From NCBI GenBank assembly GCA_041650035.1, contig JBAZLY010000004.1, positions 1-62,881 of the forward strand: a DNA stretch of 62,881 bases. The letters are read 5' to 3'. A program made the translations under genes and the position numbers. Below are positions 1 through 62,881 of this stretch, one piece after another (within the stretch, counting starts at the first letter, position 1; the number at the start of each line of letters is the position of its first letter). The notes below the pieces were generated by a model, which worked only from the letters and a program-made list of their open reading frames with translations, was not told where the DNA came from and searched no databases. The stretch is from Candidatus Omnitrophota bacterium (GTDB lineage Bacteria > Omnitrophota > Gorgyraeia > JABMRG01).

Positions 1-1
1 T

Positions 2-1249
2 ATATTCAAGGATTATCTTAGCGCCTCAAACGCGGCAGATGTTATACAATCGCTCATGCTTTTGCGTTCATTGCTGCTTGACCTGGTTTCGCAGCACTGC
101 GGCAATGATATTGAAAAGCTTAAGACCTTTAACAGGGTCATTATAGAGGCTATGGGCAATAATATCGTATGCGTTTCCGACATTTATAAAAAGAGGGATT
201 TTACCAGGCTTGAGACCATCATGATGTATGGCAAGAAGATGATCAGAATACATGATATCGACAAACTTTGTGATCTTATACTGAAAGCGGCTGTTATGGA
301 AAGTGGTTCGGACAGGGCGTCTCTTATGCTGGTAGACAAAGATGGTTATATGCGCATCAAAAGCTCTATCGGGATACCTAAAGATATAGCGGCCAAGGCA
401 AGGATCAAGATAGGTTTGGGGATATCCGGCACGGTTGCCAAAACAGGAGAGCCTATTATTATAAGCAAGGGTCATAAGATACCCAAAGGCGTTAAAAGGT
501 ATATGCGCGGGCTAAAATTAAGGTCTTCTTTAAGCGTGCCTATTATGTCGAATGGGTTTTTACAGGGTGTTTTAAATCTGGGTAAATATAAGAGTAGGCA
601 TATCTTTGATAAGGATGATGCGGGACTTCTCGTTATACTTGCTCATGAGGCAGGCACGGCAATAAGCAATTGCAGGCTTTTTCAAGAGTTGCATGAATTA
701 TATGAAGGCAGTATATTTTCGCTCGCGGCCGCTATTGAGGCAAGGGATAATTATACCCATGGACATTCAAGCAGGGTTACCAATATCGCCGTTGAAATAG
801 GCAAGGCATTAAGTTTGCCGGAGGATACGCTTAAAAGGATCCGGCTTGCGAGTATGCTCCATGATATCGGGAAGATCGGAATTCCCGATAATGTATTGCT
901 TAAGCCTTCCAGGCTTACTGACCAGGAGTTTGATATCATCAAAAAACACCCTGTTTACGCGGTAAACATCCTTAAGCACCTGCCGAGATTAAAGGATGTA
1001 GTCCCTATAGTATACCATGAGCATGAACGTTTTGACGGTAACGGCTACGTCTCACGCCTTAAGGGAGAGGCTATTCCTGTGGAATCAAGGGTCATCGCCG
1101 TCGCGGATGCCTTTGAGGCCATGACATCAAACAGGCCCTACAGGAAATCTATGTTCAGACAAAAAGCTATTGATGAGATACGGCGCAATGCCGGGACCCA
1201 GTTTGACCCTGTTGTTGTCCGGGTTTTTTTGAAGATAATGAAGAAATAG
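2..1249 (+). CDS. GAF domain / HD-GYP domain c-di-GMP phosphodiesterase (possibly 5' truncated by window edge)
   Basis: The frame is open from position 2, with the first ATG at 56. The N-terminal half is GAF-like. The C-terminal half carries HD-GYP hallmarks: HGHSSRV, HDIGKIGIP, YHEHERFDGNGY. Confidence 0.8.
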   Translation: MFKDYLSASNAADVIQSLMLLRSLLLDLVSQHCGNDIEKLKTFNRVIIEAMGNNIVCVSDIYKKRDFTRLETIMMYGKKMIRIHDIDKLCDLILKAAVMESGSDRASLMLVDKDGYMRIKSSIGIPKDIAAKARIKIGLGISGTVAKTGEPIIISKGHKIPKGVKRYMRGLKLRSSLSVPIMSNGFLQGVLNLGKYKSRHIFDKDDAGLLVILAHEAGTAISNCRLFQELHELYEGSIFSLAAAIEARDNYTHGHSSRVTNIAVEIGKALSLPEDTLKRIRLASMLHDIGKIGIPDNVLLKPSRLTDQEFDIIKKHPVYAVNILKHLPRLKDVVPIVYHEHERFDGNGYVSRLKGEAIPVESRVIAVADAFEAMTSNRPYRKSMFRQKAIDEIRRNAGTQFDPVVVRVFLKIMKK

Positions 1250-1302
1250 AATTTACTTTATTAGGCGTTCCGCGCACGCTTTGGGCCGGATATAAGGTTT
1301 TT

Positions 1303-1707
1303 ATGGATATAGAACGGATACAGCCAACATTACTTTTTTCTATCCTATGCGACGACATAAGGCGCGAGGATAACGGCAAGTTCATGCTTATTGGGCTTTT
1401 TGAGACCATAGCTTCAAGTGTCTTCCCCGTGCTGCACCCCAAACTTTTTGTTATGAACTGCTGGTGCAGCGGAACGGGAAGGTTCAGGCAAAGAACGAGG
1501 TTGATAAGACCTGATAATACTAGGCTCATAGAAGACGAGGGGACGGAATTCGGCCTGGCCGACTTAAGGTCTAAACACCGCGTGGTCGCGCAGTTCAATA
1601 ATATATGTTTTGATCAGCCGGGGGAATATGCCGTTGAGGTATTATTGGACACAGAGCTAAAGGTCAGGTATCCTTTGGTTATTGAAAGGCCTTTGCGAAA
1701 AGGATAG
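1303..1707 (+). CDS. small hypothetical protein (possibly DUF6941-like beta-sandwich)
   Basis: 134-aa ORF with an ATG start, tightly spaced between the HD-GYP and PilZ genes. Family resemblance is from memory only. Confidence 0.5.
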   Translation: MDIERIQPTLLFSILCDDIRREDNGKFMLIGLFETIASSVFPVLHPKLFVMNCWCSGTGRFRQRTRLIRPDNTRLIEDEGTEFGLADLRSKHRVVAQFNNICFDQPGEYAVEVLLDTELKVRYPLVIERPLRKG

Positions 1708-1737
1708 GCGCGTAGTGACCTTTGAAATGGAAAGTCT

Positions 1738-2283
1738 ATGAAGAAAAAAGAGAGGCGGTATTCAAAAAGGCTGGCAGTCCATATAAATATCAAGGTGTTC
1801 AGGCTCGATAAAAAGACTATGCGCACTGTCAGGGCCTATCTTCTTGACGCAAGAGATATGACCAAGGAAGGGGTTTTTCTGCGCGGCAATGCCGCGTTTC
1901 CACTTGATACCAGGCTTCGCCTGGAATTCAACCTCCCGGGTGGCGATACGCCTGTTGTCGCCGATGCCAGGGTGGCCTGGCAGGCCAAACCATCTCATCC
2001 GGGATATTATCCGGGCATGGGCGTATCTATTACAAGGATCAGAAGAGGTGACGGAAAGAGACTGCGGGATTTTCTACGGCTGCGTCTGCGTAACTACAGG
2101 CATGCCGTTAAGCTTAAGAATATGTATATGCAGCTTAAAGATATGGGGGCCAGGTTATATGAGTTGGAGCGGTCTCATATGCAGGCGGAACACTTCAGAA
2201 AGGTCATTGAGCGCGCTATTATTGAAATTGACAGTATTGCTCATCTTATCGACAAAGAGGTGTGGGAGGTAAAGAGCTTATAG
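1738..2283 (+). CDS. PilZ domain protein with C-terminal coiled-coil
   Basis: RxxxR motif (RYSKR) near the N-terminus and a D-x-T-x-x-G variant (DMTKEG) about 30 aa later. The C-terminus is helical and heptad-like. Confidence 0.75.
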   Translation: MKKKERRYSKRLAVHINIKVFRLDKKTMRTVRAYLLDARDMTKEGVFLRGNAAFPLDTRLRLEFNLPGGDTPVVADARVAWQAKPSHPGYYPGMGVSITRIRRGDGKRLRDFLRLRLRNYRHAVKLKNMYMQLKDMGARLYELERSHMQAEHFRKVIERAIIEIDSIAHLIDKEVWEVKSL

Positions 2284-2286
2284 GCC

Positions 2287-2820
2287 ATGGGTGATATTAA
2301 ACCTGTCTGCCCCGTAAAGTTGATTACGGGTATCCTGTATTCGTCTGAAGCATCGTCATGTGCTGCCGAAAAACAACTTGTAAGATTTTTTGGCAGGATT
2401 GACTATAAGAGCGAGCCTATGGCCTTTAATTTTACAAATTATTACGCCGGTGAGATGGGTCCGGTTTTGCACAGGATTTTTTTAAGCTTCAAAAGACTTA
2501 TGCAGCCCGGACAGCTTGCGGGTGTAAAGGTAATCACAAACAGGCTGGAGAGGCGGCTTGCGAAAAAGTCCCCTATATTAAAGCGGGTTGTGAATATAGA
2601 CCCCGGGTATGTAACTGACGCCAAACTTGTGCTTGCCTCAACGAAGGATTATGGCCATCGTATATATCTTTCGGCAGGCATATATGCCGAGATCACGCTT
2701 TGTTATCAAAAGAATTCCTTCCGCCCGCATAGCTGGACGTATCCTGATTATGCCGCCGCAGAATATGTAAATATATTTAACTGTATACGTGATATGTTTA
2801 TGGAACAGAGGTTGGGTTGA
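2287..2820 (+). CDS. DUF4416 family protein
   Basis: Motifs typical of DUF4416 as I recall it: PVKLITGILY, FNFTNYYAGEMG, VNIDPGYV, KLVLASTKDYGHRIYL, GIYAEITL. Confidence 0.6.
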   Translation: MGDIKPVCPVKLITGILYSSEASSCAAEKQLVRFFGRIDYKSEPMAFNFTNYYAGEMGPVLHRIFLSFKRLMQPGQLAGVKVITNRLERRLAKKSPILKRVVNIDPGYVTDAKLVLASTKDYGHRIYLSAGIYAEITLCYQKNSFRPHSWTYPDYAAAEYVNIFNCIRDMFMEQRLG

Positions 2821-2825
2821 GTTTT

Positions 2826-3599
2826 ATGGACGCAGGCGGGAACAATGTTTATTATCATGTACCTGTTCACAGGCTTATACATGATATAGCGTCTTATTTG
2901 GATCTTGGCGTTAACTTTGAGATCTATATAAATTCGGATTTTATCGATGATCACAGACATGGTTGTATCGAGATGATAAATCGGGAATTTAGGAAAATGA
3001 AGGCCGGCAAAAGGATACACGGACCTTTCCTTGACCTTGCCCCCGCAAGCCCGGATGCCCGTATCAGGGATATATCGAAACAGCGCATGCTTTCCGGTAT
3101 ACGGTTATGCAGGGCGCTGGAATGCGACAATATCGTATTACACAGTCATTATGACCCTGTTTACCACAAAAGGCATAAGCCGGACTGGCAGAGGTATGCG
3201 GATATGGTCTGGGCCGATGTGGAGGCCTTAAGCAAGGAACTTGGTATCACCGTGAATATCGAGAATTCGGAGGATGATAACCCGCAAGCTATATTTTATC
3301 TTCTGGACAAATACCCGTCTTTTAAGGCCTGTTTCGACATTGCCCATTATACCGTGTTTGGTTTAGCGCACTGGAAGGATATCTTTGACCTATATCCTAA
3401 AGGTTCAGTGAACGAGATACATATATCGGACAACGACACAACCGAGGACCAGCACCTTGTCCTGGGCCAAGGGTTTGTAGATATCAAAGGTCTATTAAGG
3501 GGATTGCTTCTTGCCGGCAATAAAGCCGCCATTACTGTTGAACCTCATTCAAAGACGGATATGATAAAAGATGTGGAATATATGAGAAATTTTTCTTGA
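2826..3599 (+). CDS. sugar phosphate isomerase/epimerase family (xylose isomerase-like TIM barrel) protein
   Basis: About 258-aa ORF. The pattern of conserved H/D/E residues (VLHSHYD, NIENSEDD, CFDIAHY, IHISDND) is typical of the AP endonuclease 2 / TIM-barrel fold. The ATG at 2826 is preferred over the TTG at 2817. Confidence 0.65.
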   Translation: MDAGGNNVYYHVPVHRLIHDIASYLDLGVNFEIYINSDFIDDHRHGCIEMINREFRKMKAGKRIHGPFLDLAPASPDARIRDISKQRMLSGIRLCRALECDNIVLHSHYDPVYHKRHKPDWQRYADMVWADVEALSKELGITVNIENSEDDNPQAIFYLLDKYPSFKACFDIAHYTVFGLAHWKDIFDLYPKGSVNEIHISDNDTTEDQHLVLGQGFVDIKGLLRGLLLAGNKAAITVEPHSKTDMIKDVEYMRNFS

Positions 3600-3624
3600 C
3601 AATATTTTTTTGTATTGCTAAACT
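3596..3624 (+). promoter_or_regulatory. sigma70-like promoter (TTGACA-17 nt-TAAACT)
   Basis: TTGACA at 3596-3601 and TAAACT at 3619-3624, 42 nt upstream of the strong RBS and ATG of the 3666 gene. Confidence 0.45.
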
Positions 3625-3665
3625 ATAAAAAAGCATAAAAGATATTCATAAAAGGAGGAAGGCAG

Positions 3666-4019
3666 ATGTCAAAAGGTGTTAAGGTTGGGGTGATTTGCGT
3701 TTTGGTATTGTGTGTTGCCGCGATAGCTTTGCCTGTCTTTGCGCAGGAAGGCAGCGTGATTGAGAAAATGGGCAAGAAGCTTGGCAGGGGTATAGTCAAC
3801 ATCGCGACAGGCTGGGTAGAATTACCGAAAAATATATACGATATAAGCGTTGAAAAAAATAATCCGCTCATGGGTATTACTTACGGAACATTAAAAGGCC
3901 TGGGCATGACTGTGGTCAGGACCGGCGCAGGCGCGTATGATACTGTGACGTTCTTATTCCCTGTCCCGCAGGATTACCAGCCGATACTGCAGCCTGAATT
4001 TGTGTTTGAGGAGAAATAA
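3666..4019 (+). CDS. small secreted protein resembling exosortase system-associated TIGR04073 family
   Basis: Strong RBS (AAAGGAGGAAGG) and a signal peptide ending VFAQE. Contains KLGRGIVNIATGWVELPKNIY ... RTGAGAYDTVTFLFPVP, the pattern I associate with TIGR04073. Confidence 0.65.
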   Translation: MSKGVKVGVICVLVLCVAAIALPVFAQEGSVIEKMGKKLGRGIVNIATGWVELPKNIYDISVEKNNPLMGITYGTLKGLGMTVVRTGAGAYDTVTFLFPVPQDYQPILQPEFVFEEK

Positions 4020-4051
4020 TACCATAACAGCGATATCCGTTGAAAATGGCT

Positions 4052-4106
4052 AAAACGAGGCAATAAAAACAAACCGAACTGGAGTTTATTGCTTCGTTTT
4101 ATTTTA
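4052..4106 (+). terminator. intrinsic terminator hairpin
   Basis: A 16-bp stem pairs 4052-4067 (AAAACGAGGCAATAAA) with 4085-4100 (TTTATTGCTTCGTTTT), with one G-U pair and a 17-nt loop, followed by ATTTT. Confidence 0.6.
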
Positions 4107-4120
4107 GAAGGCAGCATATT

Positions 4121-4537
4121 ATGGGTATATCCGGTAAAGGCAGGGAGCGCAGGTCCAACAATCGTAAGACAGGTTCGGATGAGAAGAGGAATTATATAAG
4201 GGCAGATGTCTCTGTCCCGATGATAATTTATGTGCAGAGAAAGACCGGTCCTGAACGGGTACCTGCCAAGGCCTGGAACATCAGCGCAAGCGGTATGATG
4301 ATACAGTCTCTTGGCCGTTTTAATACAGGTATAAAGGTTGATATTGAAATGACCCCGCCCGTTAGCCCTAATCCGGTGCATTGCAAGGGAAAGATCGTGT
4401 GGGCATCGGAAAACATATCCGGCAGAGGCGGTTATAATTACGGTGTGGAATTGATTTCGATTGAAGAGGATAACAAGAACACATTTCTGAAGTTTTTGTG
4501 CGATTTGATATACAGTAATTCCGAAGGCAATGATTAG
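4121..4537 (+). CDS. PilZ domain protein
   Basis: Canonical RxxxR (RNYIR) and NxSxxG (NISASG) motifs at the expected spacing. Confidence 0.8.
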   Translation: MGISGKGRERRSNNRKTGSDEKRNYIRADVSVPMIIYVQRKTGPERVPAKAWNISASGMMIQSLGRFNTGIKVDIEMTPPVSPNPVHCKGKIVWASENISGRGGYNYGVELISIEEDNKNTFLKFLCDLIYSNSEGND

Positions 4538-4584
4538 TCATTGATATTTTTGTAGAGTTTGGAATTTAAAAAGGAGGTGGCAAA

Positions 4585-4965
4585 GTGTCAAGAAAATGTT
4601 TTAGTGTAATTGCGGCAGTGGTTTTGATTGCCGCGTGTTTTGTATCCTGCGGGTATGCACAGGCAGGCGATGAATGCCAGGCTGCAGGCCAGGAAAATAA
4701 GGTGGTAAAGTTTTTTAAAGGCGTATTTAAGTGGCCTTTTAGCGTTACAAAACAGGGAGCCGAAACAGTCGGTCGTACGACAAAATCCGCGGTTGACACC
4801 GTTGCAAATACAGGCGTTAGTGCTGTTGAGACAGTAACAGGCAAGCCTGAAAAGATAAAGGATGTTGTTGCTGCCCCTGTCAAGGGCGCCGCGGAGACAG
4901 GATATACAGCTACTGAAGGAAGTCTTAAGACACCCATAGAGGGGACAAAAGAGGCGTTTGAATAG
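4585..4965 (+). CDS. small secreted protein, T/V/E/G-rich
   Basis: GTG start 6 nt after AAAGGAGGTGG. Signal peptide ends GYAQAG. The mature part is low-complexity and compositionally similar to the 3666 and 6873 products. Confidence 0.55.
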   Translation: MSRKCFSVIAAVVLIAACFVSCGYAQAGDECQAAGQENKVVKFFKGVFKWPFSVTKQGAETVGRTTKSAVDTVANTGVSAVETVTGKPEKIKDVVAAPVKGAAETGYTATEGSLKTPIEGTKEAFE

Positions 4966-5026
4966 AAAAAGGTTGGTGTGATTTTTTAAGATACATATAA
5001 AAATCATGCCAGCCTTTTTTGTTTTT
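4966..5026 (+). terminator. long imperfect hairpin / intrinsic terminator
   Basis: 4966-4976 pairs with 5009-5019 and 4979-4986 pairs with 4999-5006, giving about 19 bp with a 2x2 internal loop, followed by T-rich sequence. The hairpin swallows the ATG at 5006, which argues for the 5045 start of the next gene. Confidence 0.55.
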
Positions 5027-5044
5027 CATATTTGGCGGCATTAT

Positions 5045-5782
5045 ATGAAAATAAAGATAAATTATATAAAAAATATAGCGGTCTTAGCCATTGATGGCAG
5101 GATAAATATAAATTCGTCAAAGCTTATAGAAAGTGTCGGATCCCTGCTTGAAAAGGGCGTATCCAGGCTTATTATGGATATGCGAAAGGTGGACTTTGTT
5201 GATTATAACGGGCTGTCAGTGATGGCTATTACTTATAAGAATGTCTTGAATAATAACAGCGCTATGAAATTATGCGGGATTGCCCCGCACATACAGGAAC
5301 TCTTTAAGGTTGTAAAGCTTGATGATGTCTTTGAGATATGTAATGATATTAACAGCGCTATATTCAGTTTTGAGAGCGTCTCAGGCAATGTCCGTGTAAA
5401 GAAGGCGAACGCCCAACCTTTAAGGAGGAGGTTTTCGAGGCTTGATATGGACATTCCAGTCACATACAGGCTCATGTCGCGGGGCAAACGTTGTCTATCC
5501 GGCGAGATATTGACCGGCAGGATAGAGAATATCAGCGGTGCCGGCTTATTCGTGCGCTCTATAAGCCTGTTGCCTCCGGGCAGCGATGTAGTGGTTGGTG
5601 TAAAGTTTAAGAGCGTGCAGGAACCCAGATATTTTAACGGTACGGTGATGTGGCTTGCGGATAAAAATCTCCAACCTTTGCTGTTTCCGGGCATGGGGAT
5701 TGCATTTACGGATATGCCATACCGCGCACGAGAGGATATATTACAGTTTATAGAGAAAAACGCTATCCGTCGAAAGGGTTAA
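5045..5782 (+). CDS. STAS (anti-sigma antagonist-like) domain fused to a C-terminal PilZ domain
   Basis: The N-terminus is SpoIIAA-like (VDFVDYNGLSVM in place of the DSSGL phosphosite). The C-terminus has RxxxR (RRFSR) and NxSxxG (NISGAG). Confidence 0.8.
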   Translation: MKIKINYIKNIAVLAIDGRININSSKLIESVGSLLEKGVSRLIMDMRKVDFVDYNGLSVMAITYKNVLNNNSAMKLCGIAPHIQELFKVVKLDDVFEICNDINSAIFSFESVSGNVRVKKANAQPLRRRFSRLDMDIPVTYRLMSRGKRCLSGEILTGRIENISGAGLFVRSISLLPPGSDVVVGVKFKSVQEPRYFNGTVMWLADKNLQPLLFPGMGIAFTDMPYRAREDILQFIEKNAIRRKG

Positions 5783-5940
5783 ATGGCTGGTAAAAACATT
5801 GAGTCAGTTTTTTTAACCGGATGTTTTTTGGTTTTTTATAAAATGATATAATTGTAAAATTACACATTTAAACTATTGACTTTTTTCATTATACAAGGCA
5901 TATTTATTACGGAACAGGACATAGCTCTTTTATAGAGAAT

Positions 5941-6040
5941 ACGATAAAGGCAAACTGTCCGAAAGGATGGGGCGCAAAGCCGCGAGCCTAAAACCTCATA
6001 AGAGATACAGAGGTTATGGCAGTCGGGTTGCCGATATTAT
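5941..6040 (+). promoter_or_regulatory. cyclic-di-GMP-I riboswitch (GEMM-I, Rfam RF01051-like)
   Basis: AAGGCAAACUGUCCGAAAGGAUGGGGCGCAAAGCCGCGAGCCUAAAACC...GGCAGUCGGGUUGCCGAU matches the conserved class I aptamer core. It has a GGCAA/UUGCC closing helix, a GAAA tetraloop hairpin, the ACGCAAAGCC junction and a second hairpin. Confidence 0.85.
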
Positions 6041-6055
6041 GCATTTGGTAACATG

Positions 6056-6116
6056 ACCCTAAGGCTTCAATACGCGCTTTTTGCCATATTGATAGTTTTA
6101 GGGTTTTTTATTTTTC
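6056..6116 (+). terminator. candidate riboswitch expression-platform terminator
   Basis: ACCCTAA (6056-6062) pairs with TTAGGGT (6098-6104), followed by TTTTTTATTTTT. The loop is large (about 35 nt), so the structure is uncertain. Confidence 0.4.
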
Positions 6117-6131
6117 ATAAACGAGGTGGAT

Positions 6132-6431
6132 ATGAAGAAACAGGATAGCGGGACAGAAAGGACTGGAAGGGTTGTAGCATTCCTTACAAGGTCGGAGATC
6201 GATTATATAGACAGCCTTGCTAAGGATGCCTTGTTTTCTACCGGCCGCAAGCTGTCAAGGACCGACATCATACGCGCTGTTATTGATTGTATAAAATCAA
6301 ACAGGGTTAACGGCAAGGGCATCTCCTCCAGGCAGGGTCTGGAAAAGAGGTTGTATTGTCTTACGCAGACAGCATTGCCTAATGTTGTCTCGGAGATCGT
6401 TAAAATAAGAGGTCACAATGATAATAGTTAA
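6132..6431 (+). CDS. hypothetical protein, ribbon-helix-helix-like (putative small DNA-binding protein)
   Basis: First ORF after the riboswitch, with SD GAGG 5 nt before the ATG at 6132. RVVAFLTRSEIDYIDSLAKD...SRTDIIRAVIDCI fits a strand-helix-helix pattern. Confidence 0.5.
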   Translation: MKKQDSGTERTGRVVAFLTRSEIDYIDSLAKDALFSTGRKLSRTDIIRAVIDCIKSNRVNGKGISSRQGLEKRLYCLTQTALPNVVSEIVKIRGHNDNS

Positions 6432-6723
6432 ATTAATGATGGTCATATTGCTTCTTATGCCTTTTGTATTTGTCGTAACGACTGCGGCATTGTCTTCAGA
6501 TGCGGTGGTCTATTGTCTGAATGGAAACAAGATCCTGCAGTATTATGACGTAAATGGCATTGCCGATTATTTAAAAAAAGTCAGCGGGAATATTGTTCAC
6601 CTGGAAATAGATACCATGCGAGACCTATTTATGCGGGTGAAGAGTGAGAAACAGGTTCTGAACAGTATCCTTAACCGCAAAGGCGATTTTAGCACAGCTA
6701 TACCGAGGAGACGGCATGCATAA
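6418..6723 (+). CDS. small secreted/membrane-anchored hypothetical protein
   Basis: Overlaps the upstream gene by 14 nt. SD is AGAGG. Hydrophobic N-terminal signal or anchor (VILLLMPFVFVVTTAALS). Confidence 0.5.
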   Translation: MIIVKLMMVILLLMPFVFVVTTAALSSDAVVYCLNGNKILQYYDVNGIADYLKKVSGNIVHLEIDTMRDLFMRVKSEKQVLNSILNRKGDFSTAIPRRRHA

Positions 6724-6872
6724 GCGGTTTGAGCTCAAATCCAATATGAAATGCCCGATCATAATAAGATGGCGGACCAAGGATGCTGATTTCATGCAGA
6801 TAGAGATATCCCCTGTCCGTATATTGAGGATCAAGGTAGATAGATTGCCGCAAACATAAAAAGGAGGTTTAT

Positions 6873-7220
6873 ATGAGAAGAGAAAGAGGGATAAAACGTC
6901 ATCAGAGGTGTATAAGGCGGAAGGCGGGGGTAAAGCGGTTTATAAGGATTTTTTCTCCTTTTGTGTTGATAATGCTCCTGGCACTTCCTGGCCTAGCCCA
7001 ACAGGATCCCGGCGAAAAACTTGTTCAGGGTGTCGAGGATACCCTGACCGGATGGACGGATCTTCCGCAGGAAATAGTTGAGACGGCTCAAGAGACAAAT
7101 GCGGTTGAGGGGGTAACCACGGGTGTTATAAAAGGCGCCGGGGAGGCGGTTATCCAAACGGTGGAAGGGGTTGTGGAAACGGCAACCTTTTATAGCGCCG
7201 AAAGCGGTAATAAGGAGTAA
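6873..7220 (+). CDS. small exported protein, distant TIGR04073-like
   Basis: Strong RBS (AAAAGGAGG). A very basic n-region precedes the hydrophobic core. TGWTDLPQEIVET...GVIKGAGEAVIQTVEGVVETATF parallels the GW-x-E-L-P ... TF pattern of the 3666 product. Confidence 0.55.
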   Translation: MRRERGIKRHQRCIRRKAGVKRFIRIFSPFVLIMLLALPGLAQQDPGEKLVQGVEDTLTGWTDLPQEIVETAQETNAVEGVTTGVIKGAGEAVIQTVEGVVETATFYSAESGNKE

Positions 7221-7241
7221 TATAAGATCATCAAATTACCT

Positions 7242-7267
7242 GGGAGAGGCTTGAAAATACCTCTCCC
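7242..7267 (+). promoter_or_regulatory. GC-rich hairpin between the small secreted gene and the ECF sigma gene
   Basis: Perfect 8-bp stem, GGGAGAGG (7242-7249) with CCTCTCCC (7260-7267), and a 10-nt loop. No U-tract follows. Confidence 0.35.
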
Positions 7268-7284
7268 GGATGGGGGGCGCGCAA

Positions 7285-7821
7285 ATGTCATTTGACCGCA
7301 GACACAGATTGTTCCAGCTATTGTATAGACGCTATATAGATAAGGTGCGTTCGCGTGTCGGGCGTATCCTTTACAATGATATGTATGCCGTTGACGATAT
7401 CGTCCAGGAGGCGTTTATGCGCGCTTATATGAACATGGAGAAGATATATCAAAAGGATGTTTTTTTAAGGTGGTTATTTACGGTATCACGTAATCTTTGC
7501 CTGAATTATAAGAGGGGGAGCAGCAGGATAGCAGATAGCAATGCCTTTTGCCGGGGATACGCTGAAAGCCGTATCGGTATGATAGCTGACAGCAATTGCC
7601 AGGCACCGGATATGATTGCCGAAAAAAATGAGCTGATATGCATGTTCAGAGAATGTATGGAAAAATTAACACCCAAATACAAAATAGCTGTCCAGCTTTG
7701 CGGTATAGAAGGTCTTTCATATAGCGCCGCCGCCGCGCGGTTAAATACGAGTGCCAATGTTATTGCCCATGATCTTATGAGGGCAAAGAGATTATTATCC
7801 TCTAAGATAGCCATTAAGTGA
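7285..7821 (+). CDS. RNA polymerase sigma factor, ECF (sigma-70 group 4) family
   Basis: Region 2 (DIVQEAFMRAY, WLFTVSRNLCLNYKR) and a region 4 HTH (GLSYSAAAARLNTSANVIAHDLMRAK). The ATG at 7285 is preferred over 7270. Confidence 0.85.
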   Translation: MSFDRRHRLFQLLYRRYIDKVRSRVGRILYNDMYAVDDIVQEAFMRAYMNMEKIYQKDVFLRWLFTVSRNLCLNYKRGSSRIADSNAFCRGYAESRIGMIADSNCQAPDMIAEKNELICMFRECMEKLTPKYKIAVQLCGIEGLSYSAAAARLNTSANVIAHDLMRAKRLLSSKIAIK

Positions 7822-8036
7822 TTTCTACGCATTGCCTCATTATAATAACGCTAAACCTTTCTTGCATTAATCTGCGCGGATTTTATTTTTGAGTGGGAAA
7901 AACAAGACAGTTTTTTCGATCATTGTTATAATGAGTTTCTGCTATTGATAGATTACCGCGCTTATCTGCATGATCTGCACAAGACACCATTACGAGGTGT
8001 TTTCGCTTGACAATTCTTTTAAAAAGTGCTAATTTA

Positions 8037-8725
8037 ATGATGATGCGGTTTAGGTATTTAACCTTGCTTACCTTAATCATCATTCTTGACCCGTCAATCT
8101 GTCTTAGCGCCCCCTGCTATGGGACAAAGATGCCTGCAAGAGGTGAGTTCTTTTCAGGTATAGAGGTTTTTCATATCGAGAGGGATCTCGAAAAAGATCA
8201 GGGTAAGGTCAAAAGCGCCCAACATTTTTTGCTCATCTCATATGGATTATGTGATTGGTTTAGTATCGATCTAAAGGCAGGTGCCGGAGACATAAACAGG
8301 TATAGTGCCCCTTGCAATAATATTGATTACAAGGCGAGATTTGACGGGGGATATGGGTTTAGGGTACTTTTTTTGACAGCAACGATATCAGGCTTGCCGC
8401 GGGGTTTCAGCATATCAGCGTTCACCCTATTACGGTGAGACTTGATAATCAGAAGTATGAGGCCGTTCTTGACGATTGGCAGGCATCGCTGTTGTTGTCA
8501 TACAATTGCTTCTTTATAACCCCATACGCCGGCGCGCGCCTTTCAAGGACAGATTATATAAACTGGATTGATAGCGATCGCAAACGCCATATGTCAGATG
8601 GCGAAAAAGCCATTGGCCTTATATACGGTGTTGACATTATGATCACGGATGAGATGTGGCTTAACGCGAAGGCCGGTTTTTTCGACGCGCAGACTATTGC
8701 GGTAAGCCTTATGACTAAATTTTAG
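8037..8725 (+). pseudogene. outer-membrane beta-barrel protein gene interrupted by a frameshift in a T7 tract
   Basis: ORFs 8007-8438 and 8435-8725 join into one barrel-like protein if one T is removed from T7 at 8368-8374 (…GYGFRVLFFDSNDIRLAAGFQHISVHPITVRLDNQ…). It has a signal peptide and a C-terminal Phe. Confidence 0.55.
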
Positions 8726-8754
8726 TAATCGTTCAAATATAGGGAGGATGGCAT

Positions 8755-9549
8755 ATGAGAAAGCCCTTTATTGCGCTTATTGTCATAGTGGTTTTGGCAA
8801 TCGGTTCGTTGTTAGGCAAGGATATCGTGGCCAAGGTTGCGGTCGAGAGGGTATTCGCGCTGGTTACAGGCCTTCAGCTTAGGATGAGCAGTCTTAATGT
8901 TGGTGTGGCGAAATCGGCGGTCGCTATCAACGGATTAACATTGTATAACCCCAGGATTTTTGAAGAGAGAATAATGCTGGATATGCCGGATATGTACGTG
9001 CATTATAATCTCCCGGCCATATTCAAGGGGAAGGTCTATATGTATGATATGAAACTGGACCTTAAGGAATTTATTATTGTAAAAAATAAGAATGGCAAGC
9101 TTAATCTTGATTCACTTAAGTCTGTGAAGGCGCAAAGGGCAGGCGGTAAAGCGCAGGACGCAGACAGGGCCCGGCCTATAGATATGAGGATAGACAATCT
9201 TGAGCTAAGGATTGGTAAGGTGATATATAAGGACTATTCAGCCGGGGCCAAGCCGTATATTAGGGAATTCAACATTAACGTTAACGAGAAGTACACGGAT
9301 ATTAAAGACCCCTACGCGCTTGTAAGCCTTATTGTCGCAAAGGCTCTTATGAATACTACCATAGCGAGTCTTGCGAACTTTGATCTTAACGGACTTTCGG
9401 GTAGATTATCGGGCGTGGCGTCAAAGGCGGGTAGGCTTGCCACGGAGACAGCCGGTAAGGCGACGAAGATTGCCGGTCAGACAGGCAAGGCCGTTTCCGA
9501 TGTCGCGGGGAAATTTATTAATATGCCTTTTGGAGACTTCAAGGAATAG
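8755..9549 (+). CDS. membrane-anchored hypothetical protein (weakly AsmA/DUF748-like)
   Basis: Good RBS (GGGAGGA), an N-terminal TM anchor and a periplasmic body with a K/A/G-rich tail. The family call is tentative. Confidence 0.45.
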   Translation: MRKPFIALIVIVVLAIGSLLGKDIVAKVAVERVFALVTGLQLRMSSLNVGVAKSAVAINGLTLYNPRIFEERIMLDMPDMYVHYNLPAIFKGKVYMYDMKLDLKEFIIVKNKNGKLNLDSLKSVKAQRAGGKAQDADRARPIDMRIDNLELRIGKVIYKDYSAGAKPYIREFNINVNEKYTDIKDPYALVSLIVAKALMNTTIASLANFDLNGLSGRLSGVASKAGRLATETAGKATKIAGQTGKAVSDVAGKFINMPFGDFKE

Positions 9550-9647
9550 CCGCAGTTTTTTTAAAGGATCCGGCATGCCTGTCCGCTTTTTTTATCAATG
9601 TTCTTTTGTATATGATTCTATTTTTATAACTTAAAGGAGGAAAAGGC

Positions 9648-12170
9648 ATGAAAAGGCATATAAGTCTGTTGTTTATGTCAATATGTTTGGTTTGTTTCTG
9701 CGTTGTCCAGGCCTATGCCAAGGACATACCATGGCATCATTCAAAGGCCAAGTATTTTTATGTATTCGGTCCCGATGGCGACCCGTTACTAGGCGCAGAT
9801 GATAACGAATTAACGTTGTATATTGATGTCCCTTCCGACGAAAAGTCGGATGTTGTTATAGAGGTATTTGACCCAGATACAGGTAGTCATCACGACTTCA
9901 GGACAGACCCTTCTAATGAATGGGACACCGTGACGGAATTCTCTGTTTTTGGAAATGACCTTATCGATAAAAAGGAGTTTGGCAGCCGCGGCTATGACAA
10001 GGCATACTATAAGTTTGGTCCATACAGCGCGGACAAAGGCAGGGCGGTATCAAACGCGTATCGTTTTAAAGTCGTGGCCAAGGCTATTAAAGGTAATGAC
10101 GCCAATCTTTTCAGGTTTAGGGTATCGCCTGACAGCGCCAGGTCATATAGCGACAATATTACAATCAGGCTTTTGCCAGATCAGGGAGATAGGATGTATT
10201 TTTATCCCGAAATATCTTCCGGCACTAAATATATTATAATTGAAAACTATGATTTGGACGCTAATGGCGGCACAAGCGAGATCTTTGCCGGTCACGATAT
10301 GCTGTTCGGGGAATCAAGGACAAGGCACGCTGTCGGGGATTCGGCAAGCGGCGAATGGAGAAAGACCCAGATATCGGTCAATGCTATAACCGGCGGCAGG
10401 CTCAAATACATTATAACCAAAGGCACGCAAAAATACGCACATGCCGGTTTAAAGGTGTATGATGACAAGGGGGGGCTATTGCCTCTGTATTTTGAGCAGG
10501 ATAAGGCCCCTGTACCTATATTAGAGGGCAAGCAGGCTATTGCCCCTGCGGCTGCTCCTGTTAAGGCGGTTATCAACCAGGCAAAGGATTTGGGATGCAA
10601 TAAGTTTACCTTTGATGCCACTGATTCATACGATATTACTAATAGAGGTCTGTCTTTTGAATGGGATTTTGGTGACGGCAATACAAGCAAGGAGCAGGTT
10701 GTTACGCATGTGTATGAAAAAGGCGGAATCTATACGGTGCGCCTTACGGCGAAGGATGATTCGGGTTTAGGCTGTGATACGGCAACAACGACACAGACAG
10801 TCCGGGTCAATACGCCGCCAAAAGCGGATTTTGTCTCGCCCGAGACCGTCTGCTTCTCCGATGACATATATTTTGACGCTGGCAATACCATTGATGATAC
10901 CTCAAGCAATTTATCCTATAGCTGGGATTTTGGAGACGGTTCAAAGGCTGAAGGTGTTAAGGTGCGCAAAAGATACGATAAGGGCGGTATATATAAGGTC
11001 AACCTCCTGGTTGATGATAATGAGGACTCTTCCTGCAGTACCGATAGCATTACTCGTTCTATACGGATAAATACGCCGCCTGTGGCTGTTGCGGGATCCG
11101 ATATAGATATATGCCTTGAAGACCTTAAGGCTGAATACAGGGTGGCCCTTGACGGCTCGGCTTCGTATGACCTGGATAAAGACAAGCTTTCATATCTATG
11201 GGACCTCGGTGACGGTACACAAAAAACAGGGGCTAAAGTTGCCCATGTGTATCAAAAACCCGGACGTTATGATGTCACGCTTACTGTTGACGACGGCAGC
11301 TCTTCCGCCTGCGGCACGGCCAAAGACGTATTAACGGTTATGTTGAACAAGGCGCCTATCGCGTCAATAAAGACACAGGATTCAAAGATATGCGTAGGAG
11401 ACGAGGTTATATTTGACGGATCGGGTTCTGTTACGGAAGACGGTGAAGGCCTGAAATACGCATGGGATTTTGGCGATGGCTCAAAGGCTGAAGGCGTTAA
11501 GGTCACTCACGTTTATAAAAAAGGCGGAAAATATTTTTCGCGTCTTACTGTTGATGACGCAAGGGGCACGCGGTGTTCGCAGGCGCTGGCAACAGCTGTT
11601 GCCGATGTGAATGCAGCGCCTATTGCCAGAATCAGCGCGCCATCGGTTGTCTGTATTGGCAAAACGGTTACCTTTGACGCGTCCGCGTCAGGCGACCCCG
11701 ATGGAGATGCCATACGCTATTATTGGAGTTTTGACAATGAGGCGCCAAAACAGGCAAGCTCAAGGGCGGTCTATACATTTGCATCAGGCGGTGTTCATAC
11801 GGTACGCCTAATAGTTGATGACGGTAGAGGTTATGAGTGTTCCAAGGCATCCGCCGCAGTCAATATACGGGTAAATACCCCGCCTGTGGCTGATCCCGGT
11901 ATCAATCTTGCCTGCTGTGTCGACGAAAAGACCTATTTTGACGGGTCGTCTTCGACCGATGCCGACGGCGACAGATTGTCATATAGCTGGGATTTTGGCG
12001 ACGGAGAAAAGGCCGATGGCGCTAATCTATATCATGTATATAAAAAACCGGGAAGATATAATGTAGTTCTTACGGTTGATGATAATTCAGGCACCGAGTG
12101 CAGCAAGAGCGTTTCATCGTTTACGGCGAGCGTGAACGCCCCACCGGTTCCTATTATAAAAATCAGGTAA
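9648..12170 (+). CDS. large secreted protein: novel ~300-aa N-terminal region plus six tandem PKD domains
   Basis: Strong RBS and a signal peptide (VQAYAKD). The W-D-F-G-D-G motif or a variant recurs every 87-92 aa (nt ~10661, 10921, 11198, 11461, 11722, 11987). Confidence 0.85.
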   Translation: MKRHISLLFMSICLVCFCVVQAYAKDIPWHHSKAKYFYVFGPDGDPLLGADDNELTLYIDVPSDEKSDVVIEVFDPDTGSHHDFRTDPSNEWDTVTEFSVFGNDLIDKKEFGSRGYDKAYYKFGPYSADKGRAVSNAYRFKVVAKAIKGNDANLFRFRVSPDSARSYSDNITIRLLPDQGDRMYFYPEISSGTKYIIIENYDLDANGGTSEIFAGHDMLFGESRTRHAVGDSASGEWRKTQISVNAITGGRLKYIITKGTQKYAHAGLKVYDDKGGLLPLYFEQDKAPVPILEGKQAIAPAAAPVKAVINQAKDLGCNKFTFDATDSYDITNRGLSFEWDFGDGNTSKEQVVTHVYEKGGIYTVRLTAKDDSGLGCDTATTTQTVRVNTPPKADFVSPETVCFSDDIYFDAGNTIDDTSSNLSYSWDFGDGSKAEGVKVRKRYDKGGIYKVNLLVDDNEDSSCSTDSITRSIRINTPPVAVAGSDIDICLEDLKAEYRVALDGSASYDLDKDKLSYLWDLGDGTQKTGAKVAHVYQKPGRYDVTLTVDDGSSSACGTAKDVLTVMLNKAPIASIKTQDSKICVGDEVIFDGSGSVTEDGEGLKYAWDFGDGSKAEGVKVTHVYKKGGKYFSRLTVDDARGTRCSQALATAVADVNAAPIARISAPSVVCIGKTVTFDASASGDPDGDAIRYYWSFDNEAPKQASSRAVYTFASGGVHTVRLIVDDGRGYECSKASAAVNIRVNTPPVADPGINLACCVDEKTYFDGSSSTDADGDRLSYSWDFGDGEKADGANLYHVYKKPGRYNVVLTVDDNSGTECSKSVSSFTASVNAPPVPIIKIR
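10590..12150 (+). repeat. intragenic tandem repeats encoding PKD domains
   Basis: Near-identical DNA blocks, for example 10921-10967 versus 11461-11507 (GGGATTTTGG.GA.GG.TCAAAGGCTGAAGG.GTTAAGGT). Period is about 265 nt. Confidence 0.7.
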
Positions 12171-12173
12171 CCG

Positions 12174-12959
12174 ATGAAGGTTGTTTTGCGTATCGCGCTT
12201 ATTTGCACCAGCTTAACGATATCCCGTATGTGCGATGGTTCTGAACTTAAGCCTGTCTCCAGGGAATGGGATTTCGGCAAGGTCCAGCAAGGTTCATCGA
12301 AACAAATGGTGTTTTTCGTACGGAACACGGGTCTTGATGAACTTGTAATTAATAATGTGCATTCATGCTGTGGATATAGCGTTGACAATGTATCTAAATG
12401 GACGCTGGCGCCGGGAGAAAAGGCGGAGATAGCGCTTACGTGTGACGCCTCTAAAAAGACGCTGGGAAGGGATAAAAGATATATAACCCTTCTTTCAAAC
12501 AGCAAGGTAAATCCTCACGAGCTTATCCCCATTAAGGCTGATATATCTGCGGCTCCTGAAGGGTTTTTGCCAAAGAAGAGGCCTGCGGCGCGGGATAAGC
12601 CTTCCGTTCAAAACGAAGAGAGCACTTCCTCAATAAGCGCGCATGATCTATATGCGCGCATATCCGCGGGCAGGGACATCATGATCCTGGATATAAGGCA
12701 GAGTGAAGAGTGTTCAGAAAAGTATATTTCAAATTCAATAAGGCTACCCGCCGCAAGCATATTAAACGATGAAGCGTATCTGCGGGATATGTTAAGGAAT
12801 ATTGAAAAAACGACTTTGATTGCCGTTCTTGATTGGGATGGGTCCGGTTCGACGCCAATAACCTCTAAGCTGAAAGGCCTTGGTTATAACGCGCTTAATG
12901 TGGAAGGCGGGATATCTTCGTGGGAGAGAAACGGTTATCCGATTACTTATAATAATTGA
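12174..12959 (+). CDS. DUF1573 domain / rhodanese-homology domain fusion protein
   Basis: N-terminus: WDFGKVQQGSSKQMVFFVRNTG...INNVHSCCGY (DUF1573-like). C-terminus: rhodanese-like (ILDIRQSEE..., GGISSWERNGYPI) with Asp where the catalytic Cys is expected (IAVLDWDGSGS). Confidence 0.7.
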   Translation: MKVVLRIALICTSLTISRMCDGSELKPVSREWDFGKVQQGSSKQMVFFVRNTGLDELVINNVHSCCGYSVDNVSKWTLAPGEKAEIALTCDASKKTLGRDKRYITLLSNSKVNPHELIPIKADISAAPEGFLPKKRPAARDKPSVQNEESTSSISAHDLYARISAGRDIMILDIRQSEECSEKYISNSIRLPAASILNDEAYLRDMLRNIEKTTLIAVLDWDGSGSTPITSKLKGLGYNALNVEGGISSWERNGYPITYNN

Positions 12960-13044
12960 TAATATCCCCCGGTCTTATTTTTATTGGCCTAAGGCATAAA
13001 CGCGCTGTTATAAGATCCTTGATGCCGGTTGTGCCTTGGTCTGG

Positions 13045-13599
13045 TTAGCGCAGTAGAAGTGATTTGGCGGTCTTATCAGCGGTTAACTGGCCGCAGAGGG
13101 CGTTCACGAGCGTCAAGGCGAATTTTAATGCTGCGGCAGGGCCTTTGCCGGTAATAGTGTTTTTATCGATTACCACGTCATTATCCACATATTTTGTTGT
13201 CTTGGAAAACGCGCTTTCCATGCCGGGATAACATGTGGCGGATTTGTTATCCAATATTCCTAATGGGGCAAGAACAACTGCGGGTGATGAGCATATTGCC
13301 GCGATAAGGCCACTGTCGGTTTTTGCCTGTGTTAGCAGCATGCCCCTTATTCTTTTATCCGCGAAAAGGTTTGCGGCGCCGGGCATACCGCCAGGCAGAG
13401 CGCAGGCATCGTATATACCGGTCACATTTTTAAGAATGATGTCTGCGAAAACATTAATACCTCTCGAGCCCTTTACCCTTAAGGAATCGATGCCGCAGGC
13501 ATCAACGCCAACACCCGACCTTCTTAGCACGTCAATTATGGTTATGGCCTCAATCTCCTCAAAGCCTTCGGCAAGCAGGACTATGGCCTTTTTTTGCAT
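13045..13599 (-). CDS. DJ-1/PfpI (ThiJ/YajL-like) family protein
   Basis: FEEIEAITIIDVLRR, LPGGMPGA, and the nucleophile-elbow Cys in AAICSSP. Good RBS. Confidence 0.85.
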   Translation of the reverse strand: MQKKAIVLLAEGFEEIEAITIIDVLRRSGVGVDACGIDSLRVKGSRGINVFADIILKNVTGIYDACALPGGMPGAANLFADKRIRGMLLTQAKTDSGLIAAICSSPAVVLAPLGILDNKSATCYPGMESAFSKTTKYVDNDVVIDKNTITGKGPAAALKFALTLVNALCGQLTADKTAKSLLLR

Positions 13600-13712
13600 A
13601 TAAACCTCCTGTATAGCGATATTCTATGCCTACTTATGGCGTATTTCAAGTCAATACGAGCCGGTATATAATATTATTCCAAACTATGGATTAAATAGCA
13701 GTGTCTCTGGAT

Positions 13713-13740
13713 TTGACTTTGTTGCAGTATGAGTTACAAT
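13713..13740 (+). promoter_or_regulatory. candidate sigma70 promoter (TTGACT-16 nt-TACAAT)
   Basis: Hexamers at 13713-13718 and 13735-13740 in the divergent intergenic region upstream of the PPIase gene. Confidence 0.35.
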
Positions 13741-13835
13741 TCACCGTTGCCGCATAATATCAGATTTTGCTTGTGAATATCACATGTATATGATAAAATC
13801 ATTGCATAATAATATTAACAAGGAGAGGTGACGTA

Positions 13836-14720
13836 ATGAAGAGGATACCCGTGTTTGTCGCAGTAGTCATGATATTGGCGGCCTTAGGATGTTCCAGAAA
13901 AGCCAAGGACTCAATCATTGCCAGCGTGAATGGCAGACAGATAACGTTGAAGATGGTTGATGAAAAGATTGAAAAATTACCCCAGTATTACCAGTCATTC
14001 GCGGCCCAGCACAAGAAAGAGATTGTTGATGAGATGATTGTCGAAGAGCTGTTGTATGATGAGGCGAAAAGGAGGAAGTTCCCCCAGGACCCTGATACGA
14101 GAGAGCTGATTAACGATGCTATCAAAAAGATATTGATATCAAGGGTTATTGAGGATGAAACCAGGAAAACCGACCCCGTTTCCGATGATGACGCCGGCGC
14201 GTATTATGAACAGAATAAAGAAAAATATATGATACCGGAGATGGTGCGTGCCTCTCATATATTGACAAGTACTGAAGAGGATGCCGAGGCCGTAAAAACG
14301 GAACTTGAAAATGGGGCCGATTTCAGTGTTGTTGCCAAAACTTATTCAAAGGACCTGACCAAGGACAGGGGAGGCGATCTCGGTTATTTCAAAAAAGGGC
14401 AGATGATACCCGAGTTCGAAAACGCGGCCTTCAGCCTGAATGTGGGCGAGACTAGCGGGATCGTTAAAACCAGATTCGGTTATCATATTATACGCCTTAC
14501 TGACCGCAAACCTGCCGCCTTCCGTAGCTTTGAGGAGGTAAAAGACGATGTTACGACGTCTATTATCCGTGATAAGCAAAGGCAAAGTTTCGCGGCTTTT
14601 ACAAAGACACTGAAGGACAAGGCCAGGATATCGCTTAACCAGGATATGCTGAAATCCATTGAAAGCCAGGCCCCGCTGGATACGACCGGCGATCTGCCGG
14701 AGGCCGCTGCGGGACAATAA
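13836..14720 (+). CDS. peptidyl-prolyl cis-trans isomerase, parvulin (PpiC/PrsA-like) lipoprotein
   Basis: Lipobox-like LAALGC. Parvulin core: ASHIL...DLGYFKKGQMIPEFE...GYHIIRL. Confidence 0.85.
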   Translation: MKRIPVFVAVVMILAALGCSRKAKDSIIASVNGRQITLKMVDEKIEKLPQYYQSFAAQHKKEIVDEMIVEELLYDEAKRRKFPQDPDTRELINDAIKKILISRVIEDETRKTDPVSDDDAGAYYEQNKEKYMIPEMVRASHILTSTEEDAEAVKTELENGADFSVVAKTYSKDLTKDRGGDLGYFKKGQMIPEFENAAFSLNVGETSGIVKTRFGYHIIRLTDRKPAAFRSFEEVKDDVTTSIIRDKQRQSFAAFTKTLKDKARISLNQDMLKSIESQAPLDTTGDLPEAAAGQ

Positions 14721-14831
14721 GTTCCTTACGGTGTATGCGATAGTATACGTTACTGCGGGTATGTATTGTTTTAAAAAATGCCGGGTTTGCATAGTACCTT
14801 TTTGGCTCGTTGGTTTATTGGCCTATTTCCC

Positions 14832-15797
14832 ATGCAGAATAAAATAATATTTAGAATTATATGCCTTGTATGTTTTTTTTCCCCGGCCTGTTATAGCTGT
14901 GCCTTAGCCGCCTCTTTAATTGATAAGATTGCCGCTGTTGTGAATGAGGATGTTATTACGGAGAGCGAGCTTCAGGAGTCGATGCTGCCTTTTATCGCGG
15001 ATTATAGACTTCGTTACGGCGAAGAGGGTTTAAAAGAGAAAATAGATGAGGCGCGCCAGGACGCGCTTAACAGGCTTATTGAAGAAAAGCTTATACTCCA
15101 GGAGGCTGTCAAGAGAGGCGTAGCGGTTGATGATCATGAGATACAGCAAAGGATTGATGATGTAAAGAAGAGATTTAACGGTGATGAAGAGTTCTACCGG
15201 GCTATCAATTCATCCGGCATAACTCTTGCGCGCCTTAAGAAGAAATACGAAGAACAGATAATGATGCGTAAGCTTGTAAACGATATTATCGCAAGCCGTG
15301 TCAACATTACCCCGTCCCAGGTTACAGCCTATTATTATGGAAATATAAAGGAATTCAGCCGCCCAGATTCTGTCCGTTTTAAGGTCATTCTTATTAAACC
15401 TGGTGAAGAACTGTCGCTGCTTCAGGCCCGTAAGCTCGCGGAAGATATACGGGCCAAGATCAATAAAGGCGATGAGTTTGACATGCTTGCCGGACGGTTT
15501 TCTAAGGGCCCCAATGCCGAAAAGGGCGGGGACATGGGTTATATGGCTGCCGGGAGCACTATCCCCGAGATAGAATCAGCCATATCCGGACTTGATTCCG
15601 GCAGGATCTCCGGCGTGATTGAAGCGGCATCAGGTTTTTATATTATCCAGGTGATAGATAAGAAGAAGGCCTCCACATCCGAGATAGCAGAGGTAACGGA
15701 TATTATCAAAGAGAGGCTTTTCCAGAGAGAATCAGAGCTGACATTAAGGGAATTTGTGAGCAAGCTGAAAGAGGATGCGTATATCAAGATCAATTAA
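14832..15797 (+). CDS. surA: SurA-like periplasmic chaperone / parvulin PPIase
   Basis: Signal peptide, SurA-type N-terminal chaperone region (IAAVVNEDVITESEL) and one parvulin domain (GDMGYM...GFYIIQV). Sits in the surA-pdxA-rsmA gene order. Confidence 0.7.
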   Translation: MQNKIIFRIICLVCFFSPACYSCALAASLIDKIAAVVNEDVITESELQESMLPFIADYRLRYGEEGLKEKIDEARQDALNRLIEEKLILQEAVKRGVAVDDHEIQQRIDDVKKRFNGDEEFYRAINSSGITLARLKKKYEEQIMMRKLVNDIIASRVNITPSQVTAYYYGNIKEFSRPDSVRFKVILIKPGEELSLLQARKLAEDIRAKINKGDEFDMLAGRFSKGPNAEKGGDMGYMAAGSTIPEIESAISGLDSGRISGVIEAASGFYIIQVIDKKKASTSEIAEVTDIIKERLFQRESELTLREFVSKLKEDAYIKIN

Positions 15798-16806
15798 GCC
15801 CGTGGTCTGCGTTACTATGGGTTATCCTGCGGGTATAGGAGCGGAGGTTATATCAAAGGCATTGGCAAGCCGGACTGTGAGAAGGCTTGCCAATTTTTTA
15901 ATTGTAGGAAATGTATCTTTTTTCAATAAGGCCTGTTGCGGTGGCGGCAAGCGGATACCGTATACTGTGATAGGGGATGATTCCGGTATAATATTCTCCA
16001 ATTCAGACATATTATTCCTGAATATGCCTGAAACCGCGAAGGTCAAATTTTCTTGCGGCAAGATATCGGCGGTCTTGGGCGGCGAATCCGTTCGCTATAT
16101 AAAAAAGGCCGTTGATCTAGCGCGGGCCGGCAAGGTCGATATGCTGGTGACAGGGCCTATCAATAAACACGCGGCCGCATTATCAGGTTTTACTCATAAA
16201 GGGCATACCGAGTTTTTGGCATACCTTACGAATACAAGGCATTTTGCGATGATGCTTGCCAGAGGCAAACTTAAGGTATTGTTGGCAACTACCCATCTGC
16301 CTGTACGGGACATATCCTCTTGTCTTGACAAAAATGATATATCCGATAAGCTATCATTGGCCCACGTTTTTCTAAAGCGTTATTTTCGAATAAGCAAGCC
16401 CCTTGTAGCTGTATGCGGGCTTAATCCTCACGCGGGCGACAATGGCCTTATAGGTGATGAGGAAAAGAATATAATAATACCTGCTATCAGGCGGGCGCTA
16501 AAAAAAGGGGCCAATGTCAGAGGGCCTCTTCCGGCTGACGGTGTATTCTTCGACCTTGCCATTGGCAAATATGATGCTGTTATGTGCATGTATCATGATC
16601 AAGGTCTGGTCGCGCTTAAGATGGCCGGCCGTGATAAAACGGTTAATATTACATTAGGCTTGCCGTTTATCCGAACATCCTGCGGTCACGGAACAGCCCT
16701 TGATATTGCCGGTAAAGGTATAGCAGACCCTGACAGCATGAAGCAGGCTATCAAAACAGCTGTTGCTATGTTCACGGCATTTAGTAATAATCCGCGCGGC
16801 AAATAA
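15775..16806 (+). CDS. pdxA: 4-hydroxythreonine-4-phosphate dehydrogenase
   Basis: GYPAGIGAEV, GHTEFLA, NPHAGDNG, MYHDQG, TSCGHGTA. Confidence 0.9.
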   Translation: MRISRSIKPVVCVTMGYPAGIGAEVISKALASRTVRRLANFLIVGNVSFFNKACCGGGKRIPYTVIGDDSGIIFSNSDILFLNMPETAKVKFSCGKISAVLGGESVRYIKKAVDLARAGKVDMLVTGPINKHAAALSGFTHKGHTEFLAYLTNTRHFAMMLARGKLKVLLATTHLPVRDISSCLDKNDISDKLSLAHVFLKRYFRISKPLVAVCGLNPHAGDNGLIGDEEKNIIIPAIRRALKKGANVRGPLPADGVFFDLAIGKYDAVMCMYHDQGLVALKMAGRDKTVNITLGLPFIRTSCGHGTALDIAGKGIADPDSMKQAIKTAVAMFTAFSNNPRGK

Positions 16807-16824
16807 CCCAACAGGTGTTTAAGA

Positions 16825-17673
16825 TTGTATAACGCGTCTGAGATCAGCCGAATATTGAGGGACAACGGTCTTTCGATCAATAAGGCCATGGGGCAGAATT
16901 TTCTTATCCAGCCCAGCAAGAGGGATGAGATAATAAGGTTATGCGGTATATGCCGCCACGAAACGGTGCTGGAGATTGGCCCGGGGCTTGGGGCGCTCAC
17001 CGAATGCATAAAACCGCTTTGCGGAAATCTTGTTGCCGTTGAAAAGGATAGAGGGCTTGCAGGGTTCTTAAGGGGATCTTTTTCGGGCAGTGATAATGTA
17101 GAGATAATCAATTCGGATATTCTGCGTTATATGATACCCGATCATGGGCGAAAGGTCAAGGTTATAGGTAATCTGCCGTATTATATTACATCGGCGATCA
17201 TATTTCATATGCTCTGCCAAAAATCCCGGATAGGATCTATGTTCTTTACTGTTCAGAAAGAGGTTGCTGACCGTATTACGGCCGGCCCTGCCTGCGGGGA
17301 TTATGGTGTGCTTACGATAGGTGTCTCATATCATTGTGTTGTCAGGAGGTTGTGTAAAATAGGCAGGGGCGTTTTTTTTCCAGTTCCTGCCGTTGATTCC
17401 GTGCTCATTGAATTGGCCGTCCGAAAGCGTCCCGCGGTATATGTTAAAAATGAGGGATATTTTTTCAAGGTAATAAAAACAGGTTTCAATAAGAGGAGAA
17501 AGACGTTTTACAATGCCCTTTTAAGCGCGAGTGATTTAAACCTTGATAAAGCCTCTATCCTTAACGCGTTTAGTTTGCTGAAGATAGACCCGCGTATCAG
17601 GGCCGAAGAACTAAATCTTCAGGAATTCGCGCAATTGGCAGAGGCCCTTGAACCATCTTGCCGCGGGGATTAA
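16825..17673 (+). CDS. rsmA: 16S rRNA (adenine1518/1519-N6)-dimethyltransferase
   Basis: GQNFL and the SAM motif VLEIGPGLGALT, with a KsgA C-terminal domain. TTG start assumed. Confidence 0.9.
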   Translation: MYNASEISRILRDNGLSINKAMGQNFLIQPSKRDEIIRLCGICRHETVLEIGPGLGALTECIKPLCGNLVAVEKDRGLAGFLRGSFSGSDNVEIINSDILRYMIPDHGRKVKVIGNLPYYITSAIIFHMLCQKSRIGSMFFTVQKEVADRITAGPACGDYGVLTIGVSYHCVVRRLCKIGRGVFFPVPAVDSVLIELAVRKRPAVYVKNEGYFFKVIKTGFNKRRKTFYNALLSASDLNLDKASILNAFSLLKIDPRIRAEELNLQEFAQLAEALEPSCRGD

Positions 17674-17888
17674 TATTACGCATTGCGTCTTACACTTTAT
17701 TCATTTTTAAAAACATCCCTGCCCTTCTGCCGGGCCTGCGTCCTATCATCTGATCATTTGATAGATTGCTTATGGCTTTACATTGATAATATTATATGGT
17801 ATTCTACGTTGGCGTATGACCGTTGCTGTTGGCCAGGTAACCCATAGCAGAATGTCTTGTACGCTGACCTAAAAACAGGAACGATGGC

Positions 17889-18185
17889 ATGAAGATTAAA
17901 AGAGGCGATATAAAGTATGTTGCCCGACTTGCAAGGATACACCTGACGGGCGAAGAAGAAGAGCTTTTTTCCGCACAACTAAACGATGTCTTTTCATACA
18001 TGGATAAGTTACAGGAAAATGACACGGTCGGCGTCGAACCTTGTGTCCATATTCCCTCAAGTTCTAATGTGCTTCGTGATGATGTCCCCGGGCAATCTCT
18101 TTCAAGCGAACGGGCGCTTGCTAATGCCCCCGAACAAAGCGTCGGATTTTTTAAAGTCCCGAAAATAATAGAATCAAATGAATAA
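17889..18185 (+). CDS. gatC: Asp/Glu-tRNA(Asn/Gln) amidotransferase subunit C
   Basis: VARLARIHLTGEEEE...MDKL motif, 98 aa, immediately upstream of gatA. Confidence 0.9.
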   Translation: MKIKRGDIKYVARLARIHLTGEEEELFSAQLNDVFSYMDKLQENDTVGVEPCVHIPSSSNVLRDDVPGQSLSSERALANAPEQSVGFFKVPKIIESNE

Positions 18186-19650
18186 TATTTGCGGTCTTTC
18201 CGCCTACCAATTGAAAGAATTAATAGGTAAGAACAATATTAAGGCTGTTGATATAGCATCTTCCATCGTCCGGCGTCATGATGAAGTTGACGGCCGTATT
18301 TCAGGTTTTGTTAATTTTGACAAAGACGCTGTTATTGACAGGGCGCTTTGCCTTGATAATTTGGCTGACATGCATGACCGAGGCCTCGCGCTTTTTAAGG
18401 TCCCAGTAGTGCTGAAAGATAATATATGTGTTAACGGTGAATTAACGACATGCGCGTCAGGCATACTCCAGGGTTTTAGGCCGCCATATGATGCTACTGT
18501 CGCGGCCAGGCTAAAATCCGCCGGGGCATTGTTGCTGGGTAAATCCAATATGGATGAATTCGCCTTTGGCAGCTCTTGCGAGACCTCTTATTATGGGCCG
18601 ACAAAAAACCCGTATGACCTGCAAAGGATACCCGGTGGTTCGAGCGGAGGTTCTGCCGCGCTTGTCGCTTCAGACCAGACCATGCTCGCGCTTGGCAGTG
18701 ATACGGGAGGTTCCATCAGGCAGCCGGCGGCCTTGTGCGGTGTTGTGGGGTTAAAACCTACATACGGAAGGGTATCGCGATACGGGCTTATTGCCTTCGG
18801 TTCAAGCCTGGACCAACCCGGACCTATTACCAAGGATGTCAGGGATTGCGCCATACTTTTAAACGTTATCGCCGGACATGATAAGCTGGATTCCACATCA
18901 GCCGATGTCCCCGTCCCGGATTACGTTCAGTCGCTTTCAGGCGGCGTAAAAGGTATGAGGATTGGCCTGCCGAAGGAATACTTTACGCAGGGCCTAGACA
19001 GCGGTATCAAGGTTAAGATCGACGCCGCGATATCGGTATATAAAAGCCTTGGTGCCATATTTAAGCAGATATCTCTGCCCCATACTGAATATGCCGTAAG
19101 CGTTTATTATATAATAGGCTGTTCGGAGGCCTCTTCTAATCTGGCCAGATTTGACGGTATGCAATATGGGTATAGATATCAATCGCCTGATGGAAGGTGC
19201 GGTCTTATTGAGATGTGTATGCGCACGCGGGGCAAGGCCCTTGGTCTCGAAGCCAAGCGCCGAATAATACTGGGCACATATTCCTTGAGCAGCGGTTATT
19301 ATGATGCGTATTATCTTAAGGCATGCAAGGTCCGCGCGCTTATCAAATCGGATTTTGATAAGGCCTTTAACGAATGTGATATGATACTAACGCCTACGAC
19401 CCCGACCCCCGCCTTTAAGATAGGCGAAAAGATAAAAGACCCTCTGTCTATGTATCTTTCTGATATCTTCACGATACCGTCAAACTTAGCGGGGATACCG
19501 GCGATTTCACTGCCTTGCGGTTATAGTGAGAACGGTCTGCCGATAGGCATGCAGTTAATGGCGGGGCATTTTGAAGAAGAAAAACTTTTGCGCGCGGCAT
19601 ATTCTTATGAACAGAATGCCTCATGGAACAAAGTCAAGCCGGTTCTATAG
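18178..19650 (+). CDS. gatA: Asp/Glu-tRNA(Asn/Gln) amidotransferase subunit A
   Basis: Amidase signature GGSSGGSAALVA...GSDTGGSIRQPA. Confidence 0.95.
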   Translation: MNNICGLSAYQLKELIGKNNIKAVDIASSIVRRHDEVDGRISGFVNFDKDAVIDRALCLDNLADMHDRGLALFKVPVVLKDNICVNGELTTCASGILQGFRPPYDATVAARLKSAGALLLGKSNMDEFAFGSSCETSYYGPTKNPYDLQRIPGGSSGGSAALVASDQTMLALGSDTGGSIRQPAALCGVVGLKPTYGRVSRYGLIAFGSSLDQPGPITKDVRDCAILLNVIAGHDKLDSTSADVPVPDYVQSLSGGVKGMRIGLPKEYFTQGLDSGIKVKIDAAISVYKSLGAIFKQISLPHTEYAVSVYYIIGCSEASSNLARFDGMQYGYRYQSPDGRCGLIEMCMRTRGKALGLEAKRRIILGTYSLSSGYYDAYYLKACKVRALIKSDFDKAFNECDMILTPTTPTPAFKIGEKIKDPLSMYLSDIFTIPSNLAGIPAISLPCGYSENGLPIGMQLMAGHFEEEKLLRAAYSYEQNASWNKVKPVL

Positions 19651-19671
19651 ACTTGCCTGGATAAAAAGATA

Positions 19672-21117
19672 ATGGATGATATAAAATACGCGACAACGAT
19701 AGGCCTTGAGATACACCTGCAGATATCTACCAGGACAAAGGCGTTTTGTTCCTGCGAAAACAGTTTTGGTAGGGAACCTAATACATCCGTATGCCCTGTC
19801 TGTCTCGGCATGCCGGGGTCTCTGCCTGTCCTGAACAAGGAATATCTTCAACGCGCCATCAAGACAGCCCTTGCCTTAAATTGCCAGATAGTCGGCCGAA
19901 TGAAATTTGACAGAAAAAATTATTTTTATCCGGATCTGCCGAAGAATTATCAGATCTCGCAGTATGCCATGCCTCTTTCCCGGGGGGGGTTTTTGGAGAT
20001 AATGACGCCTGCCGGGATTAAGAGGGTAGGCATTACGCGCGTGCATATGGAAGAAGATGCGGGCAAGCTTATACATGATGAAGGAGGTTGTTTTAGCCTT
20101 ATAGATTTGAACCGTGCCGGCGCGCCTCTGCTTGAGATAGTCAGTGAGCCGGATATCTTTTCTCCCGACGAGGCACATCTGTATTTAAGGACGCTTAAAT
20201 CGGTTTTGGAATACCTGGATGTCTCCGATTGCAATATGGAGCAGGGGTCATTGCGTTGTGACGCGAATATCTCTTTGATGCCGGCGGGGAAAAAAGGCCT
20301 TGGTGCTAAGGTAGAGCTGAAAAATATGAACAGCTTCAGGGCCATAAGGCAGGCGCTTGAATACGAACAAGAAAGGCAGGCGAGGGTTTTGTCTTCGGGC
20401 GGCGTGATTATTCAGCAGACAAGGTTGTGGAATGAGAAGAAAAAGATCACCGAACTTATGAGGACCAAGGAAGAGGCCCATGATTACAGGTATTTTCCGG
20501 ATCCTGACCTTAATGATTTTATCATAGAACAGTCCATGGTCCGGGCTATAGAAGGTTTGTTGCCTGAAATGCCCCAGGTCAAGATGAACAGGTTTATCAA
20601 AGAGTATAGTCTATCGGAATATGACGCGCGTGTACTTACGGCCGATAAGCATATGGCGGATTTTATGGAACAATCCGTTAAATTATACCCTAAGCCAAAG
20701 GTTGTTGCCAATTGGCTTATAGGCAGTATTCAGGCGTATCTTAATGAGCGTAATATGGAATTTAGCCAGCTCCATATCGGACCCGGCAGGCTTGTTGAGA
20801 TGATCCGGCTCATTGACAGCGGGGCCCTAAGCAATAATATGGCAAAGGATATACTGCAGGTGATGCTACTGTCGGGTAAGAGCGCGGGGGATATTGTAAA
20901 AGAAAAAGACCTTTTTCAGATAACGGATAAGTCGGCTATAGCGGCCCTCGCAGTTGATGTTCTTCAGAGCAATCCCAAGGTAAAAGATGATTATCTCTCA
21001 GGCAAAAAGAACGCTTTGGGTTTTTTGGTGGGCCAGTTGATGAAAAAATCACAAGGTAAGGCCAACCCTGTCGCGGCAGGGCAGGCCCTTAAGGCCCTGC
21101 TTGAGGGGAAATCATGA
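19672..21117 (+). CDS. gatB: Asp/Glu-tRNA(Asn/Gln) amidotransferase subunit B
   Basis: IGLEIHLQ...K.FC.C, NRAG.PLLEIVSEPD, and a C-terminal GatB/YqeY domain. Confidence 0.95.
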   Translation: MDDIKYATTIGLEIHLQISTRTKAFCSCENSFGREPNTSVCPVCLGMPGSLPVLNKEYLQRAIKTALALNCQIVGRMKFDRKNYFYPDLPKNYQISQYAMPLSRGGFLEIMTPAGIKRVGITRVHMEEDAGKLIHDEGGCFSLIDLNRAGAPLLEIVSEPDIFSPDEAHLYLRTLKSVLEYLDVSDCNMEQGSLRCDANISLMPAGKKGLGAKVELKNMNSFRAIRQALEYEQERQARVLSSGGVIIQQTRLWNEKKKITELMRTKEEAHDYRYFPDPDLNDFIIEQSMVRAIEGLLPEMPQVKMNRFIKEYSLSEYDARVLTADKHMADFMEQSVKLYPKPKVVANWLIGSIQAYLNERNMEFSQLHIGPGRLVEMIRLIDSGALSNNMAKDILQVMLLSGKSAGDIVKEKDLFQITDKSAIAALAVDVLQSNPKVKDDYLSGKKNALGFLVGQLMKKSQGKANPVAAGQALKALLEGKS

Positions 21118-22403
21118 GGGCGCTTAGATCCGTTCTTACGTTAGGACTTATATGCATTACCCTATGTCTTGCGTTTGAACCGCGCGCGGAAGAAGGATCA
21201 AATGATGACACTGTTAATCCGGTACCTGTTTTCCGGGACGATATCTTGCATGAACTCGGTATCTTTGCTGATGCTGTCACGCTTATTGACGCCAATTATG
21301 TGAGAAAGGTATCTCCGAAAGAACTTATATCCAGCGCTTTAGACGGCATGGTTTCATCGCTTGATTCTCATAGTGAATTCCTTTCGTATGAACAACACAT
21401 GAAATTACAGGCGGACTCCATGGGTGAGTTCGGAGGACTTGGCATAAAGGTCGCTATAAGGGATAAAGTGCTTACTGTAATAAGCCCGCTTGAAGCGACG
21501 CCGGCGCAAAAGTCGGGCATATTACCTGGTGACAGGATAATAAAAATTAATGACAAGACTACAGAGGGTTTCGGTTTGGATGATGCCGTGGATCTGCTAA
21601 GGGGCCGGCCTGGGACTTTGGTTAAACTGACTATAGTCCGAGGGCCCGAACGGGATATAAAAGAGTTCACACTGAAAAGGGCTATTATCAAGGTCCAGTC
21701 AGTAAGATATTCCCTTATAGCCGGAGAGGATATAGGCTACATAAGGATAGCGGATTTCCAGAGGCATACACCCTCTGACCTTAATAAGGCCATGCGTTAT
21801 TTTATCAAAAACCGCATCAAGGCATTGATCCTTGACCTGCGGGGTAATCCCGGCGGTTTGATGGAGGCTTCAATAATGGTTTGCGAGAGGTTCATAAAAA
21901 AACCTGGTGTAATAGTATCAACCAAGGGAAGATTTGAAGGCCAAAATGCCGTGTTTCGGTCAAGGGCATCACGGGTTTATGAAGGTTTTCCTGTGGCAGT
22001 TATCATTAATGAGGGTTCTGCCAGCGCCTCTGAGATAGTTGCCGCGGCATTGCGCGATAATAAAAGAGCGGTGATCGTAGGCAGTAAGAGTTTTGGGAAA
22101 GGTTCTGTCCAGACTGTAATGCCCCTCAAGGATAATTCGGCGGTCAGGCTGACGACCAGTTATTACTATACCCCTTCAGGCCGTATTATTCACGAAAAGG
22201 GAATATTGCCTGATATCATCACGCCGCGGGAGGAGGCTGTTCTCGGAACCGATAATGAGGAAGAGGCAAAAGATGTCTTGACACCGGAGCAGGTTCTTCT
22301 TAGGGACGCGGATATCTTGGAGTCTATTAACCTTCTTAATGACAGAGGCAGGTATGAGTCCCTGCTTTTAGGGTATCCGCTTGAGACAGGAGGGTCAGGT
22401 TGA
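21114..22403 (+). CDS. ctpA: carboxy-terminal processing protease (S41 family)
   Basis: PDZ (GLGIKV...PGDRIIKIND), LDLRGNPGG, GSASASEI, SFGKGSVQ. Confidence 0.9.
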   Translation: MRALRSVLTLGLICITLCLAFEPRAEEGSNDDTVNPVPVFRDDILHELGIFADAVTLIDANYVRKVSPKELISSALDGMVSSLDSHSEFLSYEQHMKLQADSMGEFGGLGIKVAIRDKVLTVISPLEATPAQKSGILPGDRIIKINDKTTEGFGLDDAVDLLRGRPGTLVKLTIVRGPERDIKEFTLKRAIIKVQSVRYSLIAGEDIGYIRIADFQRHTPSDLNKAMRYFIKNRIKALILDLRGNPGGLMEASIMVCERFIKKPGVIVSTKGRFEGQNAVFRSRASRVYEGFPVAVIINEGSASASEIVAAALRDNKRAVIVGSKSFGKGSVQTVMPLKDNSAVRLTTSYYYTPSGRIIHEKGILPDIITPREEAVLGTDNEEEAKDVLTPEQVLLRDADILESINLLNDRGRYESLLLGYPLETGGSG

Positions 22404-23413
22404 ATAAATCTATTATGCCGGTCCTCGGGATAGAGACTTCATGCGACGAGACGTCTGTCGCTATAGCATCGGGGGAGATGAGCATATTATCAAATGTGGT
22501 AGTTTCAAGCCAGCGTTTTCATAAGAAATATGCCGGTATAGTTCCTGAGATAGCATGCCGTCATCACGTTGAAAATATAAATGTTGTTTTAGATAAGGCC
22601 TTAAGACAGGCAAAGGTTGATCTGTCTGATATAAAGGCTGTCAGCGTGACCCAGGGCCCCGGTTTAATAGGCGCCCTGCTTGTCGGCATCTCCATGGCCA
22701 AGGCGATCAGTTATTGCCTTGGGATACCGATAATACCTGTTAACCATCTCCACGGCCATCTTTATGCGGCCTTACTTTCGGCAGGCAGGGTACCAAGATT
22801 TCCGGCTACAGGTCTTATAGTATCAGGCGGGCACACCAGCCTTGTTGAGATGAAGGATATAGATAATCTTAGGTTGATGGGTCAGACAAGGGACGATGCC
22901 TGTGGGGAGGCTTTTGACAAGGCGGCGAGAGTGCTTGGCCTAGGTTATCCGGGAGGGCCTTCTATAGAAAGACTAGCGGCAAAAGGCAGGCCTGAAAAGA
23001 TAGGGTTTACGCGCTCATATCTTGAGGAGGGCTCCATGGATTTTAGTTTTAGCGGTATTAAAACAGCGGTATTAAACCTTGTCAGGGGAGCGGATGCAAA
23101 GTCAATCCCTGCCGCTGATATATGCAGGGAATTCCAGGATACGGTTTTTGACGTAATTATAGAAAAGACAAGGAGATGCTGCCTTAAAAATCGCTCCAAG
23201 AGCCTTTTGGCCGGCGGCGGTGTCAGCGCGAACAATGAACTTAGAAGGAGATTAAAGGTGTTGTGTGATCGAGAGGGCATAGACTTACTCGTGCCGGTGC
23301 GTGATATGTCATTAGACAATGCGGCCATGATCGCGGGTTTAGGAAGTTATAGGTATAATAGAAAGAAGTTTGGAAGGCTTGATTTCGCGGCAATGGCAGA
23401 TATGCCTTTTTAA
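22400..23413 (+). CDS. tsaD: tRNA N6-adenosine threonylcarbamoyltransferase
   Basis: LGIETSCDETSVAI, VNHLHGH, GGVSAN. The TTG at 22400 has SD AGGAGGG; an alternative ATG lies at 22415. Confidence 0.93.
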   Translation: MNKSIMPVLGIETSCDETSVAIASGEMSILSNVVVSSQRFHKKYAGIVPEIACRHHVENINVVLDKALRQAKVDLSDIKAVSVTQGPGLIGALLVGISMAKAISYCLGIPIIPVNHLHGHLYAALLSAGRVPRFPATGLIVSGGHTSLVEMKDIDNLRLMGQTRDDACGEAFDKAARVLGLGYPGGPSIERLAAKGRPEKIGFTRSYLEEGSMDFSFSGIKTAVLNLVRGADAKSIPAADICREFQDTVFDVIIEKTRRCCLKNRSKSLLAGGGVSANNELRRRLKVLCDREGIDLLVPVRDMSLDNAAMIAGLGSYRYNRKKFGRLDFAAMADMPF

Positions 23414-23515
23414 AATGACCCCTGGTCTTTGTCGGGCCGGGATAAAATGGCGGGGCGAAAGATTGGTTATGTGCAGTCCGGCAGTTTATGATATAATACG
23501 ATCAGGGGAGAGGCT

Positions 23516-23947
23516 ATGGTAACGGAATTTCAGATGATAGTTAGGCTTGTGTTGTCGGCAATATTAGGAGGCATTGTAGGTTTAGAGCGGGAAATCAATT
23601 CCAAAGCGGCTGGTTTTCGCACGCATACGTTAGTATGCATAGGCTCCTGTTTGATAATGTTGACCTCTATGCACATGTTTGATATATATAAAGGTATAGC
23701 TGGTGTGGACCCAGCCCGTATCGCGGCCCAGGTGGTTAGCGGCATAGGTTTTCTCGGGGCGGGCACCATTATCAGGAGCCGTGTCTCGATACACGGCCTT
23801 ACGACAGCGGCAAGCCTTTGGTCGGTTGCCGGCGTCGGGTTGGCGGTTGGTTCAGGCCTTTTTATCGTTTCGTTATTTGCCACAGCGCTTATAATAGGGA
23901 GCCTTTTTATCTTAAGGAGGTTTCAAGACAGGATCGGCCGCAAATAG
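23516..23947 (+). CDS. MgtC/SapB family membrane protein
   Basis: RLVLSAILGGIVGLERE...AGFRTH motif and four TM segments. Confidence 0.85.
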   Translation: MVTEFQMIVRLVLSAILGGIVGLEREINSKAAGFRTHTLVCIGSCLIMLTSMHMFDIYKGIAGVDPARIAAQVVSGIGFLGAGTIIRSRVSIHGLTTAASLWSVAGVGLAVGSGLFIVSLFATALIIGSLFILRRFQDRIGRK

Positions 23948-24001
23948 CAGGCCGTCTGGTTCAGACAGGGTATTTACGGTCAGTGCAAAAGGAGGCAAGA
24001 A

Positions 24002-25027
24002 ATGACATTGGCATTTATTAGGGTATTTTTTGTTGCTGTCACTACCATTATAAGTTATCAGTTAGGTGTTTTTTTCGCAGGCATAGGCACTGTATGGCCC
24101 CTAATAGGGTTAGCAACAGGTCTTATTGTGTCTTTATTGATTATTTGGGCCGAATTAAGCATGAGGAGAATCTCCTTAAGTGGTTTATCCGCCGGGGTTT
24201 TTGGGCTGTTAATAGGGCTTTTAATGGCCAGGCTTATAGCGGATTCGTTTATTCTTGAGTCTATCTATCATTTGAATGCGATGTTTGCCCTTGCGATTCA
24301 CGTTTCCTGTACGCTCATATTTTGTTATTTTGGCATGATGTTGGCGATAAGGGGTAAGGATGAATTCAGCTTGATAATACCATACGTGAAATTTACAAGG
24401 CAGGACAGAAGGGACGATATTACGGTTGTGGATACAAGCGTGATAATAGACGGCAGGATCATAGACCTGGGCCAGAGCGGTTTTATGGGCGGGCGTTTTA
24501 TCGTACCACGCTTTGTCTTAAAGGAATTACAACAGGTGGCGGATTCCTCCGATCCGTTCAAGAGAGGCCGTGGGCGGAGGGGGCTTGATATATTGAATCG
24601 TATGCAAAAGAGCGCGAATATGGATGTTAAGATACACGAAGAGGATTTTCCGGAGATACAGGAAACCGACGCGAAACTGGTCAAGATTGCCAGGGTGCTC
24701 AATGCCAGGATATTCACGAACGATTATAACCTTAATAAGGTCGCCGAACTTCAGCATGTCCAGGTGCTGAATATCAATGACTTGAGCAACGCCTTAAAGC
24801 CTGTAATGCTGCCCGGCGAAGAGACGGATGTCAAGATCATAAAGGAAGGCAAAGAGCATAATCAGGGTGTAGGTTATCTTGACGACGGTACCATGATAGT
24901 CGTTGAAGGCGGCAGGCAGCTTATCGGGCAAAGGAGGCGCGTCTGCGTGACAAGCGTGCTCCAGACCTCGGCAGGGCGGATGATATTCGCCAAGGCGTTG
25001 AACCAGCAGGATGACAAGGACAAATGA
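24002..25027 (+). CDS. PIN/TRAM domain membrane protein (YacL-like)
   Basis: N-terminal TM helices, PIN (VVDTSVIIDGRI...) and a C-terminal TRAM-like beta domain. Upstream of ispD, as in Bacillus yacL. Confidence 0.8.
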   Translation: MTLAFIRVFFVAVTTIISYQLGVFFAGIGTVWPLIGLATGLIVSLLIIWAELSMRRISLSGLSAGVFGLLIGLLMARLIADSFILESIYHLNAMFALAIHVSCTLIFCYFGMMLAIRGKDEFSLIIPYVKFTRQDRRDDITVVDTSVIIDGRIIDLGQSGFMGGRFIVPRFVLKELQQVADSSDPFKRGRGRRGLDILNRMQKSANMDVKIHEEDFPEIQETDAKLVKIARVLNARIFTNDYNLNKVAELQHVQVLNINDLSNALKPVMLPGEETDVKIIKEGKEHNQGVGYLDDGTMIVVEGGRQLIGQRRRVCVTSVLQTSAGRMIFAKALNQQDDKDK

Positions 25028-25701
25028 AGGTAACTGCCATAGTCCCTGCCGCCGGTTACGGCAGGAGAATGAAGTTGAAGACGGATAAACCTTTTATAAT
25101 GATCCGGGGCAAGGAGATGTTTTGCCACTGCCTTAAGGTTTTGGAGGGTATTTCTTGCGTTTCGGAGATTATCATAGCGGCTGAAAAGAAAAATATTGAT
25201 AAGATGAAAGCGATTGTCGCCAGGGAAGGTTTTCATAAGGTGAGGCATATTGTTGTAGGCGGTTCCTGCCGCGGGCGATCGGTGTCCAATGCCTTGAAGG
25301 TGGTTGACATAGGCGCTGATTTTATCCTTGTTCATGACTGCGCCAGACCCATGATTAATAAGGGCATAGTGGATAAAACAATACAGGCCGCGAGGAGATA
25401 TGATAATACGGTCGCGGCCGTCAGGGTCAAGTCCACAATCAAGCAGGTCTCTGGTAACGGATGCCTCGTGGCCAGGACATTAGACCGGTCGCATCTTTGG
25501 GAGGCACAGACCCCGCAGGTATTCAGGGCCGATATCCTCAAGAGGGCCTATAAAAAGGCCGGCAGATCTATTAGCTGTTTCACGGATGATTCGGGCATAG
25601 TAGAAAGCGCCGGGTATAAGGTCAGGATTGTGCCCTCAACTTACAACAATATCAAGGTTACCACAATAGAGGACCTTGTTTTTGCCAGGTCATTTGAATA
25701 G
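25024..25701 (+). CDS. ispD: 2-C-methyl-D-erythritol 4-phosphate cytidylyltransferase
   Basis: AIVPAAGYGRRM, VHDCARP, AQTPQ.F. Confidence 0.9.
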   Translation: MKVTAIVPAAGYGRRMKLKTDKPFIMIRGKEMFCHCLKVLEGISCVSEIIIAAEKKNIDKMKAIVAREGFHKVRHIVVGGSCRGRSVSNALKVVDIGADFILVHDCARPMINKGIVDKTIQAARRYDNTVAAVRVKSTIKQVSGNGCLVARTLDRSHLWEAQTPQVFRADILKRAYKKAGRSISCFTDDSGIVESAGYKVRIVPSTYNNIKVTTIEDLVFARSFE

Positions 25702-25736
25702 TTTTAGGCCAGCATAGTTGAAACAAAGAAAATGAT

Positions 25737-26222
25737 ATGGAAAAACGTATAGGCATAGGTTATGATTTGCACAGGCTGACAGAAGGCCGGCCGCTGTATT
25801 TAGGAGGGGTCAGGATACCCTTTTGTAAAGGTTTGATAGGCCATTCTGATGCCGATGTTCTTTGTCACGCGATATGTGATGCCATTTTGGGTGCCTGCTG
25901 CGAGGCCGATATCGGCGAGCATTTTCCAGATACGGATAGCCAGCTTGCCGGTATCTCCGGCAGTGATTTGATCCGCATGACATGTCAGATAGTCCGGAAA
26001 AGAAGGGTGGTTGAGATCGTGAACGTGGATACGGTGGTGGTATGCGATAATCCCAACCTGTCCGGATATAAGCAGGAGATGATAATGGCTGTCGCGGATT
26101 TTCTTGGTATCGAAGCGGACAGGGTAAATGTGAAGGCCAAGACAAGCGAAGGCACTAATTGCGATTGCATTTCCGCCTACTCGGTTGTTTTGCTCAATAC
26201 CGGGGAGATTCAGCTGCATTAG
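25737..26222 (+). CDS. ispF: 2-C-methyl-D-erythritol 2,4-cyclodiphosphate synthase
   Basis: RIGIGYDLHRL, GHSDADVLCHAI.DA.LGA. Confidence 0.95.
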   Translation: MEKRIGIGYDLHRLTEGRPLYLGGVRIPFCKGLIGHSDADVLCHAICDAILGACCEADIGEHFPDTDSQLAGISGSDLIRMTCQIVRKRRVVEIVNVDTVVVCDNPNLSGYKQEMIMAVADFLGIEADRVNVKAKTSEGTNCDCISAYSVVLLNTGEIQLH

Positions 26223-26280
26223 GCTGTCTTGCATAAGGCAGATGTTTTTGTATTGTCCGTCTATTCTATAGGAGGTTATT

Positions 26281-26958
26281 ATGCTGATTTTTTTAATCGT
26301 TGCGGTCCTTGTTTGCCTCATTTTCATACTGATCAGTATAATTTTTGATAATGAGATTAGGGCTGTCTTCGACAGGGATCCGGCAGCAGCCGGGCGTATT
26401 GAGGTTGTCTTTACATATGCCGGACTGCATGCTATTGTATTATTCAGGATCGCGCATTTTTTTTACGGTCTTAAGATGCCGTTACTGCCCAGGCTTATAT
26501 CGCAGACAGGCCGTTTTTTGACGGGCATAGAGATACACCCGTCTGCCATAATAGGTAAAGGTTTATTTATCGATCATGGTATGGGTGTCGTGATAGGCCA
26601 GACTGCTGTTATAAGGGACAATGTGACCATATTCCAGGGCGTTACACTCGGAGGCACAGGCAAGGAAAAAGGCAAGCGTCACCCTAATATAGAGGACAAT
26701 GTCGTCATCGGTGCCGGGGCAAAGGTATTGGGTAATATAACTATAGGGGCCAATTCCTATATAGGAGCTAATGCTGTTGTTATCAGGGATGTGCCTGAAA
26801 ATTCAACTATAGTGGGTGTCCCGGGCAGGGTCACGAAACAGGCCGGCAAGCGTATAGATATATCACTTGACCATGTCCACGTATTAGACCCGATAAAACA
26901 ATCAATGGAATTGCTTGAGAAAAGGCTAACCGATCTTGAAAAAAATGAAGATATATAA
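26281..26958 (+). CDS. cysE: serine O-acetyltransferase (short form) with hydrophobic N-terminal extension
   Basis: [26 protein letters not shown], and the hexapeptide repeat [12 protein letters not shown]. Strong RBS (AGGAGG) before the ATG at 26281. Confidence 0.9.
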
Positions 26959-28354
26959 CACTCTTACCAGGTCAAAAGAAGAATTTATTCCCCTTAACGG
27001 CAATGAGGTCAACATGTATACCTGCGGGGTCACTGTTTATGATTCCTGCCATATTGGCCACGCGCGAAGCCTTTATGTCTTTGATATTATCAGGCGCTAT
27101 CTCGAATACAAGGGTTACAAGGTTAATTTTGTAAGGAATATAACCGATATAGATGATAAGATCATCAGCCGTTCTGTCGAGCTTGGCGTGAATTGGAGGT
27201 CGCTTGTTGAAAAATATATAGCCTCTTATAACCAGGATCTTGCCTCCATGGGTATACGCCGCGGTATGCTCGATGCTGATTCCGAAGAGCCGAGGGCGAC
27301 AAAGAATATCCCGGATATCGTGGAATATATCAAGACGCTTATCGCTAAAGGCTATGCCTATCAATCCGGCGGTGATGTGTATTTTGAAGTAAAAAAAGCC
27401 GAAGGTTACGGTAAACTCTCAAGGCAGAATACCCAGAATATGAGAGACGGTGTAAGGATCGAGCCCGGAGAGAAAAAAAGGGACAGCCTTGATTTTGCTT
27501 TATGGAAAGACTCCAAGGAAGGCGAACCGTCTTGGCCCAGCCCGTGGGGTAATGGGCGCCCCGGATGGCACATAGAGTGTTCGGTGATGAGTCAAAAATT
27601 CTTAAACACCCATACTCTCGATATACATGCCGGCGGAGGAGACCTCGTATTCCCCCATCACGAAAATGAGATAGCCCAGTCCGAGGCATGCACGGGCCGG
27701 CCATTCGCTAAATATTGGATACACCATGGCCTTCTCACGATAGAAGGCCGTAAGATGTCAAAGTCATTGGGTAATTTTATAACGATCCAGGACGTGCTGC
27801 GAAGATATTCCCCGGACTTAATAAGGCTGTTATTTTTACAGGCGCATTATTCGAGTCCTGTTGATTTTTCCGATGAAAAGATACGCCAGGTCGGTGCCGC
27901 TCTTGAAAGGTTTGGCGTGTTTTTTGCAAAGGCCGATAACGAGCCGGAAGATGCCGTTAAAGAGACGCTGGATGACGCGGTTAGATCGGATATAGATGCG
28001 CTCAAGGATGGTTTTATAGCGGCAATGGACGATGACTTTAATTCCCCGCAGGCCCTTGGGAAGTTGTTTGAGATCATGACACTGTCTAATTCCCAGTCCG
28101 TTAGGGGGCGCAGATGTCTTGCGTATGCCGCCAGCGCCATCAGAGAACTTGCCGCTATTTTTAATCTTGCGTTCAAGGATAGTCCCAGGATTGCCGCGGG
28201 TTTAGAGGCGTATGTAGAGGCTATGATAGAGAGGAGAAATGCCTGCAGGGTCAAAGGGGATTTCCGGACAGCCGACGCTATCAGGGATGAACTTAGAGTT
28301 AAAGGTATTATTATCGAGGATAGTAAAGGGGCGACATCATGGCGAAGGCAATAA
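26945..28354 (+). CDS. cysS: cysteine--tRNA ligase
   Basis: MKIYNTLTR start, HIGHARS and KMSKS motifs. Confidence 0.95.
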
Positions 28355-28995
28355 ATGGGGGCCTATTAATAACGTTGGAAGGTCCTGAAGGAAGCGGTAA
28401 AAGTACCCAGTCGAAGCTATTGAAAGGGTTTTTACGGCGCCGGGGATATAAGGTCTTGCGTGTATGGGATCCCGGCAGTACTGTATTGGGTGAGTCTATC
28501 CGGGGCATGCTCCTGCATTTTCGAGGAAATATCTCCGCCCGCGCGGAAACAATGCTATATCTGGCATCCAGGGCCCAGCTGGTTGATGAAAAGATCATAC
28601 CCGCCATGGACAAGGGGTTTATTGTCATATGCGATAGATTTACCGATGCCACCTTATGTTACCAGGGCTATGGGCTTGGCATTGATAAGCCTCTAATACG
28701 CGTATGCAACCGTTTTGTGACAAGGCCGGTCACTGTCGATATCGCGATATTTCTGGATACCGATGTGTGCGAGGGTCTGAAGCGGTCAAGGCAGACAAAG
28801 GGTTTTTCCGACAGGATCGAGAAAAGAGGCCGCGATTTTCATAACAGGGTTAGGATGGGGTATCTCGAGATAGCAAAAAAATTCCCAAAACGGGTTAAAA
28901 CCATATCCGTGGACGCGAAAGAGCCACGGGCTACTCACGCTATCGTAAAGGAATTGGTTTTAGATGTCATTAAAAGACGTAAGAGGACAAGATAA
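28339..28995 (+). CDS. tmk: dTMP (thymidylate) kinase
   Basis: P-loop LEGPEGSGKST and DRF.DAT..YQG. Confidence 0.95.
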   Translation: MAKAINGGLLITLEGPEGSGKSTQSKLLKGFLRRRGYKVLRVWDPGSTVLGESIRGMLLHFRGNISARAETMLYLASRAQLVDEKIIPAMDKGFIVICDRFTDATLCYQGYGLGIDKPLIRVCNRFVTRPVTVDIAIFLDTDVCEGLKRSRQTKGFSDRIEKRGRDFHNRVRMGYLEIAKKFPKRVKTISVDAKEPRATHAIVKELVLDVIKRRKRTR

Positions 28996-29929
28996 GGCCG
29001 TTGATTGCATCTTGAAGGGTGTGGCCATGGGTAAGATGCCGCACGCGTATTTGTTTTTAGGCCCAGGCGGTGTTGGCAGGCATAAAACTGCCATGGAGTT
29101 GGCAAGGCTTCTGAATTGCGCTAAAGCGGCGGGTGACAGCTGCGACAAATGCCAGTCTTGTATTATGATTGAAAAAAGATCGCATCCCGATGTGTTTTTT
29201 ATTGAGAAGGAAGAAGGAAAGAAGAGTATATCCATAGAAGCTATAAGAGGCCTTCAGATAAAATTTTCCTTTAAGCCTTTGCAAAGCGGGTTTAATATCG
29301 CTATTATCGACGGTCAGGATATGACCGACGAGGCGTCTAATTCCCTTTTAAAGATGTTGGAAGAACCCTGCCCTAATACGGTGTTTATCCTTATTGCCGC
29401 TACCCAGAAGGCATTACTGCATACGGTTGCGTCGCGTTGTCAGATAATACGGTTCAGGCCTTTGTCTAAGACGCAGGCAATGAACATACTGATGAAGGAT
29501 TTTGCCGCGGATGAAAAAGAGGCGATGTTGCTTTCATCATTATCAGGCGCCAATGTTAAAAAGGCGCTTTTGCTGAAAAGTGAAGGCGCGATATCATGGA
29601 AAAACGCTGTTATAGACAATTTTTTCACGCGAACCGGTCTTGAGATAGATGAGGATATCTTCTCCGCGAACCGTGCCTTTAGTAATGAGAATATCTGTGA
29701 TGTTTTGACGTTTTTCTGCAGGGATGTGCTTGTGCGCAGATACATCAAGGACGATAGCTTGCTGATAAACGTTGACAGGGTATCCGATATAGAGGCATAT
29801 TCAAAGGACCCGGGCGGTTTAAAGGCGCAGGCAGGGATGGACTACATAAATGAGGCGAGGAATGCCTTTCGTTTTAACGCGAATGCGAAACTTACCCTTA
29901 GCCTGCTTAAGGAGAGGCTGACGCGGTAA
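28964..29929 (+). CDS. holB: DNA polymerase III subunit delta'
   Basis: HAYLF.GP.GVG, zinc module C..C..C, and SRCQ..RF. Confidence 0.85.
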   Translation: MSLKDVRGQDKAVDCILKGVAMGKMPHAYLFLGPGGVGRHKTAMELARLLNCAKAAGDSCDKCQSCIMIEKRSHPDVFFIEKEEGKKSISIEAIRGLQIKFSFKPLQSGFNIAIIDGQDMTDEASNSLLKMLEEPCPNTVFILIAATQKALLHTVASRCQIIRFRPLSKTQAMNILMKDFAADEKEAMLLSSLSGANVKKALLLKSEGAISWKNAVIDNFFTRTGLEIDEDIFSANRAFSNENICDVLTFFCRDVLVRRYIKDDSLLINVDRVSDIEAYSKDPGGLKAQAGMDYINEARNAFRFNANAKLTLSLLKERLTR

Positions 29930-30016
29930 CTGCCGTTTCGCCGAGGGTAAGAGCGGTTTTTATAATGGTATAGTCAGTTAAAATAAGACCCGGGTTTTAA
30001 GGGCAGGGGCATAGAG

Positions 30017-30814
30017 ATGTTAAAGGTAGTTGAGGTAAAACAGAGAGGTTCGGGCGGTACGGCGCATTATATAGCAGGAGATTTTAAACTGTCGGCAGGT
30101 GATTATGTGATAGTTGAATCCGACAGAGGCCTTGATTATGGCGAGGTTTCCTCCTGTGAGGAGATATCACTTGATAGGGCTGTTTCCCAAAAAGGCCAAA
30201 AAAGGGTTGTGCGCGTCGCAAACGGAGCCGATATGGACAGGATAGAGCGTAACCGTAAGACGGCCAAAGAGGCGATTAAGACATGCGACAAAAAAATAGC
30301 CGAACGTAATCTTAGTATGAAGCTTATCAATGCCGAGCTCTCTTTTGATTGCAGTAAGATGATATTTTATTTTAGCGCTGAAGAAAGGGTTGATTTCAGG
30401 GAGCTTGTAAAGGATTTGGCCAAGATATTTAAGGCGCGTATCGAGCTCAAACAGGTCGGTGTCCGTGATGAGGCTAAGATGTTCGGAGGTTTTGGACAAT
30501 GCGGCAGGGAGCTGTGCTTCGCGAGGTTTTTGCGTGACTTTGAGCCTGTTACGATAAAAATGGCCAAAGACCAGAACCTGCCTCTTAACCCAGCGAAGAT
30601 ATCAGGCGTTTGCGGCAGGCTTATGTGCTGCCTGTCTTATGAACACAAATGCTATAAAGAATCGGCCAAGGGCCTGCCGAAGTTAAGCCAGCGTGTCAAG
30701 ACCGCTGATGGTTCCGGCAAGGTAATAGACGTGAATTATCTAAAGCGTGTTGCCGTAATAGAGCTTGAAGACGGCCGGCATATTAAAATCGATTATAATA
30801 GGGAGCAGAGATAG
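30017..30814 (+). CDS. ricT: PSP1 domain protein (YaaT/RicT-like)
   Basis: PSP1 C-terminal domain with the conserved Cys cluster (CGRLMCCLSYE). Follows holB, as in Bacillus. Confidence 0.85.
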   Translation: MLKVVEVKQRGSGGTAHYIAGDFKLSAGDYVIVESDRGLDYGEVSSCEEISLDRAVSQKGQKRVVRVANGADMDRIERNRKTAKEAIKTCDKKIAERNLSMKLINAELSFDCSKMIFYFSAEERVDFRELVKDLAKIFKARIELKQVGVRDEAKMFGGFGQCGRELCFARFLRDFEPVTIKMAKDQNLPLNPAKISGVCGRLMCCLSYEHKCYKESAKGLPKLSQRVKTADGSGKVIDVNYLKRVAVIELEDGRHIKIDYNREQR

Positions 30815-30837
30815 GTCAGAGGCTATACGAGGCGTTT

Positions 30838-32367
30838 ATGACAAAAAAGGTTTTTTATATAACGACACCCCTGTATTATGTTAATGCCCGGCCCCATGTC
30901 GGGCATTCCTACACCCAGGTCGTTTGCGATTGTATCGCGAGGCACCAGAGGCTTAAGGGTATGAATGTATTTTTTTTGACAGGCACCGATGAGCATGGGC
31001 AGAAGGTTGCTGACTGCGCGCAAAAGGCCTGTTTAGATGAGAAGGAATTTGTAGATGGTATTGTGCCGGTGTTTAAGGAATTGTGGCATGACCTTGACAT
31101 CTCCTATGATGACTTTATAAGGACCACGCAATCGCGTCATATACACGCGGTGATAAAGGCATTGGAGATACTTTATGAAAAGGGCGATATATACGAAGGC
31201 GAATATAAGGGGTATTACTGTGTTGCCTGTGAGACATTCTGGCCCAAAATCCAGCTTCGGGACGGAGTGTGCCCTGAATGCGGAAAGGCCGTTGAGCCTA
31301 TACATGAGAAAAATTATTTCTTTAAATTATCCGCGTATCAGCAATGGCTGATTGATTATATACGCCTGAACCCCTCCTTCATTAAGCCTGATTTTAGGCT
31401 GAACGAGGTCATGGGTTACCTCAAGCAGCCTTTAAACGATCTTTGCATATCGAGGCCAAGAGAGCGTTTGAGCTGGGGCATCCCTCTGCCATTTGCGCCG
31501 GGCCATGTCGTTTATGTGTGGTTTGACGCCCTTATGAATTATATTAGCGCTTGCGGGTGGGCGGCGGACTCTGCCAGGTTTGAAACCATATGGCCGGCAG
31601 ATATCCATTTAATGGGCAAGGATATATTGCGCCCGCACGCGATTTATTGGCCAATCATGCTGCACGCCCTTGGCATAGGTCTGCCAAAGACCATATTCGC
31701 CCACGGATGGTGGCTTACGGGCGGGGAGAAGATGTCAAAATCGAGAGGCAATACCATAGACCCGTTCTATCTTATAAATAAATACGGTAAAGATGCCTAT
31801 AGATATTTTATGCTCCGTGAAATGACCCCGGGCCTTGACGGAACATTAAGTGAAGAGGCCTTTATAACGCGCTTTAACAGCGACCTTGCCAATGATATAG
31901 GTAATCTCTTAAACAGGACATTGACAATGGTTGAGAAATATTTCAATTCTATTATCCCGGCAAGAGGTATCTCCGATAATGACGGCCTTATTATAGAGTC
32001 AAGGCTTGGTTCGCTTGTGGATGATGTTGACGCCTTTTTTGCCCAATTCAAGTTTAATCAGGCCCTTATGACGATATGGGAAACGATAAATGCTGCAAAT
32101 AAATATATCGAGGTTTCAAAACCATGGGTAATGGCTAAATCCGGTAATAAGGAAAATCTCCAATCGGTGATATGCATATTGCTTAAGGTGCTTGAATATT
32201 GTGTTTTCTTGTTATATCCTTTCATGCCGCAGGCATCTCTTCAGATGGCGGCGCAATTGGGTATGGGGTTGGATGAAAGGGCGATGAACATAAACGACGC
32301 GGGTTGTATATTAAAACCCGGCATGAAGGTCAATAAATCCGATCCTATATTCCCTAGAATACAGTAA
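30838..32367 (+). CDS. metG: methionine--tRNA ligase (short form)
   Basis: YYVNARPHVGH, zinc knuckle C..C...C..C, and KMSKSRGN. Confidence 0.95.
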   Translation: MTKKVFYITTPLYYVNARPHVGHSYTQVVCDCIARHQRLKGMNVFFLTGTDEHGQKVADCAQKACLDEKEFVDGIVPVFKELWHDLDISYDDFIRTTQSRHIHAVIKALEILYEKGDIYEGEYKGYYCVACETFWPKIQLRDGVCPECGKAVEPIHEKNYFFKLSAYQQWLIDYIRLNPSFIKPDFRLNEVMGYLKQPLNDLCISRPRERLSWGIPLPFAPGHVVYVWFDALMNYISACGWAADSARFETIWPADIHLMGKDILRPHAIYWPIMLHALGIGLPKTIFAHGWWLTGGEKMSKSRGNTIDPFYLINKYGKDAYRYFMLREMTPGLDGTLSEEAFITRFNSDLANDIGNLLNRTLTMVEKYFNSIIPARGISDNDGLIIESRLGSLVDDVDAFFAQFKFNQALMTIWETINAANKYIEVSKPWVMAKSGNKENLQSVICILLKVLEYCVFLLYPFMPQASLQMAAQLGMGLDERAMNINDAGCILKPGMKVNKSDPIFPRIQ

Positions 32368-32464
32368 GCGGTTTTAACAGCTAATTTTTATATTTAAGCA
32401 GGTTATACCGCGTATTCCATGAATGATGCGGGTTGCCCTTAATAGGGGCCATTGCGAGGTTCAT

Positions 32465-33259
32465 ATGGTAGAGACACACGCGCACCTAGATTTTCCCCAA
32501 TATGACGATGACAGGGGAGTGGTTATACAAAGGGCGAGAGACTGCGGGATCAAGAAGATCATTAATGTCGCTTCAAATGTTGAGGGCAGTATTTCTTCCA
32601 CGGCTCTTGCGAAGGCCTATGAGATGGTATATGCGGCCTGCGGCGTGCACCCCCATGAAGCCAGCGGCGTAAATGACGCGGTTATTGAGAGTATAGGTAG
32701 GCTTGCCGCGTCAACCGATAAGGTTGTCGCTATAGGCGAGGTCGGTATAGATTTATACAGAAATCTTTCACCTGCCGACCTGCAATACAATGCCCTAACA
32801 GGTTTTTTAAGATTAAGCAGACGGCTCGGCCTTCCTGTCATTTTTCATTGCAGGCAGGAGTCGCTTGAAAAGCATGATGCCTTTGATATGCTGTTTAAAG
32901 CGATGGAGGAGGCGCTTGATAAACCTTATAAAGGGGTAATACATTGTTTCTCCGGTGACAGGTCCGCGCTTTTTAAAAGTCTGGATTCAGGGCTATACAT
33001 TTCCTATACATGCAATATCACGTATAAGAATGCTGGTCCTCTAAGGGATGTCCTTAAGCTTACTCCTGTTGAAAGGCTGCTGCTTGAAACAGATTCGCCT
33101 TTCTTAAGCCCTCAAGGCAGGCGGGGTTTGAGGAATGAACCCTCATATATAAGGAATCTGTTCAAGTCGGTTTCAGAGATTACCGGTCTGCCTGAAGCCG
33201 TGATAGAGGAACAGACCGATAAAAATGCCGATGACCTTTTTTTTAATCGTAAACGATAA
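32465..33259 (+). CDS. tatD: TatD family metal-dependent hydrolase
   Basis: ETHAHLDF, GE.G.D, HCF.G, ETDSPFL. The ATG at 32465 has SD GAGG. Confidence 0.9.
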   Translation: MVETHAHLDFPQYDDDRGVVIQRARDCGIKKIINVASNVEGSISSTALAKAYEMVYAACGVHPHEASGVNDAVIESIGRLAASTDKVVAIGEVGIDLYRNLSPADLQYNALTGFLRLSRRLGLPVIFHCRQESLEKHDAFDMLFKAMEEALDKPYKGVIHCFSGDRSALFKSLDSGLYISYTCNITYKNAGPLRDVLKLTPVERLLLETDSPFLSPQGRRGLRNEPSYIRNLFKSVSEITGLPEAVIEEQTDKNADDLFFNRKR

Positions 33260-33271
33260 TTTGTTGTTAAC

Positions 33272-34315
33272 ATGGTTGATATATTAATGGGGTATGACAC
33301 GATAACATATGAAAACGGCAGGCTTATGGTAATAAACCAGAGGCTGCTTCCGGGCAAAAAGGAGAAATTAGTCCCGCGGGACGCGCGGGACATCTATTCT
33401 TATATAAAGACCCTGGTTGTCAGAGGGGCTCCAGCTATCGGGGTATTCGCAGCTTACGGAATATTGCTTGGGGCCAGGCAGATAAAGGCCCGCGACAAGA
33501 AGACCTTTTTGGCCTCGCTTGGTACGCTTGCCGATTATCTCAAGCAGAGCAGGCCGACGGCTGTCAATCTCTCGTGGGCGTTAGACAGGATGCTGCTGGC
33601 CGCGCAAAATACTACAGGCAATACCATACCCGCGATAATTAAGGCCTTGCGCCTGGAGGCGTTGGCTATCCACGAACAGGACAGGTTGATGTGCCGGGCC
33701 ATAGGAGACAATGGCGCCTCGCTTATTAAAAAAAATGATACGATATTAACGCATTGCAACGCCGGTTTCTTGGCAACAGGCGGTATGGGCACAGCGCTGG
33801 CGGTTATTTATAGGGCAAAAGAACAAGGCAAGGGGGTCAAGGTATATGCTACCGAGACAAGGCCTTTATTGCAAGGCGCGCGCCTTACGGCATGGGAATT
33901 GCGTAATAGGGGTGTGGATATAACCCTTATCTGTGATAATATGGCTGCTGTCGTCATGAAGCAGAAAGGCGTAAACAAAGTTATTGTAGGCGCTGACAGG
34001 ATCGCTCGAAATGGTGACACGGCCAATAAGATAGGCACATACGCCTTGTCTGTTTTAGCTAAGGCACATAATATACCCTTTTTGATAGCCGCGCCAAGTT
34101 CAACAATAGATCTCTCCATAAAGGATGGTGGTAGCATACCGATAGAACAGCGTCCGGGTGAGGAGATTACTAATATAGCGGGAGTGCGTGTCGCGCCATA
34201 CGGGGTCAAGACTTTTAACCCTGCCTTTGATGTCACCCCCTCAAACCATATCAGCGCGATCATAACGGAAAAAGGGGTAATGAGAAGGCCTTATGGCAGG
34301 AACCTGCGCGTATGA
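33272..34315 (+). CDS. mtnA: S-methyl-5-thioribose-1-phosphate isomerase (eIF-2B alpha/beta/delta family)
   Basis: RGAPAIGV, THCNAG.LAT, VGADRIA.NGDTANKIGTY. Confidence 0.85.
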   Translation: MVDILMGYDTITYENGRLMVINQRLLPGKKEKLVPRDARDIYSYIKTLVVRGAPAIGVFAAYGILLGARQIKARDKKTFLASLGTLADYLKQSRPTAVNLSWALDRMLLAAQNTTGNTIPAIIKALRLEALAIHEQDRLMCRAIGDNGASLIKKNDTILTHCNAGFLATGGMGTALAVIYRAKEQGKGVKVYATETRPLLQGARLTAWELRNRGVDITLICDNMAAVVMKQKGVNKVIVGADRIARNGDTANKIGTYALSVLAKAHNIPFLIAAPSSTIDLSIKDGGSIPIEQRPGEEITNIAGVRVAPYGVKTFNPAFDVTPSNHISAIITEKGVMRRPYGRNLRV

Positions 34316-35199
34316 GCAGGCCCGTATCAAAGATAGGTGAATTTAGCCTCATTAATGCTATCGCTAAGCAGATAAAGACAGGCGCCTCGGTCTTACGCGG
34401 TATAGGGGATGATTGCGCCGTGCTAAGGTATAAGGCTGGTAAGCATCTGCTCTTTACCACCGATATGATCATAGAGGGCGTGCATTTTAAGACAGCTAAA
34501 GCGGACCCTATAGCCATAGGGCATAAGGCATTGGCTGTCAACATCAGTGATATTGCTTCATGCGGAGGTGTTCCAAAATGGGCGGTTGTTGCCCTGGGTC
34601 TGCCGCCTGCCGTCAAAGGTTCTTTTGTTCGCGGTATTTATAAAGGCATATGCCGTTTGGCCGGGCAATTTAATATTGATATAGTAGGCGGTGATATGAA
34701 TCGCTGTCCGAAGATAACAATATCAATAGCACTTTTAGGAGAGGTTGCTTCAGATGAGCTTGTCACGCGCGGCGGGGCAAGAGATGGGGACTTATTGGTG
34801 CTTACAGGCCCCTTGAGTGCAAGACCCGATCACCTTTGTTTTTTGCCTAAGATAAGAGAGTCGCGTTTTATTGTGAAGAATCTAATGCCTACCGCGATGA
34901 TTGATGTCTCGGACGGGCTTTTGTCGGATCTGGCCCATATATTGAAAATGAGCGGGAAGAAGGCTGTTTTGTATGAGAAATCAATACCTCTTGCGGGGCG
35001 TGTCGGGTATGTTGATAGGGTCTTAAAGACAGGCGAACAGTTTCAGTTGATGTTTACAATGCCAAGGCGTAAGGCGCGGCACTGCCCTGACAATTTTTTT
35101 ATTATAGGGCATATAGCCAAAGGAAAGCCCTCTATTACCATAATCGGGTCTTCCGGCCGCCGGCGTAGGCTTTCGCCTGGCGGTTATGCTCATTTTTAA
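34312..35199 (+). CDS. thiL: thiamine-monophosphate kinase
   Basis: GEFSLI, GIGDDCAVL, and AIR-synthase-like domains. Confidence 0.9.
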   Translation: MSRPVSKIGEFSLINAIAKQIKTGASVLRGIGDDCAVLRYKAGKHLLFTTDMIIEGVHFKTAKADPIAIGHKALAVNISDIASCGGVPKWAVVALGLPPAVKGSFVRGIYKGICRLAGQFNIDIVGGDMNRCPKITISIALLGEVASDELVTRGGARDGDLLVLTGPLSARPDHLCFLPKIRESRFIVKNLMPTAMIDVSDGLLSDLAHILKMSGKKAVLYEKSIPLAGRVGYVDRVLKTGEQFQLMFTMPRRKARHCPDNFFIIGHIAKGKPSITIIGSSGRRRRLSPGGYAHF

Positions 35200-35274
35200 G
35201 CCATATGTCCAGATCCCGCGTTAATTGTTGTTTATCCCGGCGCGTGGCGGGTTTAGAATGGCCGGAATCTTTTT

Positions 35275-35739
35275 ATGAAAAAGAAAATTATTTCAAAAAG
35301 CCCGGATGACACGATACGACTCGGGTGTCTGCTGGCGCGATTTTTGCAGGCCGGGGACAACATTATATTGGATGGGGACCTGGGCTCGGGCAAGACACTG
35401 TTTACCAAGGGTATCGCCGCTGGATTGAAGATACCGAACCCCGAATATGTGAATTCTCCGTCCTTTACGCTTATTAAAGAGTACAAGGGGCCTGTCAATC
35501 TTTATCATTTAGATCTCTATCGTCTTGACAGGCTTGAGGATATTGAATATATCGGAGTAAAAGAGTATCTTAACGGTGATGGTGTTGTCGTTATTGAATG
35601 GGCCCGGCGCATGGGGGCATTGCTGCCTGTCGAATATCTTGGTATCAGGATAGATATAACCGGACCTTGCGGCAGGGATTTTTTATTTGAAGGCAAAGGG
35701 CGAAGATATGATCATATTATCAGCAGATACTTCAGGTGA
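35275..35739 (+). CDS. tsaE: tRNA threonylcarbamoyladenosine biosynthesis ATPase TsaE
   Basis: LDGDLGSGKTLFTKGI, SPSFTL...Y, HLDLYRL. Confidence 0.9.
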   Translation: MKKKIISKSPDDTIRLGCLLARFLQAGDNIILDGDLGSGKTLFTKGIAAGLKIPNPEYVNSPSFTLIKEYKGPVNLYHLDLYRLDRLEDIEYIGVKEYLNGDGVVVIEWARRMGALLPVEYLGIRIDITGPCGRDFLFEGKGRRYDHIISRYFR

Positions 35740-36421
35740 CAGGTTCGGTTTGGCGCTGTGCGAGGATGGCAGTATTTTAGAGAGCTTCAGGTCAGGGACT
35801 GCCAACGCGCATTCTGTTGATATGCTGCCGGAGATAGAGAGGCTTTTAGCCTCTGGGGGTTTTCGGCCTAAAGATATTGGGCTTTTTTGCGTTGGACTTG
35901 GCCCGGGTTCTTTTACGGGCCTTCGTATAGGGATTACGATGATGAGGGCCATGGCATTTGCCTTAAAAAAACCCATAGCGGGCGTGCCGAGTATTGACGC
36001 CATCGCACATAACGCGGTAGTATCAAACCCGCTTGTATGCGTTATAAAGGATGCGAGGCAGTCAAAAGTGTACGCGAGATTTTACAAGGCTAAGTCCGGC
36101 AAGGCCATTTCTTTGGGCAGGATAATGCTATTGGATATGGATAATCTGCTTTCGCTTGTTAAAGGCAGGATGTATTTTATAGGAGACGCTATAGATATCT
36201 ACAAGGAGACTATTATGAGGGCGGGTTTTACAGGAAAGGATTTAGCGCCGCGGGAGACGTGGCAGCCAGACCCGGGCATAATTGCCATGCTTGGCCGTGA
36301 TAAGGCCAGTGCAGGCTTAAAGGATAATGTGTTTGGTTTGACGCCTTTATACATATATCCGAAAGAATGCCAGATCAGGAGACAGCCGCCTCGAAGAGGG
36401 TTAAAGGTCATGGTCTTTTAG
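35708..36421 (+). CDS. tsaB: tRNA threonylcarbamoyladenosine biosynthesis protein TsaB
   Basis: ILSADTSGD, GPGSFTGLRIG. Directly follows tsaE. Confidence 0.85.
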   Translation: MIILSADTSGDRFGLALCEDGSILESFRSGTANAHSVDMLPEIERLLASGGFRPKDIGLFCVGLGPGSFTGLRIGITMMRAMAFALKKPIAGVPSIDAIAHNAVVSNPLVCVIKDARQSKVYARFYKAKSGKAISLGRIMLLDMDNLLSLVKGRMYFIGDAIDIYKETIMRAGFTGKDLAPRETWQPDPGIIAMLGRDKASAGLKDNVFGLTPLYIYPKECQIRRQPPRRGLKVMVF

Positions 36422-36431
36422 GGAAAATATA

Positions 36432-37601
36432 ATGAAGCGTGCAAACGGTATGCGGTATAATTTTAGTAATATTGGTTTATCAGGGTATGCCCCGACTTGG
36501 ATAGATATAGATCTGTCCGCCATAAGGCATAATTTTTTACGGATCAAAAACATGGTTACAAAAGGCACAGCTATACTTGCCCCGGTAAAGGCCAATGCCT
36601 ATGGGCATGGGATATTGGAGGTGTCTAAAACCCTTGTCAATTTAGGCGTGGATTATCTTGGTGTAAGCACATTGAATGAGGCCATGTTGCTTCGCTCAAA
36701 CGGTTTTGCCAAGATACCGGTTTTGATGATGGGGGCAATACTTGCCAGGTCCGCTGACATAGTTATTGAAAATAATATTACTCAGACTGTGGGAGATATC
36801 GGTCTTGCTATGGCAATAGATAAAACTGCCGGAAAGCGCTGCCGGAGGGCTAAGGTCCATATAAAGATAGACACAGGCATGGGAAGGATAGGTGTTTGGC
36901 ATAAGGATGCCATGAGCCTTCTGCTTGCCATGCGAAGACTGAAAAATATTGAGATAGAGGGCATATTCAGCCATTTTGCAAGTTCCGACGCAGATAGCTT
37001 TCTTACTCATGGTCAGATAGCCGCTTTCAACTCGCTTATTGAAGAGATAGAAAAAGCCGGTATTGAAATACGTTATAAGCATATGGCCAACAGCATGGCG
37101 GTTGTTGATTATAAGAGTTCTCATATGAACCTTATAAGGCCCGGGCTTATCCTTTATGGGTTATGGCCTAAACGCGGGGTATCACGGGGCAAGATACATA
37201 TCAAACCGGCATTAAGCCTTAATAGCAGGATTGTTTTTCTCAAATCGGTACCTCCGGGCAGGGTGATAAGTTATGGCGCTACTCATACTACCAGAAGGCA
37301 TACAAGGATCGCGACTATACCCATAGGTTATGGGGATGGCCTAAGCAGAAGACTGTCCAATAGAGGGTATGCCCTTGTCAAAGGCGTAAGGGTCCCTATT
37401 GTAGGACGGGTATGCATGGATCAGACCATGTTTGATGTTGGCAGGGTTCCTGGTGTGAAAAAGTCTGACCGGGTCACCCTGATAGGCAGGGAATCGGGCA
37501 GGTCTATAACGGTAGATGAGATAGCTGAATTATGTGAAACAATACCTTATGAGGTTGTCTGTTGGCTTGACAAGAGGATACCAAGGAAATATAAAAATTG
37601 A
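36432..37601 (+). CDS. alr: alanine racemase
   Basis: PLP-lysine motif APVKANAYGHG, with the C-terminal Y-containing motif region. Confidence 0.95.
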   Translation: MKRANGMRYNFSNIGLSGYAPTWIDIDLSAIRHNFLRIKNMVTKGTAILAPVKANAYGHGILEVSKTLVNLGVDYLGVSTLNEAMLLRSNGFAKIPVLMMGAILARSADIVIENNITQTVGDIGLAMAIDKTAGKRCRRAKVHIKIDTGMGRIGVWHKDAMSLLLAMRRLKNIEIEGIFSHFASSDADSFLTHGQIAAFNSLIEEIEKAGIEIRYKHMANSMAVVDYKSSHMNLIRPGLILYGLWPKRGVSRGKIHIKPALSLNSRIVFLKSVPPGRVISYGATHTTRRHTRIATIPIGYGDGLSRRLSNRGYALVKGVRVPIVGRVCMDQTMFDVGRVPGVKKSDRVTLIGRESGRSITVDEIAELCETIPYEVVCWLDKRIPRKYKN

Positions 37602-37630
37602 TTTTTTAAAAAAAAGAGAATTTAATAGAT

Positions 37631-37674
37631 TTAAGCAAAAAAAATGAGTTTTTAAGCAATAATTAGCAATTATT
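37631..37674 (+). promoter_or_regulatory. phased TTA(A)GCAA repeats / tandem AGCAAT(A/T)ATT direct repeats (candidate operator)
   Basis: TTAAGCAA at 37631 and 37652 (21 nt apart). AGCAATAATT (37655-37664) is directly followed by AGCAATTATT (37665-37674). All sit just upstream of the -35 hexamer. Confidence 0.35.
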
Positions 37675-37689
37675 ACTGTTTTTTCACTA

Positions 37690-37718
37690 TTGACTGATCA
37701 CAGTAAATACTATATACT
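37690..37718 (+). promoter_or_regulatory. sigma70-like promoter (TTGACT-17 nt-TATACT) for the pilus-like cluster
   Basis: Hexamers at 37690-37695 and 37713-37718 in an AT-rich 186-nt gap. Confidence 0.5.
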
Positions 37719-37787
37719 CCCATCATAAGCTATCAAGGTATACCAGAAACTACCAAGCGCCGGCAATATGGGCCGAGGTAAAGGGCT

Positions 37788-37976
37788 ATGAAAGCTGAAA
37801 AATATTATTCGGTTAATGAGGTCGCCAGGCTTTTAAGTATCTCAAAACAGACATTGGTGCGCTATGAATCAAAAGGTATATTCCCAAGCGCCAGGCGTAA
37901 TAAAGTTAACGGGTGGCGTGAATATACAGTAAATGAGATTAACCACTTGCGCAAAATAATAGGCAGGACTTCCTAA
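37788..37976 (+). CDS. MerR-family HTH protein, DNA-binding domain only (62 aa)
   Basis: YSVNEVARLLSISKQTLVRYESKGIFPSARR..NGWREYT..EINHLRKI matches the MerR N-terminal winged HTH. No effector or dimerisation domain is present. Confidence 0.75.
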   Translation: MKAEKYYSVNEVARLLSISKQTLVRYESKGIFPSARRNKVNGWREYTVNEINHLRKIIGRTS

Positions 37977-39565
37977 TGCCAAAAAGGGCTGTTGGTATTC
38001 ATATTCTGTCAAAGTATGTAGATATCGCTGAACTTTCAGGTTTACGGTCTAGTCCGGTACTTTTAAGCTTCAGGAGGCAGGAGATCGTCCCGGGGATTAT
38101 TGGTATTGGTCATGATGATGAAAAGGATGCCTCCTTGGCCTGGTGTGAGGGGGTGGTATCTGCCATAAGAAACGGCATTGAGGGCCTTAGGTCCAAACCC
38201 CAATTGATTTATACCGTATTACCGTCAGGTGATACGATGGTCAGGTATTTTGATATGCCGTTTTTGCCTAAATCCGAGCAGGCGCAGGCGGTGCGCTTTG
38301 AGGCAAAAAAATATGTACCCTTCAGGCTTGATGAGATAATAAGTGATTTCAAGGTTCAGGCCTCATCTAAAGCCAAACGATCGATAGATATATTCTTTGT
38401 GGCAGCAACAAAGGATAGGTTGAATAATCATACCGCCAAATTTACGGCGGCAGGTTTGCACGCGGCCGGAATTGATATTATCCCTTTTGCTTTATTGCGC
38501 GTCCTGATGCTGCATAAAAAGGCGGAAGCAAAAAACGGACTGGTCATACTGTATGTTGATGACGATAAAAAGAGTATTTCGATAAGTGTAATAAGATCAG
38601 GTATCCCATTTATGAGCAGGGACATCAAGGTATTAACTGACGATAAGGAGTCTTTATTTGAAAAGGTCGCCAGCGAGTTGATGGTATCGATTGATTATTA
38701 TCGCAGGCAAAGGATAGGTTGTGACGTCTCTAAAATAGTTATTTGCGGTGAACGGCTTTTTGCCGGGCTGGATGCTTATATTTCTAATGAGTTGAAGGTC
38801 GCTACCGAGACCTTGTATGATTTTACGAAAATTAAGAATGCCGACAAGGTGCCTTCTACCGCCATTACAGCTATCGGGGCCGCGATGGGAGGGCTCGGAA
38901 GATCAAACTACAGTGTTAATCTTTCACCTTTTCATGCTATTGCTGAAAAGAGGCAGGCCTTAAATGTCCGGGCGGCGCAGGTTATAGCGGCCGCGGTTAT
39001 TATATTGGCTACCTATCTGTTGTCCGGCTTGTTTTTGAAAAGCGGTTATCTTGAATTAAGCCAATTGGAACAGATCTCCGCGTCTTTGCCGATAACGACC
39101 TCGGTATTGGACGTGGAAACTCTTATAAAGAAAAAGGGTGCCATGCTGGAGGCATTTAGATGTCTTCAGCTTATTCAATCAGACCGTATCTCCTTAGCCA
39201 GGCAGTTGTCCGCGATAACCGCTCGTGTTGAAGAGCAAAGAAAACAAGCGGGCGGCCTATGGATAGATAAGATCGCGTTCAAGGAGACTATCATAACGAA
39301 CGAATCTAAATTGCCTGCCGGTATCAACAGGGAAATGGTTTTGTCGGGGGGCGCTTTCTCAAGTGATGATGCCAGGGAGATGGATTATGTCCACAGTTTT
39401 CTTGGCGCTCTTAAGTCGGATGGGGATTTTACGCATTACTTTAAGGACATAGAGCTGGGTTCTGTCGATAGGACAAATATATCGGACAAATGGGTCGCAA
39501 GTTTTTCTATATTAGCTTATTCACAGCCGCCCAAGACAGCGCAAGGGCGCAGGGGCAGGAGATAG
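37976..39565 (+). CDS. PilM-like actin-fold ATPase fused to a PilN-like TM/periplasmic module (GspL-like architecture)
   Basis: The N-terminal ~330 aa are PilM-like, followed by VNLSPF (compare the PilN INLLP motif), one TM helix (VIAAAVIILATYLLSGLFL) and a ~170-aa periplasmic part. The start overlaps the MerR stop (TAATG). Confidence 0.7.
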   Translation: MPKRAVGIHILSKYVDIAELSGLRSSPVLLSFRRQEIVPGIIGIGHDDEKDASLAWCEGVVSAIRNGIEGLRSKPQLIYTVLPSGDTMVRYFDMPFLPKSEQAQAVRFEAKKYVPFRLDEIISDFKVQASSKAKRSIDIFFVAATKDRLNNHTAKFTAAGLHAAGIDIIPFALLRVLMLHKKAEAKNGLVILYVDDDKKSISISVIRSGIPFMSRDIKVLTDDKESLFEKVASELMVSIDYYRRQRIGCDVSKIVICGERLFAGLDAYISNELKVATETLYDFTKIKNADKVPSTAITAIGAAMGGLGRSNYSVNLSPFHAIAEKRQALNVRAAQVIAAAVIILATYLLSGLFLKSGYLELSQLEQISASLPITTSVLDVETLIKKKGAMLEAFRCLQLIQSDRISLARQLSAITARVEEQRKQAGGLWIDKIAFKETIITNESKLPAGINREMVLSGGAFSSDDAREMDYVHSFLGALKSDGDFTHYFKDIELGSVDRTNISDKWVASFSILAYSQPPKTAQGRRGRR

Positions 39566-39567
39566 GC

Positions 39568-40134
39568 ATGCAGATAAGGTTTAATATAGATCCTAAAAAG
39601 AAGTCGATATTGATATCGCTTGTCATCCTGTCCCTTGCCTTCTTCGCGTGCTTGAACATAGCCGGCGCGCAGACGAGAAAGAGGGAATCTATTAAAAAGA
39701 AGGTCTTGGATCTTTCAAAAAAGATAGTCTTACGGCAGGACATTGAAAAGATAGAAAGGATCAGGCAGGAATATGCGAGGTTTTTTCATGAAGATATAGA
39801 TCGTCAGGTATTAAGGTCGGTTATATTAGCCGTTGCCTCGGAATTAAATGTGGATATAATATCCGCCAAACCGCTTGAAAGAGATGTCTTGGGTGCCGTA
39901 TCAAGAGAGTCTATAGAGCTTTCATTCAGATGCTCCTTTAACGATCTCGGATTATTCATCTCCAGGATCGAGGGTATGCCTGTGATCACTAAAATAGAAT
40001 CGTTATTAATACAAGGGGATTCCGTTAACGAGGGTTCCGGCGCGGCGGCCGCGGGTCTTAAGGGAAAGATCTATGAATCGGATTATGATGTATCTGCTAC
40101 CATGGTGGTCGCGGGGTATTCGATAAACGGTTGA
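39568..40134 (+). CDS. PilO/GspM-like pilus assembly protein
   Basis: Short cytoplasmic tail, one TM segment, a coiled coil, then an alpha/beta domain. Its position after the PilMN gene supports the call. Confidence 0.5.
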   Translation: MQIRFNIDPKKKSILISLVILSLAFFACLNIAGAQTRKRESIKKKVLDLSKKIVLRQDIEKIERIRQEYARFFHEDIDRQVLRSVILAVASELNVDIISAKPLERDVLGAVSRESIELSFRCSFNDLGLFISRIEGMPVITKIESLLIQGDSVNEGSGAAAAGLKGKIYESDYDVSATMVVAGYSING

Positions 40135-40136
40135 TT

Positions 40137-40598
40137 ATGGATAAGGAAAAGAGACAGCAAATAATATTAGTTATCATAATACCCGTATTTTTTTTGGGCC
40201 TTATATATATGCACTCACGGCAGGCCTCGGCCCCAGGCGTTCCCGGCAGCAATGAGGAGATGCTTAAACCCGATGCCGGTATTGATGCCATACCGATGCC
40301 GGACGAGGGAATGGATTTTAGTTACACCCCCGGCGGAGAAAACCCTTTTATAAATCTCCTGCAGACGCATCTTGCCTCTCTGAACAAGAAAGCGCCGGGT
40401 GAAAACGCCTCTTTGCCGATGCCCCCTCTGCTTGTTGAGGGTATGATATGGAACACCGATAATCCGCAGGCTATAATTAATGGCAAGGTCTTAAACAGCG
40501 GGGACATCATTGATGGTGTGCGCATTGTTAATATCGAGAAGCAGGGCATAACGATAGATTTTAACGGTGAACATGTGCTGATAGAACGAAAAAAATGA
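40137..40598 (+). CDS. PilP/GspC-like small membrane-anchored protein
   Basis: N-terminal TM segment, a Pro-rich linker, and the C-terminal motif VEGMIWNTDNPQAIINGKVLNSGDIIDGVRIVNIEKQGITI, typical of PilP/GspC HR-like domains. Confidence 0.5.
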   Translation: MDKEKRQQIILVIIIPVFFLGLIYMHSRQASAPGVPGSNEEMLKPDAGIDAIPMPDEGMDFSYTPGGENPFINLLQTHLASLNKKAPGENASLPMPPLLVEGMIWNTDNPQAIINGKVLNSGDIIDGVRIVNIEKQGITIDFNGEHVLIERKK

Positions 40599-40610
40599 GG
40601 AGATACTAAC

Positions 40611-42110
40611 ATGAGGGCAACCCGTAGTATAAAATTAAAAAATGCGTTGGTCTTGACGACGGTTATTTTTTATATCATGGTCGTTGTCGGCTATGCCCCC
40701 GCCCAGGAGATGCGCAGTATATCAATGGATTTTCAGCAGGCCGCCTTAAAGGATGTCTTAAAGGTTTTTTCGCAGCAGGCGGGCCTGAATTTTGTAGCAA
40801 CGGAGAATATCGAAGATAAGAAGATTACTCTATACCTTGACAATGTAACCGTCAGGGATGCCCTCGATTCTATTATGTCAGCCAATAACCTTACCTATGA
40901 ACAGGCCCAGGGCAGTTCCATTTTTATTGTTAAGGAATCGGGTAAGACCAAGGTTGATATGCTGACAAAGGTCTATTCTCTTGACTTTGCCCGGATTGGC
41001 CTCTCCAATGATGACTCGACCTCAAGCGGGTCAACGGATATCCGGCCTGTGGTAGAGCATCTGCTTTCGAAAGGCGTAAACGGTGAAACGCTTGGAAGTG
41101 TTGTTGTTGATAAAAGGACAAACAGTCTTATCGTAACCGCGATACCCGCTGATTTCGCGATAATTGAAGACACTATAAAGAAGCTTGACAGCGTGACCCC
41201 GCAGGCGCTTATAGAGGCCGAGATAGTCGAGATACATACCGGCGCTTTAAGGAATCTCGGGCTTGAGTGGGGTGGCAGTGACGGGACGTTTGTCAGGTTC
41301 ACAGGTCCTACGAAACTGACCCATTTTCCCTTCATAAGGCATAATAATCCGTTTTCCAAGGGTCTGTTAAAGATAACCAATACGGATGATGATGACAGCA
41401 CGGATCTTAAAAACGAGATGGGCGTGCTTTCTCTGCAGGAATTTTCCGTTGTCCTTAAGGCCCTTGAAAGCGAGAATATGGCCCGGTATCTGGCAAAACC
41501 GCGCATCATGTCTCTAAGTAGTGAGACGGCGGAGATAAAGATATCGTCTGATACCGCGATCGGCGTAAAAAAGACCAGCATTACCGATACGGGTGAGGTC
41601 ATTGAGGAGGCGGAGAGGATAGAGACAGGCATAACGCTGAAGGTCACACCGACGGTAAACAAAAAAGGCTATATAACTATGACGATAGAGCCTGAGGTAT
41701 CCCGCGCTGTCCAGTCGTCGTATTTTTCAAGTTTCGTGGATCCGACAAAGAGAAGCGCCAAGGCGACGGTTATGGTAAAGGATGGCCAGACTATCGCGAT
41801 AGGTGGTCTGCTGAAAACGGATGAGGAGGACTCCGGAAGGGATGTGCCGGGTATAAGCAAGATACCTCTTCTGGGAAATCTATTTAAGTCTAAAGGTAAA
41901 ACCAAGGTTCAGACCGAGATCATTGTTTTTATTACGGCTCATGCGATACTCGATGACGCTGATGCCGCACAGATGGCCCCGGCGCCAAAGACCGATGAGA
42001 TATTGGTTAACGAGAAGGTAGTTCCGGACACGGCAGATCAGAGAGAGGCGGAGATACGCAAGACCGTTATAAAGCTTAGGAAAAAAAGAGAATTGGAAAG
42101 AGTAAGGTAA
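40611..42110 (+). CDS. pilQ: type IV pilus / type II secretion secretin
   Basis: N-domain repeats plus the secretin core (VPGISKIPLLGNLFKS...IVFITAHA). Confidence 0.85.
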   Translation: MRATRSIKLKNALVLTTVIFYIMVVVGYAPAQEMRSISMDFQQAALKDVLKVFSQQAGLNFVATENIEDKKITLYLDNVTVRDALDSIMSANNLTYEQAQGSSIFIVKESGKTKVDMLTKVYSLDFARIGLSNDDSTSSGSTDIRPVVEHLLSKGVNGETLGSVVVDKRTNSLIVTAIPADFAIIEDTIKKLDSVTPQALIEAEIVEIHTGALRNLGLEWGGSDGTFVRFTGPTKLTHFPFIRHNNPFSKGLLKITNTDDDDSTDLKNEMGVLSLQEFSVVLKALESENMARYLAKPRIMSLSSETAEIKISSDTAIGVKKTSITDTGEVIEEAERIETGITLKVTPTVNKKGYITMTIEPEVSRAVQSSYFSSFVDPTKRSAKATVMVKDGQTIAIGGLLKTDEEDSGRDVPGISKIPLLGNLFKSKGKTKVQTEIIVFITAHAILDDADAAQMAPAPKTDEILVNEKVVPDTADQREAEIRKTVIKLRKKRELERVR

Positions 42111-42111
42111 T

Positions 42112-43818
42112 ATGCGCAAGTCTAAATTAAAGATTGGGGAGATACTTCATAATGAGGGGTTGGTGAACCAGGCGCAGATTGAAGAGGCGCTGAAGTTCCA
42201 GAAGCTTAGCGGTAGAAGTATCGGGGATATATTGGTTGACAGGGGCCTGATCAAGGAAAACGACCTTTCCAACGCCCTTGCCAAACAGCTGGATATACCG
42301 TTCGTATCGATCAAAGACGGGTCATTGAAGCCGTCTGATGATGACGGTCTCGACAAGATTATACCGCAGTACTTTGCCAGAAGCCATATGGTATTACCGC
42401 TTTCAAAGCACCTGAAATCTCTTACCGTAGCCATTGCTAATCCGCTCGATCTTTTATTAATGGATAATTTACGAAAGATGACAGGCTATGATATAAATCC
42501 CGTTATCGCGACAAAGGCCGATATCCGGGAAACGATATCCAGGTTTTACGGCGCGAAAGACCTTTTGGAGGAGGCTGTCGACAGTTCGTATGATATAACG
42601 GATGCTGGTATCGACGCGTTTAAGAAGCAATATGAGAGTGAAAGCCTCGAGGACATAGTCTCAAAGGCTGAAGAGGCACCTATAATAAAACTTGTTAACC
42701 TGGTTCTTATACAGGCGGTAAAAGACAGGGCAAGCGATATACATATAGAACCTTTTAAGGAAAAGATAAACGTGCGGTTTAGGATCGACGGGATATTGCA
42801 TCAGATAGCGCCTCCCTCACAACATCTCCTGCCCGCGCTGATATCAAGGATAAAGATCCTCTCTAAAATGGATATTGCTGAAAAAAGACTGCCGCAGGAC
42901 GGCGGTTTTACCGTAAAGATTGAGGACAGACCTATTGATTTGAGGGTATCTGTTGTGCCAACCCTATTTGGTGAAAAGGCTGTGCTAAGGATACTTGACA
43001 AGGGTGCCGTGTCTTTCGAACTGGATAAGCTTGGTTTTTCGGAAAAACACCTTAATAGTTTCAAATCGGCAATAACAAGGCCTTATGGCCTTATATTTGT
43101 GACAGGACCTACCGGAAGCGGAAAGTCAACCACGCTTTATTCGGCCTTGAATTATATCATGACTCCAAAAAAGAACATTATGACAATTGAGGACCCTGTT
43201 GAATATCAGTTAAGCGGCATAAATCAGGTGCAGGTCAAACCCCATATAGGGTTGACATTCGCTGAAGGCCTTCGTTCCTTTTTGAGGCAGGATCCCGATA
43301 TTATGATGGTGGGTGAGGTCAGAGATATTGAGACGGCAAGTATTTGCATTAGGGCCTCTCTGACAGGCCATTTGGTTTTAAGTACATTGCACACAAATGA
43401 CGCGCCTTCCGCCGTCACCAGGCTTACGGATATAGGTGTTGAGCCGTATCTTGTCGCGTCAAGCCTTTTGCTTATCATGGCACAGCGCCTTGTAAGACGA
43501 TTATGCCCTAAATGCAAGGCCCCGGCCAAGATGCCCGATGCTATTGCCGGCCGTTACGGCATAATCAAGCGGGATATATTTGAGGCAAGAGGGTGCGAGT
43601 ATTGTAAGAATACGGGTTATTCGGGGAGGGTTGCTATACATGAATTGCTTGAGATTACCCCTGAATTGCGCCAGCTTATCGCTAACAGGGCTGATATGGA
43701 TACAATAAGGCAGACCCTAAAAAAATCGGGTATGCGGACATTGGTTGAAGATGGTTTATCAAAAATTACTGATGGCATAACAAGCATTGAAGAGGTGATG
43801 AGTTCCACGTTTGAATGA
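42112..43818 (+). CDS. pilB: type IV pilus assembly / T2SS ATPase (PilB/GspE family)
   Basis: N-terminal GSPII domain, Walker A GPTGSGKSTT, Asp and His boxes, and a tetracysteine motif (CPKC...CEYC). Confidence 0.9.
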   Translation: MRKSKLKIGEILHNEGLVNQAQIEEALKFQKLSGRSIGDILVDRGLIKENDLSNALAKQLDIPFVSIKDGSLKPSDDDGLDKIIPQYFARSHMVLPLSKHLKSLTVAIANPLDLLLMDNLRKMTGYDINPVIATKADIRETISRFYGAKDLLEEAVDSSYDITDAGIDAFKKQYESESLEDIVSKAEEAPIIKLVNLVLIQAVKDRASDIHIEPFKEKINVRFRIDGILHQIAPPSQHLLPALISRIKILSKMDIAEKRLPQDGGFTVKIEDRPIDLRVSVVPTLFGEKAVLRILDKGAVSFELDKLGFSEKHLNSFKSAITRPYGLIFVTGPTGSGKSTTLYSALNYIMTPKKNIMTIEDPVEYQLSGINQVQVKPHIGLTFAEGLRSFLRQDPDIMMVGEVRDIETASICIRASLTGHLVLSTLHTNDAPSAVTRLTDIGVEPYLVASSLLLIMAQRLVRRLCPKCKAPAKMPDAIAGRYGIIKRDIFEARGCEYCKNTGYSGRVAIHELLEITPELRQLIANRADMDTIRQTLKKSGMRTLVEDGLSKITDGITSIEEVMSSTFE

Positions 43819-43929
43819 TGCGCGTCGTCAGGTTGTCGACAATCATAGACGGATACAAAAGCGTGTTGAGGCTTGGCGGTCGGCAGCCTGCCAAGGCCGT
43901 GACCCGTTTTTTAGCGCGTGGGAGACAGA

Positions 43930-45156
43930 ATGACCACTTATAAATATTATGCCAGGACAAGACAATCCGAGGCCAGAGAAGGTTTTATTGATGTGCCCGG
44001 CGAAGATGAATTGGTAAACGCTCTTCAGGCCCAGGGTCTTGTACTTGTTGACTTCCAAAAAACGGTGAAATCGAGTAAGGCTGTTGTTACCGCGGCTAAA
44101 CGCGCTAAGATGCATATAGGCGTAAAACTGGATGACCTTATTACCCTGGCAAAACAACTTCAGGCCCTTCTCGGTTCAGGGATTACCCTTCTTAGGAGTT
44201 TTGAGATAATAAGTCTTCAGATACAAAGCATGAGGCTTTTTGATTGCGTTGAATCGGTTAAAAAGGATATATCCGCAGGCAGCAGCCTGAAGGCCGCCCT
44301 GGCTAAGCACCCTAAGGTATTTTCTAATCTTTGGGTTAATATCGTTGAGACTGGTGAGGCGACAGGCCAACTCCCTTTCGCTCTTGAGCAGCTTGTAACC
44401 TATCTCGAATCGTCATCGTCTCTGCAGAGAAGGATTAAGAGCGCGCTTGTATATCCCATGATAGTCCTTTGTGTTGCCGCGTGCGCTGTAATCGTGTTCA
44501 TCGTCAAGATAATACCGATGTTTGCCGGTATATACGCCGGTTTCGGCGCCCAGTTACCGGTATTTACCCAGGCCGTCTTTGATGTCTGCCTAAGCATTAA
44601 GCGATATCTGGTATTATTTGCTGCTGTCATAGTGTTTTCTATAATCGGACTGCGTTATTACGCGAATACGCACGAAGGCCGTAGGCGTATTGACATGATG
44701 CTATTGAATATTTTTTTGATAGGCGATATTATCAAGGAGATCGCAGCTGTGAGGTTCGCCTCGGGTCTCAATATGCTTATAAAAAGCGGGACACCGATCT
44801 TGCACGCGCTTGATATAACTATTGAGACAGCCGGCAATGTCATTATAAAAGAGATGCTCCAGGTTGTTAAAGAGAATGTTCGAGAGGGCAGGTCGATGGC
44901 GGAGCCTCTTATAAAATGCGGGATATTTCCCGAGATGCTCGCGCATATGGTTGCGGTTGGCGAAGAATCGGGAGAGCTTGCCAATATGCTTGATAGTGCA
45001 GGCAGGTTTTATGGTGAAAGGGTGGACGCCACGGTGGCCAGATTCGCTACTATGTTTGAGCCCATACTTATAGTGGTAATCGGCGCTATAGTTGGAACCC
45101 TTGTGATAGCAATGTTTTTGCCTATATTTGGCATCTCAACCGCTATAAGCGGGTAG
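43930..45156 (+). CDS. pilC: type IV pilus / T2SS inner-membrane platform protein (PilC/GspF family)
   Basis: Two T2SSF repeats and three TM regions. The MTTYKYYA start at 43930 is typical for PilC. Confidence 0.9.
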   Translation: MTTYKYYARTRQSEAREGFIDVPGEDELVNALQAQGLVLVDFQKTVKSSKAVVTAAKRAKMHIGVKLDDLITLAKQLQALLGSGITLLRSFEIISLQIQSMRLFDCVESVKKDISAGSSLKAALAKHPKVFSNLWVNIVETGEATGQLPFALEQLVTYLESSSSLQRRIKSALVYPMIVLCVAACAVIVFIVKIIPMFAGIYAGFGAQLPVFTQAVFDVCLSIKRYLVLFAAVIVFSIIGLRYYANTHEGRRRIDMMLLNIFLIGDIIKEIAAVRFASGLNMLIKSGTPILHALDITIETAGNVIIKEMLQVVKENVREGRSMAEPLIKCGIFPEMLAHMVAVGEESGELANMLDSAGRFYGERVDATVARFATMFEPILIVVIGAIVGTLVIAMFLPIFGISTAISG

Positions 45157-45232
45157 AATGATATTTATTTAATTCAGGCAATACTGACATACATTATCAA
45201 GACAAACCAACGGTATATAGAAGATACAAGGC

Positions 45233-45261
45233 TTGACACCTGAAAGGTTAAGTGATAAAAT
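45233..45261 (+). promoter_or_regulatory. near-consensus sigma70 promoter (TTGACA-17 nt-TAAAAT) for the pilin gene
   Basis: Hexamers at 45233-45238 and 45256-45261. RBS GGGGAGG precedes the ATG at 45286. Confidence 0.55.
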
Positions 45262-45285
45262 TGGACAAACAATGGGGAGGATTAA

Positions 45286-45651
45286 ATGTCGCGTAAAAAA
45301 GGCTTTACTCTGATAGAGGTCTTGATCGTGATAATTATTTTAGGCATACTTGCCACCTTAGCCATGCCTCAATTCGCGGCATTGGCAAAGAGGGCCTATT
45401 TCGCCGAGTCCTGGACAGGGCTTAGTGCGATGAGGACGGCAATGGAGCTGTATAAGCAGGAAAACGGAAATTATGCCGGTGCCACTGTCGCTAATATACC
45501 TTTTACGACACCGACAGGCGCTGTGTTCGCTTATTCTATTGCCAGTGTTGACGCGACCAATTATAATCTATTGGCCACCGGAAGCGGTAAGGCCGCAGGC
45601 CTTACGGCGTGGGTAACGGAGGACGGCGTCAAAGGTAATGCGGGGGCCTAA
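45286..45651 (+). CDS. type IV pilin / pseudopilin with class III signal peptide
   Basis: MSRKKG|FTLIEVLIVIIILGILA has Gly-1, Phe+1 and Glu+5. 121 aa with no cysteines. Confidence 0.85.
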   Translation: MSRKKGFTLIEVLIVIIILGILATLAMPQFAALAKRAYFAESWTGLSAMRTAMELYKQENGNYAGATVANIPFTTPTGAVFAYSIASVDATNYNLLATGSGKAAGLTAWVTEDGVKGNAGA

Positions 45652-45700
45652 ATATATACGCCTCGGAATTAGTTATATATTTGAGTGTATTTGTCTTTAC

Positions 45701-45737
45701 GGGGATGGGTTTTTTAAAAAAGCCTGTCCCCTTTTTT
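45701..45737 (+). terminator. intrinsic terminator after the pilin gene
   Basis: GGGGATGGGT (45701-45710) pairs with GCCTGTCCCC (45722-45731), giving 10 bp including 3 G-U pairs, followed by T6 (45732-45737). Confidence 0.65.
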
Positions 45738-45766
45738 AGTATGATCTTATTTGCGCGGTGATTGCT

Positions 45767-47830
45767 ATGAGTAGGATAAAGACGCGTGCCGTAGACTATA
45801 TTTGCAGGATATGCCATGGGTCCAGGGCTTTCGCAGTGATTATAGGCCTTCTATCAGTTCTGATTTCAGGCATAAGGCCTATAGGCTGCAATGATGTCTG
45901 GCTGCATATCAAAACCGGCTCTATCATCTGGGGCAGCTGGCACATACCCAATACACAGCTATATTCTTTCCTGCTTAAGGATAGCGCGTGGATAGATCAT
46001 AGTTGGTTGTTCCAGGCGGCTATTTATCCGATATATAGTATGGCAGGCATATCCGGCATTATGGTATTCCGGCTGATCCTGATCGCCCTTATTGCGTCCG
46101 TGCTTTTCTTCCCCGCGTTTAAAGCGAAACAATACGCCTTTTTATCGTGCCTTACCGCTATGGTCGCGCTATTCGCTGCCTCCGGGCGGTTTAATATGAG
46201 GCCCGACATCATCAGCCTTTTGTTTACGGTTATTTTTTTATCCGCATTAAAATCATATAAAGGAGGAAGGGGTATATTCTTTATTATACCCCTGCAGATT
46301 TTATGGGTTAATACGCATGGGTATTTTATATTAGGTCCTTTCCTTGTTTTGATGTTTATACTGTCAAGACTGTTGTGCCGCATGTTCAAGCTTCCTTTTG
46401 ACTGGAATCTAAATGTCCTTGACCGCGGGGCATTTAAAACCATTTGTCTTGTGTTTTGCGCCCTTATCCTGTCATTGGCCGCTAATCCATATTTTTTAAA
46501 AGGTGCCATGTATCCTTTTTCGGTAATAAAGAATATTCCGCTAAATGTCTTTCAGTTCTCCGTTATAAATGAATTACGGCCGTCGTTGATAAACAATGTT
46601 CTGTTTGCCGGACCCTCGGACTTATTACCCGTGGTTATCCTTGTTTTTTGCTATTCAGTTTTTCTAAATATACGCCGAGCAGATATATTTGACTTCGCGG
46701 TCTTTGCCCTTTTTCTTTTTATGACGCTTAAGGCAAGCAGGCATGACGCGGTATTATCACTCGCCTTAGGCGCCTTGACCCTGCGTAACCTTTCCTCGGC
46801 AGGTGATAATCCGCTGATAGACGCGGGTTTCGCTTTTTTATCAAAAAGGCGCATTGAGCTTATCCTGATAAAGATATTGTCGGCGTCTGTTTACATAATT
46901 ATTTTTTGCGGTATATTTTTTTATATGCAGAACTTTGCTTTAGCCGCAGGGGCAAAACGCGTATATGATCTTAAAGGTAACGGGACAAGTGTCGTCTTGT
47001 CATCGGGTGTTTCAGGCCCGCTTAGGCCTGAAGGTGCCGTGCGTTTCATCAAAGATAACGGTATAAACGGTAATATTTTTAATAGTTTTAACAACGCGGC
47101 CTATCTTATATTTGGCCTTTACCCCGATTGCCGTGTATTTATTGATGCCAGAAGCGAGCTTTATGGTGACGCGTTGTTGATGTCATATGTCAGGATAATG
47201 CGCGAACCCGCCATATTGGATAGAATAAGGGCCAATCTGGGCATAGGGCTGGTTGTCCTTCCCTGCAATGATTGGCGTTCTGCCGGGATGTTTAAATATC
47301 TCTATAATTCCAAAGACTGGGCCCTGGTATTTTTTGACGGGCATAGCAGTGTATTCCTTCTTAAGTCAGCCGGCCATGATACGATAATAAAGAGAAATCG
47401 TATCCGTCTTGAGGAATTCGAAATAAACCCTGATACGAAGCTTGTTGAGCAGGCCAAAAGAAAAGGGTATTATCCTGAATCATATGTCAACGCGGCCCGG
47501 TTTTTTTGTCTTACGGGTTTTTACAATAAGGCCCTTGATGCCTTAGGATTAGCCCAGTATATCTGTCCGCATGACCCGTTGACCCGTTGTCTAAAGGGGG
47601 TTGCGCTGGACAGCCTTGATATGCCGGGCCCTGCCCTTGAAGCCATGCTGGAGTCGATACGGCTTAACCCTAAAGACGCGTTGACCTTACAGAATATCGG
47701 CATATATTTTTTAAAAAGGAACAACCTTAGACTTGCCGAGAGGTATTTGAGGTTAGGGCTAAGGGCGGATCCGGATAGCGAGGGGATAAGGAAATGCCTT
47801 GAGGCGATAAGGCAATCTATGCCCCTTTGA
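45767..47830 (+). CDS. polytopic membrane protein (>=10 TM) with large C-terminal periplasmic domain ending in TPR repeats; possible GT-C-type glycosyltransferase
   Basis: Hydrophobicity pattern and TPR-like repeats in the last ~120 aa (ALDALGLAQ..., LEAMLESIRLNP..., AERYLRLGLRADP). The functional call is an inference. Confidence 0.55.
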   Translation: MSRIKTRAVDYICRICHGSRAFAVIIGLLSVLISGIRPIGCNDVWLHIKTGSIIWGSWHIPNTQLYSFLLKDSAWIDHSWLFQAAIYPIYSMAGISGIMVFRLILIALIASVLFFPAFKAKQYAFLSCLTAMVALFAASGRFNMRPDIISLLFTVIFLSALKSYKGGRGIFFIIPLQILWVNTHGYFILGPFLVLMFILSRLLCRMFKLPFDWNLNVLDRGAFKTICLVFCALILSLAANPYFLKGAMYPFSVIKNIPLNVFQFSVINELRPSLINNVLFAGPSDLLPVVILVFCYSVFLNIRRADIFDFAVFALFLFMTLKASRHDAVLSLALGALTLRNLSSAGDNPLIDAGFAFLSKRRIELILIKILSASVYIIIFCGIFFYMQNFALAAGAKRVYDLKGNGTSVVLSSGVSGPLRPEGAVRFIKDNGINGNIFNSFNNAAYLIFGLYPDCRVFIDARSELYGDALLMSYVRIMREPAILDRIRANLGIGLVVLPCNDWRSAGMFKYLYNSKDWALVFFDGHSSVFLLKSAGHDTIIKRNRIRLEEFEINPDTKLVEQAKRKGYYPESYVNAARFFCLTGFYNKALDALGLAQYICPHDPLTRCLKGVALDSLDMPGPALEAMLESIRLNPKDALTLQNIGIYFLKRNNLRLAERYLRLGLRADPDSEGIRKCLEAIRQSMPL

Positions 47831-47989
47831 TGTTATCATCTGATGACATGGTATCCATTGCCAATAAGGTGTCTGCGCTTGACGCGCCGCGCCTGATCTT
47901 CATAGATACCATTTAAACACTATGATGGTGTTATTGCGGAGTTGGGAATGACCTAACAGGCGTTGTTGTATGACGCTTAGCGATTTTTC

Positions 47990-48018
47990 TTTACATCAGG
48001 CTGAATATTTGATATAAT
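47990..48018 (+). promoter_or_regulatory. sigma70-like promoter (TTTACA-17 nt-TATAAT) for rpsO
   Basis: Hexamers at 47990-47995 and 48013-48018. Confidence 0.55.
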
Positions 48019-48071
48019 TCAAAACATATTAATTACGTTCATAAACAATATCGGAGGAAAGGCAGACAACA

Positions 48072-48341
48072 ATGGCATTGAGCAAAGACAAAAAACAGGC
48101 GGTGATTAAACAGCATAAGATCAATGATAAGGATACAGGCTCTTCGTATGTGCAGATAGCCCTGCTCACGGAGAGGATAAACGGTCTGACCGAGCATTTT
48201 AAGTCGCATAAGAAGGACCACCATTCCAGGCGGGGCCTTTTGAAGATGGTATCGCAGAGGAGAAGGCTTTTAAATTACCTTCAGAAAAATTCACAAAAAG
48301 AATACAGCGATCTTATAGCAAAACTTAATATCAGAAAGTAA
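48072..48341 (+). CDS. rpsO: 30S ribosomal protein S15
   Basis: 89 aa with GS..VQIA.LTERI..LT.H...[12 protein letters not shown]. Confidence 0.95.
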
Positions 48342-48364
48342 CCGGGTTTAAATTGGTTGTATTT

Positions 48365-48411
48365 GGAGCGCGCTCCCCTCTTGCTGCAACTTGGTTTAGC
48401 ATGTAGGGGAG
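48365..48411 (+). promoter_or_regulatory. rpsO-pnp intergenic stem-loops (terminator/attenuator or pnp leader)
   Basis: Palindrome GGAGCGCGCTCC (48365-48376) overlaps a hairpin in which CTCCCCT (48373-48379) pairs with AGGGGAG (48405-48411), with inner TGCT/AGCA pairing. Confidence 0.45.
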
Positions 48412-48496
48412 TGTTCATTATGAGGCGCGATTAATGGTATTATCAGTTGTTTCGCGTAAAAATACATAGTGTTTAACTTAAAAGTCAGGAGATAGG

Positions 48497-50596
48497 ATGA
48501 AGACAAGTGCGAAGATCGTGATGGGCGATAAAGAGATTATTATTGAGACAGGCAGGCTTGCCAAACAGGCTGATGGGGCGGTTACGGTTTCATGCGGGGA
48601 TACGGTTGTCCTCGTTACTGCTGTTATGTCGAGGCAGGCGAGAGAGGATGCGGATTTTTTCCCTTTAATGGTTGATTACCGCGAGAGGACATACGCGGCG
48701 GGCAGGATACCGGGCGGATACTTTAAAAGAGAGGGCCGTCCCACGGAACGCGAGATATTGACATCCCGATTAATAGACAGGCCTATAAGGCCGCTATTTC
48801 CCGAAGGCATGTCCAATGAGGTCCAGATAATGGCTATGGTCATATCAAGCGACGGCGAAAACGACCCCGATATATTATCTATTATAGGCGCCTCAAGCGC
48901 CGTCCAGTTGTCAGGTATCCCGTATCTTGGGCCTTTCGGCGCAGTCAGGATTGCCCGTGTTGGGGGAGATTTTGTGCTAAACCCCACATACGCACAACTC
49001 GATGAATCTGATATTGATGTTGTCGTTTGCGCCGGAAAAGACGGGGTCTTGATGATAGAATCAGGTTCCAAGGAGGTGCCCGAAGACGTTTTTTTAAAGG
49101 CTATTGATCTGGGTTTTGCTCAGTGTCAAAAGTGTATCGCCCTACAGAATGAGCTCGCGAAGGCATGCAAAAAAAGAGAGCTTAAGCCGCAGATAAAGAC
49201 CCCTGAAGCCTCGCTTATTGAAAAGGTAAGACATATGGCCTCAAAGAGGATAGCGGAGATCAATTTGATACCCGTCAAGGAGGAGAGGATAGAGATGATG
49301 GGTGTATTGTCCCGGGAGATTATAGATCAGCTTGTGGGCGACGACGGCGAGATTAGTGTCAGTGACGTCATGGCGGCACTTAATGAGACAGAGAAAAAAA
49401 TAGTCCGTGACATGATATTGGTGCAGAAAAAGAGGGTGGACAAAAGAGGCTTTAATGATATAAGAAACATTGAGTCAGAGGTAGGCGTCCTGCCCCGGAC
49501 CCACGGTTCAGCCTTGTTTACCAGAGGCCAGACGCAATCACTTTCTGTTGTTACACTCGGAACCGGTTCTGACGAACAGTCTATAGAGGCCCTTGAAGGG
49601 GACTGGAAAAAGACGTTTATGCTTCATTATAATTTCCCCCCCTTCAGCGTTGGGGAGGCGAAGCCTATCAGGGGTGTTGGCAGAAGAGAGGTCGGACACG
49701 GCGCCTTGGCCGAGAGGGCCCTTAGCCCCGTCATCCCGTCTAAAGAGCAGTTTCCTTATACGGTTCGTATCGTTTCCGACGTGCTTGAGAGCAACGGTTC
49801 ATCCAGCATGGCGACAGTTTGCGCGGGCTCTCTTGCCCTGATGGACGCGGGCGTTCCCGTAAAAAACGCTGTAGCCGGGATCGCGATAGGTGTTGTTAAA
49901 GAGGGTGACGATTATGTCATCCTTACAGATATTGCCGGGCTTGAAGACCACTATGGCGATATGGATTTCAAGGTTGCCGGGACATCCGAAGGCATAACAG
50001 CCCTCCAGGTTGATGTAAAATTGAAATCAGGTATTACTATGGATATTGTCAAAGACGCCATAAACGCCGCCAAAGACGCGAGGATGAAGCTGCTGGATAA
50101 TATGAATAAGGCTATATCTGTTCCAAAACCAGACCTGTCCCAATATGCGCCCAGGATAGAGACTATCAAGATCAGCACGGATAAGATAAAGGATGTGATA
50201 GGCCCCGGTGGTAAGGTGATCAAAAAGATTATTGCTGACACGGGAGTTGATATAAATGTTGACGATGATGGGACTGTCAGCGTTGCCTCAAACGACCCCG
50301 TTGCGCTTAAGAAGGCTATGGATATTATTGCCAAGATAGTTGAAGAGCCCGAGGTGGGTAAGATATACAAGGCAACCGTAAAAAGGATAATGAATTTCGG
50401 GGCTTTTTGCGAGATATTACCCGGCAAGGAAGGCCTCTGTCATGTCTCGGAACTTTCCGATGAGTATGTCAAAAACGTGGAAAGTGTTGTTAAATTGGGA
50501 GATGAGATAATGGTAAAACTTGTCGAGATAGATGAACAGGGCAGGCTTAATCTCTCAAGAAAAAAGGCTATGCCAAAATCCGGTAAAAGTTCCTGA
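48497..50596 (+). CDS. pnp: polyribonucleotide nucleotidyltransferase (PNPase)
   Basis: Two RNase PH domains plus KH and S1 domains. Contains FPLMVDYRE...AGRIPGGYFKREGRP. Confidence 0.95.
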   Translation: MKTSAKIVMGDKEIIIETGRLAKQADGAVTVSCGDTVVLVTAVMSRQAREDADFFPLMVDYRERTYAAGRIPGGYFKREGRPTEREILTSRLIDRPIRPLFPEGMSNEVQIMAMVISSDGENDPDILSIIGASSAVQLSGIPYLGPFGAVRIARVGGDFVLNPTYAQLDESDIDVVVCAGKDGVLMIESGSKEVPEDVFLKAIDLGFAQCQKCIALQNELAKACKKRELKPQIKTPEASLIEKVRHMASKRIAEINLIPVKEERIEMMGVLSREIIDQLVGDDGEISVSDVMAALNETEKKIVRDMILVQKKRVDKRGFNDIRNIESEVGVLPRTHGSALFTRGQTQSLSVVTLGTGSDEQSIEALEGDWKKTFMLHYNFPPFSVGEAKPIRGVGRREVGHGALAERALSPVIPSKEQFPYTVRIVSDVLESNGSSSMATVCAGSLALMDAGVPVKNAVAGIAIGVVKEGDDYVILTDIAGLEDHYGDMDFKVAGTSEGITALQVDVKLKSGITMDIVKDAINAAKDARMKLLDNMNKAISVPKPDLSQYAPRIETIKISTDKIKDVIGPGGKVIKKIIADTGVDINVDDDGTVSVASNDPVALKKAMDIIAKIVEEPEVGKIYKATVKRIMNFGAFCEILPGKEGLCHVSELSDEYVKNVESVVKLGDEIMVKLVEIDEQGRLNLSRKKAMPKSGKSS

Positions 50597-50639
50597 ACTG
50601 ATTATATAATGCCGTTTTCGAAGCGCAGGTATACTGTAT

Positions 50640-51089
50640 ATGGATAAAGTGAGTATAAGGGTCAAGAAGAAACAAGGCTGTCAGGATTTGCCGACACCTT
50701 GCTATATGAGCCCGGGTTCAAGCGGTATGGACGTATACGCGGATGTCGACGGTGAGATTACCATCAATCCTGGAGAGATAAGGCTTGTATCAGCCGGTTT
50801 TTATATGAGTATCCCGGAGGGGTTTGATGTTCAGGTGCGCCCGCGCAGCGGCCTGGCGCTAAAGCACGGCCTTGGCATAGTGAACAGCCCGGGCACTATA
50901 GATAGCGACTATAGGGGGCTTGTAGGGATCATATTGATAAATTACGGCAAGCAGCCTTTTGTGATCAAGAGGGCCGACCGCATCGCCCAGCTTGTTGTCC
51001 AAAGGGTGATAAGGGCCGATATGTCTGTTGCTGAAGAGCTTGATGATACGCTGCGTTCACACGGTGGTTTTGGCCACACGGGGGTTTAG
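50640..51089 (+). CDS. dut: dUTP diphosphatase
   Basis: GSSGMD, RSGLALKHG, GTIDSDYRG, R.GGFG.TG. Confidence 0.95.
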   Translation: MDKVSIRVKKKQGCQDLPTPCYMSPGSSGMDVYADVDGEITINPGEIRLVSAGFYMSIPEGFDVQVRPRSGLALKHGLGIVNSPGTIDSDYRGLVGIILINYGKQPFVIKRADRIAQLVVQRVIRADMSVAEELDDTLRSHGGFGHTGV

Positions 51090-51147
51090 GCCCTATTCAT
51101 ATCCGTTCTTGCGCGCGTTATAGGAATTTATCCGGTGGTTTCGATTT

Positions 51148-51909
51148 ATGTCGTATATTCATGCTATAGCATCAGGTATAATACAGGGGCTGACAGAATT
51201 CCTTCCGGTCAGTTCATCCGGTCATCTGGCCATTCTGCATAGATGTTCTGGCTATACACAGCCCAATATAATGTTCGATATAATTTTGCATATGGGAAGC
51301 CTCTTCGCGGTCTTAGTTTATTTCGGCCGTGATATTGTTGATATTATGATCAGAAAAAGGGGTTACATCCTATCGGTTCTTATAGCATGCGTGCCTACAG
51401 CTGTGATAGGGTTTTTTTTTAAGGATACCTTCGAATCGGTATTTGCAAATGTGAGATTAATTGGTATAATGCTTTATATCACCGCTGTATTGCTGGCCTT
51501 GGCGCATTTCGCGGCAGGAAACCAAACTGGTGAAAAGTCATTAAAAGCGCCCGGAGTCATCAAGTCATTTATTATCGGTATCGCGCAAGGCGCAGCTATT
51601 ATGCCGGGGATATCGAGGAGCGGCGCTACTATATCGTGCGGGATATTTTTAAAGGTCGAAAAAGAATCGGCGGTAAGGTTTTCATTTTTGCTGTCTGTGC
51701 CGGCTATCCTGGGCGCTTTAATTTTTAAACTTCCCGATTGGAACACGGCATCACCATTTCTTCCGCAGATGGCGTTGGGGGCGTTTTTTTCATTTTTATT
51801 TGGTCTCGGATCGATCTATATGGTGAAGAATGCTGTTATCGCGGGAAGGCTGAAGTGGTTTGCCGTTTACTGCTTTATCTTAGGCACGGCGGCCATGCTT
51901 ATAAGGTGA
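51148..51909 (+). CDS. uppP: undecaprenyl-diphosphate phosphatase
   Basis: GLTEFLPVSSSGHL and PGISRSGATI motifs, with multiple TM segments. Confidence 0.9.
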   Translation: MSYIHAIASGIIQGLTEFLPVSSSGHLAILHRCSGYTQPNIMFDIILHMGSLFAVLVYFGRDIVDIMIRKRGYILSVLIACVPTAVIGFFFKDTFESVFANVRLIGIMLYITAVLLALAHFAAGNQTGEKSLKAPGVIKSFIIGIAQGAAIMPGISRSGATISCGIFLKVEKESAVRFSFLLSVPAILGALIFKLPDWNTASPFLPQMALGAFFSFLFGLGSIYMVKNAVIAGRLKWFAVYCFILGTAAMLIR

Positions 51910-51916
51910 TTGTAAA

Positions 51917-54247
51917 ATGACTCAACAGCGTATTAATGAGATTGTAGGTTTTGTGTATTTGGCGATAGGGGTACTTGTATTCGTAAGCCTTATATCCTTT
52001 GACCCTGCCGACATCAGGTTTTTTGCCTCTACACCGAATGCGCACATAAATAATTTTATAGGAATCATAGGCGCCTATATCGGCGCCTCCTTGTTTTTTT
52101 TAATAGGATACAGCGCTTACGTTATACCCGTATTATGCCTTGTCTGGGCCATAGACAGGTTTACATCTCAACAACCTCAGCGTTCACTTGTTAAATTTTC
52201 AGGCACTGCCGTGCTTTTTCTCGCCTCAAGCGCCTTTATGTCTTTATTATTTAACATTGAGAATACATCCAGAATGAACGCCGGTGGATTTTCGGGGATG
52301 ATGTTGTCATTGATGCTTGAGAGATATTTTGGGGTGATCGGTTCATATGTTATCGTATCAACGTTGATAATTCTCTCTGTCCTGTTAGCAACCGAATTGT
52401 TGATCATACCCTTTGCCGCCCTTCTTATAGAAAGGCTTAAAGGCGCCTATAAAAGGCAGAAGGAAATCTCTAATGCAAAGAGGCAGTCGAGACAGGCCTT
52501 GGCTGTTAACAATAGCAGGCCCGCCCCGGCAAGGTCCGATAAAAGGCCTGTCATAAGGGGCCCTGTTCCAAGGCAAATGGAAAAGGAGACTGCGGGCATT
52601 GCCCGGGTAGATGGGCGGATACCCCAGCCGGTAAGGTCCCGAAACGAGATAGCTGCCCCTGCCATTAAAATTGATAAAAGGCATATGATGGCGCAAGGCC
52701 GCGATACGGATAAGGATAGGCCTGATAATAAACCAAAAAAACCCGGTGAATATAATCTTCCGACCCTGGACCTGCTCGATTCACCCCCGCCGGTGGAAGA
52801 GAGGCAGATAAAAGAAGACCTTACTGCCTCATCGGCTGTCCTTGAGGATACCTTGAGGGATTTTGGCATAGAAGTCAAGGTCGCCCAGGTGGAAAAAGGC
52901 CCTGTTATAACCAGATATGAGCTTGAACCTTCGCCTGGTGTCAAGGTAAACAGGATCACGGCCTTGAACGATGATATAGCGCTTGCGATGAAGGCGCAGT
53001 CAGTAAGGATCATTGCCCCGATACCCGGAAAATCCAGGGTCGGCATAGAGGTGCCGAATACGACCGCGTCATTGGTTTTTCTTAAGGAGGTTTTATCATC
53101 CAGGGAATTCGAGGGGTCTGAATCAAAGCTTACGCTTGCACTCGGCAAGGATACGGCGGGCGTGCCTGTTGTCTGCGATCTGGCAAAGATGCCGCACCTT
53201 CTTATAGCAGGCACTACCGGCGCGGGCAAGACCGTATGCGTCAATAGCATAGTGCTTAGTATGTTATTTAACGCGTCTCCCGAGGAGCTTAAATTGATAC
53301 TTGTTGACCCGAAGATGGTCGAGATGGCGATGTTCAATAAATTGCCCCATCTTATATGCCCTGTTTTGACTAATGCCAAAAAGGTATCCGGCGCCCTTGC
53401 CTGGCTTGTCCGAGAGATGGAATCGCGTTACAGACTGCTCGCCAAGGTATCGTGCCGTAATATTGCCATGTTCAATCAGAAGAGTAAAGAGGGCAGGTTT
53501 AAGGATTTTCCGGATGTTCCCTCTTTCATGTATTATATAGTTTTGGTGATAGATGAGCTTGCCGATCTTATGGCTGTCGCCTCAAATGAGATAGAGAGCG
53601 CGATAGCCCGCCTGGCCCAGTTGTCGCGCGCGGTTGGCATACATATTATTCTTGCCACCCAAAGGCCGTCTGTAGATGTCATAACAGGGGTGATAAAAGC
53701 GAATTTTCCGGCGCGGATATCTTTTAAGGTCGCCTCAAAGGTGGATTCGCGCACGGTGCTTGATATGAACGGAGCCGATAAGCTTTTAGGCAGAGGCGAT
53801 ATGCTGTTTATGGAGCCCGGAGCCGCAAAACCTACCAGGGCGCAATCAAGCCTTGTATCGGACAAAGAGATTGAGCGGGTCATTGATTTTATATCCGGCC
53901 AAAGGGAGGCGAATTATGAGGAAAATATTATCAAAGAAGGGGGCAGGAAGGAGTTTGTCAAAAACGCGGAAAGGGATGAGCTCTTTGATGACGCTGTCAG
54001 GCTTGTAATGGAATCAGGTCAGGCGTCGGTATCTATATTGCAAAGACGGTTGAGGCTAAGTTATACGCGCGCGGCGCGATTGATCGATAGCATGGAAGAA
54101 GAAGGCCTGATAGGGCCCTATTGCGGATCGAAACCGCGCGATATACTTGTTGATAGAAAACAGTATCTTGGTGTTCCGGATAAGGTTGGCGATGAGCAAA
54201 AATCCTCTTTTGAGGGAAGCGGTGCAATAGATGGCGACAATAGGTAG
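51917..54247 (+). CDS. ftsK: DNA translocase FtsK
   Basis: N-terminal TM domain, linker, Walker A GTTGAGKT, and a C-terminal winged-helix gamma domain (SVSILQRRLRLSYTRAARLID). Confidence 0.95.
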   Translation: MTQQRINEIVGFVYLAIGVLVFVSLISFDPADIRFFASTPNAHINNFIGIIGAYIGASLFFLIGYSAYVIPVLCLVWAIDRFTSQQPQRSLVKFSGTAVLFLASSAFMSLLFNIENTSRMNAGGFSGMMLSLMLERYFGVIGSYVIVSTLIILSVLLATELLIIPFAALLIERLKGAYKRQKEISNAKRQSRQALAVNNSRPAPARSDKRPVIRGPVPRQMEKETAGIARVDGRIPQPVRSRNEIAAPAIKIDKRHMMAQGRDTDKDRPDNKPKKPGEYNLPTLDLLDSPPPVEERQIKEDLTASSAVLEDTLRDFGIEVKVAQVEKGPVITRYELEPSPGVKVNRITALNDDIALAMKAQSVRIIAPIPGKSRVGIEVPNTTASLVFLKEVLSSREFEGSESKLTLALGKDTAGVPVVCDLAKMPHLLIAGTTGAGKTVCVNSIVLSMLFNASPEELKLILVDPKMVEMAMFNKLPHLICPVLTNAKKVSGALAWLVREMESRYRLLAKVSCRNIAMFNQKSKEGRFKDFPDVPSFMYYIVLVIDELADLMAVASNEIESAIARLAQLSRAVGIHIILATQRPSVDVITGVIKANFPARISFKVASKVDSRTVLDMNGADKLLGRGDMLFMEPGAAKPTRAQSSLVSDKEIERVIDFISGQREANYEENIIKEGGRKEFVKNAERDELFDDAVRLVMESGQASVSILQRRLRLSYTRAARLIDSMEEEGLIGPYCGSKPRDILVDRKQYLGVPDKVGDEQKSSFEGSGAIDGDNR

Positions 54248-55028
54248 CCAGTTAAAAAAGGCGAGACAGCAGGCCCAGCTTACGATAAACGATGTTTATC
54301 TCAAAACGAAGATCTCGCCTGATACAATCTCAACCCTTGAGGATGACGGCCTGATGGCCAAGGCCAGTTCGCTATATATCAAAAGTTTTTTGAAAAAATA
54401 CGCCCTATATTTAGGCCTTGATGATAAGGCTATATTAAGGCAATATTCCGACGCGTTTTGCACCACGCCCCAGAATACCAGCCAGGATATTATAAGGCCC
54501 CCGCGCAAGGCCTCTACCGTGGTCAGGGTAAAGACCGAATATATCAAAGGCCTTTTGAGGCGTTTTCTATGGATTACGCTTTTAGTGCTTATTGCTGTGT
54601 TCATTATAAGGTCCGCGGCCCTGATAATGTCCTCTTTTGCGCGCCTAAAATCTGTCCGCGGCGAACAGCAGGCAATAAGGCATAAGACCAAATCGGCACC
54701 CAAGAGGTCATTACCGGTGCCCCCTGATCCTCCCAGTGAAGCCGGTTTGAAAGAGGTTGTATTATCTATTCCTAAAAATGAAAAACTTAACCTTGTTGTG
54801 AGCCTCAACGATGATGTGTGGACCGAGGTAAAAAGGGACGGAGAGATCGTATTCAAGGGGATACTTAAAAAAGATACAGTCAAGCAATGGCAGGCTGACG
54901 ACCATTTTGAGTTTTGGACAGGCAATGCCTGCGCTATGGAATTTACCCTTAACGGTTTCAATATTGGAAATCCCGGCAGGGGCGTCAAGAAGGGCATTAT
55001 TATTGATAGGAATGGGATGCGCAAGTAA
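54231..55028 (+). CDS. rodZ: RodZ-like cytoskeleton protein (HTH + TM + DUF4115-like C-terminus)
   Basis: N-terminal XRE-type HTH (GSQLKKARQQAQLTINDV), a single TM segment and a C-terminal beta domain. Confidence 0.7.
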   Translation: MATIGSQLKKARQQAQLTINDVYLKTKISPDTISTLEDDGLMAKASSLYIKSFLKKYALYLGLDDKAILRQYSDAFCTTPQNTSQDIIRPPRKASTVVRVKTEYIKGLLRRFLWITLLVLIAVFIIRSAALIMSSFARLKSVRGEQQAIRHKTKSAPKRSLPVPPDPPSEAGLKEVVLSIPKNEKLNLVVSLNDDVWTEVKRDGEIVFKGILKKDTVKQWQADDHFEFWTGNACAMEFTLNGFNIGNPGRGVKKGIIIDRNGMRK

Positions 55029-55091
55029 TATTAATCCCTTGATCCCATTAGTTCTTAAACATGTTAATAGGGTTTTGATTTTTTATTTAAT

Positions 55092-56444
55092 ATGAAGGTA
55101 AGCATAATAAGTCTGGGTTGCGCGCGAAATCTTGTGGATACCGAGCTTGTGACAGGCAGGCTTAAGGTTATGGGGTTTGATATCGCCGATGAAGTCGAGG
55201 GCAGTGACGTAGTCCTTATAAACACATGCGCTTTCATAGAAGAGTCTAAAAAAGAATCGATAGAGACTATATTAAAGGCGGTTAAGCTAAAAGATGAAGG
55301 CGGCGTAAAGAATATCATTGTATGCGGCTGTCTTGGACAAAGATATGGCAGGCAGGTCAGCTCTGATATTGCTGAGGTCGATGCTATATTGGGGGTGGAC
55401 AGCTTTAAGACTGTGGCCAGGGCTATAAAGGCAATAGGCAAAGGCCGCCGCTACTTGGAGATAAATTCCCCGGATTTGAGATACCCAAACAATATTCCCC
55501 GCGTCCTGATTACGCCTGTTCATTATGCCTATATCAAGATCGCGGAAGGTTGCCATAATCACTGTAGTTATTGCGCCATATGCAATATACGCGGCAGTAT
55601 AAGAAGTAGACCAATGGGCTCAATCCTGTCAGAGATAGGCTGTTTGGCATCGAGAAAGACTATAGGCGAATTCAATATCATAGCCCAGGATAGCACATCA
55701 TACGGTATAGACAGATACAAGAGGCCCGCGCTCGTTAAATTGCTTAAAAAGATATGCGGACTGAATAAGGCCCATTGGATAAGGCTTTTGTATGCCCACC
55801 CCGGTCGTTTTAGTGACGATCTGATAGATACTATTGCCACACAGCCCAATATATGTAAATATATAGACTTGCCGATACAGCACATAAGCGATAAGATATT
55901 GTCTGCCATGAACAGAGGGACTTCCCGGCGTCAGATAGAGACCCTGATAAAAAAGATAAGGCGCAGGATACCGTCAGCCGCCATACGGACATCGGTGATT
56001 ACAGGATTTCCATCGGAGACGGAAGCGGATTTTAGGCAGCTGCTTGATTTTATAAAAGACACGCAGTTTGAAAGGCTTGGGGCTTTTGTTTATTCAAGAG
56101 AGGAAGGCACTCCGGCATTCGGTTTTAAAGGCCATATAAGAGAGCGGGTCAAGGCAAGGCGATTTGACAGGGTTATGAGACTGCAGCAGGCCGTCTCCGA
56201 GTCGGTTAACAGGCGTTTCCTGGGCAGGCGTATTGAGGTGCTCGTAGAAAAAAAACTTGATAATGACACATATGAAGGCCGTTCCGAATATGACGCGCCC
56301 GAGGTTGACGGTGCAGTATATGTCAGGTCAAAGGCCTTGCTCGCGCCAGGGCAGTTTGTCCAGGTTGATATAACCGATACGCTTGAATATGATCTTACCG
56401 GAAACGCGGTCTGCCCCAAAAAAATTAAAATTGATACAAGGTGA
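55092..56444 (+). CDS. rimO: ribosomal protein S12 methylthiotransferase
   Basis: LGCARNLVDTE N-terminal domain, radical SAM motif CHNHCSYC, and a C-terminal TRAM domain. Confidence 0.9.
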   Translation: MKVSIISLGCARNLVDTELVTGRLKVMGFDIADEVEGSDVVLINTCAFIEESKKESIETILKAVKLKDEGGVKNIIVCGCLGQRYGRQVSSDIAEVDAILGVDSFKTVARAIKAIGKGRRYLEINSPDLRYPNNIPRVLITPVHYAYIKIAEGCHNHCSYCAICNIRGSIRSRPMGSILSEIGCLASRKTIGEFNIIAQDSTSYGIDRYKRPALVKLLKKICGLNKAHWIRLLYAHPGRFSDDLIDTIATQPNICKYIDLPIQHISDKILSAMNRGTSRRQIETLIKKIRRRIPSAAIRTSVITGFPSETEADFRQLLDFIKDTQFERLGAFVYSREEGTPAFGFKGHIRERVKARRFDRVMRLQQAVSESVNRRFLGRRIEVLVEKKLDNDTYEGRSEYDAPEVDGAVYVRSKALLAPGQFVQVDITDTLEYDLTGNAVCPKKIKIDTR

Positions 56445-56449
56445 AAAAC

Positions 56450-57022
56450 ATGAATCTGCCGAATAAGTTGACATTGTCCCGCATAGGACTTACGTTCGTG
56501 TTCATGTTTTTTTTGTTTACCAAATGGCACTACGGCAAGGCCGCGGCGATAGCGGTTTTTGCGCTGGCCTCGTTTACCGATTATCTCGACGGAATGATTG
56601 CCAAGAACCGGGGGTTGGTGTCTGATTTTGGAAAGTTTATGGATCCTATAGCCGACAAGATATTGATATTGGCGGCATTGCTTGCCTTTGTGGAGATGGG
56701 GATTATTCCCGCGTGGATGGTTCTATTAGTTATATTCCGTGAATTTATCATATTGGGTTTGAGGGTACTGGGCATAATTAAAGGAAATATCGTGGCTGCA
56801 TCCCGTGCCGGTAAGCATAAAACGGTCTCGCAGGTGGTAACTGTATTTTTTATCCTTGCCTATCTATTTATAAAAGAGCATGCCGTTAAAAACAGTTTAT
56901 GGACGCAAAAGGCCGAAAACGTAGCGTGTTTTTTTATCCTTTTCCTTATGTCTATTACAGTAGTCTTAACGCTTATATCCGGCGCCTCGTATATCTCTAA
57001 AAATAGAAGGCTTTTTCAGTGA
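56450..57022 (+). CDS. pgsA: CDP-diacylglycerol--glycerol-3-phosphate 3-phosphatidyltransferase
   Basis: MNLPNKLTLSRI start and the CDP-alcohol motif DYLDGMIAKNRG...GKFMDPIADK. Confidence 0.9.
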   Translation: MNLPNKLTLSRIGLTFVFMFFLFTKWHYGKAAAIAVFALASFTDYLDGMIAKNRGLVSDFGKFMDPIADKILILAALLAFVEMGIIPAWMVLLVIFREFIILGLRVLGIIKGNIVAASRAGKHKTVSQVVTVFFILAYLFIKEHAVKNSLWTQKAENVACFFILFLMSITVVLTLISGASYISKNRRLFQ

Positions 57023-57507
57023 AATTTATAATAAAACTTATTGCCACCTTTTTTTACACGGGCTATTTTCCCATAGCGGGTGGGACATTTGCCAGCCTTG
57101 TATCGGTCTTTATCTATATCCTCCTGCCGGTATCCGCCCCGGCGCGCGTATTATTTGTGTTTTTTTTGTTCCTAACAGGGTTTCTTGTTTCAGGCCGAGC
57201 GGAGGCATTATTACAAAGCAAAGACTCTGGGAAGATAGTTATAGACGAGGTTGCTTCGATGTCACTGATATGCCTGTTTGCGCAGAGAGATTACTTGTTT
57301 CTGACGTGCGGTTTTTTATGTTTCAGGTTTTTTGATATAGTAAAACCCCCGCCGATAAAAAGGATAGAACATATGACAGGCTCAAAGGCAGTTATGCTTG
57401 ATGACCTTGCCGCGGCCTTGTATACCATATTAGCGCTTTTTCTGATCAGCCGGCTTCAGAGAGCCGGAATTCTTCCATTAGCTAATATCCCAATCCATGG
57501 CTTGTAA
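57019..57507 (+). CDS. pgpA: phosphatidylglycerophosphatase A
   Basis: G.FPIAGGTFASL, DEVASM, and RFFDIVKPPPI motifs. GTG start overlaps the pgsA stop. Confidence 0.85.
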   Translation: MKFIIKLIATFFYTGYFPIAGGTFASLVSVFIYILLPVSAPARVLFVFFLFLTGFLVSGRAEALLQSKDSGKIVIDEVASMSLICLFAQRDYLFLTCGFLCFRFFDIVKPPPIKRIEHMTGSKAVMLDDLAAALYTILALFLISRLQRAGILPLANIPIHGL

Positions 57508-57524
57508 ACTGGCTTAAAAAAGGC

Positions 57525-58001
57525 CTATTTTTTTGCAACCGCTTTTTCTCCGATAGCAATGTTCGAGATAGTAACTAAGGCCTTGAGCAGTTACGGGCTG
57601 ATCCTGCCCATGCCCAGGCTTACATGGGGCACAAAAGGCCTGTTCTCTCCGACGGTGCCTTCGTTGCCGCAGATGAGGCTGATCTGTCGATACTGAGTTG
57701 TTAGTTCCTTGCCGGGTCCATTTATGCCCGCCCAGATTACGCGCGGTTGATTGAAGGTGGAGAATGTTCCGATTCCTGATAAGACGATCTCAAAGGTCGG
57801 TGAGGATTTCGCGATCTTTAAGATCCCTGGACTTATTCTAATGATAATATCATTATATATATTGTCTAAAAATTATGGTGATATGCATATGTCAGGGGTT
57901 GACCCGGTGCATGACGCTTCCGTAACACGCTAACCTGCGCTGAAGAGATGAAACAGGTTATTAACTGAATCCGGCAGAGACACCGCAACAAATGCCCTTA
58001 T
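57525..58001 (-). pseudogene. thpR: degraded RNA 2',3'-cyclic phosphodiesterase / 2'-5' RNA ligase (ThpR/LigT) gene
   Basis: Minus-strand pieces lie in different frames: IRAFVAVSLPDSVNNLFHLFSAG* (ATA where ATG is expected, overlapping the cinA stop); ...SVMHRVNP*HMHITIIF (in-frame TGA); then FLDNI...FEIVLSGIGTFS...PRVIWAGI...RPFVPHVSLGMGRISP* after a shift in a T5 run. Both H-x-T/S-x motifs are recognisable. Confidence 0.6.
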
Positions 58002-59230
58002 TTGAGGATATGACGCCTTAGCATGTCGAGCGCATCCTGGCTGGAACGTAATTTAATATTTTCTCTTGAACCCGCGAAATAATGTTTTTTCGCGTATGTC
58101 TTATTTTTATCGGAAATGGCCATATAGACAAGGCCTACGGGTTTATTGGCCGTCCCGCCATTAGGCCCGGCGATACCGGTAACGGAAAGCCCTATGTCCG
58201 CGCCGGATAATAACCTTATGTTTTTTGCCATGGACTCGGCCGTTTGCCTGCTTACGGCGCCGTAACGGCTTATGGTTCCGGAGGCGACATTGAGTAATTC
58301 AATCTTTGATTTATTTGAATAAGCTACGATAGAGAGGATGAGGTTTTTGGATGCCCCCGGAACATCCGTTATCCTGCTGCTTATAAGCCCTCCGGTGCAT
58401 GACTCTGCTATCGCGACCGTATTTGACTTGAGCAGGCGCAATAATGCCTCTTCAAGGCCTTGATTGCCGATGCCGTATATCAAATCACCTAATCTTTTGC
58501 GCAGCCTCTTTTCTATAAGGTCAATATTTTTATTGGCGAGATTGATGTCTGCGGCCTTTGATGTTATTTTTAGTTCAACCTGCCCGGGTTTAGTGTATAT
58601 CCCCATCGTAGTCGCGCCTGACAGCCTCATAAAATCCTTAATTTTTTCGTGCAACAGCGATTCACTTATTCCCGTTGTCTTTATTGTCCGTGTTAGTATA
58701 ACCATTCGGCAGGGTGAAAATTTATTTAAAAACGGCAGGACATATCTGTTTAGCATAGGTATCATTTCACAATCAGGACCAGGCAGGCAGATAAAGACCT
58801 TTTTACTCTTCTTGATTATTAATCCTGGGGCTGTGCCGGCATAGTTTCTAAGCCATATGGCGCCTTGCGGCAAGTAGGCCTGGCGTATATTACTCTTTGG
58901 CATCTTAATGTGTTTTTTGGAAAAACTTTTTTTTATAAGGCTTAGTATCTTGGCATTAAGGACCAGCTTTCTGCCAGATATCCTTGCTGCGGCGCCAAGG
59001 GTAATATCGTCAATCGTCGGTCCTAACCCGCCTGTGGTTATGACTATGTCCGATCTCTCTATCGCGGCCTTTGCTGTTTCATAGAGCCTTAAGCTGTTAT
59101 CGCCTATGGTAGTATGGTAATATACGTCTATGCCTATGCGGGCTAATTCCCTTGATATGTATGCTGAATTGGTATCTATAATTTGACCGAGTAAAAGTTC
59201 CGTGCCTATGCTTATAATTTCCGCTTTCAT
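57998..59230 (-). CDS. cinA: competence/damage-inducible protein CinA (MoCF-binding domain + nicotinamide-nucleotide amidohydrolase domain)
   Basis: MKAEIISIGTELLLGQI.DTNS, TGGLGPT.DD, and a C-terminal PncC-like region (ESCTGG...GIAGP.GG). Confidence 0.9.
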   Translation of the reverse strand: MKAEIISIGTELLLGQIIDTNSAYISRELARIGIDVYYHTTIGDNSLRLYETAKAAIERSDIVITTGGLGPTIDDITLGAAARISGRKLVLNAKILSLIKKSFSKKHIKMPKSNIRQAYLPQGAIWLRNYAGTAPGLIIKKSKKVFICLPGPDCEMIPMLNRYVLPFLNKFSPCRMVILTRTIKTTGISESLLHEKIKDFMRLSGATTMGIYTKPGQVELKITSKAADINLANKNIDLIEKRLRKRLGDLIYGIGNQGLEEALLRLLKSNTVAIAESCTGGLISSRITDVPGASKNLILSIVAYSNKSKIELLNVASGTISRYGAVSRQTAESMAKNIRLLSGADIGLSVTGIAGPNGGTANKPVGLVYMAISDKNKTYAKKHYFAGSRENIKLRSSQDALDMLRRHILK

Positions 59231-59465
59231 AATAAATTATTATAACATATCCTATGGTTTTTATCCTAATGTTTCTTGCGAGGGTCTTATTTCTTTGATT
59301 ACGCCCGCGCGTAGACCCCCGGCCTTTGAAAGAAAACGCTTGATAGCGACGTCATATATATTGAGATTTATACAAAAAAGGCGGGATTATGGCTGCAATA
59401 AAGGTTGCGGGGATATATGACACATCGTAAAGCAGGCGTAAGGTGTTCGGCGCGAGAGTTTTTTC

Positions 59466-59494
59466 TTTACAAGGTCAGTTGGAAAAGGTATAAT
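59466..59494 (+). promoter_or_regulatory. sigma70-like promoter (TTTACA-17 nt-TATAAT) for recA
   Basis: Hexamers at 59466-59471 and 59489-59494. RBS AAAGGAGG precedes the ATG at 59532. Confidence 0.55.
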
Positions 59495-59531
59495 TTAGAC
59501 TAATATTTAATGTATATAAAAGGAGGCTTTC

Positions 59532-60584
59532 ATGGTGAAGGTAGAGAAGCAGAAAAACGCCCAACCGCAGTCAGAACAAAGCAGTCAGAACTCGGAAGAG
59601 GAAAGAGCGAAGGCCCTTGAACTTGCGGTATCACAGATAGAGAAACAGTTTGGCAAGGGTTCTATCATGAAGCTCGATAAGAATATTAAACAGGTCGTTC
59701 AGGTCATACCGACGGGTGCCATATCTCTTGATATAGCGCTTGGCGTTGGCGGGGTTCCGAGAGGCAGGGTTATAGAGATATTCGGCCCTGAATCAAGCGG
59801 CAAAACCACGCTTACCTTAAGCATTATAGCGCAGGTCCAGAAAATAGGAGGCGTAGCGGCCTTTATTGACGCTGAAAACGCCTTTGATTCAAGCTATGCC
59901 TCGAAGATAGGCGTTAACCTTGACGACCTGCTTATATCGCAACCGGATGACGGGGAGCAGGCGCTTGAGATCACCGAAACGCTTGTCCGTTCCAATGCCG
60001 TGGACGTTATAGTAATTGACTCTGTTGCCGCGCTTGTTCCGCGCGCGGAGATAGAAGGCGCGATGGGCCAGGCGCAGATGGGTTTACAGGCTAGGCTAAT
60101 GAGCCAGGCCTTGCGCAAACTTTCAGGCGCTATTAATAAATCAAAGACCTGCGTGATATTTATCAATCAGATCAGGGAAAAGATAGGTGTCATGTTTGGC
60201 AACCCCGAAACAACACCGGGAGGCAGGGCGTTAAAGTTTTACGCCTCGGTAAGAATAGATGTCCGGAGGAAAGAATACATAAAGACAGGCGATGTGGTTA
60301 CGGGAAGCCTCGTAAAGGCCAAGGTTGTCAAAAACAAGGTGGCTGCCCCTTTCAGGAGTGCCGAGTTCGACATTATATATACCGAGGGTATATCGAGAGA
60401 GGCAAGCCTTTTGGACATAGGGGTAACCCTGGATGTTGTAAAGAAACAGGGTGCCTGGTTTTCTTTTAATGATACAAAGATAGGCCAGGGCAAGGAAGGC
60501 GCGCGATTATATTTAAAAGAAAACCCCAAGCTTGTTTCCGAGATTGAAAAGAAGGTTAGGGAATCGGCCGCAAAGCCCCGATAG
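59532..60584 (+). CDS. recA: recombinase RecA
   Basis: [10 protein letters not shown] Walker A, FIDAE.A.D, and the L1/L2 loop regions. Carries a ~20-aa Q/S/E-rich N-terminal extension. Confidence 0.97.
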
Positions 60585-60771
60585 GATAGCCTAAAAAAAC
60601 ATCAAAGCGGGTTTTTTTATCGAAAGTGTTTACCGTGTGATTTCAATTAATTCTTTATATCCTGACAAGGTATTCGAGCGGGAAAAAATTTTTACAAGTT
60701 GAGCGCCTTTTGCGGACACTATCGAGGGTTCGTCGGATTGCCCGCAAAGGACAGGGGCTTATGACAACCTG

Positions 60772-61245
60772 ATGAAGATAGACGTTATTGACCGGGCAAG
60801 ACTTTACGCTATCAGCCTTTTGAATTACCGGCCTTACAGCGAGATGGAGATCAGGCAGAGGCTTAAGAAAAAGGGTTTCCCGCCTAAGGTCATAGATGAT
60901 CTCATTTCGGATTTTAAGGAAAAATCGCTCATAAATGACGAAAAATTTTCTATGTTATGGGCCCGGTCAAGGCTCCAAAGCCAGGGTCAAAGCTTTTACA
61001 AGATAAAAAAGGAGCTGTTGTCGAAAGGCATCGACAGACAGATAATTGATAGTATCACGCGAGGCCTTGAACAGGAGTTCAGCGAGAAAGAGACAGCGGC
61101 ACGGCTTACGGCAAAAAGGCTTGCCGGCCTTAAGGGGATTGATATCGATAAGGCAAAGAGACGTTTATATTCCTATCTTATGAGGCGCGGTTTTTCCAAT
61201 AGTGTTGTTTTTGAGGTTATTAATGAAGCATACCCGGATACGTAA
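60772..61245 (+). CDS. recX: recombination regulator RecX
   Basis: Three-helix repeat pattern (A..LL..R..S..E....L...G), positioned after recA. Confidence 0.85.
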   Translation: MKIDVIDRARLYAISLLNYRPYSEMEIRQRLKKKGFPPKVIDDLISDFKEKSLINDEKFSMLWARSRLQSQGQSFYKIKKELLSKGIDRQIIDSITRGLEQEFSEKETAARLTAKRLAGLKGIDIDKAKRRLYSYLMRRGFSNSVVFEVINEAYPDT

Positions 61246-62881
61246 TGAATATTTGGATTTTTTTAGATCTAAAGGGCATAGGATAGTCCCCAGCGATTCA
61301 CTTGTTCCTGCCGGTGACCCTACGCTTTTGTTTACCAGTGCCGGCATGACACAATTTAAAAACGAATTTATGGGTAATGCGACGGATTTTACCCGTGCTG
61401 CGAGCTGTCAGAAATGTATGCGCACAGCTGACCTTGATAATGTGGGCAAGACCTTTTGTCATCACAGTTTTTTTGAGATGCTGGGCAATTTTTCTTTTGG
61501 GGATTACTTTAAAAAAGAGGCTATTGCCTGGGCATGGGAATTCCTTACATGCAATCTGCGCCTTAGGCCCGTTGATTTATGGGTATCTGTTTACGAGGAT
61601 GATGATGAGTCTTATTTTATATGGAGGGACATTATTAAGGTCTTGCCAGCGCACATCGTAAGACTCGGTCAAAAGGATAATTTTTGGCCTTCGGAGGCCA
61701 GGGATAAAGGCCCGAATGGACCCTGCGGGCCGTGTTCGGAAATCTATTATGATTATGGTGTGGCCTGTGGATGCGGCAGGCCTGATTGCACCCCTGCCTG
61801 CTCATGCGGCCGTTTCGTGGAGATATGGAACCTTGTCTTTACTCAATATAACAGGAAGAACGCCGGAGCATTAGAGCCTCTGCCAAATAAAAATATTGAC
61901 ACAGGTATGGGCCTGGAACGTCTTTGCGCGGTAATGCAGGGGGTGAGGAATAATTTCGAAACTGACCTGTTTGGCCCTATCATAGAAACGATAAAAGGAG
62001 AACTCCATGTTAACCCCGGTGTTAATGATACCCCGAGGGTGCATGCCATTGCCGATCATATACGCGCTGTTGCTTTTGCCATTTCAGACGGGATCACGCC
62101 GTCCAATGAAGAGAGGGGTTATGTTGTTAGAAATATCCTTCGCAGGGCCTTGTTGCACGCTATTGAGCTGGGCGCGCATGGGCCTGTCTTATACAGATTG
62201 ATCCATTCTGTTGCAAAGGTCATGCAGCAGCCTTACCCTGAACTGTCAAAGAGGTATCAGGACATTGCCGGTATCGTAAGGTTTGAAGAAGAGAGATTTT
62301 TTAACACATTAGGCAAAGGCCGGTCGATCTTAGAAGCCATGATAGAGGATGTTAGAAGGTCCGGCAAGGCAATGATATCGGGCGAGGACGTATTCTGCCT
62401 ATGTGATACCCACGGCCTGCCCTTTATGATTACCAAAGAGCTTTGCCGAAGGCAGGGGATTGCTGTTGATGAAAAGACATTTGACGAACTTATGCGGGCC
62501 CAGAGGGATCAATCCAGAAAAAACAGTAATATCAGCGGTTCGGTTTTTATAGATACGGGTATCAAAGAAAAAACAGAATTTATCGGTTATGATATATATT
62601 CTTCAAAGGCCAGGGTTATGCGCGTGATGTCGGCTGACGGGCGTGAGATTGACTTTGCCGACAACAGCATGCCCAAGGTCCAGGTGATCCTGGATAAGTC
62701 GGTTTTTTATCCTCAACAGGGAGGTCAGGAGCCTGATAAGGGCAGACTCGGATCGAAAGATTTTGACGCCGAGGTCCTTTATGCCAAAAAGCTTCAGGCC
62801 GCAATAGTTCTTGACATAAAGCCGCTGAAGGGCCGTGTAAGTAAAGGCGACACTGTAGAGTCGGAGATTGATATTGATAGG
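61223..62881 (+). CDS. alaS: alanine--tRNA ligase (3' truncated by window edge)
   Basis: The frame is open from the ATG at 61223 to the window end. It is absent from the ORF track because it has no stop. Contains FFRSKGH..VPS.SLVP..DPTLLFT.AGM.QFK, FEMLGNFSFGDYFK, GPCGPCSEI, EIWNLVF.QYN and IDTGMGLERL. Confidence 0.95.
   Translation, partial: MKHTRIRNEYLDFFRSKGHRIVPSDSLVPAGDPTLLFTSAGMTQFKNEFMGNATDFTRAASCQKCMRTADLDNVGKTFCHHSFFEMLGNFSFGDYFKKEAIAWAWEFLTCNLRLRPVDLWVSVYEDDDESYFIWRDIIKVLPAHIVRLGQKDNFWPSEARDKGPNGPCGPCSEIYYDYGVACGCGRPDCTPACSCGRFVEIWNLVFTQYNRKNAGALEPLPNKNIDTGMGLERLCAVMQGVRNNFETDLFGPIIETIKGELHVNPGVNDTPRVHAIADHIRAVAFAISDGITPSNEERGYVVRNILRRALLHAIELGAHGPVLYRLIHSVAKVMQQPYPELSKRYQDIAGIVRFEEERFFNTLGKGRSILEAMIEDVRRSGKAMISGEDVFCLCDTHGLPFMITKELCRRQGIAVDEKTFDELMRAQRDQSRKNSNISGSVFIDTGIKEKTEFIGYDIYSSKARVMRVMSADGREIDFADNSMPKVQVILDKSVFYPQQGGQEPDKGRLGSKDFDAEVLYAKKLQAAIVLDIKPLKGRVSKGDTVESEIDIDR

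Follow-up and report, generated by a model that had tools for sequence, protein, structure and literature searches.

Introduction

PilZ domains that carry the RxxxR and [DN]x[ST]xxG motifs are receptors of c-di-GMP, and remodelling of the envelope or the cell surface is the usual theme of signalling by this second messenger. The closest structurally described counterpart of the HD-GYP protein considered here is PmGH (4mcw, E 6e-49), which matches over both the GAF-like and the HD-GYP parts. In PmGH, the H276A mutation abolishes activity and alanine mutants of the GYP motif stay active, while Tyr at the position of E185 is normal in a large Y/F subfamily of HD-GYPs (PMC4159591). The HD-GYP proteins HnoD and ECA3548, in which HHE is degenerate, are inactive regulators (10.1101/2021.11.05.467447). 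GEMM-I aptamers include cGAMP-sensing variants, which the model RF01051 does not separate and which have A at the position of Vc2 G20 (PMC6140456).

The locus described here comes from an uncultivated bacterium of Candidatus Omnitrophota, and the window is the whole stretch of 62,881 nucleotides that was analysed. We consider it rather likely, from sequence and gene order, that its first ~9.5 kb are a chromosomal neighbourhood for c-di-GMP output that a clade of these bacteria has conserved, and that they do not form a complete signalling circuit. Known families account for all of its parts. New are an Omnitrophota-restricted STAS-PilZ architecture, the repeated pairing of PilZ with DUF4416 genes, and a 99-aa family without a name behind GEMM-I aptamers; the arrangement points to a second-messenger system of the ordinary bacterial kind that is wired in a lineage-specific way.

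Results and Discussion

Positions 2-5782 hold one GAF/HD-GYP gene and three PilZ genes on the same strand, interleaved with genes for DUF6941, DUF4416 and TIM-barrel proteins and for two small secreted proteins (Table 1). This inventory had been proposed in a first-pass annotation of the same DNA and was confirmed by Pfam and NCBIfam, with all three PilZ domains above threshold and the signal peptide read by eye. The c-di-GMP riboswitch reported to adjoin these genes was recovered as well, and it lies with an intrinsic terminator downstream of the receptor genes (5939-6117). The claim that the window encodes no GGDEF cyclase also holds: a regex scan detected no GGDEF motif, and neither GGDEF nor EAL domains were among the Pfam matches of nearly all long + strand ORFs through 60584 and of two - strand genes. 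The + strand holds nearly all genes of the window, and therefore the shared orientation of the block means little. The word island should not be taken to mean a mobile element: the block is embedded in core synteny that relatives conserve, its base composition is close to that of the remainder of the window, and neither tRNA nor integrase was found at it.

Table 1. Features of the c-di-GMP-related neighbourhood, with window coordinates
Feature	Position	Strand	Evidence or remark
GAF + HD-GYP protein	2..1249	+	Pfam GAF_2 60.6 bits, HD_5 152.3 bits, also HD
DUF6941 protein	1303..1707	+	Pfam 86.5 bits
PilZ1	1738..2283	+	Pfam PilZ 33.4 bits (cut-off 22.5)
DUF4416 protein	2287..2820	+	Pfam 194.4 bits
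Xylose-isomerase-like TIM-barrel protein	2817..3599	+	Pfam AP_endonuc_2 72.6 bits
T04073a, small secreted TIGR04073 family protein	3666..4019	+	NCBIfam 102.1 bits (cut-off 50)
PilZ2, minimal stand-alone PilZ	4121..4537	+	Pfam PilZ 44.8 bits
sec126, small secreted protein without family	4585..4965	+	Conserved position between PilZ2 and STAS-PilZ
STAS-PilZ fusion (PilZ3)	5045..5782 (alternative start 5006)	+	Pfam STAS 52.7 bits, PilZ 44.8 bits
c-di-GMP-I (GEMM-I) aptamer	5939..6035	+	RF01051 80.2 bits (gathering score 35), E 3.5e-14
Intrinsic terminator hairpin + U-run (expression platform)	6055..6117	+	Fold
orf99, 99-aa, unnamed family	6132..6431	+	First gene 3' of riboswitch
101-aa ORF, hydrophobic N-terminus	6418..6723	+	No family
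T04073b, second TIGR04073 family protein	6873..7220	+	NCBIfam 54.3 bits (cut-off 50)
ECF-type sigma-70 factor	7270..7821	+	Pfam Sigma70_r2 44.1, Sigma70_r4_2 40.7; TIGR02937 65.8 bits
Outer-membrane-protein-like gene	8007..8725	+	Split over two reading frames in window
DUF748-related protein, hydrophobic N-terminus	8755..9549	+	Pfam DUF748 39.4 bits, below cut-off 50

The three PilZ proteins share only 20-27% identity, and they are anciently diverged paralogues, not recent duplicates. Each has both binding motifs, as first read: RYSKR and DMTKEG in PilZ1, with Thr in place of Ser, RNYIR and NISASG in PilZ2, and RRFSR and NISGAG in PilZ3. The motif residues are invariant, or T/S, among orthologues, including R7, R11 (the pair of RxxxR) and G45 in six orthologues of PilZ1 and R23, R27, N53, S55 and G58 in those of PilZ2. 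The description of all three as stand-alone receptors is right only for PilZ2, a bare domain with a conserved C-terminal motif (IEEDNKNTFLKFLCD), whereas PilZ1 has a conserved helical extension of ~65 C-terminal residues and in PilZ3 the PilZ domain is joined to a STAS domain. That extension, the STAS domain and the non-canonical HD-GYP motifs discussed below had been overlooked in the first reading.

In 18 diverse members of the STAS-PilZ family, D53, Y54, G56, R127, R128, R132, N162 and G167 are invariant. The phospho-Ser of SpoIIAA aligns with Y54: where SpoIIAA-type STAS proteins have a phosphorylatable Ser, this family has Tyr, and the domain is predicted to be incapable of Ser phosphorylation. 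Neither the window nor any locus listing of relatives contains HATPase_c or PP2C genes. At 50% identity, an exhaustive search gave some 25-30 clusters of full-length members, and the architecture is restricted to Omnitrophota.

DUF4416 is linked to PilZ well beyond this locus. The stop codon of PilZ1 lies 3 nt ahead of the DUF4416 start, and the corresponding genes overlap in the related locus L012. Among 69 metagenomic DUF4416 loci sampled, PilZ was the only recurrent upstream neighbour (a gene ending <=400 nt upstream in 23), the others being heterogeneous. The AF2 model of the DUF4416 protein (pLDDT 95.8) had no significant fold match in the PDB, where DUF6941 has no sequence relative. The latter protein is 63-86% identical in relatives and adjoins DUF4416 even in L011, which is without PilZ1. 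The TIM-barrel protein, which starts at TTG 2817 or ATG 2826, has TTHB071 and MJ1311 as PDB relatives and a weak CbiR-like NCBIfam match below cut-off; tblastn did not find it in L018 and L019, and it therefore does not belong to the core of the block. T04073a, with a signal-peptide-like N-terminus, is the best-conserved protein of the block (74-88% identity). For sec126, 46-62% identical and in the same position in relatives including L034, Pfam and NCBIfam gave no match.

The riboswitch heads a separate unit of orf99, a membrane ORF, the second TIGR04073 protein and the ECF sigma factor, and the aptamer occupies the same position in L008, L009, L010, L013 and L016-L019. The fold of 6020-6115 (-31.8 kcal/mol, z -4.9) contains a terminator helix that has 15 pairs across 8 orthologues, 2 of these pairs showing compensatory changes, and hairpin plus U-run occur in 9 of 10 leaders. 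No conserved anti-terminator was found in the leaders. All 1702 homologue clusters of orf99 are annotated as hypothetical, with no Pfam domain in any and no fold or family clue. A GEMM-I aptamer stood directly upstream of every one of the 12 members examined, including those in the unrelated contexts L115, where PKD and FG-GAP surface proteins follow, and L118. The 101-aa ORF is weakly conserved (29-32% identity in L008, L009 and L013). The position of T04073b upstream of the sigma gene is conserved, and 7 loci keep the sigma gene itself after the riboswitch unit.

The same block recurs in about ten independent Omnitrophota contigs with protein identities of roughly 40-88%. The gene order is thus not chance, and the juxtaposition had been read correctly in this respect. 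Three sub-blocks are kept in more distant lineages with different flanks, namely PilZ-DUF4416, TIGR04073-PilZ-secreted protein-STAS/PilZ and riboswitch-99-aa ORF. The order is OMP, T04073a, PilZ2, M23, sec126, STAS-PilZ in L034; PilZ-PilZ-DUF4416, then T04073-like-PilZ2, then STAS-PilZ-HD_5 in L032; and riboswitch-orf99-T04073 in L033. In L032-L034 STAS-PilZ occurs without a nearby ECF sigma factor, and this pairing is therefore not obligatory. Since parts of the block survive in distant Omnitrophota with unrelated flanks, selection appears to maintain the clustering, in which protein receptors stand beside an RNA receptor of what would be the same ligand.

This part of the proposal of a dedicated local module stands, but at least three sub-blocks travel separately, no cyclase is present, and the HD-GYP gene is separable or missing: an AAA_22 gene pair separates it from the rest of the block in several relatives, and in L010 and L019 the upstream ~7-10 kb do not contain it. 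It may be argued that genuine c-di-GMP components with unrelated targets elsewhere merely share a seldom-rearranged stretch and form no local functional unit. These loci also share an upstream housekeeping run (tRNA_bind, Peptidase_M50, DHQ synthase, acetyltransferase, 4HBT, SPOR), and among close relatives the synteny of such flanking genes about equals that of the block, whose conservation is therefore partly plain core-genome synteny. The strand bias, the tolerance of insertions (the AAA_22 pair, an FAA hydrolase) and losses (TIM barrel, HD-GYP) and the splitting of sub-blocks in distant lineages fit as well. However, sub-blocks persist with completely different flanks in L034, L032, L033, L115 and L118, the spacing of PilZ1 and DUF4416 and the exclusive recurrence of PilZ upstream of the latter speak against this view, and even L011 (GGDEF, MshEN) and L012 (YajQ, HAMP-HD_5) have an excess of genes for receptors of the same ligand around DUF4416. 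Passive synteny is therefore rather unlikely as the full explanation.

The other alternatives concern the components. The GAF/HD-GYP gene is cut at its 5' end by the window edge (in L002 and L003, two near-identical contigs, the protein has 492 aa), and its product is probably a c-di-GMP phosphodiesterase, although activity is not assured because the catalytic motifs are non-canonical (YHEHERFDGNGYV; HHE to EHE, GYP to GYV). The degradative enzyme of the first reading is thus upheld as a PmGH-like HD-GYP protein but is weakened by Glu at a His metal ligand essential in PmGH. It may instead be a catalytically impaired c-di-GMP or metal sensor or a scaffold, a possibility that we regard as doubtful, though worth serious consideration: the equivalent of H276 is Glu in all orthologues examined, most of which also read GYV or GYI, and both the H276A mutant and the proteins with degenerate HHE are inactive. 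On the other hand, Glu is a good metal ligand too, the substitution is conserved (HEHER in the orthologues) and not decaying, the HD dyad (HDIGK) and the equivalents of H189, H250, H277 and D305 all align, the GYP mutants of PmGH stay active, and the Tyr that this protein has in place of PmGH E185 is normal in the Y/F subfamily. It is very improbable that the PilZ proteins are c-di-GMP-independent type IV pilus adaptors of the Xanthomonas/Pseudomonas PilZ-like kind, acting on the pilus/T2SS-like ATPase at 42112-43818. By profile, the closest solved structures are indeed Xanthomonas PilZ, a 'type IV fimbriae assembly protein', with weak matches (3dsg, E 0.002; 3cnr, E 0.095), and a PilM, secretin, MshEN-T2SSE, T2SSF and pilin cluster lies at 37976-45651; yet this cluster is 32 kb from the block, the 8-10 kb flanks of block-carrying relatives contain no T2SSE, secretin or pilin gene, and the binding motifs are kept by all three proteins. 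Signalling by another cyclic dinucleotide such as 3'3'-cGAMP is hardly credible. Next to PmGH in rank among the solved relatives of the HD-GYP domain comes the cGAMP-specific V-cGAP3 (5z7c, E 2.5e-33), and RF01051 does not tell the cGAMP-sensing variants apart, but aptamer and orthologues all share GGCAAAC, a sequence that in our own alignment puts G at the Vc2 G20 position, and PilZ domains with such motifs are established c-di-GMP receptors.

Taken as a whole, we lean towards a c-di-GMP output neighbourhood in which one ligand would be read by the cell at several tiers. A signal bound by the GAF domain may cause the HD-GYP protein to reduce the c-di-GMP pool or at least to sense it; the pool would be supplied by cyclases encoded outside the locus. 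At the post-translational tier, ligand binding to the three PilZ proteins would alter partner interaction; the partners are presumably encoded alongside (DUF4416/DUF6941), a guess from adjacency only, or may belong to the machinery making or exporting the TIGR04073 and sec126 envelope proteins. These secreted proteins themselves cannot directly touch cytoplasmic PilZ proteins. In the STAS-PilZ protein, the switch that controls a STAS-type protein-protein interaction may be ligand binding and not phosphorylation. At the transcriptional tier, the riboswitch, as an ON or an OFF switch, would gate transcription past the terminator into orf99 and the ECF sigma gene; the sigma factor could then reprogramme envelope or surface genes, and the likely output would be envelope or surface remodelling.

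Homologues of the outer-membrane-protein-like gene adjoin the receptor block in L008, L014, L016 and L034, and the DUF748-related gene follows it also in the first three of these. The orthologue in L008 is a single ORF of 227 aa, which by tblastn matches the window in frame 3 and then in frame 2, with the junction near 8400-8440.

Results

The GAF/HD-GYP gene and the three PilZ genes that the first-pass annotation had placed on one strand near the window start were confirmed by Pfam, and the + strand was found to hold every gene in 1-12959 (Table). The domain scans, which covered almost all long + strand ORFs up to 60584 and two - strand genes, revealed neither GGDEF nor EAL domains in the window and a regular-expression search found no GGDEF motif, which bears out the earlier remark that no GGDEF cyclase is encoded there. 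The c-di-GMP-I aptamer was the sole RNA found by Rfam in the whole window. Apart from the features listed in the Table, the window is occupied by housekeeping genes, among them SurA-like genes, PdxA, KsgA, GatAB, CysS, MetG, PNPase, FtsK and RecA. A 7-kb comparison with the ENA metagenome contig k141_2134582 (155 kb) showed 100% identity, and the named homologues of DUF4416, STAS-PilZ and orf99 came almost exclusively from Candidatus Omnitrophota. The GC content of the first 8 kb (0.42-0.45) was only slightly lower than that of the rest (0.43-0.49), neither a tRNA nor an integrase was present and core genes lie on the flanks; the locus therefore belongs to the core chromosome, and a mobile island was rejected. 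The outer-membrane-like gene carries a frame break at about 8400-8440, and its orthologue in the related contig L008 is a single 227-aa ORF. The break is also present in L001, but this is the source contig of the window and not an independent one.

Table. Features of the window and of related contigs
Feature	Sequence	Position	Strand	Basis
GAF + HD_5/HD (HD-GYP) protein; 5' end cut by window edge	window	2-1249	+	Pfam/NCBIfam
DUF6941	window	1303-1707	+	Pfam/NCBIfam
PilZ1, PilZ	window	1738-2283	+	Pfam/NCBIfam
DUF4416	window	2287-2820	+	Pfam/NCBIfam
Xylose-isomerase-like TIM barrel	window	2817-3599	+	Pfam/NCBIfam
T04073a, TIGR04073 small secreted protein	window	3666-4019	+	Pfam/NCBIfam
PilZ2, PilZ	window	4121-4537	+	Pfam/NCBIfam
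sec126, small secreted protein without family	window	4585-4965	+	Pfam/NCBIfam
STAS + PilZ protein (STAS-PilZ)	window	5045-5782	+	Pfam/NCBIfam
c-di-GMP-I aptamer, full-length	window	5939-6035		Rfam, 80.2 bits
Hairpin (51 nt) + U-run	window	6055-6117		z -4.9
orf99, 99-aa ORF	window	6132-6431	+	
101-aa ORF, hydrophobic start	window	between orf99 and T04073b	+	
T04073b, second TIGR04073 protein	window	6873-7220	+	
ECF sigma factor	window	7270-7821	+	
Outer-membrane-like gene, split over two frames	window	8007-8725	+	
DUF748-related protein, then 840-aa six-PKD protein, then DUF1573-rhodanese protein	window	after outer-membrane-like gene		
Type IV pilus/T2SS-like cluster	window	37976-47830		
orf99 family member	L033	1030-1326		
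orf99 family member	L115	5001-5339		
orf99 family member	L118	423-722		
Inserted AAA_22 gene pair	L008	5411-6726	-	
Inserted AAA_22 gene pair	L009	5516-6879	-	
Inserted AAA_22 gene pair	L010	5376-6853	-	
Inserted AAA_22 gene pair	L011	6138-7474	-	

Related loci were collected by look-ups of DUF4416 homologues and by a scan in which a STAS-PilZ alignment was run against the genomes of GTDB species. The neighbourhood singled out by the first-pass annotation recurs in relatives. Some ten Omnitrophota contigs, each independent of the others (L007-L010, L013 and L015-L019, with L014 and L009 being one contig), share the order DUF6941, PilZ1, DUF4416, (TIM barrel), T04073a, PilZ2, sec126, STAS-PilZ, riboswitch and orf99, followed at some distance by T04073b and the ECF sigma factor gene. 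In these loci, identity to the window proteins amounts to 39-61% for PilZ2, 46-63% for STAS-PilZ, 49-79% for PilZ1, 63-86% for DUF6941 and 77-88% for T04073a. The last surpasses all other proteins of the block in conservation and is still 74% identical in the more distant contig L034. Such constraint is unusually strong for a 117-aa secreted protein (74-88% vs 40-65% for its neighbours in the same loci). The order is not free of variation: in L008-L011, HD-GYP and DUF6941 are separated by a divergent AAA_22 gene pair; L009 and L010 have an FAA hydrolase gene after the TIM barrel, for which L018 and L019 gave no match; and in L010 and L019 the upstream sequence, about 7-10 kb, contained no HD-GYP gene. 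The inserted pair, absent from the window, consists of an AAA_22/AAA_16 ATPase and a 170-220-aa protein and has DUF6941 on one side and the HD-GYP (or SPOR) gene on the other.

Synteny among close relatives is a weak signal, because the upstream housekeeping run is equally conserved there. Stronger evidence comes from distant Omnitrophota, in which pieces of the block are kept between different flanks. In contig L012 a PilZ gene overlaps DUF4416, with YajQ and HAMP-HD_5 genes also present, and in L011 DUF6941-DUF4416 is followed by a HAMP-GAF-GGDEF protein and two MshEN proteins. L032 contains PilZ-PilZ-DUF4416, then T04073-like-PilZ2, then sec126-like-M23-STAS-PilZ-HD_5, and L033 has riboswitch-orf99-T04073 followed by REC-GGDEF, STAS-PilZ and PilZ. 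The series OMP, ACT, T04073a, PilZ2, M23, sec126, STAS-PilZ is found in L034 among wholly different surrounding genes. It was concluded that the locus is composed of three selected sub-blocks, which are contiguous in this clade by happenstance.

The HD-GYP protein matched HD_5 with 152.3 bits and HD with 76.1 bits and has the HD dyad (HDIGK). Its closest solved relative is the c-di-GMP phosphodiesterase PmGH of Persephonella marina (PDB 4mcw; E 6e-49, residues 69-412 of the window protein aligned), with which it shares the two-part GAF-like/HD-GYP architecture, the dyad and most metal ligands. Unlike in PmGH, the position of E185 is occupied by Tyr, which assigns the protein to the Y/F subfamily, predicted to be binuclear by Bellini et al. 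(PMC4159591). The canonical HHExh(D/N)GxGYP motif is not kept and reads HEHERFDGNGYV, with Glu in place of H276 and Val in place of the GYP Pro. Six of the seven metal ligands common to both HD-GYP subfamilies align with PmGH, and the Glu at the H276 position may still be a metal ligand. The YHEHER stretch is kept in all orthologues examined, and the last GYP residue is V, I or P. In PmGH the H276A substitution abolished activity and GYP alanine mutants were still active (PMC4159591); c-di-GMP phosphodiesterase activity of the window protein, predicted from its sequence, is therefore plausible but not assured. At about position 7676 of L001, 38 nt upstream of window position 1, A4 is found instead of the A5 of the 99.97%-identical contig L002, and this frameshift shortens a 492-aa GAF-HD-GYP ORF to a 397-aa ORF starting at window position 56. 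The difference could be genuine strain variation or an assembly error in the homopolymer. Another GAF/HD_5 protein, which has a canonical HHHERYNGTGYP motif, is encoded at 629-2152 of L001, some 5.6 kb before the window begins, and adjoins a dGTPase-like HD/HD_assoc gene; the pair is kept in L002 and L007 and reduced in L012.

All three PilZ proteins were supported by the HMM search (33.4, 44.8 and 44.8 bits for PF07238, against a Pfam cut-off of 22.5 bits) and, like known PilZ receptors (TIGR02266 subtype), retain both binding motifs. The RxxxR motif is RYSKR in PilZ1, RNYIR in PilZ2 and RRFSR in STAS-PilZ, with arginines invariant across orthologues, and the [D/N]xSxxG motif is NISASG in PilZ2 and NISGAG in STAS-PilZ. 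The Thr-for-Ser replacement reported for PilZ1 is real (DMTKEG), this being a position where either T or S is found in the orthologues of PilZ1. The proteins fall into three separate orthologue groups, each with RxxxR and [DN]x[ST]xxG invariant. Their pairwise identity within the window is only 20-27%, so recent tandem duplication was rejected and, judging by this divergence, the three are old paralogues. What distinguishes them from known receptors is their accessory parts and surroundings, namely the strongly conserved helical extension of about 65 residues at the C-terminus of PilZ1, the STAS fusion and the fixed neighbours DUF4416 and TIGR04073. PilZ2 is closed by an invariant IEEDNKNTFLKFLCD.

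The pairing of PilZ with DUF4416 was also found in a sample of 80 metagenomic loci (42-55% identity), 69 of which had enough upstream sequence. In 23 of these 69, the 400 nt upstream of DUF4416 contain the end of a PilZ ORF, often with two PilZ genes in tandem, and the remaining 45 upstream ORFs found at DUF4416 loci form 43 unrelated clusters. The AF2 model of DUF4416 (pLDDT 95.8) gave nothing below E 0.001 in a Foldseek search against the PDB, the best matches being weak HPPK and PII-like ferredoxin-fold resemblances with TM below 0.45, and DUF6941 had no sequence relative in the PDB. T04073a and T04073b matched the TIGR04073 'exosortase system-associated' HMM with 102.1 and 54.3 bits, respectively (NCBIfam cut-off 50). 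The Pfam scans of the window revealed no exosortase domain and its + strand frames no PEP-CTERM-like motif.

The N-terminal 110 residues of STAS-PilZ form a STAS domain (Pfam, 52.7 bits) with profile matches to TM1442 (E 2.8e-10) and SpoIIAA (E 2e-8), and its relatives are labelled 'anti-sigma factor antagonist' in database sources. The domain is of the kind found in SpoIIAA, RsbV, TM1442 and HsbA of P. aeruginosa, the last of which links to the cyclase HsbD (PMC5085249). Unlike these partner-switching proteins, STAS-PilZ carries a fused C-terminal PilZ domain and lacks the phosphorylatable Ser/Thr after the conserved Asp, as DYNG replaces DSSG. Tyr54 aligns with the residue that separates wild-type SpoIIAA (1th8, DSSG) from its Ser-to-Ala variant (1tid, DASG); across 18 diverse members Asp53, Tyr54 and Gly56 do not vary, and the four close orthologues also share Asn55. 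Neither the window nor the gene listings for related loci showed a HATPase_c (RsbW-like kinase) or PP2C/SpoIIE gene. The family is small, with 174 clusters at 90% identity in an indexed search, the named ones all from Omnitrophota, and roughly 25-30 full-length clusters at 50% identity when 1.84 billion representatives were searched exhaustively by HMM.

The aptamer matches RF01051 above the gathering threshold of 35 bits, covering model positions 1-87, and occupies the corresponding position in each of the nine loci whose sequence extends to it. Like Vc2 and Cd1, it is full-length, has the invariant core and is followed by an intrinsic terminator; unlike in those riboswitches, the gene behind it belongs to an unnamed 99-aa family. 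The window aptamer and all aligned orthologues contain GGCAAAC, that is, G at the Vc2 G20 position (column by our own alignment), and cGAMP-sensing GEMM-I relatives have A there (PMC6140456). The terminator hairpin with its U-run is present in nine of ten leaders; in the alignment its stem comprises 15 pairs, two of which show compensatory changes. Aptamer hairpins and terminator coexist in the full-leader MFE structure, and the consensus fold of the leaders contains these two elements only; an alternative hairpin, GUUGCCGAU/UUGGUAAC, is window-specific and not conserved. Promoter and terminator consensus scans of 1-9000 gave counts not above shuffled expectation, with a weak -35/-10 candidate at 5876-5904, upstream of the riboswitch. 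A second, weaker GEMM-I match (45.2 bits) occurs in L019 at 13440-13576, 1.7 kb downstream of the first and after two TIGR04073b-like genes.

The orf99 family (99-112 aa, 1702 homologue clusters, no Pfam domain, named matches almost all Omnitrophota) appears to be tied to the GEMM-I riboswitch in this phylum, since the aptamer stands directly upstream in 12 of 12 cases examined. These include the unrelated contexts L115 (RF01051), where HEAT, PKD/C25 and FG-GAP surface proteins follow, and L118 (c-di-GMP-I-GGC, RF03167). Eight members searched had no Pfam match and orf99 no PDB profile match, and its all-helical AF2 model (pLDDT 72.7) found nothing in Foldseek. A ribbon-helix-helix regulator, guessed from the GRVVAFLTREEIDFIDKL...SRTDIIRA pattern, was unsupported.

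Discussion

c-di-GMP signalling is well studied in Proteobacteria, and its outputs in uncultivated phyla are poorly known. Omnitrophota have small cells, are possibly host-dependent or predatory, and surface biology is central to their lifestyle. The first-pass annotation, whose checkable details all hold and whose observation is thus correct, had proposed a dedicated local signalling module. The sub-blocks are indeed under selection, but the observed receptor motifs, aptamer, terminator, adjacency and conservation speak for a c-di-GMP output hub and not for a full circuit, a picture which we regard as fairly probable. The c-di-GMP level would be set by cyclases encoded elsewhere, and the GAF-HD-GYP protein, responding to a GAF ligand, would lower or sense it. 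The three PilZ proteins would pass this level on to different partners, and the riboswitch would gate transcription into orf99 and the ECF sigma factor gene. The output is likely to be envelope or surface remodelling, as suggested by the recurrent neighbours (secreted TIGR04073 proteins, sec126, outer-membrane-like and DUF748-related proteins, M23 peptidase) and by the PKD or FG-GAP proteins that follow orf99 units elsewhere. In the simplest mechanism for STAS-PilZ, c-di-GMP bound to the PilZ half would alter binding by the STAS half, so that a ligand would take over the switching role that phosphorylation has in canonical partner-switching modules. Within this clade the ECF sigma factor is a candidate target; it is not nearby in L032-L034.

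The same arrangement could reflect passive synteny without local function, but this explanation is weakened by the persistence of the sub-blocks in distant Omnitrophota and seems rather unlikely. An HD-GYP protein that is inactive and acts as a sensor is a possibility of some weight, though we would not favour it, and is compatible with the output-hub picture. The closest solved structure to the PilZ proteins is Xanthomonas PilZ, a weak match, which would fit c-di-GMP-independent pilus adaptors; the c-di-GMP binding motifs are, however, intact, and such a role is improbable. It is more improbable still that the ligand is another dinucleotide.

None of the domains of the locus falls outside known families, and a high density of c-di-GMP genes is in itself no novelty. 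Small pilZ genes, one or several in a conserved locus, have already been noted in Omnitrophota by West-Roberts et al. (10.1101/2023.11.21.568195), where they lie downstream of giant genes; the present block is absent from the descriptions in that preprint and differs in having no giant gene, its neighbours being DUF4416, TIGR04073, a STAS fusion and a riboswitch. In the literature searched, we found no description of a STAS-PilZ fusion, here with a non-phosphorylatable STAS domain, of the PilZ-DUF4416 pairing or of the GEMM-I-tied orf99 family, and no mention of DUF4416, DUF6941 or TIGR04073. To our knowledge these last three are families without a known role, for which the locus provides a functional lead.

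Tentatively, and with considerable doubt, the STAS-PilZ switch, the PilZ-DUF4416 pair and the riboswitch-bound orf99 family could be the core of a c-di-GMP effector set peculiar to Omnitrophota. The locus yields three concrete, testable receptor-partner hypotheses, on STAS-PilZ, PilZ-DUF4416 and riboswitch-orf99. If such an effector set existed, c-di-GMP and not Ser phosphorylation would trigger the STAS-PilZ partner switch, which might act on the ECF sigma factor encoded nearby or on an envelope machine, PilZ and DUF4416 would form a receptor-effector pair, and GEMM-I riboswitches would control essentially all expression of the 99-aa family. These would be three previously undescribed c-di-GMP output mechanisms, and a ligand-gated STAS partner switch would be a new type of input for a widespread regulatory device. 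If the parts are functionally independent, the locus is unusual only in how densely known domains are clustered in it and is otherwise ordinary.

Outside the conserved block, the six-PKD protein (9648-12170), whose place behind the DUF748-related gene is taken by DUF4126 in L008, is in keeping with the surface-protein theme. The pilus/T2SS-like cluster comprises PilM, a T2SSB-like protein, secretin, an MshEN+T2SSE ATPase, T2SSF, pilin and a 690-aa ORF without Pfam match. The ATPase (42112-43818) has two near-complete 24-residue MshEN motifs at its N-terminus and may be a fourth c-di-GMP receptor of the window.

Follow-up and report, generated by a model that had tools for sequence, protein, structure and literature searches.

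The gap downstream of the STAS-PilZ gene in the window (the whole 62.9-kb stretch of DNA that was analyzed) holds an RNA element that, judged from its sequence and predicted structure, is a genuine class I cyclic-di-GMP (c-di-GMP) riboswitch. This kind of RNA sensor is already well known, and the element would be expected to bind the same ligand. Our main reading, to which we give a probability of roughly 85%, is that positions 5938 to 6038 form a functional type 1 GEMM-I aptamer in the leader of an operon whose first gene encodes a conserved 99-amino-acid (aa) protein, and that this aptamer acts together with a non-overlapping terminator at 6055 to 6117 by a Cd1-like OFF mechanism. The switch would most likely stop transcription of this small conserved gene when c-di-GMP is abundant.

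Aptamer identity and ligand site

The initial annotation had placed a class I c-di-GMP riboswitch in this gap and had suggested the RF01051 covariance model for checking it; the RNA that it described was located at 5947 to 6035 on the + strand. Searching with Rfam 15 (cmscan), we found a match to RF01051 (c-di-GMP-I) at 5939 to 6035 (+) with 80.2 bits, far above the gathering threshold of 35 bits, and an E value of 3.5e-14. The match covers model positions 1 to 87 of 87 and is untruncated, and it was reproduced when the region from 5780 to 6200 was searched. It is the sole above-gathering Rfam match in the whole window. The proposed identity was thus borne out by a full-length, high-scoring match. 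A clade model, R1, matched 5936 to 6043 with 75.5 bits. No second copy of the aptamer was found in the window with Rfam or with R1, the best other match of which reached 12 bits. RF01051 also outscored the related model RF03167 on the window aptamer, and all defining features of RF01051 that can be tested in silico were present in the element. Its parts are as follows.

5938-6038 (+): complete c-di-GMP-I (GEMM-I, type 1) aptamer with P1, based on RF01051, R1, and covariation
5938-5943 (+): P1 5' strand AAUACG, pairing with 6032-6038 (CG-A-UAUU)
5949 (+): G, equivalent to Vc2 G20, invariant in 42 of 42 aligned aptamers and present in 72 of 77 in the metagenomic set
5955-5960/5965-5970 (+): first hairpin (P1a; P2 in Vc2 nomenclature), CUGUCC/GGAUGG, with GAAA tetraloop at 5961-5964
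5973-5976 (+): CGCA, in which C5973 is the equivalent of the interhelical C44 (partner G6022) and A5976 that of A47
5978-6029 (+): second hairpin (P1b; P3 in Vc2 nomenclature), strands 5978-5988/6018-6029, with a distal stem 5993-5997/6010-6014
6031 (+): C, equivalent to Vc2 C92, invariant in 42 of 42 aligned aptamers and present in 74 of 77 in the metagenomic set

The inner pairs of P1, C5942-G6033 and G5943-C6032, match the P1 annotated in the consensus line of RF03167, and covariation was seen at the inner P1 pair (U-A in 32 sequences, C-G in 9). The outer pairs were taken directly from the sequence. A different closing helix, GGCAA/UUGCC, had been given in the initial annotation, and this proved to be wrong. 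RNAalifold predicts GGC/GCC pairs there, but the columns are invariant, and G5949 and C6031 correspond to unpaired ligand contacts. We rejected GGCAA/UUGCC as P1 because the Rfam consensus pairs GC with GC ahead of AAA (G5950-C5951 with G5974-C5975) and because G20 and C92 contact the ligand; the real P1 is formed by 5938-5943 and 6032-6038. The predicted GNRA tetraloop was confirmed as the GAAA at 5961-5964. The junction, which had been given as ACGCAAAGCC, reads GCGCAAAGCC in the window, and both forms were seen among homologues. The two halves of the tetraloop receptor were recognized from the sequence as CCUAAA (5987-5992) and UAUGG (6015-6019). Since these classical GAAA receptor halves are in place, the aptamer was assigned to type 1 of GEMM-I, which is described as combining the GAAA tetraloop with its receptor (PMC11218506).

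Compensatory changes in homologous loci supported the fold of P1 and two hairpins, as had been anticipated. We aligned 42 homologous aptamers with MAFFT without reference to structure (alignment A2). When the Rfam-type structure was imposed on A2, 95.7% of the cells were in standard pairs. Shuffled controls were paired in 76.3% (0 of 500 reached the observed value), and sliding the partners by 1 to 3 columns gave 28 to 45%. Compensatory changes were present at 14 of the 20 pairs, including the inner P1 pair. They were found at all six pairs of the first hairpin, in which 100% of cells were paired, and at 7 of the 10 pairs of the second hairpin. An independent set of 77 metagenomic matches had the same outcome (98.3% paired), in an alignment to the clade model that is biased in favor of the structure, to which it was fitted. 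A chance resemblance or a decayed, functionless relic is effectively refuted: the Rfam E value of 3.5e-14 speaks against it, as does the fact that the element keeps its position, with compensatory changes, in dozens of species-level lineages.

Vc2 positions were mapped onto the window with the Rfam alignment, the RF03167 consensus, and the spacing between the G20 and A47 equivalents, which is 27 nucleotides (nt) in the window as in Vc2, Vc1, and Bc1. In Vc2, G20 reads G-alpha, C92 forms a Watson-Crick pair with G-beta, and A47, likewise a ligand contact, is stacked between both ligand bases (PMC6140456, PMC4744006). The A47 equivalent, A5976, is invariant in A2 and nearly so in the metagenomic set. 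The interhelical C44-G83 pair is universal (PMC4744006), and its equivalents, C5973 and G6022, stand at the expected unpaired positions, invariant in A2 and nearly so in the 77 further sequences.

Two related types share the overall fold and the Rfam clan (CL00126) with the window aptamer, namely, GEMM-Ib (3'3'-cGAMP; Geobacter) and RF03167 (c-di-GMP-I-GGC). In cGAMP-sensing GEMM-Ib, an A replaces G20 (PMC6140456); position 5949 of the window is G. The RF03167 consensus CGCGAA has G at the A47 position; the window reads CGCAAA, with A5976, and thus belongs to neither type. Because G5949, A5976, and C6031 are canonical, the cGAMP and "GGC" variants were excluded, and the aptamer is, on sequence grounds, predicted to be a c-di-GMP sensor. 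That it senses another cyclic dinucleotide, either 3'3'-cGAMP or the unknown ligand of the "GGC" variant, appears highly improbable to us. Many homologous aptamers did score best against RF03167, which prompted us to consider membership in the "GGC" family, and the homologues L112 and L036 carry A at the G20 position. Yet, all homologues scoring best against RF03167 read CGCAAA and not CGCGAA, so that membership was rejected; their scores reflect a shorter second hairpin and not the ligand site. In addition, wild-type G20 in Vc2 disfavors cGAMP by orders of magnitude (PMC6140456). A point against the main reading is that some well-conserved GEMM-I elements, such as Bc1, did not respond to c-di-GMP in vitro (PMC11218506).

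The leader, its genes, and related loci

No open reading frame (ORF) of more than 34 aa was found in the gap between the STAS-PilZ gene and the next gene, in agreement with the earlier statement that no protein ORF explains it. The gap length of 343 nt given before holds if the next gene starts at the GTG at 6126; to the better-placed ATG at 6132, it is 349 nt. This ATG has a better ribosome-binding site (RBS) than the GTG, and gene callers on other assemblies also use the ATG, giving a product of 99 aa. The leader contains the following elements in addition to the aptamer.

5876-5904 (+): candidate sigma-70-type promoter TTGACT-17-CATATT, a tentative call from a consensus scan (9 of 12 matches)
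6055-6117 (+): intrinsic terminator, consisting of a stem-loop at 6055-6105 (about -22.6 kcal/mol) followed by UUUUUUAUUUUU, from folding of 5905-6140 and 6010-6140
6123-6134 (+): RBS GAGGUGG (6123-6129) and ATG (6132-6134), from the sequence

The candidate promoter would begin the transcript approximately 25 nt before P1. The ATG at 6132 follows the aptamer on the same strand after 96 nt, an interval that contains the terminator and its U-run. A simple terminator scanner missed the hairpin at 6055-6105, because its loop and inner bulges exceed the limits of the scanner (loop limit, 8 nt), and folding recovered it. A terminator was present in all 43 homologous leaders analyzed and overlapped the aptamer in none of them. 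It starts 9 to 26 nt past the aptamer in 42 of the 43 loci and 64 nt past it in L038.

The first controlled gene is tightly linked to this aptamer. A search of the protein collection gave about 50 homologues of the 99-aa protein; those with names are mostly from Candidatus Omnitrophica/Omnitrophota, and one is labelled Dehalococcoidia. Homologues were found in 127 loci. A scan of the GTDB species genomes yielded 47 loci, all from Omnitrophota or similarly labelled PVC assemblies, and in 44 of these the Rfam models detected a GEMM-I-clan aptamer upstream of the gene, on the same strand and 80 to 410 nt away. With the clade model built here, weaker matches of 31.8 and 43.9 bits were obtained at L036 and L040, respectively; L032 is a locus without upstream sequence. 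Among the metagenome loci, the aptamer was found in 70 of 80, and the remaining 10 have the gene less than 300 nt from a contig end. The same aptamer precedes 99-aa homologues in each of the 115 related loci that have sufficient upstream sequence; all of these are in Omnitrophota-type assemblies.

Downstream of the terminator, the window encodes the following proteins.

6132-6431 (+): conserved 99-aa protein, first controlled gene, with the invariant motif KDALFSTG-x-KLSRT
6418-6723 (+): 101-aa protein with a hydrophobic N-terminus and no family match, overlapping the first gene by 14 nt
6873-7220 (+): TIGR04073 exosortase-system-associated small protein (NCBIfam, 54.3 bits; cut-off, 50)
7270-7821 (+): ECF-type sigma factor (Pfam Sigma70_r2 and Sigma70_r4_2), syntenic in 11 loci

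No relatives of the 99-aa protein were found in Pfam, NCBIfam, a PDB sequence profile search, or Foldseek. The best non-significant matches were calmodulin in the PDB profile search (E value, 0.22) and a Foldseek match with an E value of 1.6. Its AF2 model is all-helical, with a mean pLDDT of 76.5. A ribbon-helix-helix DNA binder, guessed from the sequence pattern, was unsupported by Pfam, NCBIfam, PDB, and Foldseek, and we dropped this assignment. The gene for the 101-aa protein is conserved only in the window's own subgroup (8 loci). A TIGR04073 paralogue is located at 3666-4019, and a TIGR04073 homologue (the downstream gene and/or the paralogue) follows the 99-aa gene in most loci that are long enough. 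The ECF sigma gene is possibly part of the riboswitch transcript. Further same-strand genes encode a DUF748 protein, an 840-aa protein with six PKD repeats, and a DUF1573-rhodanese protein. No convincing terminator was found between 6431 and approximately 9600, and a good promoter-like site is present at 7904-7932.

Upstream of the gap, the c-di-GMP proteins described in the initial annotation were recovered with Pfam. An MshEN-domain ATPase is encoded elsewhere in the window.

56-1249: GAF and HD_5 (HD-GYP type), Pfam
1738-2283: PilZ, Pfam
4121-4537: PilZ, Pfam
5006-5782: STAS and PilZ, the gene upstream of the gap, Pfam
42112-43818: MshEN-domain ATPase

The order TIGR04073, PilZ, orf4585, STAS-PilZ, riboswitch, 99-aa gene, TIGR04073, and ECF sigma is kept in the window's subgroup. 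The window is otherwise ordinary chromosomal DNA, with gatA/B-like genes, tRNA synthetases, PNPase, FtsK, RecA, and a type IV pilus/T2SS cluster.

Predicted switching and its direction

Folding of the leader predicted an alternative structure that joins the 3' part of the aptamer to the linker and the terminator.

6022-6060 (+): predicted anti-terminator/anti-aptamer, with pairs 6022-6025/6054-6057, 6027-6034/6045-6052, and 6058-6060/5948-5950, from the minimum-energy fold

This alternative is the minimum-energy fold of transcripts ending at 6060 to 6100. It is predicted to consume the 3' strand of P1b, C6031, the 3' strand of P1, and the G20 equivalent, and to tie up the G+C-rich base of the terminator 5' arm. 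It is 9 to 12 kcal/mol more stable than the enforced aptamer fold, with tertiary and ligand energy ignored; by our own estimate, this gap is comparable in magnitude to the free energy with which a ligand binds at nanomolar-to-picomolar affinity. When the aptamer pairs were enforced, the whole terminator formed intact. At full length, the terminator was favored with or without the aptamer (-60.1 versus -48.8 kcal/mol). Therefore, any control must be kinetic.

In folds of truncated transcripts from the homologous loci, the base of the terminator 5' arm paired with aptamer nucleotides in 40 of 43 loci, 28 of which use the 3' strand region of P1/P1b. Against shuffled sequences, the duplex that the terminator arm forms with the switching region was clearly better than chance (value of ≤0.05) in only 13 of 43 loci. 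Between loci of the window's own subgroup, the terminator arm is predicted to pair with different partners. In a distant subgroup, two near-repeats (CCUA/CCCUA) compete for the same UAGGG, one being the P1 5' strand, (A)CCUAAUG, and the other the terminator arm, ACCCUAAAA.

The GEMM-I family includes both ON and OFF switches. In the Cd1 OFF switch, aptamer and terminator coexist, and an anti-terminator competes with them; in terminator-based ON switches such as pilM, the terminator shares the P1 3' strand with the aptamer (PMC9262584). The window has a Cd1-like layout, with a separate terminator and a predicted competing pairing, and c-di-GMP therefore probably terminates transcription. At low c-di-GMP, nucleotides 6022-6034, in the 3' part of the aptamer, would pair with the linker and the base of the terminator 5' arm (6045-6060), the terminator would be delayed, and RNA polymerase would read through into the operon. 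At high c-di-GMP, the ligand would lock P1 and the two hairpins and free the terminator 5' arm, so that the terminator would form and transcription would stop ahead of the gene, as expected for an OFF switch built like Cd1. Provided that the RNA is a working switch, we favor termination at high c-di-GMP as the probable direction. We infer this direction, and word it as probable, because the shuffle control is modest and the partners vary in the window's own subgroup.

The same aptamer and ligand could also act with the opposite polarity, c-di-GMP preventing termination, for example if the freed segment 6045-6057 interfered with the terminator. We consider such an ON switch unlikely, even though GEMM-I includes members of both kinds (PMC9262584). 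What favors it is the full-length fold, in which the hairpin 6027-6034/6045-6052 disrupts the aptamer and coexists with the terminator, so that a ligand-free terminated state is possible. Against it, the terminator overlaps the P1 3' strand in none of the 43 loci (linker, 9 to 64 nt), unlike in pilM, and it stays intact with the aptamer enforced. Moreover, the only evident competitor for the terminator arm in the distant subgroup is the P1 3' strand. A main action on translation or RNA stability, or a role of the terminated leader as a small RNA itself, seems to us distinctly improbable. A minimum-energy hairpin at 6111-6139 encloses the RBS and the start codon, which would suit translational control, but it shares no nucleotides with the aptamer, and therefore nothing ties it to the ligand. 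For stability, there is the precedent of the Vc2 riboswitch, on which the stability of a small RNA upstream is reported to depend (bioRxiv 10.1101/617340). The strong terminator with a U-run in 43 of 43 loci points instead to transcriptional control, and the OFF switch with a kinetically controlled terminator is the reading that we prefer.

Other complementarities were noticed by eye, namely, of aptamer CCUAAAAC and UAUGGCA to the terminator 3' arm, as well as a repeat of the P1 5' strand AAUACG at 6069-6074. They were set aside because they are short and because folding favored the 6022-6060 alternative.

Comparison with known riboswitches and significance

The element adds a predicted RNA-level c-di-GMP receptor to a locus with three PilZ proteins and an HD-GYP-type phosphodiesterase, and therefore the same signal would be read by both RNA and protein, as the initial annotation had suggested. 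The known working of GEMM-I riboswitches is unchanged by this; the comparative link to the 99-aa gene is the more useful result. The near-universal association with a riboswitch is the first functional context for the 99-aa family, predicting repression or another form of control by c-di-GMP, and provides a concrete target for expression and binding studies. Tentatively, we suggest that the GEMM-I aptamer and terminator form a conserved c-di-GMP-controlled module across the phylum that gates the 99-aa family, usually followed by TIGR04073, and that the 99-aa protein may represent a new kind of regulator or an effector, linked to the second messenger, that switches surface or attachment functions. 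This proposal has somewhat less than an even chance in our view. The literature searched, the coverage of which was incomplete, contained no account of GEMM-I riboswitches in Omnitrophota, of the 99-aa family, or of TIGR04073 in this context. To our knowledge, the Omnitrophota are very small bacteria, most of them uncultured; almost no member has been cultivated, and no genetics is available for the phylum.

The structural reference Vc2, from the tfoY leader of Vibrio cholerae, shares with the window the G20, A47, and C92 bases, the interhelical C-G pair, and the GAAA tetraloop with its receptor. It differs from the window in having GAC where the window has GGC before the CGCAAA junction, and the distal second hairpin is longer in the window. 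We know of no clear terminator platform, as present in the window, for Vc2.

A close counterpart in layout is Cd1, from the leader of the flagellar operon of Clostridioides difficile. It combines a GEMM-I aptamer with a separate, compatible terminator and a competing anti-terminator (PMC9262584), an arrangement that is predicted in the window as well. Cd1 belongs to Firmicutes and to flagellar genes, whereas the window comes from an Omnitrophota-type metagenome-assembled genome (MAG) and has the 99-aa protein, TIGR04073, and an ECF sigma factor. The terminator stem of the window is also unusually long (51 nt), and its OFF behavior is a prediction. Bc1, from the Bacillus cereus group, likewise has a type 1 aptamer and a terminator-based platform that represses the downstream gene (PMC11218506); for the window, repression is predicted. 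The window has a single terminator and a short platform (96 nt), whereas the platform of Bc1 extends over about 220 nt and provides dual transcription-translation regulation (PMC11218506). The two tandem terminators of Bc1 are also found in many distant homologues of the window element.

Flanks of the aptamer

Loci with homologues of the 99-aa gene downstream of the riboswitch (L-numbers, each with its own coordinates) include the window's own subgroup and a distant subgroup. In the distant subgroup, a TTGACAATTTGGTATTTT motif is conserved ahead of P1, with a slightly varying spacing of 15-25 nt (L017-L029, L035, L038, L042-L044, and L048-L050). It could serve as a promoter (TGn-TATTTT extended -10) or bind a protein. 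In its place, CTCTTTTA(A/T)A..AG is common to the members of the window's subgroup.

In the window, a weak hairpin (AACCGG/UUGGUU) with a U-run behind it is located directly past the STAS-PilZ stop codon (5815-5838); it surfaced as a RyhB-like match of 16.8 bits, which is below threshold. This hairpin is probably the terminator of the STAS-PilZ gene, in which case the riboswitch leader would be a separate transcription unit.

Downstream of the aptamer, some related loci contain two tandem intrinsic terminators within the first ~100 nt (L021, L023, L026, L031, L037, L039, L042, L045-L048, L050, and L052). Bc1 is reported to have a similar platform with dual terminators (PMC11218506).

In the distant subgroup, the stretch separating the 99-aa gene from the riboswitch terminator also holds a conserved small ORF, basic and ~40 aa long (L016-L020, L022, L025, L027, L028, L037, L039, L041, L043, L044, L046, and L051). 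Its product resembles MKKILHKALAKAKKQHKKHMNFLKALRLFEGMPLFGIRR, and it has its own ribosome-binding site. The window is without this ORF. One example is:

L018, about 2320-2440: ~40-aa small ORF between terminator and 99-aa gene

Additional aptamers in related loci

The window contains a single GEMM-I aptamer copy. Extra copies are present in some related loci, and in three loci the c-di-GMP riboswitch is preceded, at a distance of ~1.1 kb, by a TPP riboswitch (matches of 54-58 bits, barely over the gathering score):

L030, 2210-2278 and 2331-2405: tandem GEMM-I pair before the 99-aa gene
L015, 4043-4179: second GEMM-I copy, located past the TIGR04073 gene
L041, 3275-3370, minus (opposite) strand: strong GEMM-I copy, 72.8 bits
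L019, 998-1110; L025, 999-1112; L028, 1108-1221: TPP riboswitch

GEMM-Ib, which senses cGAMP, is defined by an A in place of G20. An A also occupies the G20-equivalent position in two of the homologous aptamers (L112, 2272-2371; L036, 2181-2258), and therefore ligand specificity may have shifted within the riboswitch family linked to the 99-aa gene.

Proteins encoded in the window

Residues 38-91 of the 99-aa protein (6132-6431) show a weak, non-significant likeness to a calmodulin EF-hand pair (E 0.22), around the D-x-N-G-x-G segment. Other genes of the window include:

3666-4019 and 6873-7220: TIGR04073 (exosortase-system-associated) small secreted proteins, two paralogues
8007-8438 and 8435-8725: short ORFs of 143 and 96 aa that overlap each other
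42112-43818: T2SSE-type ATPase with N-terminal MshEN domain

The TIGR04073 paralogues flank the PilZ/STAS-PilZ/riboswitch block, one on either side, only 6873-7220 being downstream of the riboswitch. The overlapping ORFs gave no family match; their arrangement is kept in L007 and L054, and they could represent a conserved pair or else a single gene of outer-membrane type.

MshEN is a known type of c-di-GMP-binding domain, and the ATPase, encoded within a pilus-secretion cluster (PilM/secretin/T2SSF, 37976-45156), is likely another c-di-GMP receptor in the window. HD-GYP phosphodiesterases have GYP at a site where the GAF and HD_5 protein (56-1249) has GYV (HHERFDGNGYV).
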